From the NCBI GenBank assembly GCA_963701295.1, contig OY969585.1:1824001-1888000 (forward strand): a stretch of 64,000 nt of DNA. The letters run 5' to 3'. The number at the start of each line of letters is the position of its first letter. The stretch's first letter is position 1. Shown piece by piece: positions 1 through 64,000 of this stretch. The notes under the pieces are model-generated. The model searched no databases. It worked only from the letters and a program-made list of their open reading frames with translations, and was not told the origin of the DNA. The DNA comes from Ignavibacteriota bacterium (GTDB lineage Bacteria; Bacteroidota; Ignavibacteria; UBA10030). The position numbers were made by a program, and so were the translations under genes.

Positions 1-1
1 A

Positions 2-28
2 TTAGCACTCACAGTATTAGAGTGCTAA
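2..28 (+). promoter_or_regulatory. CIRCE operator (HrcA binding site)
   Basis: Perfect TTAGCACTC-N9-GAGTGCTAA directly upstream of groES. Confidence 0.97.
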
Positions 29-80
29 TTCAATTTTTAGTCAACATATTCAAAATAACCAATAAAAGGAGGGCGTATTT

Positions 81-371
81 ATGATGCTCAAACCATTGGC
101 GGATCGCGTTGTTGTGAAACCGTCCAAAGCTGAAGAAAAGACCAAAGGCGGTATCATTGTTCCTGACACGGCAAAAGAAAAGCCGGTATGGGGTGAAGTG
201 ATTGCTGCTGGACCGGGAAGAGTTTCCGACGACGGAAAACTCATCTCGATGGAAGTAAAGGTCGGCAATATGGTTCTGTACGGAAAGTATTCCGGGACTG
301 AAGTCACATTTGAAGGCGAAGAGCTTTTGCTTATGCGCGAAAGCGACATCTTTGCGATAATGCCCAAGTAA
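81..371 (+). CDS. groES: Co-chaperonin GroES
   Basis: [25 protein letters not shown] and KYSGTEV motifs; GGAGG RBS; lies upstream of groEL. Confidence 0.99.
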
Positions 372-2027
<1,656 letters not shown>

Positions 2028-2121
2028 AAAGCAGAAATCACGATCAGGAAACAAGAAGCAGTATAAAGATAGAAACTCCCTATTCTGATTAATGTTTCTG
2101 AACTTTTTGAAAGCATTTTAA

Positions 2122-2156
2122 GCGCCCCTCGACTGAAAGGTTTGAGGGGCGTTTTT
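2122..2156 (+). terminator. Intrinsic terminator after groEL
   Basis: CGCCCCTC...GAGGGGCG stem followed by TTTTT. Confidence 0.85.
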
Positions 2157-2160
2157 GTTC

Positions 2161-2189
2161 TTGACTCGTAATCTGAAAAATTGTATTAT
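2161..2189 (+). promoter_or_regulatory. Sigma70-type promoter for the PUR gene
   Basis: TTGACT-N17-TATTAT. Confidence 0.65.
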
Positions 2190-2377
2190 TTTACAAGAGA
2201 TAAAACGCCAGACTCATTCTTGATATCTCTTATTCGATTATGTTCCTTTTTTAAGATTGATTGAAGTTGTTTCGCTTTTCTGAGAAATCTATCAGAAGTG
2301 AAGCACGCAGTGCGTTTCGCTGTATCGATTCATCAATAATCCACTACATATCAATTTACTAATGAGGGAGTACTCCC

Positions 2378-2815
2378 ATGGATGCACTTTTCAGTAAAAT
2401 GCTCAAAGCAGGATCAACCACCTACTTCATGGATGTGAAGGAGGCGAAAAACAACAAAAAATATCTCACCGTCACAGCCAGTCAACCTGCAAAGGAAGGA
2501 GATAAAAAGTTTGCCAAACGCAGCGTGGTCGTTTTCAGTAGTGTTGCCGATGAATTTGTCAGCGCATTGAAAGAAGCAAACACCGTTATTAATGGCGAAG
2601 GTGAATTCACAAAGATGCTGAAATCCGGGAAGATCAACTACTTTGTAGACGTAAAAGAAGCGAAGAATAAAACACGGTACGTTTCCATTACTGAAAGCCA
2701 ACCTTCGAAAGAAGACCCGAAAAAGTTTGATAAACGCAGTATAACAGTATTCAATAATGCCGCCGACGATTTTGTCGGGGCATTAGAGGAGGCAGTGGGA
2801 CATTTGAAGCAATAA
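2378..2815 (+). CDS. PUR-family (DUF3276/Pur-alpha-like) ssDNA/RNA-binding protein with two tandem PUR repeats
   Basis: Two copies of F(S/T)KMLK(A/S)G..(T/N)YF.DVKEAKN...Y..(V/I)T.SQP..E..KKF.KRS..VF...AD(E/D)FV.AL.EA. Confidence 0.85.
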   Translation: MDALFSKMLKAGSTTYFMDVKEAKNNKKYLTVTASQPAKEGDKKFAKRSVVVFSSVADEFVSALKEANTVINGEGEFTKMLKSGKINYFVDVKEAKNKTRYVSITESQPSKEDPKKFDKRSITVFNNAADDFVGALEEAVGHLKQ

Positions 2816-2841
2816 ATAGTAAACAATGAAAAGTGAAATGG

Positions 2842-2875
2842 ACTGCGCCGGGTACTGCGAAGTGCTTGGCGCAGT
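2842..2875 (+). terminator. Stem-loop downstream of the PUR gene
   Basis: CTGCGCCGGGTAC/GTGCTTGGCGCAG 13-bp stem with G-U pairs; no strong U-tract. Confidence 0.5.
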
Positions 2876-2969
2876 GCTATTAAGATGAGTATATCCCGTC
2901 TATCGATTTGCTATTCTTGTCTTTCCAACCAAAATCCAGTATCTTTTATCTACATGGGAGTCACAACAT

Positions 2970-3000
2970 CTTGACTTGAGATCAGGTCAAGTTTTTTTTT
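2970..3000 (+). terminator. Intrinsic terminator just upstream of tilS
   Basis: CTTGACTTG-AGAT-CAGGTCAAG followed by T9. Confidence 0.7.
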
Positions 3001-3040
3001 CTATGGAGCGATCGGTGGAAATCGATCTGTTTCTTGCACA

Positions 3041-4421
3041 ATGAATCCATTGGAACTAAAACTAGAGGAATTTGTCCGGTTTCATCATCTTATCGCCCAG
3101 AAACAAACTGTTCTTTTGGCTGTAAGCGGCGGGATGGATTCGATGGTAATGCTGCATGTCATCTCACATCTTCGAGAACGATTCGATGTGCAGATTGCAC
3201 TTGTGCATGTGAATCACCAATTGCGCGGTGAAGAATCGATGGAAGATGAACGGTTTGTCCGGAAAATGTCAGCCTCTTATGGAATCTGCTTTTATGGTGA
3301 ACGATTGGATGTACTCTCCTATGCAGATGAGCATGGGCTTTCAAAACAAATCGCTGCCCGGCAGCTTCGCTATGCGTGTTTTGAACGAGTTCGTCAACAA
3401 GTAGGTGCGCAAGTCGTTGCGACCGCACATCACGCTGATGACAATGCTGAAACCGTTCTGCTCAATATTCTGCGCGGAACCGGTATCCATGGATTGGCAG
3501 GAATTCCCCTAAAACGCGAGATCGGACGTATCATTCGTCCGCTGCTTTTTGCAACTCGGAAAGAGATCGAGATGTATGCAATGGAAAACGGCATCAAGTA
3601 CCGAAATGACTCATCGAATATGTCACTTGCGTATCGACGAAACTTGCTACGTCACAGCATCCTTCCACCTTTGGTGAAACGTTTCCCCCATATTGTCGAA
3701 ACATTGAACATTGTTGCTGCTACCATGCGCGATGTAAGTGAAAAATTACACGCAATGGTAGATGAGGCGTTACGTTCTCTTTCCTATAAAGATTCTCAAG
3801 ATCGCTTGATGTTGGATGTGAAGAAACTTGAAAGGGAGCCGGACTTTTTATGGGACGAAATATTTGTGGAGCTTCTCCATCGTATGCATATTGAGCCAAC
3901 TGAAAAGAAAGTTGACGCGCTGCATAGACTCTGCACAATGCCTACGGGTCGGATTGTAGAATTGAGCGGTGAGTTTTCAGCATGCAGAGATCGACAGCAC
4001 ATCGTTTTTAAAAGAACGAACGAGGAGAGGTCGAACATTCGGTATGTCGAATTCGGCAGAATTTATGAATACCAAGGGTGCCAAATTTCTATCAGCAATC
4101 CTGAACCGGTGCCAGCGGTTTTATCAGATACACAAGAGGTGGAATATATCGATGCCGAGAGATTAGGTCGACAGCTTGTTTTGCGCCCGTGGCAGGCAGG
4201 CGATTGGTTCATTCCTCTCGGAATGACGACAAAAAAAAAGCTCAGCGATTTTTTCACTGATCAAAAAGTACCACGGTTTAAAAAAGGCGTCAATTCCCGT
4301 TCTGGAATCTGACGGAACTATTGTGTGGATTTGTGGCAAGCGGCTTGACAACCGATTCAAATTGACTGAACATACGCGGACGGCGATTCGGCTTACGTAT
4401 CAATCATCAACCCGAGCATAA
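3041..4421 (+). CDS. tilS: tRNA(Ile)-lysidine synthetase; apparent 1-nt insertion in the A6 run at 4280-4285
   Basis: PP-loop AVSGGMDS, ATAHHADDNAET and RPLL motifs. The ORF 3041-4312 loses its C-terminus, which continues in another frame (ASIPVLESDGTIVWICGKRLD...) to a stop at 4421, abutting hpt. Confidence 0.93.
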
Positions 4422-4422
4422 C

Positions 4423-4986
4423 ATGACGGAACTCTTGAGAATCAACGGCGACATGTTTGAACCATTCATCACGGAAAAACAAATCCGAAAACGAATCAAA
4501 GAACTTGCTGCCCGCATCAATGCCGATTATGCTGGAAGAGTACCGATTTTTATCGGTGTGCTCAATGGATCGTTCATCTTTCTTTCCGATCTCATCCGTG
4601 AAGTTACCGTTGATTGTGAGATTGATTTTTTTAAACTGTCCAGTTATGGGGATGCAAAAATTTCTTCAGGGCAGGTAACATTGCTGAAAGATCTGAATTG
4701 CCAGGTCTTCGGGCGTGACATCATTGTCGTTGAAGATATTGTTGATTCAGGGTTATCTATCACATTCATTAAGAAAATCATTGAGAAAGAGAACCCAAAA
4801 TCCCTGAAGTTTGTTTCATTGTTATTGAAAAAAGGTATTCCGAAGATCGATTTTCCGGTCGATTATATCGGATTTGAGATTCCGCCTGATTTCGTTATCG
4901 GCTATGGCTTGGACTACGCGCAAAAAGTTCGTAACTTGAAGTCGATTTATAGACTTACTCTGAAGGGAATTGCAAAAGCAGAGTAA
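4423..4986 (+). CDS. hpt: Hypoxanthine phosphoribosyltransferase
   Basis: [17 protein letters not shown] motif and FVIGYGLDY; classic tilS-hpt-ftsH order. Confidence 0.97.
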
Positions 4987-4988
4987 GT

Positions 4989-7131
4989 GTGTTATTGATT
5001 ATGGAGTTTGAAATGAGTAGTGATATACAAAACGAAAACAAGGATGAGAAGGAACGGAACGCATCTCAGAAAAAACGTTCGACGCCCCCTCGTTTCCCAA
5101 AACGACCGATGAAACAACCGCACGAAGAAGATTCGCCATGGGGAAAATTCGGCAAAGTCATTTTGAGTTGGATTGCTATTATTCTTGCGGTGTTCCTTTT
5201 TATGTGGGCGTTTCGCACAAATGAGGAAACGGAATATGAGGTAGGCTTTACGACCTTTCAACAGTTATTGAATGATCAAAAGTTTGGCGATGCAACGGTC
5301 AAGATCAACGGGTATTCAATTTTCGATTTCCATGGGAAATTGAAAGAACCGATGGACATCCAAACCGCCAATGGAAAGACGGCCCGCAATGCCACACGCG
5401 TGACACTAACGCTTCCCTATACCAGTCTAGACGAATCGCTCGTCAATTCATGGATGGCAAAAGGACTAAAATTTCGGGTTGAGAAAGAAGATAATACATG
5501 GTTGAATGCTGCGATCAGTATTCTCCCCTGGATTCTGCTTCTTGGGATTTGGTTATTCATCTTCCGGCGAATGCAAGGCGGCGGCGCAGGCGGCGGAGCC
5601 AAGGGATTATTCTCGTTTGGCAAAAGCCGCGCGAAATTGCTCACCGAAGGATTGATGCAAATAACATTTGCTGATGTTGCAGGCGCCGACGAAGCGAAAG
5701 TAGAGCTGCAGGAGGTCATCGAGTTTCTCCGGGAGCCGGGGAAGTTCCAACGGTTGGGTGGAAAAATCCCGAAGGGCGTATTATTGCTCGGACCGCCGGG
5801 TACTGGCAAGACCTTGATGGCGCGCGCAGTTGCTGGAGAAGCAGGTGTTCCGTTTTTCTCCATCAGCGGTGCGGACTTTGTGGAGATGTTTGTCGGTGTA
5901 GGTGCAAGTCGCGTTCGAGATTTGTTCGAGCAAGGGAAACGAAGCGCACCATGCATTATTTTCATCGATGAAATTGACGCAGTAGGTCGGCACCGCGGTG
6001 CCGGAATTGGCGGTGGTCATGACGAACGGGAGCAGACACTTAACCAATTGCTTGTGGAGATGGATGGCTTTGAACAAAACACAGGTGTCATTATTATTGC
6101 GGCGACGAACCGGCCAGATGTTCTCGATCCGGCGTTGCTCCGGCCAGGGCGATTTGATCGACAAGTAGTAGTGGACCGACCGGATGTGAGAGGGCGCGAA
6201 GGAATTTTCCGAGTGCACACAAAGAACATTCCGCTGAATGAGGATGTGCGATCTAGAGGTACTTGCAAAAGGAACTCCGGGTTTATCCGGCGCCGATATT
6301 GCCAATCTTGTGAATGAAGCCGCGCTTCTTGCCGCCCGGCAAAACAGCAAAGCGGTCGCCATGCATCACTTTGAAGAGGCAAAAGATAAGGTGATGATGG
6401 GAACGGAACGAAAAAGCATGATCATCTCCGACCGTGAAAAGAAAACAACATCGTATCATGAGTCGGGTCACGTGCTCGTGGCAAGATTTTTACCAGAAGC
6501 CGATCCAGTGCATAAAGTAACGATCATCCCGCGTGGGCGCGCACTCGGTGTGACAACGTATTTACCGATCGATGAGAAACATTCCTACTCGCGTGAGTAT
6601 CTCGAAGCAATGATCACCTATATGCTTGGTGGGCGCGCGGCAGAAAAGTTGGTCTTCAATCAATTCACCACTGGTGCAGGCAACGATATTGAACGTGCCA
6701 CAGAACTTGCACGAAAAATGGTATGCGAATGGGGTATGAGTGAAAAACTCGGTCCGATGTCTTACGGCGCAAAAGAAGAAGAACTCTTCCTCGGTCGAGA
6801 GATTACCAAGACTCGGAACTTCAGTGAGAACACTGCCGTTGCTATCGATGCTGAAGTACGTTTAATCGTTACCAGTGCCATGAAGCGTGCGGATAAGATA
6901 TTGAAGGATAATATCAAGGTGCTGCACAGGTTATCGAACGCCTTGCTTGAGCGAGAGATATTAGACTCGGAGGAAATCGACAAGATCATTCGCGGTGAAG
7001 AACTTCCACCTGTTGATAAACGTGCCAATGGTACACCGGAATCATCAGAAACACCGTCGGCAGCGATCCCATTGCAGCCGAAAGCGAGTGTACCTAAACG
7101 ACCGGCATCAAGTGAAGCGAAAAAAACGTAG
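4989..7131 (+). CDS. ftsH: ATP-dependent zinc metalloprotease FtsH; apparent 1-nt insertion near 6248; start may be the ATG at 5013
   Basis: Two TM helices, Walker [15 protein letters not shown] and [20 protein letters not shown] in ORF 4989-6317; HESGH zinc motif in ORF 6238-7131. Confidence 0.95.
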
Positions 7132-7159
7132 TGCTTCACGCTGACCATGGAGAGTATCT

Positions 7160-7837
7160 GTGCCGCACGGTAGCGACCTGAAGCATCTTGACGAGAACGC
7201 GACGATAAACTATCGATATGAGATCGTACGGAAGGGAATTCATCTTTTTTCTCTTTCCATCCCTACAATATATTTTTTTATCTCCAAACAATTAGCTCTC
7301 TGCCTGCTTCTGCCGATCACGGTCGCGTTCATTGGCGTTGATACGGCGCGATATTATATTCCGTTTGTCTCTCGATGGTTCTATCGATGGTTCGGCTGGC
7401 TTTTGCGGCGGCATGAAACCGATACAAATCGAAAACGATTGAATGGCGCCTCGAATGTGCTCATCTCAGCTTCCTTGTGTGTTCTCCTCTTTCCTAAAGT
7501 GATTGCATTAAATGCATTCACTATTCTTATTATCTCGGATACGACATCGGCACTCGTTGGGAGGCGGTTTGGCAAGCATCGGTTCCTTGCGAAAAGTCTT
7601 GAAGGGTCGCTTGCATTCTTTATCTCCGCCGTGATAGTGATTCTTATTGCGCCAAAAGTGAGCCGTCTTCCCGCGGAGTACATTATCGGTATCGTCGCTG
7701 CGGCAATAGGCGCTGTTATTGAAGCGCTTCCGATCAGGATCGATGACAATCTTTCGATTCCTCTCGCGGTAGGGTTTTCCCTTTGGTGGCTTTACATGCT
7801 GTTTCTACCTGCTCTTGATCTCACACTGCTGATGTAA
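7160..7837 (+). CDS. SEC59/DGK1/VTE5-family (dolichol/phytol kinase, CTP_transf-like) membrane protein
   Basis: RKGIH, SDTTSALVGRRFG, KSLEGS and DDNLSIP motifs; multiple TM segments. Confidence 0.85.
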   Translation: MPHGSDLKHLDENATINYRYEIVRKGIHLFSLSIPTIYFFISKQLALCLLLPITVAFIGVDTARYYIPFVSRWFYRWFGWLLRRHETDTNRKRLNGASNVLISASLCVLLFPKVIALNAFTILIISDTTSALVGRRFGKHRFLAKSLEGSLAFFISAVIVILIAPKVSRLPAEYIIGIVAAAIGAVIEALPIRIDDNLSIPLAVGFSLWWLYMLFLPALDLTLLM

Positions 7838-8000
7838 TTTATTCTAATAGTTTTGTCTGAGCGGTGGATCGGATGTCTTTCCCGAGTCATCAAGATTGAA
7901 TTCTGAGCGCATTTCTAGATAAAAGGAGAGGCCTTTTCATGGCTTAAGATTTCTCTCAAGGAGGCATTCCATAAAAAGGCTTGGAGGGGGATATCTACTA

Positions 8001-10007
8001 CTACGCGGCTGCGGTTGTTTGACCTATATCAATACTCCTTAGGACTTTGGCGATCTGTTCGGGCGTTACCGGTTTATTCAAGATTGTGGTTACGCCGTAC
8101 TGCTTGAGCGCTTCGCGATTCGAATCTGAATCTTGTCCGGTGACTATAATTATGGGGATGTCGCTCGTTGCAGGATCTGCTTTAAGGCTGCGCACAAATT
8201 CCAAACCATCGAGATCAGGCATATCGTTATCGGAGATAATCATTTGCGGATGAAACTCGCGTGCAAGCTGTAATGCTTCTGCGCCATCTGCTGCATGCAG
8301 TACATTAGCATTGGGTAACACTCGCTTGATGTATCGAGTATGCAGCAGGCGTATTCCATGTTCGTCATCGACTACAAGAATGTTCTCACCTGCTTCAGGT
8401 TTGCTTTTCGGAAGCGTAATAAGAAAGAGTGTTCCGGTACCAGACGTGCTCTTCACTGAAATGTTGCCATGATGCTTCTGAACAATTTCATGTACGACGG
8501 GAAGGCCGAGGCCGGTTCCTTTTTCGCCTTGTAATCCTTTGCGCGTGTACTTCTCTTCAATTTTGAAAAGCTTATGCACATCATCTTCCGGAATGCCGAT
8601 GCCCGTATCGCGCACGCCGATGACCCAGTGATTACTTTGTTCCTCGATGAGATCTACCGTGACTGTTCCATTGGGTGGTGTGAACTTGAGCGAATTTCCC
8701 AGAAGATTTCCAAATACCTGGCCCAGCATATGTTTGTCACCATAGACCATCACTTTGGGCGGTAAGTTCGTCTGCAGTTTCACTTGTTTCTGAAGGGCAA
8801 GTCCCATCAGAGAATTCAAATTCTTCCGTACAATATCGTGCAGATCAAGTTCCACATGTTCCATCCGGATACGTCCTGATTCGAGACGCGACCAATCGAG
8901 CAGCTTATTCACGAGTGAGAGTTGGTCTTGTGCTGCTTCTTGTATATATGCCACAAATTGTAAGCGGTCTTCGGCTGTGAGCTGGTCGTTCTCTTTCAAC
9001 AAGATGTCGCAGAATCCCAGGATGCTGCTGAACGGAGAACGAAGGTCGTGTGATAAGATCGAGAAGAGCTTGTCTTTCTGTGCGTTCAAATCTGATAATG
9101 CGTTCTTTGATTTCTCCAGCGCCCAAACGTACTCCTGCAATTTCTTTTCCATTGCCTTGCGCGCGGTAATATCTTCCAACACGCCTTCGTAGCTGATCAC
9201 TTTTCCATCTTCATCCACTACCGTGCGGGCATTTTCCAGAACTGTGATGATTCTACCGTTCTTTCTCTTCAGGCTAATTTCCGTATTGACCACGTACCCT
9301 TTTTGATGCAGCGTTTCTGTCAATGCCTTGCGTTCTTCGGGATAGGCATATGTGTCGCGGGCAATGTCAAGGTCCGCAAGTTCATAGAAGTTGTTGTACC
9401 CAAGCAGCTTAAGCAATGCACGATTAGCGTTGATTAATTTTCCATTCGGACTGCTTTGGAACATCGGCATCACTGAGTTTGCAAATAAGCCGCGATATTT
9501 TGATTCGCTTTCGGTCAGAGCAGTGTGAGTAATTTTCTCGGCAGTAATATCACGGAATTGTGCAAGCATCAGCATTCGCCCATTATCCGATTCGACATAG
9601 GAATCGCACACTTCAACATCGAGGATTTGGTTGGTCCAGAGCACGAATCTTTTTTCATGCTGCAGTTCTGCCTCTCGATCCTTGAATCGTGATTCATACG
9701 CACGTGCTATCTTCTCACGGTTTTCCATGTCGGCATAGACACAGGTGAAGTGCTTGCCGATGAGTTCTTCAAACGTCATTCCCACAAGCCGGCAGTATGA
9801 CGGATTGACGGAGATGATCGTCCCTTTTTCATCTGTCAGTCTCATCCCTTCGTTCGAATTATCCCAGATGAAAGAAAGCACCTTTGCGGCGTTTTGCGGT
9901 CTATTCTCAGGGGATTTCTGCTTTTTTGCTACTCCTATCGATCTTGGTGTAATGGCTGCTGTCGGATTGAAAGGGATTATGTTGCCACTGATTGCTGCTA
10001 ATTCCAT
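8001..10007 (-). CDS. Cytoplasmic hybrid sensor kinase (PAS-PAS-HisKA-HATPase-REC)
   Basis: SHDLRSP H-box, NLLGNSLKFT, DTGIGI, GTGLGL; C-terminal REC (VVDD...SDNDMP...KP). Confidence 0.93.
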   Translation of the reverse strand: MELAAISGNIIPFNPTAAITPRSIGVAKKQKSPENRPQNAAKVLSFIWDNSNEGMRLTDEKGTIISVNPSYCRLVGMTFEELIGKHFTCVYADMENREKIARAYESRFKDREAELQHEKRFVLWTNQILDVEVCDSYVESDNGRMLMLAQFRDITAEKITHTALTESESKYRGLFANSVMPMFQSSPNGKLINANRALLKLLGYNNFYELADLDIARDTYAYPEERKALTETLHQKGYVVNTEISLKRKNGRIITVLENARTVVDEDGKVISYEGVLEDITARKAMEKKLQEYVWALEKSKNALSDLNAQKDKLFSILSHDLRSPFSSILGFCDILLKENDQLTAEDRLQFVAYIQEAAQDQLSLVNKLLDWSRLESGRIRMEHVELDLHDIVRKNLNSLMGLALQKQVKLQTNLPPKVMVYGDKHMLGQVFGNLLGNSLKFTPPNGTVTVDLIEEQSNHWVIGVRDTGIGIPEDDVHKLFKIEEKYTRKGLQGEKGTGLGLPVVHEIVQKHHGNISVKSTSGTGTLFLITLPKSKPEAGENILVVDDEHGIRLLHTRYIKRVLPNANVLHAADGAEALQLAREFHPQMIISDNDMPDLDGLEFVRSLKADPATSDIPIIIVTGQDSDSNREALKQYGVTTILNKPVTPEQIAKVLRSIDIGQTTAAA

Positions 10008-10492
10008 TATAACCTCCTGGAGACTTTCGTCTCACTCCTTTATTCTCTTCAGTATTGGCACAAGAGGGGTACCGTTAGGTTTATCGTCGATTTTCGAGCG
10101 GAATAGCAGTTTATATGCTTGAAATTCGTGCAGATTCTACAAAGAGATAGGGGATAAAAATGAGCTTAGAAAGGACCAAAGAACTGTCGACATACTTCGA
10201 TTGTGAACGAAGGAAAAATGGAAAGTAAATAAAAGAGGATGGATGGTGCGACCGCTCAAAGTATAAGACCGGGATTGTCTGACTTTAACTGATTTACTAT
10301 TACAGTGTTTCAGTCTAGTGTGATCAGGACTTGCTTGCCCGCCAGTTTTTTGGAGGGCGTTCTGACCGATACGACTGTTGAATGTCAGGAATCCCGCTTT
10401 GCTGGACCGACATCACTCACTTAATATTGGCGCACATTTCGGGGGATAACAAAACTAAAGTAGGTTCAATGCGCAAGATATCGGAAGCATTC

Positions 10493-11872
10493 CTAAGTCT
10501 TTATCTTATACTTTTCTGCAAGTCGATAAAGTGTTGCGCGTCCGATCTTTAATTTCATTGCAGCTTCTGCAATGTTGCCGTTTGCAATCTTGAGAGCATG
10601 CCGAATAGCGTTTTCTTTGAGTTTTTCTAATGGAGTAATCGTTTCTTGGCTCTCGAAGGAAAGGGAATGTTCTTTCGAGTCTGTCTCAGCATGTCCGTAG
10701 GATTGAATTGAGATAGGCAATTCTTTTTCCGTCAGTATCTGTCCGTCTGTTAAAACCATACCGCGCTGAATGACGTTTTCGAGCTCGCGCACATTGCCCG
10801 GCCAGGGATAATTGTAAAGCAAATCGAGAGCTTTATGCGAGAATCGAATCTTGGGCTTCCCAAGTTCCTCTCCAAGTTTCTTTAAAAAATAGTCGGCGAG
10901 CAAAAGGATGTCCGATTTTCGCTGGCGGAGTGGAGGAAGTATAATCGGAAATGATGAAATACGATAATACAGATCTTCTCTAAAATTCTTTTGTTTCACT
11001 TCTTCCCAGAGATTGCGATGAGTAGCGCAAATGAGTCGGGCATCAGTTTTGATTAATTCGCTGCCGCCGACCCGATCGAATTGTTTTTCCTGAATAACAC
11101 GAAGGATTTTTGCCTGCAGACTTAAATCCAATTCACCAATTTCGTCTAAGAAAATCGTGCCTCCGATTGCTTGCTCAAATTTTCCAATTCGCCGCTGAAC
11201 CGCACCGGTAAATGCACCTCGTTCATGGCCGAAGAGCTCGCTTTCCAGAAGGTCGTGAGGAATAGAAGCACAGTTCACGACCACAAAAGGGCCGCTTTGA
11301 CGGTTGCTGTTATAATGAATCGCACGTGCAATGAGCTCTTTGCCTGTTCCACTTTCCCCAAGAATGAGAACGCCAATATCGATCTGTTTCACTTTATTGA
11401 CGAGTTTGAACACTTCCTGCATTTCCCCGCTTTGTGAAACGATGTTGTCGAAATGCAAACGGGTCCCCACGCTTTCCCGTAAATCTTCCACTTCGCGGGA
11501 TAGGGATGCGAGCTTGAGAGAATTCTTTATTGCGATTTCTAGCCGTGGAAAATCTATGGGTTTGCTGAAATAATCTGCAGCACCAAGCTTCAGGGTTGTG
11601 ACCGCTAGTTCAATACTTCCTTGAGCTGAAAGAATAATGACAGGAATATTGGGATTACGCTGTTTGATTTCTTTTAACACATCAACGCCGTGGATGTCAG
11701 GAAGCATAAGATCCAACAAGACAAGATCCGGAAGTTCCGTCAGCTGATTGAGAAAAGATCTTCCGTCTGAAAATACTTTTGTCGTGTATCCCCACCGCTG
11801 ACCGACCCACATTTCAAGCAGCTTCGAAATAGTTATTTCATCATCGACAATATAGATTCGTTCTGTGCTCAT
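10493..11872 (-). CDS. Sigma54-dependent NtrC-family enhancer-binding response regulator (REC-AAA-HTH_8)
   Basis: GESGTGKE, ESELFGHERGAFTGA, FLDEIG and WPGNVREL motifs; Fis-type HTH; ATG at 11872 with GAGG RBS. Confidence 0.96.
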   Translation of the reverse strand: MSTERIYIVDDEITISKLLEMWVGQRWGYTTKVFSDGRSFLNQLTELPDLVLLDLMLPDIHGVDVLKEIKQRNPNIPVIILSAQGSIELAVTTLKLGAADYFSKPIDFPRLEIAIKNSLKLASLSREVEDLRESVGTRLHFDNIVSQSGEMQEVFKLVNKVKQIDIGVLILGESGTGKELIARAIHYNSNRQSGPFVVVNCASIPHDLLESELFGHERGAFTGAVQRRIGKFEQAIGGTIFLDEIGELDLSLQAKILRVIQEKQFDRVGGSELIKTDARLICATHRNLWEEVKQKNFREDLYYRISSFPIILPPLRQRKSDILLLADYFLKKLGEELGKPKIRFSHKALDLLYNYPWPGNVRELENVIQRGMVLTDGQILTEKELPISIQSYGHAETDSKEHSLSFESQETITPLEKLKENAIRHALKIANGNIAEAAMKLKIGRATLYRLAEKYKIKT

Positions 11873-11920
11873 TGCTGCCTCAGGTGGTGTTGGCAAGAAA
11901 GAAACATTTCTGCTGAAGGA

Positions 11921-12652
11921 TTATGAAACAATGGGAATTCGGATGATAAAGGTTGATCCTTCTCCAACTTGACTTTGCACAGTGATGTCGCCGCCGTGTT
12001 GATCAATAATGTGCTTTGCGAGAGCCAGTCCAACTCCGGTACCATGTGTTTCTTCATTTGGGCGATAGAGTTTCCCAAATCGTTTGAACAAAAAGGGAAT
12101 GTCTTTTTCCGGAATTCCCGGACCATCGTCTTGCACCGAAATAAGTGCTTGTTTGTCGATTGCTTCTGCTTTGAGAGTGACAGAGCCTCCGGGTTTTGTA
12201 AACCGGATAGCATTGTGAAGCACTTGGAATAGAGCGTTTGCTATTTTATCAGAATCGCACTTTGAAATAATTGGATCCTTTGGCAGATCTTTGGAAATTG
12301 TGATGGATTTGCTCAACGCCGGTCCGATGATAAGTGCTATTGCGCGATATATGATTTTTTGAATTTCAGATTCTTCAAACAAGAAATGAGCACGTCCTTG
12401 TTCAAGAGCGTCAAGTTCGATAAGGTCACCCACAATTTTTGCAAGTCGTAGTCCTTCATTCCGGATGTAATGCGCGTATTCTGTGCGTTGTCTTTTGTCG
12501 ATCTGCTCGTTTTCTTCGAGCATTGCCGCAAATCCTATAATGGAAGTAAGCGGAGTGCGGAATTCATGAGAAATTTGTGTAACAATTCGGTTCTTCAATC
12601 GCTGGATGCCAAAGAGATCCATTTCAATAGTAGTACTATTTTCTGTTTCCAT
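11921..12652 (-). CDS. Sensor-less histidine kinase (HisKA-HATPase)
   Basis: SHEFRTPLTSI, NAIRFT, DDGPGI and GTGVGL motifs. Start moved to the ATG at 12652 (AAGGGG RBS) because a sigma54 promoter lies inside the longer ORF. Confidence 0.88.
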   Translation of the reverse strand: METENSTTIEMDLFGIQRLKNRIVTQISHEFRTPLTSIIGFAAMLEENEQIDKRQRTEYAHYIRNEGLRLAKIVGDLIELDALEQGRAHFLFEESEIQKIIYRAIALIIGPALSKSITISKDLPKDPIISKCDSDKIANALFQVLHNAIRFTKPGGSVTLKAEAIDKQALISVQDDGPGIPEKDIPFLFKRFGKLYRPNEETHGTGVGLALAKHIIDQHGGDITVQSQVGEGSTFIIRIPIVS

Positions 12653-12717
12653 AGTTATTGCCCCTTGCCTCAAAGACATATTCATGTGATGAACTACGTC
12701 GTTATATTGTAAGTGAG

Positions 12718-12732
12718 GCAATCTATATGCCA
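12718..12732 (-). promoter_or_regulatory. Sigma54 -24/-12 promoter for the kinase/activator genes
   Basis: Minus strand reads TGGCAT-ATAGA-TTGC, with canonical spacing. Confidence 0.8.
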
Positions 12733-12807
12733 GCATTGATTTTACCATGAAAACTGTGGAAATTGATTAAATACATGAGTATAGAATATCTCTCATTTTC
12801 TTTTGTT

Positions 12808-12899
12808 GTATCATTATGGTACGTAATACTTAAATAAAAGTCCAGATATTTATAATTATGTTTGTTTTATTGAAGAAAAGTGAATTCTCATTATGAGTC
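12808..12899. promoter_or_regulatory. Candidate enhancer (UAS) palindromes between the divergent sigma54 promoters
   Basis: GTATCAT-T-ATGGTAC (12808-12822) and TTCTCAT-T-ATGAGTC (12885-12899) in an AT-rich spacer. Confidence 0.45.
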
Positions 12900-12970
12900 A
12901 TAAATCCCGATAAAATACATATAATGGGACAAGCTGTGACGAAATTGCCAAAAAATAAGGGAATTTGCAC

Positions 12971-12985
12971 TGGCACGCAGATTGA
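12971..12985 (+). promoter_or_regulatory. Sigma54 -24/-12 promoter for the pilin-like operon
   Basis: TGGCAC-GCAGA-TTGA about 60 nt upstream of the ATG at 13046 (-12 GA variant). Confidence 0.72.
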
Positions 12986-13045
12986 GTAATCATAGTTAGA
13001 AGAAAAATAAATAATATTTAATCACTCAATTTAAAGGATACAGCA

Positions 13046-13534
13046 ATGAAAAAGTTAATGATGGTTCTCGCGATTGGCGCAATGAGCATGTTGCTTGTGG
13101 GATCTGCTTATGCTCAGTCAACTACCACTCAAACTGTTAATCTTGTCGTTGGATCAGTTTACAAGATGACTGTATCTGGCAATCCAGGTCAGTTGAATAT
13201 CACCACAGGAACAGCTGGTACAGATGCTTTAACGCCGGTCAGTGACGCTACAACGACCTACAGTATCACCCAGAACTATGGACCTACGGTGAAGATTACT
13301 GCAGGCTTGGGTACCGCACTTGCAGCCGGATATACGTTGTCACTTACTTTGGCAAGCTCCAAAGGCACAAGCGCTGGACCCGTTAATCTTTCTACAACCG
13401 CTGCCAGCGTTGTAACTGGTATCGCAATAGGAGCTGATGCAAACAAGACGATTACTTATACATTTGCAGCAAATGCCTCTGCTGGAACATTGGCTTCGAC
13501 CAATGAGGTTGTTACACTGACATTGACTAACTAA
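13046..13534 (+). CDS. Secreted pilin-like subunit 1 (probable major subunit)
   Basis: Sec signal ending AYA|Q; Thr/Ala/Gly-rich beta strands; TQTVNLVV N-terminal strand, KITA motif, C-terminal VTLTLTN. Confidence 0.75.
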   Translation: MKKLMMVLAIGAMSMLLVGSAYAQSTTTQTVNLVVGSVYKMTVSGNPGQLNITTGTAGTDALTPVSDATTTYSITQNYGPTVKITAGLGTALAAGYTLSLTLASSKGTSAGPVNLSTTAASVVTGIAIGADANKTITYTFAANASAGTLASTNEVVTLTLTN

Positions 13535-13577
13535 AATTTAATAAATTATTATCATACCTAACTCAAAGGAGACAACA

Positions 13578-14057
13578 ATGAAAAAGTTAACGATGGTCCT
13601 CGCGATTAGTGCAATGAGCATTTTGTTTATAGGATTTGCTTATGCTCAAACAAATATCGCCACACAAACATTCAACCTTGCCGTTAATTCGATTTCTAAA
13701 ATAGTCGTATCAGGCAATCCGGGAAATTTAACGATCACGACTGCAGTACCTGGTTTCGATCCAACACCAGTTTCTGACAATTCGACAACCTATACTTTCA
13801 CACATAACGATAAGGCTAATGGTGCAAAGATTACTGCAAGCTTGGCTCCTGCCCTTGCATCCGGATATACTTTGACAATTGGTTTGGACGGCAAGACCCC
13901 AGTTGATATTTCTGCCTCTGTTCAGGATGCTGTGACAGGTATCGCAGCGGGAGCTTATACAGGAAAAGCGATTGCATATCAATTCTCGGCTTTAGCAAGT
14001 GCCGGGGTATTAGCATCGACTCCCGAGACTGTTACACTGACAGTAGTTGCCCTATAA
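13578..14057 (+). CDS. Secreted pilin-like subunit 2 (paralog of subunit 1)
   Basis: Near-identical signal peptide and RBS region to subunit 1; TQTFNLAV, SGNPG, PVSD, KITA, VTLTVV. Confidence 0.75.
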   Translation: MKKLTMVLAISAMSILFIGFAYAQTNIATQTFNLAVNSISKIVVSGNPGNLTITTAVPGFDPTPVSDNSTTYTFTHNDKANGAKITASLAPALASGYTLTIGLDGKTPVDISASVQDAVTGIAAGAYTGKAIAYQFSALASAGVLASTPETVTLTVVAL

Positions 14058-14071
14058 ATTATCCCTTTTCG

Positions 14072-14110
14072 ATTACCTCGGAGCTTTGTTGCTCCGAGGT
14101 AATTTATTTA
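14072..14110 (+). terminator. Intergenic hairpin (terminator or mRNA stabiliser)
   Basis: Perfect 13-bp stem ATTACCTCGGAGC/GCTCCGAGGTAAT with a 6-nt loop, followed by TTATTT. Confidence 0.75.
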
Positions 14111-14135
14111 ACACTATTAATTTAATGGAGCTACA

Positions 14136-14633
14136 ATGAAAAAGTTAATCGTTCTCGCCGCCTTTGTTACACTGAGTGCCTTCGCTTTTCAGAATGCGTT
14201 TTCTCAAGCTGCAAATCAGGCAAATCAGCTTGTCACGCTTGAAGTTAAAGTAGTGAATAAGATAAATATTTCTGGCCCAGTTTCATTATTGATAGATGAT
14301 GCTATTCCTGGAGGCGCTGGCCTGCAGCCTGTTTCCAATAATGCGACATCATACAATATTACACACAATGGTTCTGCAACAGGCAAGATTACAGCCAGCA
14401 TTAATTCAGGTCTGCCGGCTGGAATTACGTTACAACTTACATTAGCAAGCACTCTTGGAACAAGCGATGGAATTCAGGATATATCGAGCGCAACAACTGC
14501 TCTCAATGTTGTGGAAGGTGTTAAACAAGGTAAGGATGCAACTCAAATGATAACCTACAACTTCTCAGCGACACCGGAAGCTGGTGTATTTGCTTCAACA
14601 GTAAAGACGGTTACATTAACGGTTACAGACTAA
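14136..14633 (+). CDS. Secreted pilin-like subunit 3
   Basis: Signal AFS|Q; NQLVTLEV, KITA, ITYNFSA, VTLTVTD. Confidence 0.75.
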   Translation: MKKLIVLAAFVTLSAFAFQNAFSQAANQANQLVTLEVKVVNKINISGPVSLLIDDAIPGGAGLQPVSNNATSYNITHNGSATGKITASINSGLPAGITLQLTLASTLGTSDGIQDISSATTALNVVEGVKQGKDATQMITYNFSATPEAGVFASTVKTVTLTVTD

Positions 14634-14662
14634 TTAGTTTTTTGCAGGGAGACTAACTAACT

Positions 14663-14707
14663 CGCGGAGGCTCAGATTCCATACTTGAGCCCCCGCGGTT
14701 TTGTTTT
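14663..14707 (+). terminator. Intrinsic terminator after subunit 3
   Basis: CGCGGAGGCTCA/TGAGCCCCCGCG stem (11 of 12 pairs) then GTTTTGTTTT. Confidence 0.75.
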
Positions 14708-14738
14708 GTGTAAGGGACATGAGATGTGAGTACGGGCA

Positions 14739-15344
14739 ATGAAACCTACAAAAAATCAAATAGAAATTGGTAAGTATATGTTGTATCTGATTACGAGGAT
14801 TACTATATTTAACCGCATTGTCATGAGAACAAGAATGATATCGCGCTTCTGCAAACGAACAATTTCCTCCATAGTAATCACGTTGTTTTTGATCTTGTTG
14901 CCGAGAATCACTTTTAGCGCAACAACAGCGCAGCACACTGTTACTGTCATCGTTAATGCGATTACAATTATACAAATCAGCGTAGGGACTATCAATCTCA
15001 ATATACCAGGTGGCGTAACTGCGGTTGTAGTTGCAGGGCAAGATCAGATGACTGTCACCGATAACACCAGTAAGCTTCTTTGGGGTACCAACAGCAGTCC
15101 CAGGAAGATTACAATCATAACGAATCTTGTTACACAAAAGTTTACATTGCAAGCATTAGCCATGAGTCCAACAGTTGGCACAGCGGCGTCGGCAGCGACA
15201 CTCTCGACTACAGCTTCTGATTTTATAACAAATATTGCAAGAAGTTCAGGTAGTGCCACTGTGCAATATACCGGTATCGCTTTAGCATCAAAAGGAACCG
15301 GAACGGATTCGCACACAATCACATTTACTATTACAACGCAGTAA
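14739..15344 (+). CDS. Secreted pilin-like subunit 4 (minor); true start probably 14823 or 14835
   Basis: Hydrophobic signal then AQHTVTVIV, RKITI, QYTGIA, ITFTITTQ. Confidence 0.7.
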   Translation: MKPTKNQIEIGKYMLYLITRITIFNRIVMRTRMISRFCKRTISSIVITLFLILLPRITFSATTAQHTVTVIVNAITIIQISVGTINLNIPGGVTAVVVAGQDQMTVTDNTSKLLWGTNSSPRKITIITNLVTQKFTLQALAMSPTVGTAASAATLSTTASDFITNIARSSGSATVQYTGIALASKGTGTDSHTITFTITTQ

Positions 15345-15348
15345 GAGT

Positions 15349-15828
15349 ATGAACAGATCGCATCGTTTTAGAATATCTCATCTCCTGTATGTTTTGGGAT
15401 TTGTGTTCTTGATCGCAATGAAAGGAGTAGGACAGACAAGTATTACAATGAATGGAGGTAATCAGACCATGACAATTACTACGGGAATTGCCGGTGGTCA
15501 ATTGGTAAATGTCATCAACACGACCTGTTATCTTACATACCATGGGTCGCTCACCCATGTCAAGAAAATTACTGTCAGTACCACATGCCCAGGTCAAAGT
15601 TTCAATTTAAGTGTGGTAGGTACTGTGACTGGTGGGGGCACTGCACAGGCGGCAGTGACACTCACTACTGGAATGGCGAGCACCGATTTTGTTAGAGATA
15701 TTCCTGTGAATACGACTAATGGCAGATGCACATTGAACTATACTGCATCAGCTACATTTGCTCAAGGCAATAGTACTGACTTTGGCAACGATGTCTATAC
15801 CATCACGTACACTATCGTAACACAATAA
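15349..15828 (+). CDS. Secreted pilin-like subunit 5 (minor, lacks the N-terminal strand)
   Basis: Signal GVG|Q; KKITV, LNYTASA, ITYTIVTQ; three Cys. Confidence 0.7.
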   Translation: MNRSHRFRISHLLYVLGFVFLIAMKGVGQTSITMNGGNQTMTITTGIAGGQLVNVINTTCYLTYHGSLTHVKKITVSTTCPGQSFNLSVVGTVTGGGTAQAAVTLTTGMASTDFVRDIPVNTTNGRCTLNYTASATFAQGNSTDFGNDVYTITYTIVTQ

Positions 15829-15841
15829 ATAGGTCATCACT

Positions 15842-16666
15842 ATGAGATACCTTTCTTCTCCATATCTGCGCGGATTGTTTCTTGTTTCCATGCTTGCTTC
15901 GTGTCTCACTGCGCAAGTTTCGATCATCGGCGAACTGAGCCAGGACAAAGACGCTCTTCCGGGTGATGTGTACACAGGAACAATTGTCATTCGGAATGAT
16001 ACGAATGAACCGCAAGAGGCGAAGGTGTACCAGACCGATTACACGTTTCAATTCAATGGGACGAATAATTATGGTGAACCGGGAGTGTTTCCTCGGTCAA
16101 ATGCAAAATGGATTGCATTCAGCCCGGCATATGTTACTCTGCCGCCTCAAGGGACTATGGCTGTGAATTTTACTGTAACTGTTCCGAAAGATACAACGCA
16201 TAAGCTGATCGGTACTTATTGGAGTATGTTGATGGTGGAAGGAATTCAGAAGGGATCGGCAGAATCCTCTATTCGCCCGAAAGATGCAAAGGCGCAAATG
16301 GGCATTATGCAGACCATCCGCTATGGAATTCAAATTGCCACATCCATTGCAAAGACAGGAACAAAAAAGATTCAATTTGTCGGCCACGACGTTATTAAGA
16401 AAGAAGGCGGCAAACGCATATTGCAGATTGATATTGAGAACACAGGGGAGATTGCAATGCGGCCGGACGTTTATGTGGAACTTTTTGACGAACAAGGAAA
16501 ATCACTTGGAAAGTACCCCGGTATAAAGTACCGCATCTATCCCGGCACTTCTGTTCGCCAGTCCATTGATGTAAGCAGTGTTGCACCAGGGACCTATAAA
16601 GCATTAATAGTTGTTGATGCAGGCGGTGATGATGTATTTGGAGCACAATACGCATTGAAATTCTGA
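15842..16666 (+). CDS. Periplasmic two-Ig-domain pilus chaperone-like protein (PapD/DUF916-like)
   Basis: Signal LTA|Q; WIAFSPAYVTLPP..V.FTVTVP, GTYWSMLMVE, alternating strand GIMQTIRYGIQI, second domain IENTGE...IYPG. Confidence 0.65.
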   Translation: MRYLSSPYLRGLFLVSMLASCLTAQVSIIGELSQDKDALPGDVYTGTIVIRNDTNEPQEAKVYQTDYTFQFNGTNNYGEPGVFPRSNAKWIAFSPAYVTLPPQGTMAVNFTVTVPKDTTHKLIGTYWSMLMVEGIQKGSAESSIRPKDAKAQMGIMQTIRYGIQIATSIAKTGTKKIQFVGHDVIKKEGGKRILQIDIENTGEIAMRPDVYVELFDEQGKSLGKYPGIKYRIYPGTSVRQSIDVSSVAPGTYKALIVVDAGGDDVFGAQYALKF

Positions 16667-16675
16667 GTACCGAAA

Positions 16676-19600
16676 TTGAAAACATTGTTGACACATTATC
16701 CGGTTCGGCTTAACCGGATTTTTTTTATCTGCTTGCTTGCAGCTTTGCCATTGTTGTACGGATTTGCCCGCCAGCAAGAAAGCAAAGTAGTTTGTGATGC
16801 AGTTCAATCGCAAATCGAGGCAAAGCCTGGGACAATTGCTGCTGCATCAATCAAGGTAACGAATTTAACTTCTGAACAGCAGGCATACGATGCTGTGATC
16901 GATCTTCCTGCAGGATGGAGACCGGTTATTCGAGAATTTCCATTCGAAATCAAAGCGGGAGATGCAGATGTTCGTCTCATAACATTTTCCATCCCTTCTG
17001 ACGCTCCTGCAAATCGTTATGAAGTTCGTTATTCTGTTCGGGACCATGCTTCACCTGTCCATGAAGCTATTGTGTCCGTAGAAGTTGTTGTTGTTCGTGT
17101 CGTTCAATTAGATCTTGCACTTCTTCAGGCGCCTCGATTCGTTATTGCCGGGACTACGTTTACAACAGCGGTTCTCGTTACGAACCAAGGAAATTCAGCG
17201 AGTTCTGTGCAGATCAGCTATAGGAGCTCGAATGACTTCCCGGTCCGATTAGACTCGACAATAATCAATTTAGCTCCAAAGGAGACCAGACGAGTACAGT
17301 TTTTCGTTACATCTGATGAAAAATCAGGGAAAGTGAACCATACACTTGAAGTCGAAGCGAAGTCAGGGCAAGATACAACAATCAGGGTTAAAATTTCGAG
17401 CGTAGTAGAAGTCATTCCGCGCATGACAAAAGTTGAAGAAGAATATCTCCTGTATCCTGTTTCTCTCAGGGTGCGAGAAGTTGGTCAAGACGGAAAGTTC
17501 TCCCCGCAAGGAGAAGTCTATGGGTATGGAAGTTTGAACGAGAATAGAACGGATCGGCTTGAGTTTCTTTTCCGGGCGCCGGAAACACAAACAGTCTCAA
17601 CATTGGGACAAAGGGATGAATACCGAATCTCGTATCGAAGAGACAGTCTTGAATTATATGCGGGAGATCAAAATTATACACTTTCGACATTGACAGAATT
17701 AGGGCGCTATGCTTCAGGTATCGGGGGGAGGATAACAAGTGGTGCGATATCAGCCGGTGGATTCTATAATTCAACAAGGTGGACAATATCAAAACAAAAG
17801 GAAGCCGGCGGATTCCTCGATTATGATGTTATGAAAGGCGCTACTCTTGGCGTGAATTATCTCAGCAAGCGAGAACAATTTTCCAGCGATATAATGAGTG
17901 TGCAAGGCCTCTTTAAGCCGTTAACCGGCACAATCCTTAATCTTGAATATGGTACCGGTGTAAAAGACGATAAACACGATGATGCTTTTGCGGCCCTGCT
18001 GCAAGGCAACCAACGATGGATTGCGTACGATCTACGTTTTGTTCAAGCGGGGCCAGATTTTGGAGGCTATTACCAGGACATTGATTTTTTCTCGTCGAGC
18101 ATTAATCTTCAACCTATGCGAAACGTGCGTATTGAGACTTATATCAGGCTGGAAAATAGAAATCTCGCACGCGATACGAATCAGACTGATGTACCGCATG
18201 ATGCCTCTTATCAAGTCGGTGTTGGATACTTGGATTATTTCTCAATTTACTATCTGAACAACAGTCAGCAAGATCAATCTGATAGTTCAAAGTACCGAAC
18301 ACGGGAAGACGCGATTCAAGCCAGAGTTGGGTACAACTTCTCTGTTGCAAATGTCTATGCAAATATGGATTACGGAACAACGCGAGATGAACTTCTAATA
18401 AAAAAATCACCTTACAAGCGCTTAGCTCTTTCTGCGAGTTTCAATCCAATTGCGAAACAGAGCTATAGTACTTCATTTGAGTATACCACCTCTAGGGATC
18501 CCAACACAGGGGAGGATCAGGAACGTTTATCAGCGAACCTGAGCGCATGGATTCTCTTTGGCCAATCGACCCAAGCACAATTAAATATATACGGAAGCCG
18601 TATCATTGCATCGATACCGCAAACATACAGTATGTTCGAAGCATCCATCGAGCATGTGTTTCCATTCAACCATAAGATCACACTGCATGCGCGTATCACC
18701 AACATCACACCGTCTATTACTAACAGAGAAGCCGCTTATACTTTCGAATATGCTATTCCGATAGGAATTCCCATCAAACGGATTACAGCGGTTGGGCAGC
18801 TCCGCGGCACCATCATAGATGAAAATGGAAGAGGTATTGCGAACGTACTGATCAATATTGGTGATGCAGCGGCTTTATCCGATAGGCACGGCGGATTCTT
18901 TTTCGCATCACTGAAGCCTGGTTCTGTATTTCTCACAGTGGATAAGGCAAGCATTGGATTTGATCGAATAACAACTCAACCTATGCCGATGGAAGTGCTC
19001 GTTCGCGGGGGCGAAGAAACGAATCTGATACTTCGGGTTACTAGAAGCGTGGCAATTGCAGGCGATGTACTTCTGTTTAGCGCAAAGGAGCAAGGATTTT
19101 TAGATACATCCAATGCTCTTACTGAAATGGGTGGAAAGTCAGGTGTCTTTCTCGAACTTTCTAACGGCGCTGAAATGAATCGGAGGGTAAGTGACAATAA
19201 GGGAAGGTTTCTTTTTGCAGATTTGTGCCCTGGACAATGGGTACTTAAAGTGATTGGCGGCGACATACCCGAATACTATACTATTTATCCAGATTCAATG
19301 AGGATTGAGTTGTTACCCGGTGAAAGAAAAGATGTTACTTTTCAGCTTCGGCCTCGCAAACGCACGATTAAGATGTTGCAGGGAGATTCGTCGATACTAG
19401 AAACACCTCCTGTAATTGAAAGGAAAGACACGCTTTCTTCACTCATGAACGCTCCGAAGGTGTGTATGGTTACGTATAATGAGATGAGAAAAGGTTACGT
19501 TCTTCAAATCTCTTCGTGGCTCACATGGAAGAAAGCAAATCGAGTAGCGAAAAGAGCAGATAAGATTGTTGGGCTTAAGACGTTCAAAGAAACTGCCAAT

Positions 19601-19699
19601 ATACCATCTCTAGGACGGCGATACCGAGTGTTCATCGGTATTTTCAAAACCAGAGAAGATGCTGTTGTCTTTTGTTACCAGTTCGATTTCAATTTGTAG
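16676..19699 (+). CDS. Usher-like outer-membrane protein: N-terminal Ig-like (NEW3-type) domains, beta-barrel, two carboxypeptidase-regulatory-like domains, C-terminal SPOR domain
   Basis: LPAGW and VTNQGN Ig motifs; about 400 aa of amphipathic aromatic-ending strands; SDRHGGFFFASLKPG and SDNKGRFLFADLCPG; GYVLQISSW...YRVFIGIFKTREDA. Confidence 0.65.
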   Translation: MKTLLTHYPVRLNRIFFICLLAALPLLYGFARQQESKVVCDAVQSQIEAKPGTIAAASIKVTNLTSEQQAYDAVIDLPAGWRPVIREFPFEIKAGDADVRLITFSIPSDAPANRYEVRYSVRDHASPVHEAIVSVEVVVVRVVQLDLALLQAPRFVIAGTTFTTAVLVTNQGNSASSVQISYRSSNDFPVRLDSTIINLAPKETRRVQFFVTSDEKSGKVNHTLEVEAKSGQDTTIRVKISSVVEVIPRMTKVEEEYLLYPVSLRVREVGQDGKFSPQGEVYGYGSLNENRTDRLEFLFRAPETQTVSTLGQRDEYRISYRRDSLELYAGDQNYTLSTLTELGRYASGIGGRITSGAISAGGFYNSTRWTISKQKEAGGFLDYDVMKGATLGVNYLSKREQFSSDIMSVQGLFKPLTGTILNLEYGTGVKDDKHDDAFAALLQGNQRWIAYDLRFVQAGPDFGGYYQDIDFFSSSINLQPMRNVRIETYIRLENRNLARDTNQTDVPHDASYQVGVGYLDYFSIYYLNNSQQDQSDSSKYRTREDAIQARVGYNFSVANVYANMDYGTTRDELLIKKSPYKRLALSASFNPIAKQSYSTSFEYTTSRDPNTGEDQERLSANLSAWILFGQSTQAQLNIYGSRIIASIPQTYSMFEASIEHVFPFNHKITLHARITNITPSITNREAAYTFEYAIPIGIPIKRITAVGQLRGTIIDENGRGIANVLINIGDAAALSDRHGGFFFASLKPGSVFLTVDKASIGFDRITTQPMPMEVLVRGGEETNLILRVTRSVAIAGDVLLFSAKEQGFLDTSNALTEMGGKSGVFLELSNGAEMNRRVSDNKGRFLFADLCPGQWVLKVIGGDIPEYYTIYPDSMRIELLPGERKDVTFQLRPRKRTIKMLQGDSSILETPPVIERKDTLSSLMNAPKVCMVTYNEMRKGYVLQISSWLTWKKANRVAKRADKIVGLKTFKETANIPSLGRRYRVFIGIFKTREDAVVFCYQFDFNL

Positions 19700-19875
19700 C
19701 ACCACCCTGTCACAGTTTTTATTCTACTATCTCTTTAGTCTGTAGCACCAACATTGTAGAAAATTCAGTTTCCTCAAATTGATGCAGCACTGCTCTAAGC
19801 TTTTGTTTCTTTGTTAATTCCTTCCTTTTCGACGAATTAGCCGGTTTATTCAATATCTATATTGCCTAATGTGCT

Positions 19876-19890
19876 TGGCACCTAAATTGA
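19876..19890 (+). promoter_or_regulatory. Second plus-strand sigma54 promoter
   Basis: TGGCAC-CTAAA-TTGA, same pattern as 12971. Confidence 0.68.
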
Positions 19891-19909
19891 AGGATTGAGG
19901 TAAGAGACT

Positions 19910-20482
19910 ATGAAAAACCGACAATTACATATGAACACAACTTACAGCTTGATAAACAAGAGTCTTTTTGCGTATCATCGTATATCCACTTTTGTGAAAA
20001 CCATTTCTATCATAGTTATAATGATAGTCGTTGCCAGCGCTGGTCTAATGGCGCAAGGTCGTGGCAACAGTGCGACTCAATCGGTTACATTGGAAGTGAA
20101 GCCAATCGCTAAAATATCTGTTGCGGGCTACTTGACGCCTCTTATTATCAATGATGCTCTTCCCGGATCTGGCCTCGCATCTGTGAGCGATGAGAATACT
20201 AAATACAGTCTCGTAACAAATATTGATAATATGAAAATTGTCGCATCCATTAACGACAGGATGCCCACCGGGACGAAGTTGATGATCAAATTAACGAGTA
20301 GTAAAGCGGCGAGTGCTGGACTCGTTGATTTATCCAACGCGTTAACTCCGGTGGATGTTGTCAGAGGCATCAAAAAAGGAAGCGATGTGGGTCAATCTAT
20401 TAGCTATACCTTTGCAGCAAATGCCGAGGTTGATGATATTCCGTCACAATCAAGAACGATTACACTAACGCTTACGAATTGA
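19910..20482 (+). CDS. Secreted pilin-like subunit 6; start may be 19931
   Basis: Signal LMA|Q; ATQSVTLEV, VSD, KIVAS, ISYTFAANA, ITLTLTN; clear paralog of subunits 1 and 3. Confidence 0.75.
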   Translation: MKNRQLHMNTTYSLINKSLFAYHRISTFVKTISIIVIMIVVASAGLMAQGRGNSATQSVTLEVKPIAKISVAGYLTPLIINDALPGSGLASVSDENTKYSLVTNIDNMKIVASINDRMPTGTKLMIKLTSSKAASAGLVDLSNALTPVDVVRGIKKGSDVGQSISYTFAANAEVDDIPSQSRTITLTLTN

Positions 20483-20491
20483 TTCGAAGTC

Positions 20492-20860
20492 ATGAAAAAA
20501 AATTCTTCCATAGGTTTGCTGTTCATTCTTATTCTTTTTGTGAGTTCGCAGGCGAATTCGCAAATGAAAAACTCGGCAACGCAGACGATAGTGTTTGCAG
20601 TTAACCATTCAGCAAAACCTGCTCTGAAAGTCCTTGCAAACTCTCCAAATTTAAACCTGTCTTCGAACTCCTCTGGAACGGCCGCGTTTCGGAATTCATT
20701 GGAAAAAATGACTGTGAAAGTGACGATTGCTGAAACTTCAACCAGCACAGCAGTATCGAAGAATACTTCAGATATTCATATGGATATAAAATCTATCCTT
20801 CAAGCAAGAAATTCAATCATGTTTGATGAAATTCCAACGATAGTAACAATTACCGAATAA
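20492..20860 (+). CDS. Shortened secreted pilin-like protein 7
   Basis: Signal ANS|Q; NSATQTIVFAV, VKVTI, C-terminal IVTITE; about 40 aa shorter than its paralogs. Confidence 0.55.
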   Translation: MKKNSSIGLLFILILFVSSQANSQMKNSATQTIVFAVNHSAKPALKVLANSPNLNLSSNSSGTAAFRNSLEKMTVKVTIAETSTSTAVSKNTSDIHMDIKSILQARNSIMFDEIPTIVTITE

Positions 20861-21139
20861 TCTTTTCTCATCTCACTTATACCTTCATTCTCTTCATCGA
20901 AGAAGCTTTTAAGAAGATTTCTAGATATTCAAGAAGATCCTTTTCAAGGAAATGAATAGTTGGACGTTCTTGAATATCCAAATGCTCATCATCTACGGGA
21001 GCAAGAGATCACCGCATGGCACTGTTATAAAAGATGGTTTAAATCGGAGGGGAACTATACACGGATCTACAATAGTAAAACTTGACTTTTATAAGTCAGA
21101 CGGTGTTTTAAAACGTTGATTAAAATACACTGGGAGAGT

Positions 21140-21417
21140 CTATTCATATCCAGTTTATTCTACCAAGTGAACTGGAGAATGATTGACATCGCTAGTGTAC
21201 CACTCAATGCTATCGTAAAAATTATGTGCTGCGAAGTGACCAACGCAATGGGAATTGCCACCAACAAAGTTTGCCAGAGAACTCCGATCACAATGTTAAT
21301 GAAATCACGATGGAAATTCCTGTTTGGTTGGAAGTCGGGATAAGATATTCTCACTTTTAAAAGGATCGGTTTCCAGAATCTCCAATTCAGTACCTGCATA
21401 GAGAACTGCATCACCAT
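21140..21417 (-). pseudogene. Relic of the C-terminal end of a sodium:solute symporter
   Basis: FWKPILLKV...DFQPNRNFHRDFINIVIGVLWQTLLVAIPI...FTW*NKLD resembles Bacteroidota SSS C-termini; in-frame stop; rest of the gene is absent. Confidence 0.55.
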
Positions 21418-21810
21418 TGCACCGGCTGGGTTCCGGTCATCACCTCTGTTTTCCTTAGCCCGAGGGAGTTTATCACCCCAAGAAAATATGAATTCATATT
21501 CTTCACGGCATGCTTAGAAACGAGGTTGATAGTATTAATCATGATGTTGAAGGGCTTCCCAACTGAAAAAATAATTTTTTCAGGCACAAATTTTATCAAA
21601 CATGTTTATATCCGTATCAATGCTACTCTAGTCATCATATATTATCAGGTTAATAATGGTGTTATGGAATTGATAAATTCGGAATAAATTTTAACTTTTA
21701 AAAGACTATAATAGTTAGATAAATAATGGTATGGAATATGGCTTTATTGGCAAGATCTTTGTTAATTGATGTATAACGATTACTATTTATCTATTCTTCC
21801 GGAGAGAACT

Positions 21811-23871
21811 ATGAATAAATCAAGAATCAGTTTAACAAGCAGCCATTTTATTGTTCGATTGTTTTATTCTGTGGGAATCAATACGATTATCATCATGAAT
21901 CTTTTTCCTCAGACATCAACATTTCAGATTGCTCCTTTGTTCCAAGATAATATGGTCCTTCAACAACAGCGTAATGTGCCTGTTTGGGGCAAAGGGACTC
22001 CCGGTACCAGCGTTGTCATTAAAACATCGTGGGGAAAAACCGTATCTACTGTTGTAGGCTCGGATGGTCATTGGACGGTTGCCATAAATACACCCAAAGC
22101 AGGCGGTCCATTTCAGATTTCATTGCGTCATGGAAAATTATTATTGGTGGTACGAAATATTTTAGTGGGGGAAGTTTGGTTATGCTCTGGTCAATCCAAC
22201 ATGGAAATGCCTTTAGAAGGATGGCCGCCATCAAATATGATAACCAACAGTGACAGCGAAATCGATCAATCGCTCTATCCAAAAATTAGAATGTTTACCG
22301 TAATGCGTTCATATGAAGCATCACCAAGCGAATCGTGCATTGGAACTTGGATGGAATGCTCACCGGTGGATGTCCGCACGTTTAGTGCAGCAGCATTCTA
22401 TTTTGGGAAAAACTTATTCAAAGAGTTGAAAGTTCCAATAGGACTTATCAATTCCAGTTATGGTGGTACATTTATCGAAGCATGGATGAGTAAATCGGCA
22501 TTGAATTCTTTTGAGGAATATGCATCTCAATTGAAGCAGCTGGATATGTGCGGAGATAGTATTCGATCACTTAACAAATGGATAGTCAAACATCCATCAA
22601 TAGTTATTCATGAACAAGATCCGCTTCGCAAATATGAAGGATTGAATTTCCATGATGACCAGTGTTCTACTCGTTCGTATAATGACAGCACTTGGCATGA
22701 AATGAAACTACCGACATATTGGGAAAAAGCGGAGATTGGTGAATTCGACGGTGTAGTGTGGTTCCGAAAGCTTGTTACCATTCCCTCAAACTGGAAAGGC
22801 AAAGATCTTACACTCCGGCTTGGTCCTGTCGACGATATGGATGAAACATATGTAAATGGCAAAAAAGTAGGCGGTTATATGACGGACGGGTTCTGGAGTA
22901 CAGATCGTGTGTATAAGGTTACTGGGTCTCTAATAACAGATTCCCTGCTTCAAATTGCTGTCCGAGTGATCGATCTTCGAGGCGGTGGAGGAATATGGGG
23001 AAATAGAACAAAAATGATTCTTGTCAATGATGCAGATAGCAGTACTATTTCGATTGAAGGGAGTTGGAGATTCCTACCGGTGGCAGAATTGCAGTCAAAT
23101 ACATTTTATGTTTATGGAACGGAAGGAAACGAATTTTATAATCGGCCGAAGTTTCCTATCGACTTTTCGCAAAACACACCAAGTTCATTGTTCAATGGAA
23201 TGATCAATCCGCTTGTTCCTTTCACAATCAAAGGTGCTATCTGGTATCAAGGCGAGAATAATGTATCGAATCCTATTCTTTACAAGAAACTTTTCCCTGC
23301 TATGATTGCCGATTGGCGGAAACAATTTGAGGTTGGTGATTTCCCTTTCTATTTTGTGCAGATTGCTCCGTACGACTATGGGCAGAATTCAAAATCTCAG
23401 ATTCTTCGTGAAGCACAATTCCAAACTCTTTCTGTTAAGAATACCGGGATGGCAGTCACGCTTGATATTGGTAATCCGAAAGACATTCATCCGGCAGACA
23501 AAGAAGACGTCGGCGGGCGCTTGGCCTATTTGGCATTGGCTAAAACCTATGGAAAGAAAATTCCGTTCTCCGGTCCTGTTTACAAATCGATGAAGGTGAT
23601 AAAGGGAAAAGTAATTCTCTCGTTTGATAATGCTGGCAAGGGATTGATAATAAAACCGTTGAAGGGTGAATACAATTTCATGATTGCGGGCGAGGATAAA
23701 GTATTTAAGAAAGCAATTGTAAAGATTGAAGGATCAAAGCTTGTGATCTCAAACCCCGAAATCAAAAAACCGGTTGCAGTACGTTATGCTTGGAGCAACA
23801 CCGATGAAGCAACGCTGTTCAATAAGGAAGGATTACCGGCTTCATCATTCAGGACAGATTCATGGCAATAG
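21811..23871 (+). CDS. Sialate O-acetylesterase-family (SASA) carbohydrate esterase with an inserted galactose-binding-like domain
   Basis: DNMVLQQ, GEVWLCSGQSNM, GAIWYQGENN, DIHP and VAVRYAW motifs. Confidence 0.9.
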   Translation: MNKSRISLTSSHFIVRLFYSVGINTIIIMNLFPQTSTFQIAPLFQDNMVLQQQRNVPVWGKGTPGTSVVIKTSWGKTVSTVVGSDGHWTVAINTPKAGGPFQISLRHGKLLLVVRNILVGEVWLCSGQSNMEMPLEGWPPSNMITNSDSEIDQSLYPKIRMFTVMRSYEASPSESCIGTWMECSPVDVRTFSAAAFYFGKNLFKELKVPIGLINSSYGGTFIEAWMSKSALNSFEEYASQLKQLDMCGDSIRSLNKWIVKHPSIVIHEQDPLRKYEGLNFHDDQCSTRSYNDSTWHEMKLPTYWEKAEIGEFDGVVWFRKLVTIPSNWKGKDLTLRLGPVDDMDETYVNGKKVGGYMTDGFWSTDRVYKVTGSLITDSLLQIAVRVIDLRGGGGIWGNRTKMILVNDADSSTISIEGSWRFLPVAELQSNTFYVYGTEGNEFYNRPKFPIDFSQNTPSSLFNGMINPLVPFTIKGAIWYQGENNVSNPILYKKLFPAMIADWRKQFEVGDFPFYFVQIAPYDYGQNSKSQILREAQFQTLSVKNTGMAVTLDIGNPKDIHPADKEDVGGRLAYLALAKTYGKKIPFSGPVYKSMKVIKGKVILSFDNAGKGLIIKPLKGEYNFMIAGEDKVFKKAIVKIEGSKLVISNPEIKKPVAVRYAWSNTDEATLFNKEGLPASSFRTDSWQ

Positions 23872-23928
23872 ACATATGATGATATGTGTTATAACGAAGA
23901 AGTTGAAAAATATTGAAGGATATCGTTT

Positions 23929-26119
23929 ATGAAGCGCATGTTCATCTTTTTGCTATTTGTCATCACGGGTAACTCTTTACTTGCTGCTCAAGACACCATT
24001 CCCGCAAATAATTCTTATATACAATATTATGGACGATGGGATATGTCCGTTCCAACACAACCGGCGCATGGATGGCCGGGAGTGTATGTGACTGCTGTCT
24101 TTCAGGGAACAAGTATCGGTGTCATTACCGACGATAACGCTTGTTGGTATAATGTTTTTATCGATGATACGCTTGTGCAAATATTCAAGGGAAGTCTTTA
24201 CGGGTCAAATATGTATACGCTGGCTTCCGGACTTAAAGATACGGTACACACCATACTTTTCGAACTGCGGTCGGAAACTTCCTGGACCAAATTCGGGTTT
24301 TACGGATTTGTTCTGGATAGCGGAAAAAGTCTTGTCGCCCCGCCTGCAAAACCGCCGCGAAAAATAGAATTTATTGGAGATTCATATACGAGTTCTTCGG
24401 GCAACGAATGGACCCAATCGACTTCAGCGCCGAGCGACTCATTCAGCAATATTTATAAAGGATTCGGTTCGATTATTGCTCGGCATTATGGGGCACAGTA
24501 TATGATGACAAGCCGCGGGGGCATCGGACTTGTTCATGATTATACAGGAAATTACGGCAATAATCTCCCTGCATTTTATAATAGAACATTTTTTTATTCA
24601 CCAACACCTAAATGGGATTTTTCAAAATGGGTTCCCAATCTGGTTGTCATCTGTCTCGGGCTCAACGACTATAGCGGATGGGGAGGATATTCCACTCCGC
24701 CCACCGATCAATGCGCTCAATACTATAGGACCAGTTATCATAATTTTATCGCTACCATTATGGGCGTTTATGTAGGGACAAAAATTCTCTTGGTTTCTCC
24801 AAACGGTATCGATTGGCTTAATACAAATATCAAACAGGTGGTACAGGAAGAAAATTTCATGGGGCATACAAATGTATTCTTCGGTGCATTCCCATATTAT
24901 TTCGATCCCGAAGCATACGTCAATTCTGGACATCCCAGTGTTGCAACGCATCAAAAAATTGCCGATACTTTAATTTCTTTCATTGATTCCATCAATGCAT
25001 GGACTCCTTACATCGGCACAAAGGCGCCGTACATAACCAACATGCCATCTTCTCCTACGACAACGTACAGTTCATCATATACATTGAAAGTACAGACAAA
25101 CACATATGCAACAATGCGTTACAGTACCCGAAAATAAACCGTACGAACAAATGGAAAATGTCTTCACAACAACCGGAACTCAGACGCATTCTGTGGTTCT
25201 TTCATGTGTCAACGGTAATACATATACCTATTATATGCGCGCCATTGATATTTACGGCAATGCTATGGACACATCCGCAGTGATAACCATATTTGCTGAT
25301 ACGACAAAAAAGGCTGTCGATTGGACATCGCTCGATTATGATCAGTCCGCATGGAGCAAAGGAACCGCTCCTCTGGGAAATGGAACCGGCGTTACGACTC
25401 AGGTCGGTAATGTAACGACGGCATATTATAGACATATATTTCCTATCGATACCAGTTCGAGCTTTTTTTTGAAAGTCAATATTAAGGGACACGACGGTGC
25501 AATCGTTTATTGCAACGGGACAAAGATCGCAACTTTCAATATGTTTGCCAATTCCGGAGTTACGTATTCTACTCTTGCCGATAATATATTCAATTTCGAT
25601 ACGGCAATTGTATTTACAAAAGCGAACGGATACAACAGGTTATTGCAAATTGGCAACAATATTATAGCAGTTGAAATGCACACGGGAAACACCAGTACTC
25701 AAAATTCCAGCTTTGATTCATACGTTATCAATACATCGGACAACAGTTATATATACTCATTAGGTTCCGATTGGAATTATTATGCCGGCGGTTCTACTCC
25801 GCCGAATCAAGTGAATGTCGTCAGCGTCGTAGCAAACGAATCCAATCTCATTCCCATGAAGACGGATTTACTTCCCAACTATCCGAACCCTTTCAATCCG
25901 TCAACGACTATACAGTACGTGATATCTTCCCGGTGCATGGTAACACTTAAGGTCTATAATGTCCTGGGGGAAGAAATTGTGATATTGGTGAACGAACAGA
26001 AACCTGTTGGATCGTATAAGGTTCAATTAAATGCCAATAAGTTTGCGAGCGGCGCATACTTTGCTGTCCTTCGTGCCGGAAGCTTTATGAAGACAACAAA
26101 GTTGCTTTTATTGAAGTAG
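23929..26119 (+). CDS. CE2-like SGNH acetylesterase with a T9SS C-terminal sorting domain; apparent 1-nt insertion at CCC 25127-25129
   Basis: RKIEFIGDSY, CLGLND and GHP in ORF 23929-25137; NYPNPFNPSTTI...KLLLLK in ORF 25106-26119; the frames join at RYST/ENKPY. Confidence 0.85.
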
Positions 26120-26419
26120 GATTTCTTTATCCAGCTTTGGTAGGATATAAACGAGTTTTTACATTATGAATTGGATGTTGCGCCGTTTTTATCCTAATAA
26201 ATTTTTATGGTTTATAGATCGTGAACACAAATACTCTTTAGCTAGAAATATTCTGATGTGAGAGTATTTATTTCGTCATATTGTATTGTAATGGATTCTT
26301 GAGAAAAGACATCGAAGTCTTTTAGGAAGATGAAAAATCTTAGGGCACAATATTAAAAAAAGATCTATACTTCACTTCATAATGCATTGAAAATTACAAC
26401 TAAAAACAAAGGAATCTTT

Positions 26420-27628
26420 ATGAAAAAAATATTTTTAACTCTTTTCGCTGTCATCCTTTTTTTTCCGCTGCTGCTTGCGCAAAAATTCCAAGGACTAGCG
26501 CTAACACCGCCGATGGGGTGGAACAGTTGGAATACATTTGCATGTAACGTCGACGAGTCTCTCATTCGCGAAATGACGGATGTCATTGCAATAAACGGCA
26601 TGAAAGAGGCTGGTTATACGTACATTGTTCTCGACGATTGCTGGGAGGGTGAACGGGATAGCCTAGGATTTATTCATCCAGATCCGAAGCGTTTTCCCTC
26701 TGGAATGAAAGCCCTAGCCGATTATATTCATTCCAAAGGATTAAAATTTGGCATTCATTCATGCGCGGGTATTAAAAGCTGTGCCGGATATCTATCCAGC
26801 CGCGGACATGAATATCAGGATGCGCTGATGTATGCGAAGTGGGGTGTTGATTATCTCAAGTACGATTGGTGCAATACGAATGGATTAAATGCGGTGGGAG
26901 CATATACGACAATGCGCGATGCTTTATTCGCTGCGGGGAGACCCATAGTATTTAGTTTGTGCGAATGGGGGAATAACAATCCGTGGGAGTGGGGCAAAGA
27001 TGTCGGACACTTGTGGCGTATCACGGGAGATATTACAGATTGCTTTGATTGTGAAATAAATCATGGCACATGGTCATCCTGGGGAATTATGAAAATTGTC
27101 GAAATGAGAAAAGATATTCGCCGCTATGCGGGTCCTGGTCACTGGAATGATCCGGATATGTTGGAAGTAGGAAGAGGGATGTCTCTGAGTGAAGACCGGG
27201 CGCATTTTTCTCTCTGGTGTATAATGGCTTCTCCGCTCATTGCAGGAAATGATCTGCGTAGTGTGAAGAAAGAGACGATGGAGATTCTCACAAACAAAGA
27301 GATGCTCGCTGTTGACCAGGACTCTCTTGGTATTCAAGGATACCGATATGATGCAAAAGACAGCCTCGAAGTGTGGGTAAAGCCGCTCATGAAAGATGAT
27401 TGGGCTGTGTGTTTTCTCAATCGGTCTGCAAAAACACAGAAAATAGATTTTGACTGGTCGAAGAATGTTGTGATTGATACTGTTGCGCACCGGACACTCA
27501 ATACCAATGAGACAGTCTTTACTTTGCGAAATTTATGGACAAAGAAGAATATCGGAAGTACAAAAAAGAATCTTCAGGCAGTAGTCCAGTCGCATGATGT
27601 CTTTGTAGTAAGATTAGGGAAGAAATAA
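26420..27628 (+). CDS. Alpha-galactosidase, GH27
   Basis: TPPMGWNSWN, LDDCW, DYLKYDWC and WNDPDMLEVG motifs; signal peptide. Confidence 0.95.
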   Translation: MKKIFLTLFAVILFFPLLLAQKFQGLALTPPMGWNSWNTFACNVDESLIREMTDVIAINGMKEAGYTYIVLDDCWEGERDSLGFIHPDPKRFPSGMKALADYIHSKGLKFGIHSCAGIKSCAGYLSSRGHEYQDALMYAKWGVDYLKYDWCNTNGLNAVGAYTTMRDALFAAGRPIVFSLCEWGNNNPWEWGKDVGHLWRITGDITDCFDCEINHGTWSSWGIMKIVEMRKDIRRYAGPGHWNDPDMLEVGRGMSLSEDRAHFSLWCIMASPLIAGNDLRSVKKETMEILTNKEMLAVDQDSLGIQGYRYDAKDSLEVWVKPLMKDDWAVCFLNRSAKTQKIDFDWSKNVVIDTVAHRTLNTNETVFTLRNLWTKKNIGSTKKNLQAVVQSHDVFVVRLGKK

Positions 27629-27759
27629 CTGCACGTTTCCTTTATGGCTAAAAGTGCTTCCAGTGTTTTCGTCTTTAGGACGGGCGATGATTAGTGCTAT
27701 GAATGAAGAAGTGAATTACAGAAGAGAATAAATAATAGAGCTGAACATGTGGAACGACC

Positions 27760-28863
27760 ATGAATAATAAAACATCAATACTATTTATTTTGTTCGTAGC
27801 AGAAGTCTGCTTGGCGCTCGTGGCACATTCACAGCAGGTGCAATCAGGGGCAAAATATTTCGATTGGTCCTACGGCCAGGAAATGAGAAGGCCTGTCGAT
27901 AATCCTAATGCAAAAAAACTTTCGCTCATCAAAGTGAAAGGAAATAAATTTGTCAATGCATCAGGAGATACGATTGTGTTTAGGGGAACGGCGATTGCTG
28001 ATCCGGATAAATTAGAACAAGGAAAACACTGGGATAGAAATATATTTCTACGCGTAAAAGAATTCGGCGCTACACTCGTTCGCATTCCGGTTCATCCTGT
28101 GCCCTGGCATATGCGTACTCCTGAAAAATATCTCCAGCTTCTTGATCAAGCGGTTGACTGGTGTACAGAACTCGGGATGTATGTCATCATCGATTGGCAT
28201 TCTATCGGGAATCTCGGAATGGAACTGTTTCAGGATCCTGTGTATTATACAACGCGTCAGGAAACATATGAGTTCTGGCGTACCATCGCCATGCATTTTA
28301 AAGGAAACAACACGATTGCGTTTTACGAACTCTTCAACGAACCGACATTGAATAATGGCAAATTGGGGAGTATGTCGTGGAGTGAATGGAAGAAAATAAA
28401 TGAGAACCTTATCCATCTCATTCGAGCATATGACACTGAACGAATTCCGCTGGTGGCAGGCCTTGACTGGGCATACGATTTAACTCCGCTTCGTATTGAG
28501 CCGATAGATGCGGAGGGTATTGGATATGTAACGCATCCCTACGCGCATAAATGCAAAAGGCCATATGTTCCGAAGTGGGATGAAGCTTTTGGTTTTGCTT
28601 CGAATCGCTATCCTGTCGTCGCAACTGAATTCGGATTTACCTTTGGAACGCAGGAATGGGAAGATAATGGTGATTATGGAAAAGAAATAATTTCATATTT
28701 GGAAGAACGCGGAATAAGCTGGGTGTGCTGGGTGTTTGATCCGGAATGGTATCCCAGATTGGTCGAAGCTTGGTTCCTTTTAGACTTACAAAGAGCGGTG
28801 AATTTTTTAAGCAAGCTCTTCAACAAAAAATTCAAAAATAACGAATTTATTTTGATATCCTGA
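27760..28863 (+). CDS. Glycoside hydrolase family 5; probable frameshift near 28775, corrected stop at 28841
   Basis: VRIP, IIDWH, ELFNEP, HPY and ATEFG motifs; another frame gives the more natural ending RLTKSGEFFKQALQ. Confidence 0.88.
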   Translation: MNNKTSILFILFVAEVCLALVAHSQQVQSGAKYFDWSYGQEMRRPVDNPNAKKLSLIKVKGNKFVNASGDTIVFRGTAIADPDKLEQGKHWDRNIFLRVKEFGATLVRIPVHPVPWHMRTPEKYLQLLDQAVDWCTELGMYVIIDWHSIGNLGMELFQDPVYYTTRQETYEFWRTIAMHFKGNNTIAFYELFNEPTLNNGKLGSMSWSEWKKINENLIHLIRAYDTERIPLVAGLDWAYDLTPLRIEPIDAEGIGYVTHPYAHKCKRPYVPKWDEAFGFASNRYPVVATEFGFTFGTQEWEDNGDYGKEIISYLEERGISWVCWVFDPEWYPRLVEAWFLLDLQRAVNFLSKLFNKKFKNNEFILIS

Positions 28864-28946
28864 TAGCAGCGACACTGATGATTGATCTGTTTTTCCCCTG
28901 TGGAGGTCATCAATAGTATAATGGAAATATCAAGAGGGTTATATGG

Positions 28947-29989
28947 ATGAGATTCTCCATGCGCAGTGTAATAATTTTTTTCGTTTTCATGCTACTGTAC
29001 ACTATTGTAAAAACCGAGGATGGTTCCTTATCGGAGAAAGAGAAAGGAAAACCGACAATTGTCAGTCTTGTTGGGTTCATCCATGTAAAAGGAAATAAGA
29101 TCGTCGACCAGTATGATACTCCCGTTGCTTTACATGGTATAAGCTTATTTTGGAGTCAATGGGGGGGCGGTTTTATAATGCAGACTGTATCCGATGGCTG
29201 CGAGATGATTGGAAATGCACTGTTATCAGAGCAGTCTGCGGTATTCAATCTGATGGATATCTTGGAAATCCGGAAGCAGAACTAGCAAAAATATCAACAG
29301 TAATCGATGCATGTATTGACCTCGGGATATATGTCATCGTCGATTGGCATGATTATAACGCAGAAAAACACTTGCAGCAGTCAAAAGAGTTTTTCCGAAC
29401 AATTGCATGTAAATACGGTAGAACTCCGAACCTCATCTATGAAATATACAATGAACCTCTCAAAGTGTCTTGGGGCGATGTTATTAAACCGTATGCGAAA
29501 GAGGTTCTTACGGCTATTCGACAATATAATCCTGATAATCTCGTCATTATTGGTACACCGCATTGGGCACAAGATGTTGACACTGCCGCTCAAGCTCCAA
29601 TTTCCGATTCGAATATAGCGTATTCATTTCATTTCTATACCAGTGATAAATGGCATAAGCAAAACCTGCGGGATAAAGCAATCGCAGCCATAAAAAATGG
29701 GTTACCAATTTTCATCACGGAATATGGTATTAGTGAATCGAATGGAAATGGCATCATTGACTCTGTAGAAACAATAAAATGGTTTTCCTTTATTGATGAA
29801 TATGAGTTGAGTACCTGTAATTGGTCCATCATGGATAAGGAAGAGACTTCCGCAGCTTTAAAGCCCGGAGCAAATGCAATCGGTCATTGGAATATTTCCG
29901 ACCTGAATATGTCCGGTGTGTTTATACGAAACAGGATTCGAACGATAAATGAAAAAATATTTCAATTATTGGATACAAAGACGAAATAG
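28947..29989 (+). CDS. GH5 (subfamily 2-like) endoglucanase; apparent 1-nt deletion in the G7 run at 29161-29167
   Basis: LHGISLFWSQW in ORF 28947-29285 joins FYN...IVDWH, YEIYNEP, HFY, FITEYG and NWS in ORF 29150-29989. Confidence 0.9.
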
Positions 29990-30022
29990 TAACAAACTTC
30001 ATCAATTTGAAAGGAAACAACC

Positions 30023-31555
30023 ATGAATATGGCTTCACTTCCCGTCTTTCCAGAGTGTAATCTATTTTATGTGTGTCAAGTGTCTATTTTATTGTTGTTT
30101 GTTGTGTGCATCGTAATCAGTACATCATTGGGAAACATTCCATCATTTGAAGGGAAGACTAATATTGGAAAGGTCAACATTCCAGGATCAATTCAGATTG
30201 ATTCCTCCGCCGCCGGGATCATTCGTATGACCGGGAACGGAGAAAATATTTGGGGAACCGATGATGCGTTCTATTTTGTATGGAATAAAATCGATGGCGA
30301 TGCATCATGTTCGGTCGATGTTGGATGGGAGGGCACAGGGAAACATCCACACCGAAAGGCAGGTTGGATGTTCCGTGCTGGATTAGAAGCGAATGATCCT
30401 TATGTCGACGCCATCGTTCATGGAGATGGCCTTATTTCGATGCAATACAGAATATCCAAGGGGGACGTGACAAAAGAAGTGCAGTATCCTCTTCGAGGCG
30501 CCAAACGAATAAGTATCGAACGAACTGGCGATCAATTTACAATGTACGTTTTAGGAATCGACAGTGTACTGCATCCTGTAGGCACGATAACAGTTGAACT
30601 TCGCGGACAAGTCTATGCCGGATTGGCTGTGTGTTCTCATGACTCAACGACGAAGGAGACTGCACTATTAACGAATGTGGGATTCAAATTGCTCGGTAGT
30701 TCTCCCTTAGAGAAACGTATTGTCGAAAGTACACTTGAGACTCTTAACATCGAAACAGGAGTTCGCTCCATTGTCCACCGTGCAAAGCAACATTTTGAAG
30801 CGCCCAATTGGAGTCGCGATGGAAAATATTTTCTATTTAATTCCGGAGGAAAAATCTATACGATTCCTGTCGGCGGCGGCACGCCGCAGTCTTTAAATAC
30901 TGGGTTTGCAATCAAGTGTAATAACGATCATGGGATTTCATGGGATGGAAAAGAATTAATCATCAGCCATCATGCCGAAGAGAATAAATCGCTTATATAT
31001 ATTGTTCCAATCATGGGCGGCGAACCGCGCCTTATTACGACGAAGGGTCCATCGTACTGGCATGGGATATCTCCGGATAATAAAACTCTTGCATACTGTG
31101 CCGAACGAAATGGAGAATACGATGTGTATACAATCGCATCATCCGGTGGTGAAGAGAAACGTTTGACCTCGACACCTGGCCTCGATGATGGTCCGGAATA
31201 TTCCGTGGATGGGAATTACCTATATTTCAATTCTGTACGAACCGGACAGATGAAAATCTGGCGGATGAAACCGGACGGTTCTCAACAAATTCAATTTACT
31301 CCGACTGATGAATATGGTGATTGGTTTGCACATCCTTCTTCTGATAATAAATGGATCGTCTTTGTTTCCTATGACAAAAGTGTTGAAGGACATCCGGCAA
31401 ATAAAAATGTCGTGTTGAGATTGATGCCGACTACCGGAGGTGATATTAAAAATATTGCTTATCTCTTCGGCGGACAAGGCACTATCAATGTCCATTCATG
31501 GTCGCCGGATAGCAAACAATTCGCTTTTGTAAGTTATAGACTTGTAATTCCTTGA
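30023..31555 (+). CDS. TolB-like PD40 beta-propeller protein with an N-terminal beta-sandwich domain
   Basis: FEAPNWSRDG, NNDHGIS, SYWHGISPD, DDGPEYS and GGQGTINVHSWSPD repeats. Confidence 0.8.
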   Translation: MNMASLPVFPECNLFYVCQVSILLLFVVCIVISTSLGNIPSFEGKTNIGKVNIPGSIQIDSSAAGIIRMTGNGENIWGTDDAFYFVWNKIDGDASCSVDVGWEGTGKHPHRKAGWMFRAGLEANDPYVDAIVHGDGLISMQYRISKGDVTKEVQYPLRGAKRISIERTGDQFTMYVLGIDSVLHPVGTITVELRGQVYAGLAVCSHDSTTKETALLTNVGFKLLGSSPLEKRIVESTLETLNIETGVRSIVHRAKQHFEAPNWSRDGKYFLFNSGGKIYTIPVGGGTPQSLNTGFAIKCNNDHGISWDGKELIISHHAEENKSLIYIVPIMGGEPRLITTKGPSYWHGISPDNKTLAYCAERNGEYDVYTIASSGGEEKRLTSTPGLDDGPEYSVDGNYLYFNSVRTGQMKIWRMKPDGSQQIQFTPTDEYGDWFAHPSSDNKWIVFVSYDKSVEGHPANKNVVLRLMPTTGGDIKNIAYLFGGQGTINVHSWSPDSKQFAFVSYRLVIP

Positions 31556-31592
31556 TCAAGAGAAGTAAAAGAAAGGATAAAGGTGCAATACA

Positions 31593-32468
31593 ATGGGAAA
31601 AGAAAAGTATTCACGGAAAGACTTTATAAGACTCCTCGGGTTCGGTACCGCTGCATTGGCGTTTCCCGATTTTTCTTTTTCGCAAACTCACAAATACACG
31701 GCGCCTATTGCAATTCAACTCTATACCGTCCGGAAAAAAATAGAAAAAGACTTTGAAAGTACTATACGCGCCGTTGCTGAGATGGGGTTTTTCGGCATTG
31801 AAACATATGCACTGCCCCAAAATATTACTCTAGTGCGAGCCTCAAAAGTTTTCAAAGATTGCGGATTAAAAGTTATCAGTATGCATACCGAAATGCCAGT
31901 TGGCGATCAGAGAGATGCTATTTTAAGAATGGCGGACGCATATAATTGCAAATATGTAGTTTACGCTGGATGGCCTCAAGGGGACAAATATAAAAATCTT
32001 GAAGCGACAAAACGAACCGCCGATACCTATAATGAAGCGGCATCTTTTTTTAAGACAAAAGGCTTGCATTTCGGCCTTCATGATCATTGGTGGGAGTTTG
32101 AAAAGATGGATGGAATATATCCATTCTATTATTTATTAGAGCATTTAGATCCCAGCATGTTTTTTGAGATTGATACGTATTGGGTGAAAACCAGTGGCCA
32201 AAATCCTGCAAAAGTCATTGCCGATTTTGGCAAACGAGCTCCATTCCTTCATATCAAAGATGGCCCGGCGATAAAAGGTGACAAAGCATACGAACAAGTG
32301 CCGGCGGGAAGCGGAACAATGGATTTTCCATCAATCGTTAAAGCTGGAGGTAGTCACATAAAATGGATGATTGTTGAATTTGATGAGTACGCGGGAAATA
32401 TTTTAGAAGGTGTGCAGGACAGTTACACATATCTGACGAAAAATAGTCTGGCAAAAGGGAAAGTATAA
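31593..32468 (+). CDS. Sugar phosphate isomerase/epimerase (xylose-isomerase-like TIM barrel) with a Tat-like signal
   Basis: SRKDFIR leader; IQLYTVR, HDHWWEF, EIDTYW, LHIKDG and IVEFD motifs. Confidence 0.85.
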   Translation: MGKEKYSRKDFIRLLGFGTAALAFPDFSFSQTHKYTAPIAIQLYTVRKKIEKDFESTIRAVAEMGFFGIETYALPQNITLVRASKVFKDCGLKVISMHTEMPVGDQRDAILRMADAYNCKYVVYAGWPQGDKYKNLEATKRTADTYNEAASFFKTKGLHFGLHDHWWEFEKMDGIYPFYYLLEHLDPSMFFEIDTYWVKTSGQNPAKVIADFGKRAPFLHIKDGPAIKGDKAYEQVPAGSGTMDFPSIVKAGGSHIKWMIVEFDEYAGNILEGVQDSYTYLTKNSLAKGKV

Positions 32469-32488
32469 CATTTACTGAGAAGAGTATT

Positions 32489-33484
32489 ATGAAGGTTCTA
32501 TTTATTGGTGGTACCGGAAATATCAGCACAACAGTCAGCACACAAGCAGTCACTCGTGGAATAGAATTGTATCTGCTCAATCGCGGTAAAAGAGGTTTAA
32601 CAATTCCTGGTACAAAATCGATTATTGGAGATATCAATCGACGTGAGGATATAGAATCTGTTTTGAAAGGGCATACGTGGGATGTGGTTGTTAACTGGAT
32701 TGCGTTCACGGAGCAAGATATTGTAAGAGATTATGAATTGTTCCGGGGGAGGACGAAGCAATATATATTTATTAGCTCTGCATCGGTATATCAGAAACCG
32801 CTGGCATTTCCTTTCGTCACAGAATCGACACCACTTGCAAATCCGTTCTGGCTATACTCGCGCAATAAAATTGCATGCGAAATGACACTCAATTGCTATT
32901 ATCGGCAGGAACAATTTCCTGTCACAATTGTACGGCCGTCATTAACGTACGATACGGTGATTCCGGTTCCGATCGGAGGCTGGACTGAGTACACGATTAT
33001 CGATAGGATAAAAAAAGGTAAGAAAATCATTGTCCATGGCGACGGAACTTCTTTGTTTACTATTACTCATGCGGATGATTTTGCAAAAGGATTTCTCGGA
33101 CTTTTGGGTCACCAACAAGCAATCGGTGAATCGTTTCATATTACATCCGATGAAATTCTTACTTGGAATCAAATTCATGAAGCTCTTGCAGAAGCGATAG
33201 AGTGTGAAGCTCAGCTTGTGCATATTCCATCTGATACTCTGGCGACATTTGATGAAGATTTACACGGTAGTCTCATCGGTGATAAAGCTACAAGTGTCAT
33301 TTTTGATAATACAAAGATTAAGAGATTTGTTCCGGGCTTTACAGCGAAAATTCCTTTCAAACAGGGCATTCGAAGAACTCTCACATGGTTCGAAGCAGAT
33401 CCTGCGAGACAAGTAATTCGAAAAGAAACAAATGCTTGGATGGATAAGATCATCAATCAATATGAGAAAGCTTTCAATCCCTAA
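32489..33484 (+). CDS. NAD-dependent epimerase/dehydratase (atypical SDR)
   Basis: GGTGNIS, FISSASVY, YSRNK. Confidence 0.88.
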   Translation: MKVLFIGGTGNISTTVSTQAVTRGIELYLLNRGKRGLTIPGTKSIIGDINRREDIESVLKGHTWDVVVNWIAFTEQDIVRDYELFRGRTKQYIFISSASVYQKPLAFPFVTESTPLANPFWLYSRNKIACEMTLNCYYRQEQFPVTIVRPSLTYDTVIPVPIGGWTEYTIIDRIKKGKKIIVHGDGTSLFTITHADDFAKGFLGLLGHQQAIGESFHITSDEILTWNQIHEALAEAIECEAQLVHIPSDTLATFDEDLHGSLIGDKATSVIFDNTKIKRFVPGFTAKIPFKQGIRRTLTWFEADPARQVIRKETNAWMDKIINQYEKAFNP

Positions 33485-33547
33485 GAAATATGAATATAAG
33501 TTCATGAGATTATTATAAAAAACTTATCTGTGAGAAAGGGTTGCTCC

Positions 33548-35671
33548 ATGTATAAATATATGATTCTCTTTATAGTATTGTCGATTGCCTTTTTTATTTT
33601 TTACTCTCAGATGAAAAGTCAATCCATCCAAAAGGAGAAAGAACAATTTCAACCGCTCTCTTACAAACTAGCCGATGCAAAAGCCGATTCTATACTAACG
33701 TTGATGACACAAGATGAAAAAATTTCCATTGTAGAAGGTGATAGGTTCTTTTTTATCAGACCGATCCCGCGATTAAATTTTCCCGAAGTATATATGACAG
33801 ATGCTACACAAGGCGTTCACATCAGGGAAGATCCCAGTAATAATGACTTGACAAAATACCAATTAGAAAAATCCACCGCTTTTCCCTGCCCTATATCGTT
33901 AGCGGCTACTTGGAATCCCAAACTCTCCTATCGGTATGCAGAAGCTGTCGGTGAAGAATGTCGAGCTGGAGGTATTGGTATTTTATTGGGGCCTGGCATG
34001 AATAGTTATCGTGTATCTCAGTGCGGTAGAAATTTTGAGTATTTTGGAGAAGACCCTTACCTCAGAGCAAGAATGATCAGCGAATACGTGGAAGGAGTGC
34101 AAAGTACAGGTACGATTGCTACATTAAAACACTTCGTGGCAAATAATACAGACTACTATAGAAGAAGAAGCAATTCTATCCTCGACGAGAGAACTCTCAA
34201 TGAGATCTATCTGCCGCCTTTTAAAGCCGGAATAGATGCGGGAGCTCAGGCAGTTATGACATCCTACAATATGTTGAACGGAGAATGGTGTGGGCAAAGT
34301 AAATACGTTATCAATAGAATCTTACGAAAACAATTAGGTTTTCAAGGATTGGTTATGACAGATTGGTGGTCTGTGTATGACGGTGAAAAACTTGTAAAAT
34401 CTGGTCAGGATTTGGAAATGCCTTATGCTGTCGCTCTGAAAGATGCACACCAACTTCTCCAAGAAGGGAAAATAAAGATTGAAGATATCAACAGGATGGC
34501 AAAAAATATTCTTCGAACTTGTTTTATTATGAAATTTGATGACCGGAAAAAATATCTCTCTGATAGTACTCTCTATGGAAACCATGAGTTGATAGCTTTG
34601 CAGACTGCCCGCGAGGGAATTGTTCTCCTCAAGAATGAAAAGAACATACTTCCTCTCCAGGAAGACAAAAAGAAAATACTTGTGACCGGTGATTACGTCG
34701 TAAAAAATGCGATGGGTGGCGGCTCTGCCTTCGTGAAGGGATATAACAATAGACTCATGCTTGATGAACTAAAGAAAGAGTTTGGCGATAGGATACTGTA
34801 TGTGAGGAACCCAAGTCCCGATCAAATACAATCTGCAGATGTTGTGTTGTGTAATATCGGGACGGAAGACAGTGAGGGATGGGATCGATCATTTGCGTTG
34901 CCTGAAGACCAAGAAAAAAAAGTTGAAGATTGCGTCAATAATAATCCCAACACCGTTGTTATCGTTACTTCCGGAAGCGGCATTCGAATGATGGATTGGA
35001 ATAATAAAGCGAGAGCAATTCTCTATGCATGGTATGGCGGGCAAACTGGGAACAAAGCGTTAGTTGAAATTTTGGCAGGAAAAACAAACCCGTCAGGGAA
35101 GTTGCCGATAACTATCGAGAAAGAATTTAAAGATTCACCGGGATATGGATATATCCCTGAAGGCGAGACATTGTATCAAGGGTGGCATGAAAAAGAAGAA
35201 AAAGCACATCCGTTGTACGATATTCGTTATACCGAAGGGATATTTGTTGGTTATCGGTGGTATGAAATAAAGAATATTGAACCGTTGTATCCTTTTGGAT
35301 TTGGACTTTCTTACACATCATTTGAGTACAGCGATCTTGCGGTAGGAACGGATATATTCCATGATCAAGGAACGGTCAAGGTAAGCGTTACTGTAAAGAA
35401 TGTCGGAAATAGAAGGGGTTTAGAAACGGTCCAATTGTATGTTCAAGATGTGGAATGTACTGTTCCGCGTCCATTGAAAGAGCTCAAGGGATTTACAAAA
35501 GTGGATTTGGAACCAGGACAAAGCAAGAATGTTGTGATAGAATTGACAACAAAGGATTTTTCATTCTGGAACCCGAAGACAAAAGATTGGTTTTTCGAAA
35601 AAGGGACATTCGTGATTCAGGTCGGCTCATCGTCAAAAGAAATAAAAGTACAGAAGCAAATAGAATTGTGA
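33548..35671 (+). CDS. Beta-glucosidase, GH3, with Fn3-like domain
   Basis: GRNFEYFGEDP, KHF, MTSYN, VMTDW, PSGKLP and YPFGFGLSYT motifs. Confidence 0.95.
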   Translation: MYKYMILFIVLSIAFFIFYSQMKSQSIQKEKEQFQPLSYKLADAKADSILTLMTQDEKISIVEGDRFFFIRPIPRLNFPEVYMTDATQGVHIREDPSNNDLTKYQLEKSTAFPCPISLAATWNPKLSYRYAEAVGEECRAGGIGILLGPGMNSYRVSQCGRNFEYFGEDPYLRARMISEYVEGVQSTGTIATLKHFVANNTDYYRRRSNSILDERTLNEIYLPPFKAGIDAGAQAVMTSYNMLNGEWCGQSKYVINRILRKQLGFQGLVMTDWWSVYDGEKLVKSGQDLEMPYAVALKDAHQLLQEGKIKIEDINRMAKNILRTCFIMKFDDRKKYLSDSTLYGNHELIALQTAREGIVLLKNEKNILPLQEDKKKILVTGDYVVKNAMGGGSAFVKGYNNRLMLDELKKEFGDRILYVRNPSPDQIQSADVVLCNIGTEDSEGWDRSFALPEDQEKKVEDCVNNNPNTVVIVTSGSGIRMMDWNNKARAILYAWYGGQTGNKALVEILAGKTNPSGKLPITIEKEFKDSPGYGYIPEGETLYQGWHEKEEKAHPLYDIRYTEGIFVGYRWYEIKNIEPLYPFGFGLSYTSFEYSDLAVGTDIFHDQGTVKVSVTVKNVGNRRGLETVQLYVQDVECTVPRPLKELKGFTKVDLEPGQSKNVVIELTTKDFSFWNPKTKDWFFEKGTFVIQVGSSSKEIKVQKQIEL

Positions 35672-35879
35672 TGACGGCATTTCTTGAGTGGAGTTGATAT
35701 GCCCAAACAAACAAAAGCCAAAAGTAATGATCTGAAACTGGATTGATATCAAATAAACAGGTATTTTATCAATACAGATTTCTTTTCAACTATAAAAAAC
35801 AGTTTTTGTTGTTCAGCAAAATATGAAAGACTCAGATGAATACATTCATTCATCCATCATGTCACTTTAGGAGAATCCA

Positions 35880-37379
35880 ATGAGTGAACCAACAAGCAAA
35901 TTACATTTAAGGGAAAAGGTCGGTTACGGATTTGGAGATTTAGCTTCTTGCCTATTCTGGGCGACGATCATGTCGCAGCTGCTTTTCTTTTATACAGATG
36001 TATTTGGCTTGACAGGAAGAGCCGCCGGAATAATGTTTTTTGTCTCTAGGATCCTGGATGCTGTTTTTGACGTGGTAATTGGAATGACAGCAGACCGGAC
36101 CAAAAGCCGGTGGGGAAAATTCAGGCCTTATTTATTATGGGGAGCTGTTCCACTGGCCGTTTCAGCTGTGCTGGCTTTTACAACGCCTGAATTTGGAGAA
36201 GTAGGGAAACTCATATATGCCTATGCTACATTTATCCTTTTTATGTTCCTTTATTCTGCAATCAACATCCCTTATACAGCTTTGCTGGGTGTTATCAGCG
36301 GGGATCCTGTCGAAAGAACAAGCGCCTCATCTTTTAAATTCACTGGTGCATATTTAGGCGGTTTTATTGTCTCCGCTACAGTCTTGCCGCTTGCAGCTCA
36401 TTTTGGTCATGAAAGTGTCGCAAAAGGATGGCAGATGACAATGGGCATTTATGGAATAGCAGCAATTGTTTTCTTTTTTATAACTTTCATTTCGACACAC
36501 GAACGCATTCAACCAATCGCGAAAGAAAAAACATCCATAAAAAACGACCTGAAGGATTTATCGAAAAACGCACCTTGGATGCTGCTGTTTGCAGTGACGA
36601 TTCTTTTTATCCTGTTCGTCTGTATCCGCCTGAGCGTGACCACACACTATTTTAAATATTATATCGGAGAACAGGCCAGCCCGCTGTTGACACAGATTTA
36701 CAACTTCCTCTTGAAATATATTTTGAATCCGTTGTACGGTATTTTCGGGTCTCAAGCGACTCCTTTATTAGACGAGACACATAAGTATGGTTATGAAGTA
36801 TTAACATCCATTTTCAATACCTTGGGGCAAGGAATGTCATTGGTGGGAGTACTTCTGGTCCCATGGTTTACAAAAGTAGTCGGGCGAAAGAGTGCAGTCA
36901 TTATTCTTTTCGTCACTGCATTGATCACCACCGGCTCATTCCATTTCTTAAATCCCGACAACTTAACACTGATTTTTATTCTACAGCTCATCGGCTCAAT
37001 CACTGGAGGCCCAATTTCTGCGCTCCTATGGGTTCTATATGCCGACACGGCTGATCATTCCGAATGGAAAACTGGCAGAAGGGCAACTGGACTTGTCTTT
37101 TCAGCTTCTATCATGTCAACGAAAATCGGATGGGCTGTCGGGAGCATGGTAGCTGCTTTTATTCTGGATCAAACCGGATTCGTAGCCAATGTAGTTCAAA
37201 ACATAAACGTTCAGAATGGCTTGAAAGAGATGATGAGCGTCATACCGGTTGCAATAGGAGTGGTTGCATTAATTATTCTGGCTTTCTTCTATAAATTAGA
37301 TGAACCGACAATGAAGAAAGTCAAAGAGGAACTGGATGCACGACGGAAAGCGAATGATGCGGAACCAAGAATTGTGTAA
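35880..37379 (+). CDS. Glycoside-pentoside-hexuronide (GPH) MFS symporter
   Basis: EKVGYGFGD, DRTKSRWGKFRPY, NIPYTAL and ADTADHSEWKTGRR motifs. Confidence 0.93.
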   Translation: MSEPTSKLHLREKVGYGFGDLASCLFWATIMSQLLFFYTDVFGLTGRAAGIMFFVSRILDAVFDVVIGMTADRTKSRWGKFRPYLLWGAVPLAVSAVLAFTTPEFGEVGKLIYAYATFILFMFLYSAINIPYTALLGVISGDPVERTSASSFKFTGAYLGGFIVSATVLPLAAHFGHESVAKGWQMTMGIYGIAAIVFFFITFISTHERIQPIAKEKTSIKNDLKDLSKNAPWMLLFAVTILFILFVCIRLSVTTHYFKYYIGEQASPLLTQIYNFLLKYILNPLYGIFGSQATPLLDETHKYGYEVLTSIFNTLGQGMSLVGVLLVPWFTKVVGRKSAVIILFVTALITTGSFHFLNPDNLTLIFILQLIGSITGGPISALLWVLYADTADHSEWKTGRRATGLVFSASIMSTKIGWAVGSMVAAFILDQTGFVANVVQNINVQNGLKEMMSVIPVAIGVVALIILAFFYKLDEPTMKKVKEELDARRKANDAEPRIV

Positions 37380-37416
37380 TATGTTCATTTAAAAATAATC
37401 GACGGAGAACTTGAAT

Positions 37417-39810
37417 ATGCAGTATGGATTTTTTGATGATAAAAATAAGGAATATGTCATTAAACGGCCGGATACACCAAGATCATGGAGTAATTATCTT
37501 GGTTCGACAGAATACGGCGCTATTATTACCAATAACGCCGGAGGATATAGTTTTTATCAATCTGCAGCGCAGGGCAGATTTACGCGGCTTCGATTTAACT
37601 CTGTTCCCATGGATCAGCCGGGGCGATATCTCTATATCCATGATAAAGACAGCAAAGATTTTTGGTCTGCTTCTTGGCAGCCAGTCGGGAAATCGCTGAA
37701 GGACTACAAATCAGAATGCCGTCATGGGACTGCGTATACGAAGATCTCTTCAGAGTACTCATCGATTAAAACAGAGACATTATATTTTGTACCGTTGGGT
37801 AAAATGTACGAATGCTGGCTGGTGAAGGTAACAAATACCGGACGGAAAAAAAGGAAGTTGAAATTATTCACGTATGTCGAATATGCAAATAATTGGAGTG
37901 TCTATCAGGATCAAATCAATCTTCAGTACTCCCAATTCATCATGAAGATGAATGTGGTTAATAAGATGATCGACCATGGCACAAATGTTATGATGCCCTA
38001 TGGATCGGAACGAATGGAAGATGCCGAACAAGCGCGTCATTCTTTCTTGGCGTTGAGCGGAGCTCCTGTAAAAGGTTATGATACGGATCGAAATGTATTC
38101 CTTGGATCTTATGGAACATATGCAAACCCGATTGTTGTAGAACAAGGACGCTGCAGGAATTCAATCGCTGTGGGTGATAATGCGTGCGGCGTTTTACAAG
38201 TTGATGTTTCACTCAAGCCCGGTGAATCAAAAGAGCTGGTTGTTCTTATGGGAATTGGTAAGGCAGCAGTCGAAGGCAAGCATGCAGTAAGAGAGTTGGG
38301 GAATCCGGACAAAGTTCGTGAGGAATTTATTAAGCTCAAAACATTCTGGCATTCGCGGTTGCAGGGAATGACCGTTGAGACTCCCGATAAAGAGCTGAAC
38401 AGCATGCTGAATATGTGGAATCCGTACAACTCGCTTATCACGTATGCATGGTCAAGAGCCGCGAGTTTGATTTATACTGGTGAAAGAGACGGCTTAGGGT
38501 ATCGTGATACGGTGCAGGACATGCTCGGCGTCCTCCATACTATTCCCGAAGAGGCAAAAGAGCGCCTTGAACTCATGATTACAGGACAGGTTTCTACGGG
38601 CGGGGCAATGCCTGTCGTCAAACCATTTTCTCACAAACCCGGGAGTGAAAAAGCGCCTGAAGAAAAAGAATATCGTTCCGACGATTGCATGTGGCTTTTT
38701 AATACGATCCCTGCCTATGTCAAAGAAACCGGTGACATTGCATTCTTTCATAAAGTTTTGCCATACTCTGACCAAGGGGAAGATACGGTACTCGGTCATA
38801 TGAGGCGTGCGATTCAATTCACTCATGACCACTCGGGTACGCATGGTTTTCCATGCGGCTTATCTGCAGATTGGAATGACTGTTTGGCCCTCGGCCAAGA
38901 TGGTGAAACGACGTTTGTTGCATTTCAACTTCGATATGCATTGAAAACGTATAAAGAAGTCGCAGAGATGCTGAACAAACCCGACGAATCACTGTGGGCG
39001 GAAGGTCATCTGAAATCTTTGGATGAAAATCTTGAAAAATACGCATGGGATGGCGAGTGGTATTTGCGTGCATATCGTGCTGACGGTTTGAAATTTGGAT
39101 CCAAAGAAAATAAGGAAGCGTCCATTTTCATAGAACCGCAGCCATGGGCAGTCATCAGCGGCCATACTTCCGAAGAACAGTCGAAAAAATTGCTGGATGT
39201 TGTGAACAAACGTTTATCAACAGATTACGGACTTATGCTCTGTGATCCGCCTGTTGAAAGAACCGATCCGCATGTTATTAAAGCAAGATTGTTCAATAAA
39301 GGGATGAAGGAAAATGCTTCTATCTTTCAACATACACAAAGCTGGGTTGTTATTGCAGAGACACTTGTTGGAAGAGGAAACCGCGCCTATGAATACTATC
39401 GCAAGTTCATGCCCTCAGCGTACAATACGAAAGCAGAAATCCGCAACACAGAACCATATGTCTATTGCCAATTCACAAATAGCAAATATAATCCGCGTTA
39501 TGGTGCTTCACGTCTGCCATGGCTGACCGGAACAGCATCGTGGGCGTATTATACCGTGACGCAGTTTATTCTTGGAATTCAGCCTGAGTATTTCGGATTA
39601 AGAATTGATCCCTGTATTCCATCGGATTGGAAAGAAATTAAGATCACAAGAAGATTTAGAAAGAAGAATCTCAATATTACAATTATTAATTCAAGCCGTA
39701 TACAAAAAGGAGTCAAGAAAATAATCATGAACGGCAAGGAAATTGAAGGCAATTTAATTCCCTTAACCCTCATAATGGATAATAATGAAGTGCTTGTTCA
39801 TATGGGATGA
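37417..39810 (+). CDS. GH94 glycoside phosphorylase (cellodextrin/chitobiose-phosphorylase-like)
   Basis: MQYGFFDD...PDTPRSWSNYLG, GYRDTVQD, catalytic ADWNDCL, KENASIF, WLTGTASW. Confidence 0.93.
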   Translation: MQYGFFDDKNKEYVIKRPDTPRSWSNYLGSTEYGAIITNNAGGYSFYQSAAQGRFTRLRFNSVPMDQPGRYLYIHDKDSKDFWSASWQPVGKSLKDYKSECRHGTAYTKISSEYSSIKTETLYFVPLGKMYECWLVKVTNTGRKKRKLKLFTYVEYANNWSVYQDQINLQYSQFIMKMNVVNKMIDHGTNVMMPYGSERMEDAEQARHSFLALSGAPVKGYDTDRNVFLGSYGTYANPIVVEQGRCRNSIAVGDNACGVLQVDVSLKPGESKELVVLMGIGKAAVEGKHAVRELGNPDKVREEFIKLKTFWHSRLQGMTVETPDKELNSMLNMWNPYNSLITYAWSRAASLIYTGERDGLGYRDTVQDMLGVLHTIPEEAKERLELMITGQVSTGGAMPVVKPFSHKPGSEKAPEEKEYRSDDCMWLFNTIPAYVKETGDIAFFHKVLPYSDQGEDTVLGHMRRAIQFTHDHSGTHGFPCGLSADWNDCLALGQDGETTFVAFQLRYALKTYKEVAEMLNKPDESLWAEGHLKSLDENLEKYAWDGEWYLRAYRADGLKFGSKENKEASIFIEPQPWAVISGHTSEEQSKKLLDVVNKRLSTDYGLMLCDPPVERTDPHVIKARLFNKGMKENASIFQHTQSWVVIAETLVGRGNRAYEYYRKFMPSAYNTKAEIRNTEPYVYCQFTNSKYNPRYGASRLPWLTGTASWAYYTVTQFILGIQPEYFGLRIDPCIPSDWKEIKITRRFRKKNLNITIINSSRIQKGVKKIIMNGKEIEGNLIPLTLIMDNNEVLVHMG

Positions 39811-39883
39811 TTTTTTACGAACAGTTCGTTCCGTGTAACGACGAGAGGGATTAACCGTTGTTTTTAACATAGAGGAAAGATAT

Positions 39884-40876
39884 ATGAGCAATATGATTAT
39901 TGGAGATGCATTACCGAATATGCCATGGGAAGAAAAACCAAGGGGATGCAGCGATGTTGTATGGAGATATAGTGGAAATCCTATTATTGGATGGAATCCT
40001 ATACCCAAAGCAGCACGAATATTTAATAGTGCGGTATTGCCGTATAATGGAAAATTTGTAGGAACTTTCCGTGCTGATCAAAAAAATGGCAGAGCAACAT
40101 TGTTTTTTGGAAAGAGCGATGATGCAATTCATTGGGATATTGGGCCGGATCCGATTCATTGGGTTGACGAAAATGGAAAACCCAATCCCATCAGCTATGG
40201 GTATGATCCGAGGTTCGTTAAAATTGAAGACACGTACTATATTGTGTGGTGCGATGATATGCATGGCGCATCCATTGGTCTGGGTAAAACAAAGGACTTC
40301 AAAACATTTATTCGTATGCCCAATCCGTTTATGCCGTATAACAGAAACGGCGTTCTTTTCCCTCGAAAAATAAACGGGAAGTATATGATATTGAGCCGTC
40401 CAAGCGATAGCGGACATACGCCATTCGGAAATATTTATATTAGTGAAAGCCCTGATTTGATCCACTGGGGAAAACATAGATTTGTTATGGGAAATGGCGG
40501 GCAAGGCTGGTGGCAGGGAACGAAAGTCGGCGCTGGACCGATTCCGGTCGAGACAAAAGAAGGTTGGCTCCTTTTCTACCACGGTGTATCGTTTACATGC
40601 AACGGTTTTGTTTACAGTACCGGTGCTGTCATATTGGATATTAATGATCCTGGTAAAGTATTATACAGGACACGTGATTATTTACTCACTCCGGAAAAAC
40701 CTTATGAAACAACCGGATTCGTTCCGAATGTTGCTTTCCCTGGCGGTATTTTGAATGATGCAGCTACTGGAAGAATTGCTCTTTATTATGGCGCTGCTGA
40801 TACCTATACAGCTCTTGCCTTCTGTCAGGTTGATGAACTCATCGATTATATAAAAAAGAATTCAGAGGTATTCTAA
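39884..40876 (+). CDS. GH130 beta-mannoside phosphorylase (GH130_2-like)
   Basis: MPWEEKP, WRYSGNPII, IFNSAV, YDPR, NRNGVLFPRK, RPSDSGHTPFG and YYGAADT motifs. Confidence 0.93.
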   Translation: MSNMIIGDALPNMPWEEKPRGCSDVVWRYSGNPIIGWNPIPKAARIFNSAVLPYNGKFVGTFRADQKNGRATLFFGKSDDAIHWDIGPDPIHWVDENGKPNPISYGYDPRFVKIEDTYYIVWCDDMHGASIGLGKTKDFKTFIRMPNPFMPYNRNGVLFPRKINGKYMILSRPSDSGHTPFGNIYISESPDLIHWGKHRFVMGNGGQGWWQGTKVGAGPIPVETKEGWLLFYHGVSFTCNGFVYSTGAVILDINDPGKVLYRTRDYLLTPEKPYETTGFVPNVAFPGGILNDAATGRIALYYGAADTYTALAFCQVDELIDYIKKNSEVF

Positions 40877-40888
40877 TCCTATACTTCC

Positions 40889-41101
40889 GTGAAGGAATTT
40901 TTTGAATCTTGTGATCAAGAATGCAATAGATTTTCTGTGAACCGGGTTTTTCAGGGAGTGCGTTATAACATCTCGGTGAAGCGGGAAGGCAAAGACAATA
41001 AGGTACGCCGATTGGTCGACGGTCTAGCGGTCGAAGGCAATATTATTCCAAAACCGCCTTCAGGTGTTACTCAAGTTGCAGTTCAAGTATTATTGTCTTA
41101 A
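40889..41101 (+). pseudogene. Fragment resembling the C-terminal domain of a second GH94 phosphorylase
   Basis: FSVNRVFQGVRYNISVKR...VDG..VEGNIIP...VQVLLS parallels IKITRRFRKKNLNITI...MNGKEIEGNLIP...VLVHMG of the upstream GH94. Confidence 0.6.
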
Positions 41102-41135
41102 GTTTAAAAAAGCAGGTACTATGTACTGACAGATT

Positions 41136-41176
41136 TCTCGCATGTTGGCGAATAGCAACATGCGAGATATTTATTT
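41136..41176 (+). terminator. Intrinsic terminator of the phosphorylase operon
   Basis: Perfect 12-bp stem TCTCGCATGTTG/CAACATGCGAGA followed by TATTTATTT. Confidence 0.75.
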
Positions 41177-41191
41177 GGTATAAGAAAGAAT

Positions 41192-43792
41192 ATGATTGAT
41201 ATGCGGCATATCAAGAATTCTCATGCTTGTCGAATAACATTAGCAATAGTGATGACAATCTGTGGACTGCTTCCGGCTTTTGCTCTCGATCCGCAAAAAA
41301 CGATTAATCAGTATGGCCACAATGTCTGGTTTAGACAAAACGGCCTACCGGCGAATGCTATCTATGTTGGCTTAGAGGGGCGAGACGGTTATCTCTGGCT
41401 TGGTACCTCGGCGGGTCTCTTCCGCTTCGATGGAGTCAATTTTACTCCGGTGAATACAAACCCAAAGGATAGTAAAGTAATTGAAACTATTTCAACATTA
41501 TGTTTGTCTAGAGACAGCAGTCTTTGGGTCGGCACGACTTTCAGCAATCTTCGACGCATCAAGAATGAGAAAATTTTTCGTTACAGTGGAAATGATGGAC
41601 TCATTTCGAGAGAAATTCAAGCATTATTGGAAAGCCGGACAGGACACATCTGGGTTGGTACATCTTATGGCCTCTTTATATATACCGGAGGGAAATTCAA
41701 ATCTATACCAATTAATCCGGGTTACATCACCAGTCTTGCAGAAGACTCGCTTGGCAGAATTTGGGTTGGAACACATGAAGGAGTACGTATCTTCGATGAT
41801 GTTCAATTAAAGCAGGTCGATAGCATGACAATCGCAAATGGATTGCCTCACGATATGATTACCACTCTCTTTACCGATCGTAATGCAAATGTTTGGATTG
41901 GAACAGTTGATGGGCTGGTTCGTTGGAAGAATGGTGCTTTGAAGACCTACAAATGGACGGATGGTTTATTCAATAATCACATTACCGCTATTTGTGAAGA
42001 CAGAGATAACAATCTGTGGTTTGGAACGTACAAGGGAATCAATCGTTTGTCTAAGGGAAAATGGTCGAGTATGACTTTTTCAGAGGGCCTCACAAACAAC
42101 CACGTTCTTAACATCTTTGAGGATTATGAAGGCAGTATCTGGGTGTGCACATTAGAGGGACTCAACCAGTACATGGATGTTAATATCACTTCCTTTACAG
42201 TCAAAGAAGGTCTCGCGAGCGATTATGTTTCCGGCGTTGTTGAGACACCTGACAGTAGTCTTTATATTCTCAGCAATGCAGATGGATGTATGACACGCTT
42301 TAAGGATGGTCGTACTACCACATATACCATAAATGTAGGGCCGGCATATGTAGCGCGTGATGGCAGTCTGTGGGTTGGCCAGACTGGCTTGCTTTTCAAC
42401 ATCAAGAATAATCAAATCAAACGTTATAATACCCAAACAGGCTTACTTAATAAATGGATATCTGCTATCACGGAAGATGACGTAAGTCTTATTCTTTTTG
42501 TCGATGGTATAGGTCTTCGAAGATTTATTAACGGACAGTTGGTGCCTTATCTCCTCAAGGACGGGAAACCATATACTTCTTTGGAATATGTTTCATGCTT
42601 ATATTCTCAATCTACTGGTCCCTTATGGATTGGTTCTACAAACGGTCTTGTGAAGATACAGAATGGATCTACTACGACTTTTAGGCAAACAGATGGGTTG
42701 GCCGGTAATTGGGTCACTTCAATTCTCGATGATCAGCAGGGAAGTTTGTGGATCTGTTCTCCAAGTGATGGACTTACACGTTATAAAGATGGTAAACTTA
42801 CACCCTTTACTATCAATGATGGTTTGTTCACGAACGAATTTTATTGCGTGCTGTGTGATGATCAAGGTGGTCTCTGGTTGAGCAGTCCAAGGGGAATTGT
42901 GTCTCTTATGCGCAAAAATATTGATGACTATCAAGCAGGAAGAGTCAAAACGTTGCAATCACAAGTTTATGGAACTGCCGATGGCATGAAGACAGATGAA
43001 TGTTTCGGTGGATGGCAGCCTGCCGGATGGAAGGCGCATAATGGGTGTCTTTGGTTTGCTACAAAAAAAGGTGCTGTCATGATTGATCCGAAAACCTTCA
43101 AATGGAACAAACTTCCACCGATAGTGCTGATTGATCGAATTCTTGTAGATCAAGAAATATTTCCGGCGGAACAATTTATCAGTTTTCCTCCTCAAACAGG
43201 AAAACTAGAATTTCATTACACAGCATTGAGTTTCCTTGCACCTGAGAGAGTGCTCTTTAAGTATAAAGTAGAGGGGTATGACCATGACTGGGTGGACGCT
43301 GGCACGCGGCGAGTGGCATACTATACAAACCTTCCTTCTGGTGAATATCGCTTTCGTGTGATGGCTTGTAACAATGATGGCGTGTGGAACGAAATAGGAG
43401 CAAGCATTGTATTCAGGCTCCGGCCACATTTCTATGAGGCATATTGGTTCTATGGCATAGTGTTGGTTGTTCTCGGAGGAGCAATATTCGGTGCATACCG
43501 ATTGCGGGTGTGGCAGCTCTTAATAAGAGAGAAAGAACTCCAGAAGGGCATCCAAGAAGCATTGGCCAATGTTAAAACATTGAGCGGCCTGCTTCCAATT
43601 TGCGCCAACTGCAAGAAAATCCGCAATGATAAAGGATATTGGGATCAGATAGAAGGGTATATCCAAAAACACTCGGAAGCACAATTTACGCATGGCATTT
43701 GCCCGGAGTGTACAGAGAAATTGTATGGCGACATCTTTTTGAAAAAAAATAAGCATGGGAGTACTTCAGTACGTTCATCTTCGCAAGGTTAG
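41192..43792 (+). CDS. Beta-propeller (Reg_prop) + Y_Y_Y membrane sensor ending in a Cys-rich CxxC...HGxCxxC domain; no kinase domain
   Basis: Repeated D..G.LW.GT..GL blades, AYYTNLPSGEYRFRVMACNNDGVWN, one TM helix, LPICANCKKIR...FTHGICPEC. Confidence 0.85.
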   Translation: MIDMRHIKNSHACRITLAIVMTICGLLPAFALDPQKTINQYGHNVWFRQNGLPANAIYVGLEGRDGYLWLGTSAGLFRFDGVNFTPVNTNPKDSKVIETISTLCLSRDSSLWVGTTFSNLRRIKNEKIFRYSGNDGLISREIQALLESRTGHIWVGTSYGLFIYTGGKFKSIPINPGYITSLAEDSLGRIWVGTHEGVRIFDDVQLKQVDSMTIANGLPHDMITTLFTDRNANVWIGTVDGLVRWKNGALKTYKWTDGLFNNHITAICEDRDNNLWFGTYKGINRLSKGKWSSMTFSEGLTNNHVLNIFEDYEGSIWVCTLEGLNQYMDVNITSFTVKEGLASDYVSGVVETPDSSLYILSNADGCMTRFKDGRTTTYTINVGPAYVARDGSLWVGQTGLLFNIKNNQIKRYNTQTGLLNKWISAITEDDVSLILFVDGIGLRRFINGQLVPYLLKDGKPYTSLEYVSCLYSQSTGPLWIGSTNGLVKIQNGSTTTFRQTDGLAGNWVTSILDDQQGSLWICSPSDGLTRYKDGKLTPFTINDGLFTNEFYCVLCDDQGGLWLSSPRGIVSLMRKNIDDYQAGRVKTLQSQVYGTADGMKTDECFGGWQPAGWKAHNGCLWFATKKGAVMIDPKTFKWNKLPPIVLIDRILVDQEIFPAEQFISFPPQTGKLEFHYTALSFLAPERVLFKYKVEGYDHDWVDAGTRRVAYYTNLPSGEYRFRVMACNNDGVWNEIGASIVFRLRPHFYEAYWFYGIVLVVLGGAIFGAYRLRVWQLLIREKELQKGIQEALANVKTLSGLLPICANCKKIRNDKGYWDQIEGYIQKHSEAQFTHGICPECTEKLYGDIFLKKNKHGSTSVRSSSQG

Positions 43793-44043
43793 ACGAAGAA
43801 ATAAACCCTTGACTCTTATATCGGTACTAAACACTCTGGAGCATTGTTCAAAAGAAGATTCAATTTTTGTACTTAGAAGAGTAATTCTAAAAAAAAAGAA
43901 ATAACAATAGACTCATCAGTTTTTACTCTCGATTTGGGAAGAATCTCAGTTACATATTCATATTGATGGGGATTTGTTTATTTTTTTCTATTGAAAGATA
44001 ATCCAAAACAACACACTTCATAAAATCGAAAAGGAAATAATAT

Positions 44044-45720
44044 ATGGAAGCTATTGGACTTTCACATATTGATTGGGTGATTATCATCATCTATTTCGGC
44101 TTTGTCCTTGGCATTGGTTTGTATCTTCGCAGATATACGAAAAGTCAGGAAGATTTTTTTCTCGCTGGAAGGAAGAACTCTACATGGGTTGCGGGGCTTG
44201 CTTTTCTTTCAGCAAATCTTGGTGCACTCGAGTTGCTCGGCATGACAGGCAATACGTTCAAATACGGAATGTACGTCGCACATTTCTATTGGATCGGTGC
44301 AATTCCGGCAATGCTCTTTCTTGGCATCTATATGATGCCATTTTATTATAGCAGTAAAATCAATTCTATCCCGGGCTATCTTAAACTCCGTTTTGATGAA
44401 AAGACACGAGTGCTCAATGGTATTTCTTTTGCAATTATGACACTTCTTGTATCTGGAATTAATCTCTATGCTATGGCACTTGTGCTTCATACATTTCTCG
44501 GCTGGAACTGGGATTACAGCATGTGGGCTTCGGCAATTACCGTTGCAGGATATGTCACGTTGAGCGGCTTACTGTCCGCAATTTTTACTGAAATTGTGCA
44601 GTTTTTCCTCATCTGGTTTGGATTATTTCTCGTTTCGATTCTTGGAATAATAGAAATAGGAAGTGTCAGTGAAATTATAGCTCGAATTAATGCCCATTTC
44701 GCACAGGTTTCCTTCACCACCTTATGGTCATCTTCATCAGATCCGATGCAGAATGGAATGTTAGTTCACTGGGGCGGTATTGTGCTCGGTCTGGGATTCG
44801 TTTTATCTTTTGGATATTGGACAACAGACTTTCTCGTAGTTCAACGTGCATTCTCGGCAAAGGATTTACGCTCGGCGCGTATGACACCGATTCTTGCATC
44901 ATTCTTTAAAATGGCTTTACCTTTTATTGTGATCCTTGCAGGATTGATAGCAATTGCTCTTTCACTTGATCCGAAAAGTGGATTCAAATTATTACATGAT
45001 GGAGGGCAGGTGAATTATGATTCCGCATTGCCTCTCTTAATAGCCCGGTATTATCCGCCCGGTTTAGTTGGCTTAGGAGTGACAGCATTGCTCGCCGGAT
45101 TTATGGCGGGACAAGCAGGGAACATCAGTGCATTCAATACGGTATGGACATACGACATCTATAAATCTGTCTTGAACAAAAAAGCATCCGATGCGAATCT
45201 TCTCTGGATGGGACGCGCATCGACCATTGTTGGTGTCATCCTTTCCTTAGTAACGGCCTATTGGGCAAAAGGTTTTCCCAGTATCATGGATTATATGCAG
45301 GCAATTTTTTCGTGGGTCAATGCCCCGCTCTTTGCAACCATGCTGCTCGGTATGTTCATCTGGTGGATTACACCGAATGGTGCTTTCTGGGGCCTCGTCG
45401 TAGGGATGCTTTCGTCAATCCTCATGTATTTAGCTGTCAAGTTTCACTGGTTTGCACAAAGTATCATCACGATGTCGAGTGTTCAGAGCGATATGGCAGC
45501 AAACTTCTGGCGGGCATGGTGGGCGTGGTTGATTTGTGCTATCGTAACTGTTGCGGTAAGCTTGTGGACAAAAAAGAAACCGAAAGAAGAACTTGTCGGT
45601 TTGGTCAAAGGATTGACCGAGGAGAAGCACGATCAGGATATCCCGTTTATAAAGAAACCGGAATTTTATGCAATTATATCATTGATCGTCTTAATACTGC
45701 TCAACATTTGGTTCTGGTAA
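44044..45720 (+). CDS. Sodium:solute symporter (SSS family), probably a sugar transporter
   Basis: DFFLAGR, YLKLRF and YWTTDFLVVQR motifs; about 14 TM segments; upstream of galK-galT. Confidence 0.93.
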   Translation: MEAIGLSHIDWVIIIIYFGFVLGIGLYLRRYTKSQEDFFLAGRKNSTWVAGLAFLSANLGALELLGMTGNTFKYGMYVAHFYWIGAIPAMLFLGIYMMPFYYSSKINSIPGYLKLRFDEKTRVLNGISFAIMTLLVSGINLYAMALVLHTFLGWNWDYSMWASAITVAGYVTLSGLLSAIFTEIVQFFLIWFGLFLVSILGIIEIGSVSEIIARINAHFAQVSFTTLWSSSSDPMQNGMLVHWGGIVLGLGFVLSFGYWTTDFLVVQRAFSAKDLRSARMTPILASFFKMALPFIVILAGLIAIALSLDPKSGFKLLHDGGQVNYDSALPLLIARYYPPGLVGLGVTALLAGFMAGQAGNISAFNTVWTYDIYKSVLNKKASDANLLWMGRASTIVGVILSLVTAYWAKGFPSIMDYMQAIFSWVNAPLFATMLLGMFIWWITPNGAFWGLVVGMLSSILMYLAVKFHWFAQSIITMSSVQSDMAANFWRAWWAWLICAIVTVAVSLWTKKKPKEELVGLVKGLTEEKHDQDIPFIKKPEFYAIISLIVLILLNIWFW

Positions 45721-45735
45721 TTAAGGAGAAAAAAA

Positions 45736-45951
45736 ATGTCTGAACATAAAATGAAACCTATTTGGTATTTTGTTGGATTGATATTATTGGTCATAGGGGG
45801 TCTTGTCTTTTGCAGCGGTATCTATCAATTTTTTAATCCACCTCTTGTGAAAACAGTTTTAGCTGAAATACATCCAGATATTTGGTGGGGGGGCTTTATG
45901 GTTATCTTCGGAGGAGGGATGTATTTGAAAATGAGAAAGCAAACAAGGTGA
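45736..45951 (+). CDS. Small two-TM membrane protein coupled to the SSS gene
   Basis: AAGGAG RBS; IWYFVGLILL...HPDIWWG. Confidence 0.7.
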   Translation: MSEHKMKPIWYFVGLILLVIGGLVFCSGIYQFFNPPLVKTVLAEIHPDIWWGGFMVIFGGGMYLKMRKQTR

Positions 45952-45957
45952 ATCTCT

Positions 45958-47115
45958 ATGAACCTTGTTCAATCGGTTGCAGCACTATTTTGGGAAAGAT
46001 TCAAAGTACAACCCCTCTTGTTTCGTTCACCTGGAAGAGTGAATCTTATCGGCGAGCACACGGATTACAATATGGGGTATGTTCTTCCGGCAGCTATCGA
46101 TAAAGCAATTTTTTTTGCAATTGCTCCGCGGAGTGATCGACAGTGCTCTGTGTATGCGATGGATATGAACGATGGTCATGAGTTTTCGGTAGAGAGTCTT
46201 CAATTTTCAAAAAAGGGCTGGCCGAATTATCTCATGGGAGTGGTGGATCAGTTCGTCAAAGCGAAGTATAGCATGAGAGGATTTAATTGTGTTTTTGGAG
46301 GAGACATTCCCATCGGCGCAGGGATGTCGTCTTCTGCAGCACTCGAAGCAGGATTGGCTTTTGCACTCAACACTCTATTCAATTTACAGATTGATGCTCT
46401 TTCCCTCGTGAAGCTTGCTCAAAAGGCAGAGAATGAATTTGTCGGTGTTCGATGCGGCATTATGGATCAATACGTAAACATTTTTGGTGCACAAGATAAC
46501 GTCCTTCGTATTGACTGCCGCACATTAGAATACAAATACTATCCGTTTGCTTTTAACAATATATCTCTCGTTCTCTTTGACACATGCGTCTCGCATTCGT
46601 TGGCATCATCGGAATATAATAGAAGAAGAGAAGAATGCAGCGAGGGAGTAGAAATAATAAAAAAAAGGTATCCAGGTGTGCGCTATTTGCGGGATGTATC
46701 TGTTGATATGATACAAAAATGCAAGGACAAGATGGACCCAACGATCTATCGAAGGTGTACATATGTCGTTGAGGAAAATGATCGTGTGCTCAGTGCGTGC
46801 ACCGAACTGGAACAAGGAAACTTGAAAGCTTTTGGTGTGTACATGAACAGAACACACACAGGATTGAGCCGCGACTATGAAGTGAGCTGCGCAGAACTTG
46901 ATTATCTCGTGGAATTGGTTAAGGACAATCCATACGTCTATGGCTCGCGGATGATGGGGGGCGGGTTTGGAGGATGTACGATTAATCTCATTGAGAAAAA
47001 TAACATTGAGCAAATAAGGCAGACTGTAACCGAAAAGTATAAGCATCAATTCAACAGTAATCTTAAAACATATATCACAACCATCGGTTCCGGGACGAAT
47101 GTTATTACGGTGTAG
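45958..47115 (+). CDS. galK: Galactokinase
   Basis: PGRVNLIGEHTDYN, PIGAGMSSSAA, CGIMDQ, GSRMMGGGFGG. Confidence 0.97.
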   Translation: MNLVQSVAALFWERFKVQPLLFRSPGRVNLIGEHTDYNMGYVLPAAIDKAIFFAIAPRSDRQCSVYAMDMNDGHEFSVESLQFSKKGWPNYLMGVVDQFVKAKYSMRGFNCVFGGDIPIGAGMSSSAALEAGLAFALNTLFNLQIDALSLVKLAQKAENEFVGVRCGIMDQYVNIFGAQDNVLRIDCRTLEYKYYPFAFNNISLVLFDTCVSHSLASSEYNRRREECSEGVEIIKKRYPGVRYLRDVSVDMIQKCKDKMDPTIYRRCTYVVEENDRVLSACTELEQGNLKAFGVYMNRTHTGLSRDYEVSCAELDYLVELVKDNPYVYGSRMMGGGFGGCTINLIEKNNIEQIRQTVTEKYKHQFNSNLKTYITTIGSGTNVITV

Positions 47116-47119
47116 AAAA

Positions 47120-48169
47120 ATGAAGCAACCTGATTTGGCTCATATCCCTCACCGAAGAAAAAATATCCTTACGGGGGATTGGGTGTTGGTATCCCCTCAT
47201 CGAACGAATCGCCCTTGGCAGGGTGAAATATCAAAATTACCAAGTGAGCAGAGACGCTCGTATGAACCAGACTGTTACTTGTGTCCGGGAAATAAGCGGG
47301 CGAACGGAGATGTCAATCCTCCCTATACAGCCACCTTTGCTTTTACGAATGATTTCTCCGCCTTGCTTGAAGATGTGCCTTCTGCGAAGAAGAATGAAAA
47401 TAATCTACTCCAGATGAGGGTCGAAAAAGGAATTTGCAGGGTCGTCAATTTTACTCCCCGGCACGATTTGACTCTTGCAGAGATGCATGAAAGCGAAATA
47501 GAAAATGTTATTGCTGCCTGGCAAAATGAATTCCGTTCCTTAGCTTCTCATCCAAGAATTAACTATGTGCAGATATTTGAGAATAAGGGATCGCTCATGG
47601 GGAATAGCAATCCTCATCCTCATGGACAACTATGGGCGCAGGAAAGTATTCCGACGGAGCCGCTGAAAGAACTGAAGCAATTCAAATCGTATTATACAAA
47701 AAGAAAGCACGATCTCTTGACAGAATATCTCAAGCTGGAACTGCGGCTGAAAGAAAGAGTTGTGTACGAAAATGGATCGTTTGTTGTTCTCGTGCCATTT
47801 TGGGCGGTCTGGCCTTTTGAAACTATCATCATTTCCAAAAGAAGGATTTCTAACATCCTCGAGTTAAGAATAATAGAAAAAAAAGATTTTGCCAACGCAT
47901 TGAGTATCCTTACGATTAAATACGATAATCTTTTTAAAACCTCATTCCCCTATTCGGCTGGATTGCATCAGGCACCGACTGACGGGAAAAAACATACAGA
48001 GTGGCATGTTCACATGCATTTCTATCCGCCGCTCCTGCGGTCTGCAACGATAAAAAAATTTATGGTTGGATATGAAATGTTGGCCGAACCTCAAAGAGAC
48101 ATTACTCCCGAGTACAGCGCCAAAGTATTAAAAGAGTTGCCGGTTGTTCATTACAAAGATACCCAGTAA
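47120..48169 (+). CDS. galT: Galactose-1-phosphate uridylyltransferase
   Basis: HRTNRPWQG, CYLCPGN, FENKG..MGNSNPHPHGQ, KKFMVGYE. Confidence 0.97.
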   Translation: MKQPDLAHIPHRRKNILTGDWVLVSPHRTNRPWQGEISKLPSEQRRSYEPDCYLCPGNKRANGDVNPPYTATFAFTNDFSALLEDVPSAKKNENNLLQMRVEKGICRVVNFTPRHDLTLAEMHESEIENVIAAWQNEFRSLASHPRINYVQIFENKGSLMGNSNPHPHGQLWAQESIPTEPLKELKQFKSYYTKRKHDLLTEYLKLELRLKERVVYENGSFVVLVPFWAVWPFETIIISKRRISNILELRIIEKKDFANALSILTIKYDNLFKTSFPYSAGLHQAPTDGKKHTEWHVHMHFYPPLLRSATIKKFMVGYEMLAEPQRDITPEYSAKVLKELPVVHYKDTQ

Positions 48170-48332
48170 GAGTCCGAGAGAACGGTTCCAAACTCAGAAG
48201 CGAGTTTTGTACTCCTTTCGAGGATTTAGGTAACAGCGAATAATCCTCATCCCGAGTTTGTTGTGTTGCTAGAACTTTTTTACCCGCTATTATTTTGGCG
48301 GGCAGGTAATTCCTGCGCCACTGACAAATATT

Positions 48333-48393
48333 CCGCGAATATCCCCTCAAAGGAAGGTTTAAGAGCAAGGCATCAAAAAGCCGACAAAGTTCA
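48333..48393 (+). repeat. About 60-bp diverged direct repeat, copy 1
   Basis: Shares CTCAAAGGAAGGTTT and CCGACAAA.TTCA with 63743-63805. Confidence 0.7.
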
Positions 48394-48796
48394 ATTCACT
48401 CATTATCACCAATAATCTGGAAAAACCTGTGTCGCGAAGCCGAGGAAGAGGTTGAAGAACAAAAGCAAATGAACACACTTCTTGCCTTTTATTGAAAGCG
48501 TCGCTACCTTCTCATTAATAAAAAGTTGTCAATCTCTTTCACCGCAAAAGGGATTGGGCATGAGAGTATGCAGACAAGTGTAATACGCCTTCATCAGACA
48601 TCAAATCCCGTTTTATGCCAAATCATTCCTGAAAATTTTCTACGGCGCCCTCCAAAGAGCCGGCGCCTGTGTATAATAGTAACGCATGCTGTGTTATTCG
48701 TACCGCGCGGAGGCTCACATGGTTCATAGCATACGCTTGGTGTGTCTATTCAGCCGAAGGTAACGGTGCAGGTTACGATAGAGAAGGAGCATTAAA

Positions 48797-51700
48797 ATGG
48801 CGCAACGTAAGAAAACATCAATAAAGCCAAAAGCCTCTTCACCAAAAAAATTGCATCCGCAGTACATTCTTCTCGTTGAAGATGAACCGGCTCATGCCGC
48901 AGCCATTCGCCATGCTATTCGATCCGCCAACCCGAATGTCGTGGTGAAGGTTGCGGGTTCATTGCAAGAGTATCGCAGCGCGACAGCGACCTCATTGCCC
49001 GATATAGTTTTGATCGATATAAATCTCCCGGATGGAAAAGCTTTCGATGTACTGACACCGCCCCCGGAAGCCGGATCATTCCCGATTGTTGTGATGACCA
49101 GTTATAGCGATGAAAAAAAAGCTGTCAAGGCGATAAAAGAAGGGGCGCTCGATTATGTCGTGAAGTCTCCCGATGCTTTTAAAGAAATACCCCGCACCTT
49201 AGAGCGTGCTCTGCGTGAGTGGAAGCTGATTCAGGAGAGCAAAAGGGCAGAAGAATTACTACGGGAATCAGAGAAAAAGTACAAGGCAGTTATCGAAGGT
49301 GCTGCAGAGGGTATTTTGATAGCTGATCTGGAAACCAAAAAATTCAAATATGCAAATCCTTTGATTTGTTCGATGCTCGGTTACAGCCCTAACGAGCTTG
49401 TCGGATTATCCGTAAATGACATTCACCCGCCAGAGCATCTGCCGGAAGTAATTGCTGGATTCGAATCCATTGCTCGCGGTGAAATTACGCTTTCGTACCG
49501 CATCCCCTGTTTGCGTAAGGATGGGACTATTCTCTTTGCAGAAATAAACACAACAAGAATCATATTTGAAGGTACACTGTGCAATGTAGGCTTTTTTACA
49601 GACATCACCGAACGTATGCGGGTGGAAGAAGAGCTCAAAGAGAGCGAAAGGCGATTCCACACGCTGATTGAAAATAGTGACGATGTTTTCTCGTTAGTTG
49701 ATCCAAAAGGACAAATTTTGTACAGAAGCCCCTCAGCTAGTCGGATTCTAGGCATTCCTGATGAGGAAATAGTTAACACCAATATGTTGGAGCGGATTTG
49801 GCCTAGCGACCTTAAAGACGTGAAGCATACCTTTGATCAAATGCTTCAAGCTCCAAGAAAGCCCATTGCCTTTCAAACTCGCGTGAAGAATAAGGATGGT
49901 TTGCCACTTTGGATAGAGGGTGTTGGTACCAATTTAATCACTGATCCTGTCGTCCACGCTGTTGTAATCAATTATCGTAACATCACCGAGCGCAAGCGGA
50001 TGGAAGAAGAAATCAAATTTGAGAAGGAAGAATTACAAATACTCAACAATATCATTCTTAAAATTATTGAAGTGACAGATCTTAAAAGTCGTCTTGAGTA
50101 CATAATGGACGAATCATTAAAAGTTGTTGATCTGGAAGGAGGAACAATATGCCTGCTTAATCGGGACGATACTTTCAATCTTGCAGTTCATCGCGAAACC
50201 TCTGAAGAGACTATAAATGACTTATCGTTACATAATATTAAAATAGGCGAATGTCTCTGCGGCAATTGTGCAAAGGAATGCAAGCCACTGATACTTAACA
50301 CTCGTGAAGAAGTTCTTAATTTTGCAACACGCGAGGTTTTACGCGGCGAAGATATCCGCTTCCATGCTGCATTTCCATTTGTCATTCAGGGAGAATGCGT
50401 CGGCGTACTTTGCGTCTTCACCAGAACTGATAAAAAACCAACCAGTCATTCGTTGAATCTGTTAAAAACTATCGTTGCACAAACCGCAGTATCAATTGAA
50501 AATGCAGATTTGTTTGATGACGTACGTGAGAGTGAGGTACGTTATCGTGCCCTGGTTGAGTCCTCCCCCGACGCAATCACGCAATCTGACCTAAGCGGTA
50601 AGATTCTCATGTGTAACTTGCAAACCGCATTACTGCTTGGGTACGAACGTCTGGAAGACCTGATCGGCACAAGTGTATTCGATCTGTTTCCGCTGGAGGA
50701 ACTGGAACGTGCCAGAGTAAACTTGCAGAAAACCTTAAAAGAAGGTGTCATCAGAAATACTGAATATCGTTTGCTCAAAAAGGATGGTTCTCAATTTCAA
50801 GTGGAACTTAGCGCGACGGTAATCCCAGATGCGGAGGGCAAACCCGCTTCGTTTATGGCTATGACACGTGACATCACCGAGCGTAGGCGAGCGGAGGAGG
50901 CATTGCGGGATAGCGAGAAGCGGCTCTCTGAACTCAATATATTACAGGGAATCTTACTGCAACCGAATCCCATCGAACAAAAGCTCAAGCTCATTACTGA
51001 GAATATAGTGCGTGTCATAGGTGCTGACTTTGCCAGAATCTGGATGATAAAACCCGGTGACCGCTGCGAAGCTGGCTGTATTCACGCTCAAGTAGTGGAT
51101 GGGCCGCACGCCTGTCGGTTCCGGGATCGGTGCTTGCATCTGATGAGCAGTTCTGGCCGCTATACCCACATCGATGGCCGGGATCACGGTCGGGTGCCGT
51201 TCGGTTGTTACAAGATTGGAAAGATCGCTGCCGGAGAGGGAACCAGATTCCTTACAAACGAAGTAACGACTGACCCGCGTGTCCACAATCATACATGGGC
51301 CAAAGAAATGGGTTTAGTCTCCTTCGCTGACTATCGTCTGGTCGATATTGATGGCACCCCGATCGGCGTGTTGGCGCTCTTCAGTAAGCAAGCGATCTCG
51401 GTGAAGGAAGACTTGTTCTTGCAGGGGATTGCGAATGTGACCTCTCATGTATTGCAAGCAGCGCGGACGGAAGAAGCGCTGCGTAACAGTGAGGAAAAAT
51501 TCAGAAAAGCATTCATGACAAGTCCGGATGCTGTCACCATCAATCGATTGAAAGACGGCGTGTATGTTTCTATTAATCAGGGTTTCACTCGCATTATGGA
51601 ATATACCGAAGAAGATATTCTTAAAAAAACTTCCATCGAAACAAATATTTGGGTTGATCCCAGTGACAGGAATAAACTGGTGGAAGGTTTGAAGAAGGAT

Positions 51701-52993
51701 GGGATAGTAGAAAACTTTGTGGCTCGGTTTCGTTCAAAAACCGGTGAGATAAAATATGGGATGATATCTGCTTCCATTATTGAACTCGATGGAATCCAGC
51801 ATATACTGGGTATTGTCAGAGATATCACAGAACGCAATCTGATAGAAGAACAACTGCGCCAGATGCAAAAATTAGAAGGGTTAGGAACACTTGCCGGTGG
51901 TATTGCGCATGATTTCAATAATATTCTTGGAATCATACTGGCATACAACACGAGCATTGAAAGGTCCAAAGGTGACGCCAAGAAATTAGACCTTGCTACT
52001 GAAATTATCGCGAAAACGGTACAGCGCGGCAAAACACTCGTTCAGCAGGTATTGACGTTTGCGAGAAAATCGGCGACAGAATTTGGACCAGTGGATGTGA
52101 ATGATATTGTGAAAGATATTTCGGGCATGATTTTTGAAATGTTTCCTAAGAATATTACTCAAGCACTAAACTTCAATAAAAGTATTTCTTTTATTAATGC
52201 AGATCGCTCGCAGTTAAATCAAGCACTATTGAACCTTTGTGTCAATGCGCGAGATGCGATGCCAAGCGGCGGCGTTCTTACTATCAGTACGCACATTATC
52301 TCTGTTGCAAACCTGCGTAATCAGCATCCGGACGCTGCTGCGAGCAGTTATGTCTGTATTGAAGTGAGTGATACGGGGGAAGGGATGACCGAAGAGATAC
52401 GAAAGAGAATCTTTGAGCCGTTCTTCACCACGAAGGGAATAGGAAAAGGAACCGGATTAGGATTATCTGTGGTGTTCGGAGTTGTTCAAACCCATAAAGG
52501 ATTTATTGATGTAGAAAGCGAACTTGGTAAGGGGACGACCTTCCGCTTGTATCTGCCCGTGTCGCAAGCAATAGAGTCAGTCATTGAAAAAGAGGAAGAA
52601 ACGTTGGAAGAGATTCCGGGCGGAACAGAAACGTTGTTGGTGGTGGAGGATGAAGAGACACTGTTGCTGTTTCTCCAGACTGCGCTTGTGGATAAAGGAT
52701 ACAAGGTTCTTTCTGCTAAGGATGGACTAACGGCATTGAGAATCTATCAAGAGAGAAAGAACGATATCTCACTTGTGTTGACCGATCTCGGATTGCCTAG
52801 TATGACCGGCCTTGAGGTCTGTCAGAGGATCAAGAAAATCGATCCGAAGGAACACATGATCCTAGCGACAGGGTTTCTAGATCCGGACATGAAATCGGAA
52901 TTTCTGAAAGCGGGGATACAGCATTTTCTCTATAAACCGTATGATTTCAAGAAAGTTCTGAAAGTTGTACGGGAAGTGTTAGATGCGAAATGA
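48797..52993 (+). CDS. Hybrid sensor kinase REC-PAS-PAS-GAF-PAS-GAF-PAS-HisKA-HATPase-REC
   Basis: [12 protein letters not shown]-box, [21 protein letters not shown]; DITER PAS ends. Confidence 0.93.
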
Positions 52994-52998
52994 ACATT

Positions 52999-53087
52999 GT
53001 AACTTTCGGAAGGTCTCAGAGTTTGAGCTGCTAAAGAGGAACACGTGATGCGTCTGACATTTTCAGGCTTCCAGCTCTTCCGAAAGT
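52999..53087. repeat. REP-like intergenic inverted repeat element, copy 1
   Basis: GTAACTTTCGGAAGGTCTCAGAG (22 of 23 identical to 59674-59696); arms ACTTTCGGAAG / CTTCCGAAAGT. Confidence 0.7.
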
Positions 53088-53258
53088 GTCCGTGATCGTT
53101 AAGGATCATTGAGATGGGATGAAAGCAATGTGTAACTTGTATTTGAGTGTTAGGAATCCCGGTTTACCTGCTTGCTGCTAAGTGCGTCAGGTATAATAAC
53201 GGATACGAGAAAGTCTATTCAATATATATATTTTTGACAGTGAAGGGGAATTGTAACC

Positions 53259-56200
53259 ATGGAAAAAAAAGCATTTACAATCCTGAATGTGGATGATAGC
53301 AAGGAATATTTGAGTACTCATTCCCACATTCTAAAAAAAGAAGGGTATGATGTTTTAGAAGCAGTAAACGGGAATGACTGTATGGTGATGGTCGAGGAGT
53401 GTAAGCCGGATATGATCCTGCTCAATGTCGTTCTCCCCGACACGAATGGTGTTGAAATATGCCGACAGATTAAAAACGATCCGGCTACCAAACATATTCT
53501 TGTTCTATTAATATCTGCCTTAGAGATTGAAAACAGTGCTCAAGTCCTTGGGCTCGATTCCGGTGCCGATGGATATCTATTGAAGCCAATATCGAAACAA
53601 GCGCTGCTCGCACATGTACGTGTGATGGAAAGAATAAAACGAAATGAAGATGAGCTACGTGAAGTGGCAACGATGCTTGAAAAACGAGTGAAGGAACGAA
53701 CGGAAAAACTAAGGAACATCAACAAGAAATTACAGAATGAGATTTCTGAACGCAGACAGATAGAACAAGCGTTAAGAGAAAGCGAAGAAAAGTACCGTCT
53801 CATTGCGGAGAAAACCACCGATGTGATTTGGCTGATGAATTTGAAAGGGGAAAGCATTTATGTATCGCCGTCGGTAGAAAAATTTACGGGCTATACCGTT
53901 CAGGAATATCTGAAACAATCATTCGACGATCGTCTCACGCACGAATCCGCCCAAATCGCAAAAGAAAGATTATCTAGGGAACTTGCTTATGTAGGAAAGA
54001 AATATGATGAACTCAAAGATTACATTCTGAAGATAGAATTGGAATACAAGTGCAAGGATGGAACGACCAAATGGGGTGAACTTCTCATCACTCCCTATTT
54101 TGATAATCAGGAAAAACTTAGTGGCATTCATGGTGTAACACGCAATATCACCGAGCGCAAGCGAATCGAAGAAGCCCTGAAAGAAAATGAGCGCCAGCTT
54201 TCCAGCATATACGATACTGTCGGGGATGTAATTTTTCATTTGACAGTTGAGGCTGACGGGATGTATCGTTTTAATTCAGTCAACCATGCTTTCTGCCAAG
54301 TTACAGGATTGAAAGAGGAAATGGTAGTCGGGAAATTGGTTAACGAAGTTATCCCAGAGCCTTCTCTTACCATGGTGCTTGAAAAATACAGGCAGGCAAT
54401 TAAAGAGAATTCTATTGTCCGATGGGAAGAGATTTCTGAGTACCCAAATGGACGATTAGTCGGTGATGTAAGTATTGCCCCTGTTATTGATGATAAAGGA
54501 CGCTGCACGTATCTTGTCGGTTCTGTCCATGACATCACCGAGCGCAAATATGCAGAAAATGCTCTACGCGAATCGGAAATCAAATATCGTGATATGGTGG
54601 AGCAAATCAACGACGTGATTTTTTCGACAGATACGAATGGGGTCTTTACCTATATCAGTCCGACGGTAGAAATATTAGGCGGATATAAACCCGAAGAGAT
54701 GATAGGTCATTTCATGGGTGAATTTCTTGATCCATTGTTTATACCTAAGATCAAAGAACAATTTCGTAAAGTTATGACCGGAAATCTAGAGCCGACTGAA
54801 TATCGTGTGAAAACAAAATTAGGTGAATATCGATGGGTACGGAGCTCGAGTAGACCGATTCTAAAAGAGAACAAAACAGTTGGAATGCGTGGCGTACTTA
54901 CAGAAGTTTCCGAGCGCAAACAGGCGGAAGTGCTGCTCAAGCAAAGCGAAGCACAGTACCGTTTACTGGCCGACCATATGAAAGACACGATATGGCTGAT
55001 GGACATGAATCTAAAAACGACATACATTAGCCCATCTGTTGAAAAATTGCGGGGATATTCACTAGAAGAACTCCAGCACTTGCCTCTGAATCAGCAGTTC
55101 ACACCCGCCTCATTCCAATTGGCAATGGATGCCTTTTCGGAGGAGATACCTAAAGTGATGGCTGACCCGGCCTATTATATTTCGCGTAATTTAGAACTTG
55201 AATTCTACCGTAAAGACGGTACAACATATTGGTCGGAAAACAGGTTTAGCCTCATCCGCGATGAGAACGGAATCCCTATATCCATCATGGGTGAAGGCAG
55301 AAACATTACCGAGCGCAAGCGGGTGGAGGAAGCGCTCCGGGAAAGTGAATTGCGTTTTCGTTCACTGTACGAGAATACCACAATCGGTCTTTATAGAACG
55401 ACCCCTGATGGAAAAGTGTTATTGGCAAATCCGGCATTACTCCGAATGCTCGGCTACACATCTTTTCAAGACCTTGCTGAACGAAACCTTGAACAAAACA
55501 ATTTTGAACCGTCGTATCAACGCAAGGAATTTCTTGAAAAGATCGAGAGAGATGGCGAGGTGAACGGCTTTGAATCAAAATGGATTCTTCAGGATGGCAC
55601 ATCCATCTTTGTGCTGGAAAGTGCTCGAGCGATCCGCGATGCTCAAGGCAAAACTTTGTATTACGATGGAACCGTGGAAGACATCACAAAGCGGAAACTG
55701 TTAGAAGAACAAATGAAACAAATGCAAAAGTTGGAAGGATTAGGCACGCTTGCCGGAGGGATCGCGCATGATTTCAATAATATTCTTGGGATTATACTGG
55801 CATATATCACAAGCATTGAAAAGTCCAAAGGTGATGCCAAGAAATTAGGCCTTGCTACTGAGACGATCACGAAAGCAGTACAGCGCGGCAAAACACTTGT
55901 TCAGCAGATATTGACCTTTGCGAGAAAAACGGAAACTGCATTCGGGGCAGTAGATGTAAATGATGTTGTCATGGAAATTATGGCCATGATTTATGAAACA
56001 TTTCCCAAAGTTCTTACCTATGAAAAACATATTGATAAAGAGATACGATTCATTAGCGCAGATCGTTCGCAGTTGTATCAAGCGCTGTTGAATCTTTGCG
56101 TGAACGCACGCGATGCAATGCCGAAAGGCGGCGTCCTCACCATCAATACACGCATGGTATCTGTCGCAGACTTGCGCCATCAGCATCCAGACGCCGATGC

Positions 56201-56852
56201 AAGCAGGTATGTCTGTATGGAAGTGAGTGATACCGGCGAAGGAATGACTCAGGAGATCAGAAGCAGAATCTTCGACCCATTTTTTACAACGAAAGAACAA
56301 GGAAAAGGAACCGGATTGGGATTAGCCGTGGTATTCGGAGTTGTTCAAACTCATAAGGGGTATATCGACGTGGAAAGCGAGCTTGGCAAGGGCACGACCT
56401 TCCGCTTGTACCTGCCTGCGTCGCAAATCGTAGGGTCGATTAGTGAAAAAGATGAAGAAACGCTGGAAGAAATTTCGGGCGGAACAGAGACGCTGCTGGT
56501 AGTAGAGGATGAAGAAATGCTTATGATGTCTCTTCAGATGGCACTTGGTGAAAAGGGATACAAAGTTATATCCGCAGGAGATGGACAGACAGCATTGAAA
56601 ATCTATGAAGAGAAAAAAAATAATATCGCTCTTGTGCTTACAGATCTTGGATTGCCTACTATGACCGGAATGGAGGTCTGTCAGCGGATTAAAAAAATCA
56701 ATCTGAATGCGCACATCATCGTAGCGACAGGGTATCTTGATCCGGACATGAAATCTGAGTTGCTGAAAGCGGGAATACAGCATTTTCTCTACAAACCGTA
56801 TGATCTCAAAAAAGTTCTAAAAGTGGTAAGGGAAGTGTTGGATCAAAAGTGA
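53259..56852 (+). CDS. Hybrid sensor kinase: pseudo-REC, coiled coil, five PAS, HisKA-HATPase-REC
   Basis: HDFNN kinase core; five PAS/PAC units; N-terminal REC reads ILLNVVLPD. Confidence 0.93.
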   Translation: MEKKAFTILNVDDSKEYLSTHSHILKKEGYDVLEAVNGNDCMVMVEECKPDMILLNVVLPDTNGVEICRQIKNDPATKHILVLLISALEIENSAQVLGLDSGADGYLLKPISKQALLAHVRVMERIKRNEDELREVATMLEKRVKERTEKLRNINKKLQNEISERRQIEQALRESEEKYRLIAEKTTDVIWLMNLKGESIYVSPSVEKFTGYTVQEYLKQSFDDRLTHESAQIAKERLSRELAYVGKKYDELKDYILKIELEYKCKDGTTKWGELLITPYFDNQEKLSGIHGVTRNITERKRIEEALKENERQLSSIYDTVGDVIFHLTVEADGMYRFNSVNHAFCQVTGLKEEMVVGKLVNEVIPEPSLTMVLEKYRQAIKENSIVRWEEISEYPNGRLVGDVSIAPVIDDKGRCTYLVGSVHDITERKYAENALRESEIKYRDMVEQINDVIFSTDTNGVFTYISPTVEILGGYKPEEMIGHFMGEFLDPLFIPKIKEQFRKVMTGNLEPTEYRVKTKLGEYRWVRSSSRPILKENKTVGMRGVLTEVSERKQAEVLLKQSEAQYRLLADHMKDTIWLMDMNLKTTYISPSVEKLRGYSLEELQHLPLNQQFTPASFQLAMDAFSEEIPKVMADPAYYISRNLELEFYRKDGTTYWSENRFSLIRDENGIPISIMGEGRNITERKRVEEALRESELRFRSLYENTTIGLYRTTPDGKVLLANPALLRMLGYTSFQDLAERNLEQNNFEPSYQRKEFLEKIERDGEVNGFESKWILQDGTSIFVLESARAIRDAQGKTLYYDGTVEDITKRKLLEEQMKQMQKLEGLGTLAGGIAHDFNNILGIILAYITSIEKSKGDAKKLGLATETITKAVQRGKTLVQQILTFARKTETAFGAVDVNDVVMEIMAMIYETFPKVLTYEKHIDKEIRFISADRSQLYQALLNLCVNARDAMPKGGVLTINTRMVSVADLRHQHPDADASRYVCMEVSDTGEGMTQEIRSRIFDPFFTTKEQGKGTGLGLAVVFGVVQTHKGYIDVESELGKGTTFRLYLPASQIVGSISEKDEETLEEISGGTETLLVVEDEEMLMMSLQMALGEKGYKVISAGDGQTALKIYEEKKNNIALVLTDLGLPTMTGMEVCQRIKKINLNAHIIVATGYLDPDMKSELLKAGIQHFLYKPYDLKKVLKVVREVLDQK

Positions 56853-56941
56853 ATTGTGGAACCTTCTCTCATTTTAAACTTGTTATAAATTCGAACGTAC
56901 CGCTGTATGGCATGCTATCAATCAATACAACATATGTGGTT

Positions 56942-56960
56942 GAGCTGGAAGCCTGAAAAT
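56942..56960. repeat. 19-bp perfect inverted copy of 53059-53077
   Basis: GAGCTGGAAGCCTGAAAAT is the reverse complement of ATTTTCAGGCTTCCAGCTC. Confidence 0.8.
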
Positions 56961-57021
56961 ATTCCATGCGTAGCGTGTTGTATTCAACCGAAGGTGACTG
57001 AGTTCGAAGAGGAGTCTCTGT

Positions 57022-59655
57022 ATGGAAAATTCTAAACATATCGAACGTCGGACAGGATATTTTTTTCTGCTCATCTTTGTTCTCCTTGCAGCAGGTATTT
57101 TCACAGGTGCCTACTTTGCTTACCATAACTATGAGAAAAACTACCGCGCTGAGATAGAAAACCAGCTTTCTGCTGTAGCAGGTTTGAAAGTCAACCAATT
57201 AGTTCAGTGGCGAAAAGAACGGCTGGAAGATGGACAAGTCTTTTACAAGAACGATGTATTTTCCGCAATGGTGAAACGGTACATCCAAAACAAGAATGAC
57301 CGCGATGCGAAGACAGGAATTCTAACGTGGGTAGGGCAAGTGCAGAGAGCTTATAACTACGATCTCATGATGCTGCTAGACGCACACTTGAATACGATAG
57401 TAGTGTTCCCGGAGAATAAGGAACGGGCGCGTTTAGTCATCGACCAAAGAAATACTGAAATGCTGACGTCAGGAAATATTGCTTTTCAGGATTTTTACCG
57501 GAACGATCAAGATCAACACATCTATCTAAAAATTCTTGTCCCGATTCTGGAAAATCGTTTCCCAAAACGATTGATTGCTGTGCTCGCGTTACGGATCAGT
57601 CCTGAGGAGTACCTTTATCCACTCATAAAAAAATGGCCCACACCGACTCGGACATCCGAAACGTTAATCATCCGCAGGGATGGAAACGATGCGTTGTTCT
57701 TGAATGATCTTAAATTCCACAAGGATGCTGCATTGAATCTGCGGATTCCGTTGGAAAGTAAAGATGTTCCAGCTGTGAGAGCAGCGCTAGGTCAGACAGG
57801 AATCGTCGAAGGTATAGACTATCGCGGAGTGCCGGTAATTGCCGATGTGCGCGCAGTTCCTGATTCACCTTGGTTCCTGGTCGCGCGTATGGATATGGAG
57901 GAGGTGTACGCACCTCTGAAAGAAAGATTGTGGTTGATGATCATTCTTGTTGGTGCTTTACTTGGTGGCGCGGGCGCCAGCGTGGGATTTGTATGGCGCC
58001 AGCAGCGCAGCCGTTTCTACCAGGAGCAATATGAATCAGTGGAAGCGCTTCGGAATTCAGAAACTCGTTATCGTCGGCTCTTCGAGGCAGCGAGAGACGG
58101 CATTCTCATCCTCGATGCCGAAACAGGGATGATCACAGATGTAAATCCGTTTTTGATTGAAATGCTGGGTTACACGCATGAACAGTTTCTTGGAAAGAAG
58201 CTGTGGGAATTGGGATTCCTCAAAGATATTATAACTAATGAGGAGAAATTTTTGGATTTGCGGCAGAAAGAGTACGTACGGTATGACGACTTACCATTAG
58301 AAACCTCAGACAGACGAAGAATCGACGTGGAGTTTGTCAGCAATGTTTATCTTGTCGACCATCACAAAGTCATCCAATGCAATATACGAGATATCACCGA
58401 ACGCAAGCGGGCAGAAGACGCGCTGGTGCAAGAGAAAGCTTTCTCGGACAAATTGCTTAATGCGCCGCAAGACACTGTCTTTTTATTTGAACCTGCCACG
58501 GGCAAACCTATCAGATGGAACAAACGCTTTGCGGAGGTGAGCGGTTATAATGATGAAGAGATAATTGGTATGAAAGCTCCTGACGATTTCTACAGCGAAG
58601 AAGACCTTAAGAAAGCTAAGGAGAGTATGGTCAAAATAATTGCTGAAGGGCATGGCGTTGTTGAGATGTCTCTTATTACGAAACAGGGAGCGCATATTCC
58701 GTTCGAGTATGTTGCAACCGTCGTCGAGACAGTAGATGGAAAAAAAATATTTCTATCTATCGGCAGAGATATCACTGAACGCAAGCTAGCGGGAGCATAT
58801 GGAGAATTGGGCAGAGAAATCCTACAGATACTCAACGAGCCGGGAGATATACAGGATTCTCTACAGCGCGTCCTCGCCGCATTGAAGACAAGGACTGGGT
58901 TCGATGCCGTGGGCATTCGCCTGCAGGACGGGGAGGACTTTCCGTATTTCACCCAGGAAGGTTTTTCCAAGGATTTTTTGTTGACTGAAAATACGTTGAT
59001 CGAGCGTGGTCCTGATGGTGGAGTGTGCCGGGATAAAAACGGCAACGTCAATCTTGAATGTACCTGCGGGTTGGTTATTTCCGGCAAGACCGACCCGGCC
59101 AATCCACTTTTTACACCGGGGGGAAGCTGCTGGATCAACGACTCATTCCCACTTCTGGATATCCCGCCTGGTGAAGATCCCCGGTATCATCCACGCAACC
59201 GTTGTATTCATAAAGGCTATGCCTCTGTTGCGCTAGTACCCATTCGGAACAAGGAAAGGATTGTAGGTTTGATTCAGTTCAACGACCGGCGCAAAGGACG
59301 TTTCACTCTCAACACAATTGCACTCCTGGAAGGAATCGCATCGCATATCGGAGTAGCTCTGATGCGTAAGCAAGCGGAAAAAGAACTGCAGGAATCCATG
59401 AAGGAACGAGAGAATTTAATTCGAGAACTTCAGTATGCTTTGGAGAACATTAAAACTCTGCAAGGACTTATTCCCATTTGTTCAAATTGTAAGAAAATTA
59501 GAGACGATAAAGGATACTGGAATCAAGTAGAAGGCTATATCAGTAAACATACTGATGCAAAATTTACGCATGGGATATGTCCAGATTGTTCAAAGGAACT
59601 CTATGGGGATCTCTATGAGAAAGCGGTTGAAAAGCAAAACAAGAAAAACATGTGA
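57022..59655 (+). CDS. Membrane sensor TM-Cache-like-TM-PAS-PAS-GAF ending in a CxxC...HGxCxxC domain; no kinase domain
   Basis: Two TM helices, GIDYRGVPV, DITERK linkers, LIPICSNCKKIR...FTHGICPDC. Confidence 0.87.
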   Translation: MENSKHIERRTGYFFLLIFVLLAAGIFTGAYFAYHNYEKNYRAEIENQLSAVAGLKVNQLVQWRKERLEDGQVFYKNDVFSAMVKRYIQNKNDRDAKTGILTWVGQVQRAYNYDLMMLLDAHLNTIVVFPENKERARLVIDQRNTEMLTSGNIAFQDFYRNDQDQHIYLKILVPILENRFPKRLIAVLALRISPEEYLYPLIKKWPTPTRTSETLIIRRDGNDALFLNDLKFHKDAALNLRIPLESKDVPAVRAALGQTGIVEGIDYRGVPVIADVRAVPDSPWFLVARMDMEEVYAPLKERLWLMIILVGALLGGAGASVGFVWRQQRSRFYQEQYESVEALRNSETRYRRLFEAARDGILILDAETGMITDVNPFLIEMLGYTHEQFLGKKLWELGFLKDIITNEEKFLDLRQKEYVRYDDLPLETSDRRRIDVEFVSNVYLVDHHKVIQCNIRDITERKRAEDALVQEKAFSDKLLNAPQDTVFLFEPATGKPIRWNKRFAEVSGYNDEEIIGMKAPDDFYSEEDLKKAKESMVKIIAEGHGVVEMSLITKQGAHIPFEYVATVVETVDGKKIFLSIGRDITERKLAGAYGELGREILQILNEPGDIQDSLQRVLAALKTRTGFDAVGIRLQDGEDFPYFTQEGFSKDFLLTENTLIERGPDGGVCRDKNGNVNLECTCGLVISGKTDPANPLFTPGGSCWINDSFPLLDIPPGEDPRYHPRNRCIHKGYASVALVPIRNKERIVGLIQFNDRRKGRFTLNTIALLEGIASHIGVALMRKQAEKELQESMKERENLIRELQYALENIKTLQGLIPICSNCKKIRDDKGYWNQVEGYISKHTDAKFTHGICPDCSKELYGDLYEKAVEKQNKKNM

Positions 59656-59722
59656 CCTTCGGTAGGATATCGAGTAACCTTCGGAAGGTCTCAGAGGTTA
59701 AGCAGAGATACCTTCCGAAGGT
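59655..59722. repeat. REP-like intergenic inverted repeat element, copy 2
   Basis: ACCTTCGGAAGGT (59677-59689) / ACCTTCCGAAGGT (59710-59722), plus a degenerate ACCTTCGGTAGG at 59655. Confidence 0.7.
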
Positions 59723-59740
59723 GCCTTAAGGAGTACTAAA

Positions 59741-62700
59741 ATGGCACAACATAAGAAAGAAACAATAAAGCCGAAAACTTCCTCACCTGAAAAATCACAT
59801 TCGCCATATATTCTTCTCGTTGAAGATGAACCGACCCATGTTGCAATTATGCGCCATACTATTCAATCCGCTAACCCGAATGCTATGGTGAAGGTTGCGG
59901 GTTCCTTGCAGGAGTATCGCAGCGCCATTTCGAAATCTTTGCCGGAAATAGCTTTGATCGATATGTATCTTCCGGATGGAAAAGCTCTCGAGGTGCTGAC
60001 ATCTCCGCTGGAAGCCGGGTCGTTCCCGATTGTAGTGATGACAAGTTCCGGCGATGAGAAAATTGCTGTCAAGGCGATGAAAGCAGGGGCGCTCGATTAT
60101 GTAGTGAAATCTCCCGATGCTTTTAAAGAAATACACCGCACCTTAGAGCGTACTCTGCGCGAGTGGAAACTGATCCATGAGCGTAAAAGGGCTGAAGAAT
60201 TACTACAGGAAACAGAGAAAAAGTACAAGACAATTATTGAAGGTGCTGCAGAGGGTATTTTGATAGCTGATCTGGAAACCAGAAAATTCAAATACGCAAA
60301 TCCTGTAATTTGTTCAATGCTCGGTTACAGCGCTGACGAGCTTCTCGGATTATCCGTAAATGACATTCACCCGCCAGAGCATCTGCCGGAAGTAATCACT
60401 GTATTCGAATCACAGGCTCGTGGTGAAATTATGCTTTCGCCCCCAATCCAATGTTTGCGTAAAGATGGGTCTGTATTTTTTGTAGAAATAAATACAGCGA
60501 ATGTAATTATTGATGGAAAACCATGTAACGTAGGATTTTTTACAGATATCACTGAGCGTAAGCGGGCGGAACAACAGATTGCCGATGCACTATATTACAT
60601 CGAAACTGTATTCGAAGCTTCACCAGTTGGCATCATCACGTACAAAGAGAGCGGTGAAGTGATCTCTGCGAACCGTGCAGCCGCGATAATTGTAGGCACA
60701 ACAATTGAACAACTGCATAAGCAAAACTTCAAGGAACTCAAGTCATGGGAGCGATCCGGTCTCCGGGAAGCTGCGAATGCCGCGCTCGCCTCAAGCGATG
60801 AAAGGCGCATCGAAGTTCATGACGTTAGCACATTCGGCAAGGAAGCTGTGTTTGCCGCGCGTTTTGTGCCATTCATGCACCAGGGTCGAAAAGAACTATT
60901 GGCTCTATTCTCAGACATCACCGAGCGCAAACGGGCAGAAGAGGCACTGTGGGAAAGTGAAAATCGTTTTCGATTGATTACAGAACAGTCCCTAATGGCT
61001 GTTGGGATCATACAGGATGGTGTATACAAATATTTCAATAAAGCTTATGAGGAGATAAGCGGATACTCTGCAGATGAGATAAAGAAATGGAAACCTTTTG
61101 AGTTCACTAAGACCGTTCATCCCGATGACCTGAACTTTGTTACAGACGAAATCAAAAAGAAGCAGATCGGCCATCCTGATGTTGTACCTTGCTACTCTTT
61201 CAGGGGGATACATAAGAGTGGCGATATCAGATGGATAGATTTGTATTCTAAGACAGTGATATATGAAAACAGGTCGGCCGATCTGGTTACATTCACTGAC
61301 ATCACCGAGCGCAAGCGGGCGGAGGAAGTATTAGAATCTCAACATGCATTGCTTACTGCTATGATTAATAGCGCAAGCGATATTTTTATTTTCTCCTTGG
61401 ATAAAAATTACAGCTATACCACATTTAATGAAAAGCATCGTAAAGAAATGAAACGAGTTTGGAATGCTGACATTAAAATTGGAATGAATCTGCTTGATTG
61501 CATGCAGATGCCGGAACTACGAGAACTGGTAAAACAAAGCATAGATCGTGCGTTAAAGGGAGAAGCTTTTTCGGAAATACAACACCAACCTAATCTGAAT
61601 ATTTATTACGAGTTCAGTTGGAATCCGATCCATCAAAAAGAAGAAATTGTCGGAGTTACAGTTTTCATAAGAGATATCACCGAGCGCAAACTCGCCGAAG
61701 AGGTGATCAAGCAGACAGAAGAGAATTTCCGCCGTTCTTTGGAGGACTCTCCTTTGGGAGTTCGCATCGTTACCGCTCAAGGTGATACAGTTTATGCCAA
61801 CCGGGCGATTCTGGATATCTATGGTTACGACAATCTTGAGGAACTGAAAAGAACCCCCGTAAAGGATCGCTATACTCCAGAGAGTTATGCCGAGTTCGAA
61901 ATAAGAGAGGAGAAAAGAAAACAGGGCGAGTTTGGTCCGTCTGAATATGAAATAAGCATCGTGAGGAAAAATGGCGAAGTTCGCTATGTTCAGGTTTTCC
62001 GCAAAGAAGTCTTTTGGAATGGCGCAAAACAGTTTCAGGTCATTTACCAGGACATCACCGAGCGCAAGCGGGTGGAGGAAGCACTCAGCCAAAGCCTGGA
62101 ACGCTACCGATTGTTACACGATTATGCACCGGTTGGAATTCTATTAGTGAATCGATCAGGACAAATCCTTGAGACGAATCCCGCGGCGCTTCAAATTCTT
62201 GGATCACCCTCTGCTGAGGCGACAAAGGGAATAAACCTTTTGACATTTCCACGTCTCATCGAGGCCGGGATTTCAACTGCCTTCCAGCATTGTATTGAAA
62301 CAGGTCGGACTGTCTTTGGCGAGTATCCATATACAACCAATTGGGGAAAATCAATTCGTATACGTTTGCAATTTGTCCCTATTTTTGATGATCATGGTCA
62401 GGTGGTTCTGGTGCATAATATCTTTGAGGATATTACCGAGCGTAAGATATTAGAAGAACAACTGCGCCAAATGCAGAAGTTAGAAGGATTAGGTACGCTC
62501 GCTGGAGGGATCGCGCATGACTTTAATAATATTCTTGGAATTATTTTGGCATATAATTCAAGTGTCGAAAGGTCTAAAGGTGATGCCAAGAAATTAGGCC
62601 TTGCTACTGAGACAATCACGAAAGCAGTACAGCGCGGCAAAACACTTGTTCAACAAATATTAACGTTTGCGAGAAAAACGGATACAGCATTTGGTCCGGT

Positions 62701-63601
62701 GAATGTCAATGATGTTATCATGGAAATTATGAGCATGATTTATGAAACGTTTCCTAAGACTTTGACCTGTTCGCAGAATTTCGATAAATCGATCCCTTAC
62801 ATCAGTGCCGATCGTTCCCAGTTAAATCAAATGTTGCTGAATCTTTGCATGAATGCACGAGATGCGATGCCAAGCGGCGGCGTTCTTACTATCAGTACGC
62901 ATATTGTCTCTGTTGCAAACCTGCGTAATCAGCATCCGGATGCTGCTGCGAGCAGTTATGTCTGTATTGAAGTGAGTGATACGGGGGAAGGGATGACCGA
63001 AGAGATACGAAAGAGAATCTTTGAGCCGTTTTTCACCACGAAGGGAATAGGAAAAGGAACCGGATTGGGATTGTCTGTGGTGTTCGGAGTTGTTCAAACT
63101 CATAGGGGATTTATTGATGTAGAAAGTGAACTTGGCGAAGGAACTACATTCCGAATATATTTGCCCATATCAGAAGTGACAAAACCGATTATTGAAAAAG
63201 CCGAAGAAACATGGGAAGAAATAGCGGGTGGAACAGAAACATTGCTGGTTGTAGAGGATGAAGAGATGCTGATGATGTCTCTTCAGATGGTGCTCGTTGA
63301 TAAGGGATACAAAGTTCTTTCAACTCAAGATGGATTTAAGGCACTGGTAATCTATCAAGAGAGAAAAAAGGATATCGCTCTTGTGCTGACCGATCTCGGA
63401 TTGCCTACTATGACCGGATTGGAAGTGTGTCAACATATCAAAGCAATCAATCCGAATGAACGTGTTATCCTGGCGACAGGTTTTCTTGATCCGGATATGA
63501 AATCAGAATTTCTGAAAGCGGGGATACAGCATTTTCTCTATAAACCGTATGATCTCAGGAATGTTCTAAAAGTTGTGCGGGAAGTGTTGGATGAGAAATA
63601 A
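59741..63601 (+). CDS. Hybrid sensor kinase: REC, six PAS, HisKA-HATPase-REC
   Basis: N-terminal REC+PAS closely paralogous to the 48797 gene; HDFNN kinase core. Confidence 0.93.
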
Positions 63602-63742
63602 TCATTATCCAACACAGGAATAGATGAAAAAGATCTTAGCCGAATTAGACTATCTCGTGTATGTTTCCTGGCGAGGTCCTACACTTCTCTCCAATCATCA
63701 CCGCTTTCATGAGCGTCCTGAAAATGATGTTTTGAAGATGAC

Positions 63743-63805
63743 CCGTGAATGTTCGCTCAAAGGAAGGTTTGAGAGTAAACCATTCGAAGCATCCGACAAA
63801 ATTCA
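63743..63805 (+). repeat. About 60-bp diverged direct repeat, copy 2
   Basis: CCGTGAATGTTCGCTCAAAGGAAGGTTTGAGAG...CCGACAAAATTCA aligns with 48333-48393. Confidence 0.7.
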
Positions 63806-64000
63806 GTGCTCAAAACAAGCATAATCCTGAAAGAATACTATGTACTTAAAACCAGGAAGACTTCGGATGGTTAGAGAGTTTTAATCGAGATGCCTTCCAA
63901 GACTACTCCGATAACAAACCTATCCTCTTTCTTGTAAAGTTTCGATAAAAAAAAGTATATTATACTATTATGAGGCAATTTACAGTTACATCATTATTCT

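Follow-up and report, generated by a model that had tools for sequence, protein, structure and literature searches.

NtrB/NtrC acts at glnAp2, where two 17-bp dyads lie ~100-190 bp upstream of the sigma54 start and the regulator is a member of its own regulon, and PilS/PilR, which has a membrane sensor, exerts sigma54 control over type IV pilin genes. Among proteins related to histidine kinases, DivL from alphaproteobacteria is a pseudo-kinase whose CA domain has degenerated while its DHp domain persists, and both ChpT and Spo0B retain an acid at position H+1. ChpT, likewise from alphaproteobacteria, is described as kinase-derived, with a degenerate CA domain and a preserved DHp domain (PMC9981736). 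The ZraSR/zraP system of enterobacteria is described as an NtrC-type regulator that runs divergent sigma54 promoters, one of its own kinase-regulator operon and one of an envelope gene (PMC4987338). Divergent self-activating sigma54 cassettes are already known, and the promoter layout by itself is ordinary.

The window analysed in this work (the whole stretch of 64,000 nucleotides of genomic DNA from an Ignavibacteriota bacterium) contains a locus that, judged from its sequence, is built like ZraSR/zraP but has a new motif, a fibre family without a name and a kinase that has degenerated repeatedly. The likeness to ZraSR/zraP, which is one of sequence, comprises divergent sigma54 boxes, one of them facing a kinase-activator operon, and common dyad sites. 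However, the enterobacterial kinase ZraS is a sensor, and ZraP acts in the periplasm as a chaperone and repressor, whereas here the kinase is sensorless and often predicted to be dead, the divergent genes form a pilin-like fibre cluster, and the motif is different. As in the case of NtrC at glnAp2, there are two 17-bp dyad sites at similar upstream distances and a regulator predicted to lie inside its own regulon; unlike NtrB/NtrC, the locus has another half-site sequence, no nitrogen genes and no basal sigma70 promoter that we could identify. The activator remains under the NCBIfam cut-offs of all four families compared (NtrC: 409 vs 559 bits; ZraR: 387 vs 760; AtoC: 445 vs 714; PEP-CTERM regulator: 419 vs 503). 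With PilS/PilR it shares the placement of a sigma54 activator next to pilin genes, but the subunits here have Sec-type signal peptides and a predicted donor-strand Ig fold, unlike type IV pilins. A search of mostly openly readable literature brought up no earlier account of this system.

The sigma54 -24/-12 box of the regulator operon is located at 12718-12732 on the minus strand (it reads TGGCATATAGATTGC from 12732 to 12718; predicted transcription start ~12706) and that of the fibre operon at 12971-12985 on the plus strand (TGGCACGCAGATTGA; predicted start ~12997). Two back-to-back boxes at these positions had been proposed in a first-pass annotation of the window, and this is borne out: the sequences match, lie 238 bp apart and exhibit the sigma54 pattern (GG at -24, TG(C/A) at -12, fixed spacing, position upstream of a gene). 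The genome has 44 matches to TGGCA[CT]N5TTG[CA] (25 on the plus and 19 on the minus strand), for which chance predicts 0.039 divergent pairs no more than 300 bp apart; the only one observed is the regulator/fibre pair. Conservation in orthologous loci, suggested as a check in the same annotation, is evident, with both boxes present in all 23 loci in which a mini-kinase (see below) lies opposite pilins and in 12/12 held-out loci (one of the latter, L113, is a near-identical second copy of the training locus L067). Across 46 boxes the -12 element reads TTGA in 29 and TTGC in 9. The rpoN gene, whose absence had been named as evidence against the circuit, was found in the genome of the window and in 41/41 genomes. 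A scan for sigma70-like sites revealed 30, against 29.7 expected from shuffles, i.e. no excess, and no source of basal transcription was found by it.

Between the boxes, two short palindromes, TCATTATGG at 12811-12819 and TCATTATGA at 12888-12896, had been reported as TCAT-T-ATG(A/G). They are present as described, but they are mere cores of a 17-bp motif, tGTaTCA-N3-TGAtACa, which is found at set distances from both boxes. The complete predicted enhancer sites are site 1 at 12807-12823 (TGTATCATTATGGTACG; centre at ~-109 from the minus-strand start and ~-182 from the plus-strand start) and site 2 at 12884-12900 (ATTCTCATTATGAGTCA; ~-105 from the plus-strand start and ~-186 from the minus-strand start). 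The sites thus lie ~80 and ~157 bp from each box in a near-mirror geometry. A degenerate third site (12903-12919, 3.5 bits) occupies the 19-bp tandem position, where most relatives have a strong site. When palindromic EM was run de novo on 23 spacers (the locus L041, with an N gap in its spacer, was excluded from motif training), this one motif alone emerged, with LLR 326 compared to 38-71 in 5 shuffles, and 12 held-out spacers contained 27 sites, where the null gave 0.27 on average and 2 at most. A scan with a matrix from whose training the window and five close loci had been withheld ranked site 2 fourth and site 1 sixth among 3.64 million genome positions. Distances from the sites to the pilin box fall at 146-176 bp in 22/23 spacers, at 73-92 bp in 20/23 and at 58-73 bp in 19/23, and a 19-bp tandem pair occurs in 16/23. 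Distances from site 1 to the regulator box cluster at ~10.5-bp steps (R 0.57, nominal p 0.0005, uncorrected for kinship). Since the IHF consensus is exact in just 2/23 spacers, we do not claim any involvement of IHF, even though the genome has two genes of the HU/IHF family. An Rfam scan of 7000-22000 returned no match.

The putative regulator of both operons is a 458-aa NtrC-type sigma54 enhancer-binding protein (10493..11869, minus strand, ATG at 11869; Pfam Response_reg, Sigma54_activat, HTH_8) with a REC-AAA+-HTH_8 architecture, in which the REC Asp, Walker A, the GAFTGA loop and the Fis-type HTH are all present. In its clade, taken from a quick tree, the REC Asp, Walker A and G[AS]FTGA are retained in 20/20 members, and the recognition helix RAT[LFM]YR is found in all 20 but in none of the other 12 among the 13 sigma54 activators of the genome. 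The 17-bp motif goes with this activator clade. In 30 fibre loci without an adjacent activator (in several of which another gene of the operon may precede the first detected pilin), box and site occur together only in L060, whose genome has an ortholog of the activator elsewhere; four other genomes tested have no ortholog. In four genomes, box and sites face the activator gene and no second box pointing the other way was found: G412, G393 (in which the activator ends a co-directional pilin-usher-kinase run), G325 (in which they form an internal second promoter) and, more weakly, G349. Further families within the class also have this motif upstream of sigma54 boxes, e.g. before thioester-domain surface proteins. 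A metagenome scan with an alignment of the activator C-terminus added no orthologs (79/80 matches at <=48% identity, distant activators), and the box-plus-site composite was absent from all 80 loci. The boxes, the motif and their co-occurrence lend comparative support to the original proposal that the adjacent activator binds the spacer and drives the fibre genes together with its own operon, which is likely. The activator probably binds the spacer palindromes; it very probably drives the fibre promoter, and there is a high probability that it also drives its own. Because the motif follows the activator clade, and because box and sites face the activator in the four non-divergent arrangements, autoactivation of the regulator operon is well supported as a prediction.

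The gene upstream of the activator (11921..12652, minus strand) encodes a 243-aa sensorless HisKA-HATPase protein, here called the mini-kinase, identified by Pfam and alignments. Only 51 bp separate it from the start of the activator, no terminator-like site is listed in between, and the two genes are probably co-transcribed. Its longest ORF begins at 12748, upstream of the predicted transcription start at 12706, so the ATG at 12652 is probably the real start. This leaves ~30 residues ahead of the His, without a sensor domain (a relative in another family, L231, has PAS domains), followed by intact H-E, N, G1, F and G2 boxes, i.e. all kinase motifs, and the protein may be bifunctional in this genome. 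The family ranges from such intact copies to DHp-only proteins with 59-73 residues after the His. His, Thr+4 and Pro+5 are retained in 36/36 members, whereas His, the H+1 acid and G1 occur together in only 13, the window copy included. In the other 23 the ATP-binding domain is gone, or its G1 box or the H+1 acid is missing, and they are predicted to be kinase-dead (in overlapping groups: the entire domain is lost in 5 copies, DxGxG only, with the domain kept, in 14 more, the H+1 acid in 10, where it is replaced by Ala, Gly or Asn on several separate branches). All 26 full-length relatives are intact. On a quick DHp tree of the related loci the "dead" label needs 5 changes, of which the starred branches force just 2. 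The DHp domain is 49% identical to the consensus of the full-length relatives in dead and intact mini-kinases alike, while the identity of the CA domain drops from 45% in the intact to 27% in the dead ones. The degenerate CA and retained DHp resemble ChpT and DivL, but here the decay appears to be ongoing and repeated within one group, in a protein presumably co-transcribed with a sigma54 activator.

The H+1 acid is reported to be required for kinase activity alone and the Thr/Asn for phosphatase activity alone (PMC3510030). The pattern in the mini-kinase family points to a phosphatase or relay role. As the kinase motifs are dispensable across the family while His and Thr are kept, a co-induced phosphatase brake is predicted, and we lean slightly towards phosphatase action or negative control as the conserved job of the protein. 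Nonetheless, the window copy is one of the 13 that retain their kinase motifs, so that the loop may have either sign in this genome. Thr+4 is invariant in the 26 active-looking full-length relatives too, so this residue is not specific to a phosphatase, and the invariant His would fit a phosphotransferase equally well. A full-length ortholog of the ancestral kinase was not found in any of the 5 genomes tested (best match 49% identical), hence a pure phosphatase leaves the source of the phosphoryl group unexplained.

We regard it as fairly probable that the two boxes and the palindromes let the activator run both operons, with the sensorless kinase serving as a co-induced phosphatase brake. Phosphorylated activator dimers would occupy the sites ~80 and ~157 bp from each box, oligomerise and loop to the sigma54 holoenzyme at either box, where the GAFTGA loop would open the promoter complex. 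The activator would thereby make more activator (a positive loop), while the same transcript would make a DHp protein that removes the phosphate from the activator (a negative loop), and the output is predicted to be capped or graded, not bistable. The switch-like expression envisaged in the first-pass annotation is unsupported, considering the co-encoded sensorless HisKA protein and the state of its family (23/36 predicted dead, His and Thr+4 in 36/36). Positive autoregulation of PhoPQ is reported to be graded as long as the phosphatase is intact, and to turn bistable only once the phosphatase is removed (PMC3750022).

It is unlikely that the circuit is a pure positive loop, in which a constitutively active sensorless kinase and the activator amplify each other and fibre expression becomes bistable. 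The well-supported autoactivation, the window mini-kinase with all kinase motifs and no sensor, the failure to find another cognate kinase, and the multiple sites and 19-bp tandem pairs, which could yield cooperativity, would all suit it; against it, the cassette persists with 23/36 mini-kinases predicted unable to autophosphorylate, Thr+4 is kept, wild-type PhoPQ with its phosphatase intact is graded (PMC3750022), and in this genome the third site, at the tandem position, has degenerated. A ChpT-like phosphotransferase that relays phosphate to the activator from a hybrid kinase encoded elsewhere in the genome, with co-induction strengthening the positive loop, would supply the missing phosphoryl source and account for a His that is invariant while the CA domain decays, as described for ChpT (PMC9981736). 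Hybrid kinases do exist (e.g. the neighbour at 8001-10007, and a kinase of 960-980 aa in 5/5 genomes), but none was identified as the partner, and the neighbour is present where no cassette was found and not found in some genomes with the cassette. Furthermore, the CA domain of the window copy is intact, and the loss of the H+1 acid in 10/36 copies resembles kinase-minus, phosphatase-plus mutants, which renders a relay quite improbable.

There is very little probability that the sites serve the fibre promoter alone, the regulator box being driven by another of the 13 activators of the genome or bound unproductively. Both sites are retained at the stand-alone adhesin promoter of G006 and at the second pilin promoter of G196, for neither of which a divergent box is listed, and therefore a site pair alone does not imply sharing. 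However, in the non-divergent cases box and sites stand immediately in front of the activator operon, site 1 keeps a helical phase relative to the regulator box, and the palindromic search produced no second motif, all of which argues for sharing.

Beyond the favoured scheme of a self-activating operon restrained by a co-induced phosphatase, we tentatively speculate, at somewhat less than even probability, that a sigma54 "surface-attachment" activator with a palindrome of its own is present throughout the class Ignavibacteria and was rewired in one lineage into a self-activating, portable cassette for use with different fibre/adhesin clusters, and, as part of the same conjecture, that its cognate sensor kinase has been repeatedly stripped to a ~100-residue DHp-only, kinase-minus, phosphatase-plus brake. 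If true, the activating input comes in by some other route, and the loci form a natural series in which sensor kinases can be followed on their way to dedicated phosphatases and pseudo-kinases. The new elements are a defined activator-motif pair with its target promoters in a little-studied class, with predicted control of attachment structures; a natural allelic series of one kinase (full sensor, sensorless intact, H+1 mutant, G1-dead, DHp-only) at a constant place in the operon, by which it can be tested directly how pseudo-kinases and dedicated phosphatases evolve and whether a bare DHp acts as a phosphatase in nature; and an unnamed fibre family with chaperone-usher-like subunits across many phyla.

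The predicted surface-fibre genes, all on the plus strand, begin with five pilin-like genes with signal peptides (13046-13534, 13578-14057, 14136-14633, 14739-15344 and 15349-15828; span 13046..15828), whose products belong to no Pfam or NCBIfam family (one weak, chance-level match only). An AlphaFold model of the first one (pLDDT 95.8; a single-sequence fold was unusable, pLDDT 33.5) matches the structure of CfaB best (Z 8.0 over 103 aligned residues, rmsd 3.5), with archaeal cannula proteins scoring equally, and the subunits are predicted to combine Sec-type signal peptides with a donor-strand-type Ig fold. They are followed by a putative periplasmic chaperone with two Ig-like halves (15842..16666; weak Fn3-like and WxLIP matches only), which served as the search query and is hence present in every fibre locus, and by a putative usher-like outer-membrane protein (16676..19699), in which 15 candidate amphipathic β-strands lie between flanking Ig-like and CarboxypepD domains. 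With CfaB and further chaperone-usher pilins as the best fold matches, and with an order of pilins, chaperone-like and large β-rich protein, the cluster resembles alternate/archaic chaperone-usher pili (CFA/I CfaB, CsuA/B) and may assemble a fibre. However, the Z score is just 8.0 and tied with cannula proteins, no window protein matches a Pfam/NCBIfam usher or PapD-type chaperone profile at E<=0.01, and PDB profile searches with the pilin, the chaperone and the usher-like protein gave no pilus match; the window proteins give weak WxL/WxLIP leads instead. A third sigma54 box (TGGCACCTAAATTGA, 19876..19890, plus strand), found forward in 22/32 loci and reverse in none of the 32, precedes a distal pilin-like gene and a short secreted protein (19910..20860); no enhancer site of at least 9 bits lies beside it.

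The entire module extends over 10311..21100, so the left boundary of 8001 set in the first-pass annotation was wrong, as it takes in a PAS-PAS-HisKA-HATPase-REC hybrid kinase (8001..10007, minus strand) outside the module. This kinase, found in 21/41 genomes, was rejected as a part of the circuit, being a core gene kept in relatives without the module: it is 95-96% identical in four close relatives in which neither the activator nor the chaperone was found. The module is missing as one block from the close relative G004, and the locus L284 joins the counterparts of window positions 10310 and 21101 across ~200 bp.

The mini-kinase, a HisKA-HATPase protein of 243 aa without a sensor domain (11921-12652, leftward), and the activator, a REC-AAA+-HTH protein of the NtrC type encoded 51 bp past it (10493-11869, leftward), lie opposite a rightward series of genes for five secreted pilin-like proteins, a chaperone-like protein (274 aa), an usher-like protein (1007 aa) and a distal pilin-like protein. 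Both sigma54 boxes that the first-pass annotation had placed between the two gene sets were confirmed: the regulator box TGGCATATAGATTGC (12732 to 12718, minus strand) and the pilin box TGGCACGCAGATTGA (12971-12985, plus strand), separated by 238 bp of AT-rich DNA. The genome is complete (3.64 Mb, single contig) and encodes one copy of rpoN and 13 full-length sigma54 activators. With 44 genomic matches to TGGCA[CT]N5TTG[CA], the expected number of divergent pairs no more than 300 bp apart is 0.039, and one is observed, namely the pilin/regulator box pair; taken alone, this uniqueness is modest support, and it is conservation that settles the reality of the pair. A few kb beyond the right end of the window there is a further sigma54 activator, along with a strong sigma54 box (G000:C1:1889547 and 1892853).

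Scanning the genome collection with the chaperone-like protein as a query yielded 79 loci, most of them under the title of Ignavibacteria or Bacteroidota MAGs, and a separate search added one. The two boxes are present in all 23 loci with the mini-kinase opposite the pilins, at a spacing of 195-267 bp (window and 22 loci; L041 excluded due to an N gap), and in 12/12 held-out loci, found via the activator and outside the training set (L113 duplicates L067). The G008 assembly contains three activator matches (L067, L113, L114), and its two cassette copies, with identical mini-kinase DHp domains, drive different fibre clusters; L067 carries frameshifts and L114 looks chimeric, which suggests assembly errors.

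Palindromic EM identified the motif tGTaTCA-N3-TGAtACa (LLR 326 at width 17, vs 38-71 in five dinucleotide shuffles), the core of which corresponds to the TCAT-T-ATG palindromes noticed in the first pass, and whose 17-bp dyad layout resembles that of the NtrC site. At least two sites of at least 10 bits occur in 23/23 training spacers, while the held-out spacers contain 27 sites (0.27 expected; maximum of 2 in 300 shuffles), with two or more in 11 of the 12. According to a matrix for whose training the window and five close loci were left out, site 1 (12807-12823) ranks 6th and site 2 (12884-12900) 4th of 3.64 million positions, and the two form the sole pair within 120 bp genome-wide. Measured from the pilin box, site centres fall at ~60, 79 and 157 bp, and 16/23 loci have a 19-bp tandem pair. 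Distances between site 1 and the regulator box are grouped around 60, 71 and 82 bp (for a period of 10.5, R is 0.57 with a nominal p of 0.0005, the genomes being related and hence not independent). In the window each box has sites ~80 and ~158 bp away, and the tandem third site (12903-12919) is degenerate (3.5 bits). In Desulfovibrio, most predicted sigma54 promoters have their nearest activator site no more than 100 nt away (PMC4641369). Site 2 is overlapped by a second perfect palindrome of 13 bp, TTATGAGTCATAA (12891-12903), which the alignments of relatives do not retain and which probably arises as a by-product of the right half of site 2.

On the quick tree, activators adjoining the fibre loci group as a single clade (support 100), all sharing the recognition helix RAT[LFM]YR, absent from the other 12 activators of the window genome. 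Among 30 fibre loci without an adjacent activator, in some distant ones of which other genes of the operon may precede the first detected pilin, a forward box was found in 2, a site in 2, and both only in L060; the genome of L060 encodes an activator ortholog on another contig, and four other such genomes tested lack it. None of 80 loci whose activators have similar helices but are mostly distant showed the site-plus-box composite, which speaks against a simple helix-to-motif rule. Close matches to the activator's receiver domain are present in 134/401 genomes of the class, and at loci with the activator but no chaperone, the genes opposite the same cassette encode DUF4402 subunits, a PapD-like protein, or a giant protein resembling adhesins and containing invasin and T9SS-tail domains. 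A loose site-plus-box pattern was detected in 4/5 genomes of other families (8 matches vs 1 in the reversed control; 7/8 contain a site of at least 10 bits). Downstream of motif and box in these families (L293, L295, L288, L290, L292) are, among others, genes for a KaiC-like ATPase, two thioester-domain (TED) surface proteins and a small N-terminal membrane protein that is conserved.

A sigma54 box requires an activator, and next to the leftward one the palindromic search turned up no motif but tGTaTCA-N3-TGAtACa. The first-pass annotation had proposed that the adjacent activator turns on the fibre genes and its own operon from shared sites, and autoactivation was tested on four non-divergent arrangements. 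In genome G412 a short ORF followed by the activator stands behind a box that has tandem sites 59 and 78 bp from it, and an opposite box is lacking. Pilins, chaperone, usher-like protein, kinase, receiver and activator of G393 all run in one direction behind a box whose sites lie at 59 and 78 bp. G325 has two copies of the mini-kinase, the inner of which retains a box of its own, its sites 74 and 148 bp away; and in G349 a box with weaker sites lies upstream of a full kinase and the activator. These arrangements support the own-operon part of the proposal, and judging from them the activator very probably turns on its own operon, while exclusive sharing is countered by G006 and G196, where two sites are also retained at stand-alone forward promoters. 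The hydrophobic ORF of ~49 codons between box and activator in G412 (L269), in the mini-kinase's place, could be a small regulatory membrane peptide.

Class-wide, 40 activator loci were fetched; in 26 a kinase of full length (355-994 aa) is encoded upstream, and the one that was scanned contains PAS domains. His, the acid at H+1, Thr+4 and the DxGxG box are present in 26/26, and a box plus sites within 2.1 kb upstream in 1/26, a range that falls short of the longest kinases' promoters and beyond which the G393 promoter is situated. The DHp of the sensorless form is closely similar to theirs; a full-length ortholog was not found in any of five genomes tested (best 49%). We counted 36 sensorless copies, 35 by a pattern demanding Thr, Ser or Asn at +4 and one (L051) by hand, missed for its H+1 residue and having Thr; L026, cut by the contig end, was left out. 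Five lack the ATP-binding domain, a loss by deletion since the activator gene follows closely, a further 14 have the domain without DxGxG, and H+1 is Ala, Gly or Asn in 10, so that 23/36 in all are predicted to be unable to autophosphorylate. His, Thr+4 and Pro+5 are nonetheless kept in 36/36, and the DHp is 49% identical to the full-length consensus in intact and dead copies alike, while CA identity falls from 45% in the intact to 27% in the dead ones. The dead state needs 5 changes on the quick tree, of which well-supported branches force at least 2.

Willett and Kirby (PMC3510030) show that kinase activity alone depends on the H+1 acid and phosphatase activity alone on the Thr/Asn, and that E-to-A and E-to-G mutants are kinase-minus and phosphatase-plus. 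Taken with the predicted loss in 23 copies and the three residues kept in all, these roles indicate that the conserved job of the mini-kinase is probably something other than autophosphorylation. A phosphatase co-produced with the activator would fit best, a reading limited by the intact copy in the window itself, by Thr+4 being invariant in active kinases too, and by the five genomes tested having yielded no full-length ortholog that could donate the phosphoryl group. The invariant His also agrees with a ChpT-like relay (PMC9981736). As for the suggestion that expression is switch-like, positive autoregulation does not by itself imply bistability, and in PhoPQ the mutation that removes the phosphatase is reportedly that of Thr at H+4. 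The wild-type PhoPQ response is described as graded, becoming bistable upon that loss by point mutation (PMC3750022). Switch-like behaviour is not supported here, and a capped or graded response appears more likely than a toggle, because Thr+4 is kept throughout and the tandem third site is degenerate in the window genome. Overall, the observation made in the first pass is confirmed and its interpretation partly supported.

The cassette resembles the zraP/zraSR layout, where ZraR governs divergent sigma54 promoters of its own operon and an envelope gene (PMC4987338); however, it is not a member, because it has no sensor and no ZraP, and its activator scores below the ZraR, NtrC, AtoC and PEP-CTERM cut-offs. 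No paper on this system was found in a search that most subscription journals lay outside; what is new is the motif with its regulon, a fibre cassette that is portable, and a cognate kinase that has decayed repeatedly.

The AlphaFold model of pilin 1 (130-sequence alignment, pLDDT 95.8) has CfaB as its best match (Z 8.0, rmsd 3.5 over 103 residues), on a par with cannula subunits of archaea and with other chaperone-usher pilins, and profile searches of the window proteins gave no usher or PapD match; because of this tie and this lack of a match, the name "pilin" is reasonable for the predicted fold only, not as chaperone-usher family membership. The cluster (13046-20860; window and L026-L104) belongs to no named family and may be an undescribed fibre class. 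Relatives of it turn up under the record titles Planctomycetota, Verrucomicrobiota, Rhodothermia, Deltaproteobacteria, Armatimonadetes and Zixibacteria; there are weak WxL/WxLIP leads, and 13/29 usher-like proteins have a C-terminal SPOR domain. The distal pilin-like gene is preceded by its own sigma54 box (19876-19890), found on the forward strand in 22/32 loci and on the reverse in 0/32; beside it there is no enhancer site in the window, with few in relatives, and it may rely on another activator or distant sites. Strong hairpins 3' of pilin 2 (14071-14102) and pilin 3 (14667-14697) may set subunit ratios via partial termination or RNA stabilisation.

The left boundary initially drawn at 8001 starts in a hybrid kinase (8001-10007), which was detected in 21/41 genomes and is 95-96% identical in four close relatives where the activator and chaperone were not found. 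In G004 window position 10310 is joined straight to 21101, and the three other close relatives lose similarity at 10310-10323; the module spans ~10311-21100, and the hybrid kinase, beyond its edge and kept in relatives without activator or chaperone, is excluded from the circuit. Upstream of the hybrid kinase, different genes in 5/6 relatives fetched (L282-L287) and an empty site in G004 suggest a rearrangement or insertion hotspot. The window's ftsH (4989-7131) consists of two overlapping ORFs (4989-6317 and 6238-7131), a single ORF in the relative L284, and a tilS-like ORF (3041-4312) shows an apparent frame change near its end; both may reflect sequencing frameshifts. After groES-groEL, a tandem-domain DUF3276/PurA-like nucleic-acid-binding protein is encoded at 2378-2815.

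Follow-up and report, generated by a model that had tools for sequence, protein, structure and literature searches.

A nine-gene operon of an Ignavibacteriota bacterium predicted to encode a donor-strand pilus with a WxLIP-related chaperone and an usher-like pore

RESULTS AND DISCUSSION

A nine-gene operon at 13046..20860 in a 64000-nucleotide stretch of Ignavibacteriota DNA (the window, by which we mean the whole stretch analysed) probably encodes a hair-like surface fibre, whose subunits are predicted to be joined by donated strands with the aid of a chaperone and an outer-membrane pore. To judge from the models, this pilus would work like a chaperone–usher pilus, yet it stands outside the PapD and usher sequence families, and we found no published description of such a system in the literature. 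All nine ORFs, for seven pilin-like proteins, a chaperone and a barrel protein, were found on the plus strand at the coordinates claimed in the earlier note, and signal peptides could be read from the sequences of all nine products. That note had proposed a divergent donor-strand-complemented fibre, which is supported by the models of a pilin, of a chaperone–pilin pair and of the barrel, and by the co-occurrence of the components. Surface attachment or biofilm structure is the likely use of the pilus.

The small secreted proteins and their division of labour

Pilin 1 (13046..13534, plus strand, 162 aa) has a signal peptide, a donor strand (mature residues 1–13, about 13115–13153) and an incomplete Ig fold, and is likely to be the major shaft subunit. 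In its AlphaFold2 model (pLDDT 95.4) residues 1–15 have no strand pairing and the fold matches donor-strand pilins, which bears out the earlier proposal of an incomplete Ig fold needing a donated strand. The best fold match of this model was CfaB (Z 8.3, rmsd 3.2, 104 aligned), with further matches to CS17 (Z 8.1), cannulae (7.5), EcpA (7.4), the PapG pilin domain (7.1) and CooA (6.5); in Foldseek, ranks 1–9 were taken by CfaB, CS17 and CS20, at a middling level (best E 2e-3).

By alignment, the seven small proteins have 23–57% identity to pilin 1. Pilins 2 (13578..14057, 159 aa, 57% identity, profile E 8.6e-49) and 3 (14136..14633, 165 aa, 45%, 6.3e-54), both on the plus strand as are those that follow, are shaft-type paralogues with a donor strand. 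Pilin 4 (14739..15344, 201 aa, 30%, 7.6e-31) is a minor subunit with a donor strand, possibly an adaptor adjoining the tip, and pilin 5 (15349..15828, 159 aa), which has three Cys and no donor strand, is likely to be the tip, or first, subunit. Pilin 6 (19910..20482, 190 aa, 38%, 4.4e-47) is a full pilin with a donor strand and its own promoter motif. Judging by the position of the signal peptides, the true starts of pilins 4 and 6 probably lie later than the first ATG, that of pilin 6 probably being a GTG near 19995. Pilin 7 (20492..20860, 122 aa) is degenerate, keeping the donor and last strands around a variable core, and is likely to serve as a terminator or base subunit.

A homologue profile searched against the genome recovered six of the seven pilins, with E values from 1e-69 to 8e-26, and no further protein at E≤0.1; the one pilin it missed was pilin 7, whose core is short and poorly conserved. 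The description of seven paralogous pilin-like subunits therefore holds for subunits 1–6, but subunit 7 is no full pilin. Similarly, the N-terminal pattern that had been described as shared is matched literally only by subunits 1 and 6, although its absence from subunit 5 was correctly seen; subunits 2, 3, 4 and 7 carry variants of an alternating Q/H-x-V-x-L/V/F-x-V strand. Among hand-picked homologues of pilin 7 (97–156 aa), a QxVxFxV-type strand is present in 21/21 and the terminal strand in 19/21, and a pilin 7 profile found 27 loci scoring at least 39 bits. In the related loci, a short N-terminus is found in 50 of 51 genes directly preceding the chaperone gene (median distance 22) and a long one in 188 of 194 other pilins (median about 37). 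The donor-less gene thus keeps its place before the chaperone gene, indicating that the division of labour between the subunits is conserved.

A soluble chaperone related to WxLIP proteins

The chaperone (15842..16666, plus strand, 274 aa) is a soluble periplasmic protein of two Ig domains, related to WxLIP (DUF916–DUF3324), with a predicted donor (G1-like) strand at 16295..16333 (plus strand, mature residues 128–140) that includes GIMQTIRYGIQ. The predicted complex of chaperone and pilin 1 scored 0.82, as against 0.01 for the best of three controls, the mark for this score being reached by 116 of 157 solved pairs and 2 of 215 mismatched pairs; agreement between runs extended to at least 91% of contacts, and the partner pLDDT was at least 89. 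In this predicted complex the best chaperone:pilin contacts run from 132:132 to 138:138, in the same direction and hence parallel, and strand 128–140 pairs residue-for-residue with residues 128–139 of pilin 1, its last strand, as expected from the earlier naming of this strand as the one that completes the pilin fold. The modelled geometry is that of donor-strand complementation, although the score may derive from resemblance to solved chaperone–pilin complexes. Within the chaperone family, R136 is conserved in 143 and Q140 in 142 of 150 members.

The chaperone profile matches EfmWxLIP1 (PDB 9i25 and 9i1y) with E=1e-5 over profile positions 38–265, covering both domains, and profile–profile comparison with five DUF916-type proteins gave 99.5% (E 7e-23). 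At E≤0.01, PF06030 was found in 21 and PF11797 in 6 of the 150 members; the chaperone of the window scores 18 bits for PF06030, below the cut-off of 27.3, and has no match to PF11797. None of the 19 families to which the 150 members gave matches at E≤0.01 was of the PapD type (PF00345/PF02753), and 11 PapD-type chaperones of E. coli K-12 scored no more than 7 bits against the family (profile–profile 6.8%), which speaks against membership of the PapD family, to which the chaperone is linked only indirectly, through other Bacteroidota chaperones (95.5%). With the same hydropathy cut-off, a late hydrophobic helix was found in 5/5 WxLIP-type proteins and in 0/150 members of the chaperone family. 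Residues 18–21 of the chaperone read LASC, which resembles a lipobox; this is probably due to chance, since no more than 19 of 120 homologues have any such motif and the Gln that begins the mature protein is conserved. The claim that the operon has no lipobox thus needs this one reservation for the chaperone, and is upheld by the pilin homologues, of which 1 of 120 has a lipobox-like motif. The family comprises 600 clusters at E≤1e-30 and 2862 at E≤0.001, almost all unnamed among the matches seen.

A predicted usher-like pore

The usher-like outer-membrane protein (16676..19699, plus strand, 1007 aa) was examined with AlphaFold2, Foldseek, VIA-align and Pfam. Its model (pLDDT 88.9; pTM 0.59, so that the placement of domains around the barrel is not fixed) predicts two N-terminal Ig domains (about 16787–17416), a barrel of about 26 strands (about 17444–18781) and two carboxypeptidase-regulatory-like C-terminal domains (about 18794–19354), followed by a disordered linker and, at the C-terminal end, a SPOR-like domain of helices and strands (about 19466–19681, Pfam E=0.012, model residues 899–970). 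The Ig-like domains on either side of the barrel were as anticipated, the SPOR-like domain being additional. Counted from the secondary-structure list of the predicted model, the barrel has 26 consecutive strands (model residues 225–670) with a longest gap of about 13 residues and no inserted plug; since 410–412 of its roughly 443 residues can be aligned to MtrB, an insert as large as a plug would not fit. The plug belongs to the standard mechanism of ushers, and the prediction would contradict a 24-strand plugged usher barrel.

When the whole pore chain was searched with Foldseek, ranks 1–9 were FimD (best E 1.2e-14) and PapC was also among the top matches, in agreement with the usher-like barrel that had been claimed; the ten named Atlas clusters listed for the pore are likewise all ushers (0.85–0.87), which we take as a lead only. 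Structural comparison of the barrel placed MtrB (Z 20.6–21.9, about 410 aligned) above PapC and FimD (Z 15.9–17.2), and FimD 139–656 aligns to only residues 228–634 of the pore model. The protein matched none of the usher families of Pfam or NCBIfam, PF00577 found nothing in the genome (as against matches in 2 of 14 controls), and profile comparisons with FimD (0.1%) and EcpC (2.8%) gave no sequence link to either barrel. On these results the pore does not belong to the PapC/FimD or TcfC/CooC sequence families of ushers.

Occurrence in other genomes

The pore gene comes after the chaperone gene in 80/80 related loci from many labelled phyla, and a pilin gene lies upstream in 69/69 loci with enough DNA, so that the three components named in the earlier note co-occur wherever this could be judged. 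The chaperone–pore pairing is carried by records labelled Ignavibacteria, Deltaproteobacteria, Pirellulales, Rhodothermales, Zixibacteria, Spirochaetaceae and Verrucomicrobiota, among others. A four-gene version is present in the cultured Deinococcus deserti VCD115 (DEIDE_RS15110-15125), with one pilin that has a donor strand and one that has none. Proteins closely homologous to the chaperone (E values from 1e-75 to 1e-83) also occur in five genomes that belong to a single genus (G110, G170, G178, G230 and G286), yet pilins of the operon family were found in 0/5, indicating that the chaperone can occur alone; a different pore gene gave weak C-terminal matches only, in 3/5.

Relation to known pili

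The WxL/Elr pilus of Enterococcus and other Bacillota has a homologous chaperone, over both Ig domains and with the donor strand aligned, and has in common with the operon, as predicted here, a donated strand that lies parallel to the last strand of the pilin and an order of assembly from tip to base. According to the October 2026 preprint (bioRxiv 10.64898/2026.10.17.759780), ElrD is the pilin and ElrE the WxLIP (DUF916–DUF3324) chaperone, LPxTG is optional in WxL operons, WxL chaperone–pilin systems are confined to Bacillota, and comparison with classical chaperones at E≤1e-20, using Pfam cut-offs, gave no link. In contrast with ElrE, the chaperone of the operon is soluble, none of the 150 family members having a C-terminal transmembrane anchor, and it scores below the Pfam cut-offs and so falls outside the both-modules definition of the preprint. 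The operon further differs in having no LPxTG, in its outer-membrane barrel and in its two-membrane hosts. The WxL domain (PF13731) had no match among 150 pilins, and profile comparison with a Paenibacillus WxL protein gave 4.6%; a shared fold of the pilins with WxL domains is possible despite this.

The best structural matches of the operon pilin come from the alternate (alpha) chaperone–usher pili (CFA/I CfaA/B/C/E, CS1 and EcpA–E), which share Cys-free major pilins and the pilin–chaperone–usher layout, and the first C-terminal domain of the pore is weakly like EcpC (80 columns, 26%, probability 2.8%). However, the chaperone has no sequence link to EcpB or EcpE (below 0 bits; profile–profile 5.9%), the tip here has a single domain whereas theirs is a two-domain adhesin, and the pore architecture differs. 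Type 1 (Fim) and P pili, with FimC/PapD and FimD/PapC, have in common with the operon the predicted complementation geometry and a barrel with N-terminal and two C-terminal domains. They differ in that the operon has no PapD_N or PF00577 match, an extra SPOR domain and a pore predicted to have about 26 strands without an inserted plug, where the classical usher is described as having 24 strands and a plug inside the barrel (PMC13721041). The Pam pilus of CPR bacteria, as described in PMC13278184, has donor-strand pilins, a single-domain tip pilin and PapD-like chaperones found by structure, which are membrane-anchored and work with no usher; set against this description, the operon shares the donor-strand pilins and single-domain tip but differs in its soluble chaperone and its pore.

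The barrel alone is best matched by MtrB of MtrCAB (PDB 6r2q; Z 21.9, rmsd 4.5, 410 aligned), although at 7–8% identity this may reflect barrel size only, and the operon differs from the MtrAB conduit in its lack of a cytochrome motif (CxxCH) and its extra Ig, C-terminal and SPOR domains. By simple pattern, the type IV prepilin motif, LPxTG (in the last 50 residues) and CxxCH are absent from 9/9 operon proteins, and no prepilin peptidase family was matched. This agrees with the earlier statements that neither a prepilin peptidase motif nor a sortase signal is present, and speaks against both a type IV pilus and a porin–cytochrome conduit of MtrAB type. A type V pilus (Bacteroidia Fim/Mfa) is not supported either, given the rarity of lipobox-like motifs among the pilin homologues.

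Other readings of the operon

The same chemistry could yield only a short capped stub, or a small complex at the surface in which the pore retains a few subunits, with no long fibre. MtrB holds its cargo permanently, and the likeness of the barrel to MtrB, the absence of a large multi-domain tip adhesin from the operon and the single copies of several distinct subunit types in many loci would suit such an outcome. We consider it improbable, since shaft-type pilins are expanded, to as many as five near-identical copies in one locus (L037), and the shaft pilins stand first, behind the promoter motif and ahead of strong stem-loops, which suggests a high pilin copy number; in addition, the lone donor-bearing pilin of D. 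deserti can only repeat itself. A reading that appears slightly less probable still would make the large protein no assembly platform but an ordinary large porin or cargo channel from which subunits are released; with the chaperone as sole helper, they would polymerize on the outside or in the periplasm, as happens in the WxL and CPR pili, which have no usher. The N-terminal and paired C-terminal Ig-type domains in usher arrangement, the first rank of FimD in the whole-chain search, the absence of the haem motif CxxCH and the adjoining pore and chaperone genes in 80/80 loci all speak against it, as does the need of a soluble chaperone for an assembly site, even though the barrel has neither usher plug nor usher sequence signature, MtrB structurally outscores the ushers, and the closest characterized relative of the chaperone acts without an usher according to the Elr preprint (bioRxiv 10.64898/2026.10.17.759780).

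Self-complete Ig-fold proteins of an S-layer or matrix, in a gene order that merely mimics a pilus operon, would account for the small proteins matching no Pfam or NCBIfam pilin family, and the middling Z-scores may reflect a common fold. Complete folds would hardly explain why the N-terminal strand is free, why the chaperone is predicted to complement the pilin in parallel and why the subunit at one position has consistently lost its donor strand; we regard this reading as very unlikely and prefer the donor-strand pilus.

Assembly model and implications

In our model of the pilus, the signal peptides would direct all nine proteins to the periplasm, where chaperone strand 128–140, laid parallel to the last strand, would complete the Ig fold of each pilin as modelled for pilin 1. 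By analogy with ushers, the chaperone–pilin pairs would then dock on the periplasmic Ig domains of the pore. Lacking a donor strand, pilin 5 would be the first to enter, forming the tip, and would be followed by pilin 4 and then by 1, 2, 3 and 6, each incoming N-terminal strand displacing the chaperone from the preceding subunit. Pilin 7 would end the fibre, because it donates a strand but its acceptor body is collapsed, and the SPOR domain may tie the pore to peptidoglycan. The idle pore could be closed by a tethered Ig domain, our leading but tentative guess being the domain just before strand 1; a less likely alternative is that bound cargo fills the barrel, as does MtrA in MtrB, whose barrel also has 26 strands.

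There is an appreciable, if not quite even, chance that these genes represent a separate and widespread branch of donor-strand pili in two-membrane bacteria, with its own plug-less 26-strand pore gated by a mobile Ig domain or cargo, and with a chaperone that, together with related Bacteroidota chaperones, forms a sequence bridge between WxL and PapD. If so, the WxL and PapD pathways would be one lineage, in which a chaperone–pilin core was joined to one of three partners, namely a sortase, a classical usher or a plug-less barrel. The pairing of a WxLIP-related chaperone with an outer-membrane pore lies beyond the Bacillota-only range given in the Elr preprint, and the chaperone family falls under the Pfam cut-offs used there (bioRxiv 10.64898/2026.10.17.759780). 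The predicted plug-less usher raises the question of how a very wide pore is closed and opened, and the four-gene version of D. deserti VCD115 offers a minimal gene set, making the system testable in a cultured host.

Expression of the operon

Divergent from the operon lies a gene for a sigma-54-dependent response regulator (10493..11896, minus strand; receiver, AAA+ and Fis HTH domains by Pfam), a homologue of which is found upstream in 25 of the 35 loci having more than 7 kb of upstream DNA. A sigma-54-type −24/−12 motif, TGGCAC-N5-TTGA, lies upstream of pilin 1 (12971..12985, plus strand) and a second one upstream of pilin 6 (19876..19890, plus strand), and rpoN is present in the genome. 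In 26/53 loci such a motif lies no more than 350 nt ahead of the first pilin, compared with 1/502 control windows, and in 17/30 loci one lies upstream of the post-pore pilin. The response regulator is likely to be the activator of the operon, which would be switched on by it together with sigma-54. The sigma-54-type promoters are among the points absent from the earlier note, along with the WxLIP kinship, the non-usher barrel blueprint and the distinct likely roles of subunits 5 and 7.

A stem-loop after pilin 2 (14071..14104, plus strand, −25 kcal/mol, z −7.9, 0/200 shuffles as good), missing from the output of a simple terminator scan, is possibly an attenuator or mRNA stabilizer. After pilin 3 comes a second stem-loop (14663..14699, plus strand, z −3.6, 0/200 shuffles as good), which has a T-rich run behind it and is likely to step down expression of the minor subunits, chaperone and pore.

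Gene content and distribution of the operon

The nine genes that the earlier note had proposed as a chaperone-usher-like pilus were all found where it had placed them on the plus strand of the window, namely five pilin-like genes (13046-15828), a chaperone (15842-16666), a large gene for a barrel protein, here called the pore (16676-19699), and two further pilin-like genes (19910-20860), and alignment bore out the claimed paralogy of the seven small proteins. None of the nine is named as part of a pilus by the curated families of Pfam or NCBIfam, and their named homologues, from Bacteroidota and Ignavibacteria, are either hypothetical or named for the SPOR domain alone. A profile search of the whole genome (3.64 Mb, 99% complete) recovered six of the seven pilins, all within the operon locus. 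The closest locus in another genome, labelled Ignavibacteriaceae, carries a chaperone with 86% identity. The host is probably an Ignavibacteria-type Bacteroidota.

We scanned GTDB genomes with the chaperone alignment, which gave 154 relatives, and analysed the best 80 of these 154 as loci. In the survey of co-occurrence that had been suggested, using profiles from protein searches, the large gene lay immediately 3' of the chaperone in 80/80 loci; counting again with richer profiles, for which these loci had served as part of the training set, gave the same 80/80 and showed a pilin upstream in 69/69 loci with more than 1.5 kb of upstream DNA. The labels of these best 80 of 154, which are the depositors' own and some of which appear wrong, include Ignavibacteria, Deltaproteobacteria, Pirellulales, Phycisphaerae, Rhodothermales, Zixibacteria, Spirochaetaceae, Verrucomicrobiota and Longimicrobium. 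The operon is a real, conserved and unannotated system. In one locus (L048:8930-13843) it is split into several frames, possibly by assembly errors.

At E≤1e-30 the chaperone profile matched 600 clusters, a number that rose to 2,862 when the threshold was E≤0.001. Within the phylum 87 of 301 genomes gave a chaperone match, mostly weak, and within the family the match was at E<1e-100 in 8 of 14 genomes. The full-length pore was found in 4/7 members of the family and in 0/143 other genomes of the class (E≤1e-20), and its distribution is therefore patchy. Neither the protein sequence of pilin 1 nor the DNA of the pore gene found a match among plasmids, and the Atlas has no model of either protein.

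Pilin fold and putative subunit roles

Neither the seven pilins nor 150 homologues had a meaningful match in Pfam or NCBIfam, and sequence searches of the PDB with the pilins returned no relative. The AlphaFold2 model of pilin 1 (150 sequences, mean pLDDT 95.4) shows a beta-sandwich from residue 16 onward, with residues 1-15 free of strand pairing. In Foldseek, rows 1-9 for this model were CfaB, CS17 and CS20 pilins, none at E≤0.001, and in a wide structural search CfaB ranked first (Z 8.3, rmsd 3.2, 104 residues aligned), followed by CS17 (8.1), cannulae (7.5), EcpA (7.4) and the PapG pilin domain (7.1). Z values of this order are middling, and their weight comes from the top ten rows all being pilins or related filament subunits. 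WxL pilin structures were absent from both fold lists, which neither supports nor opposes a fold shared with them. We also observed that a fibril from an environmental pond (TLP-1b, PDB 9ikk) aligned with 133 of 139 pilin residues (Z 7.0, rmsd 4.0, 12% identity); fibres of this pilin family may be present among environmental cryo-EM data sets.

To describe the N-termini, we measured how far the first body strand lies from the core of the signal peptide in each of 247 complete pilins with a score of 30 bits or more; pilins that were truncated, masked or low in score were excluded and two inverted copies set aside. For the pilin gene immediately 5' of the chaperone this distance did not exceed 28 in 50/51 loci (median 22), whereas for the other pilins it was at least 30 in 188/194 cases (median about 37), the six exceptions being three duplicated donor-less genes and three apparent errors of measurement. 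By alignment, more distant pre-chaperone pilins below the score cut-off also start at the first body strand. This donor-less subunit would fit a tip, able to accept a strand and not to donate one. Subunit 7 is its mirror: in 21 hand-picked homologues (97-156 aa) the donor strand was present in 21/21 and the last strand in 19/21, with a variable core, and a profile of this subunit found 27 loci. Such a protein would fit a terminator.

Predicted chaperone–pilin complex

The complex of the chaperone with pilin 1, modelled as had been suggested, scored 0.82, against 0.01 for the best of three controls; the mark used for this score was reached by 116/157 solved and 2/215 mismatched pairs, and the score may draw on solved look-alikes. 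Contact agreement between runs was at least 91% and partner pLDDT at least 89. The chaperone strand singled out in the earlier note (residues 128-140) does touch the pilin in the model, at its residues 128-139, and the contacts run in matching order (chaperone:pilin 132:132, 134:133, 136:136, 137:137 and 138:138), which we read as a predicted parallel pairing. Further contacts with the pilin in the predicted complex come from the first strand of the chaperone and from its hairpin at residues 49-53. A preprint on the Elr WxL pilus describes such parallel pairing with the last strand for chaperone-usher and WxL chaperones alike (bioRxiv 10.64898/2026.10.17.759780). The model supports binding of the pilin by the chaperone.

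Affinities of the chaperone

A chaperone profile of 150 sequences matched seven PDB sequences at E≤10, of which two were significant, and both of these were WxLIP1 of Enterococcus faecium (9i25 and 9i1y, E=1e-5), with an alignment that spans both domains and includes the donor strand. The Pfam WxLIP modules matched 21 and 6 of the 150 family members and PapD_N matched 0/150 (all at E≤0.01); the window chaperone itself scored 18 bits against PF06030, under the cut-off of 27.3. In profile–profile comparison the probability was 99.5% against five DUF916-type proteins, a set biased towards closeness because it was reached through a match of the query itself (a bias that the PDB test does not have), compared with 6.8% against 11 PapD-type chaperones of E. 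coli and 5.9% against EcpB/E. No late hydrophobic helix was found in the 150 members. Six more distant Bacteroidota chaperones gave 98.6% with WxLIP and 95.5% with the PapD set (E 1.5e-8), and one of them lies above the PF06030 cut-off; these small alignments hint that Bacteroidota chaperones may bridge the two families. When 72,556 plasmids were searched by tblastn with the chaperone, eight records matched, five from Deinococcus, two from Paenibacillus and one from Nonomuraea; the one Paenibacillus homologue examined sits in a WxL cluster. The possibility that the chaperone is a lipoprotein was rejected, a lipobox-like motif being present in only 19/120 homologues.

Predicted architecture of the pore

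The AlphaFold2 model of the pore (109 sequences, pLDDT 88.9, pTM 0.59) contains, in order, two N-terminal Ig domains, barrel strands and two C-terminal beta-sandwiches; a disordered linker then leads to a SPOR-like end. By manual count the barrel has 26 consecutive strands (mature residues 225-670), and since this number is even both termini would be periplasmic, which suits SPOR. The suggested Foldseek comparison of the large protein put FimD in rows 1-9 (best E 1.2e-14, TM about 0.27). With the barrel alone MtrB was best (Z 20.6-21.9, 410-412 residues aligned), followed by PapC and FimD (Z 15.9-17.2), and the extent of the MtrB alignment leaves no plug-sized insert. The predicted pore thus has 26 strands without such an insert, whereas classical ushers have 24 strands and an internal plug (PMC13721041). 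No sequence link with ushers was found by family and profile comparisons, and the pore profile matched in the PDB only look-alikes of the C-terminal domains, e.g. NOMO2 and carboxypeptidase M. Atlas neighbours of the chaperone were mostly unnamed (one cluster has WxLIP_HBD in 12% of its members), and the Atlas similarity of the pore to ushers was 0.85-0.87, at the level of a lead only. As to the end of the protein, one homologue (L107:6572-9550, minus strand) has a C-terminal LysM replacing SPOR, and deltaproteobacterial homologues of about 930 aa (e.g. at L062) have neither.

Assignment of the operon

Most probably the operon works like a chaperone-usher pilus, and it is a member neither of the PapD/PapC families nor of the WxL family as defined. 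Counting against a pilus are five genomes of one genus (G110, G170, G178, G230 and G286) that have a close chaperone and a family pilin in 0/5, with weak matches to a different pore gene in 3/5. At the G110 locus the chaperone gene lies 3' of a response regulator, among photosynthesis-related-looking genes. Readings as a type V, type IV, sortase-dependent or porin-cytochrome system were rejected on motif searches.

A literature search found no published description of a chaperone-usher system in Ignavibacteria, and among titles and abstract openings (most subscription papers lying outside the search) none of the operon. For DUF916 together with an usher in Gram-negatives the search found only the Elr preprint, in whose accessible text the terms 'Bacteroid', 'diderm' and 'Deinococc' are absent (bioRxiv 10.64898/2026.10.17.759780). 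The operon is unreported in print as far as this search reached; the supplements of the preprint, outside the search, could bear on its novelty.

Regulation

A pattern search located the motif TGGCAC-N5-TTGA at two plus-strand sites of the window (12971 and 19876); on the minus strand a variant with TTGC, at 12732, belongs to a short kinase gene. The pattern follows the sigma-54 consensus. In 26/53 loci the 350 nt ahead of the first pilin contain the motif, as do those ahead of the post-pore pilin in 17/30; these counts come from related and thus non-independent loci. For comparison, it was present in 1/502 windows taken inside pore genes and matched 102 times across the genome. The genome has rpoN, and a sigma-54 activator is upstream in 25 of the 35 loci with enough DNA. 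In the window this response regulator (10493-11896, minus strand) is flanked by a PAS hybrid histidine kinase (8001-10007, minus strand) and the sensor-less short kinase (11921-12748, minus strand). Across the window motifs and L001-L074, the -12 element is mostly TTGA, not the usual TTGC, in Ignavibacteria-type loci, and TTGC in 3/4 proteobacterial or deltaproteobacterial loci; the TTGA preference is possibly a lineage-specific sigma-54 trait. Scans for sigma-70 promoters (18 versus 20.9) and terminators (8 versus 6.3) gave no excess over shuffles. Two strong stem-loops lie 3' of pilin 2 and of pilin 3.

Related operons

A cultured example is the four-gene version on plasmid 2 of Deinococcus deserti VCD115, in which DEIDE_RS15110, 15115, 15120 and 15125 score 60, 214, 145 and 27 bits against the pilin, chaperone, pore and pilin profiles respectively. 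DEIDE_RS15110 carries the donor strand; DEIDE_RS15125 resembles the putative tip subunit of the operon in that it begins at the first body strand, and its frame runs on upstream into a stretch that looks like a signal. In RefSeq the chaperone (L088:7941-8711) is named a 'FimB/Mfa2 family' fimbrial subunit, a name that seems to derive from a borderline Pfam match (21.7 bits, cut-off 21.2).

The genome of the window also holds a second, different pilus-like operon (L093, G000:C1:1477946-1483031), with two small proteins, one of them a weak DUF4402 match, a chaperone at 52.8 bits to the operon's chaperone family, an 865-aa usher-like protein without a Pfam usher match and a trailing 117-aa protein; L103 and L106 are similar. 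Six loci of other Bacteroidota (L094-L098 and L108) have related chaperones (91-156 bits), which as a set match both WxLIP and PapD profiles, together with different pilin families and, in 5/6, pore-like genes of 930-1025 aa. Finally, two ORFs at window 23929-26119 overlap by 32 nt, an esterase-like one of 402 aa followed by one of 337 aa that, as we read its sequence, ends in a secretion-tail-like stretch, and the pair looks like a single protein that a frameshift has divided in two.
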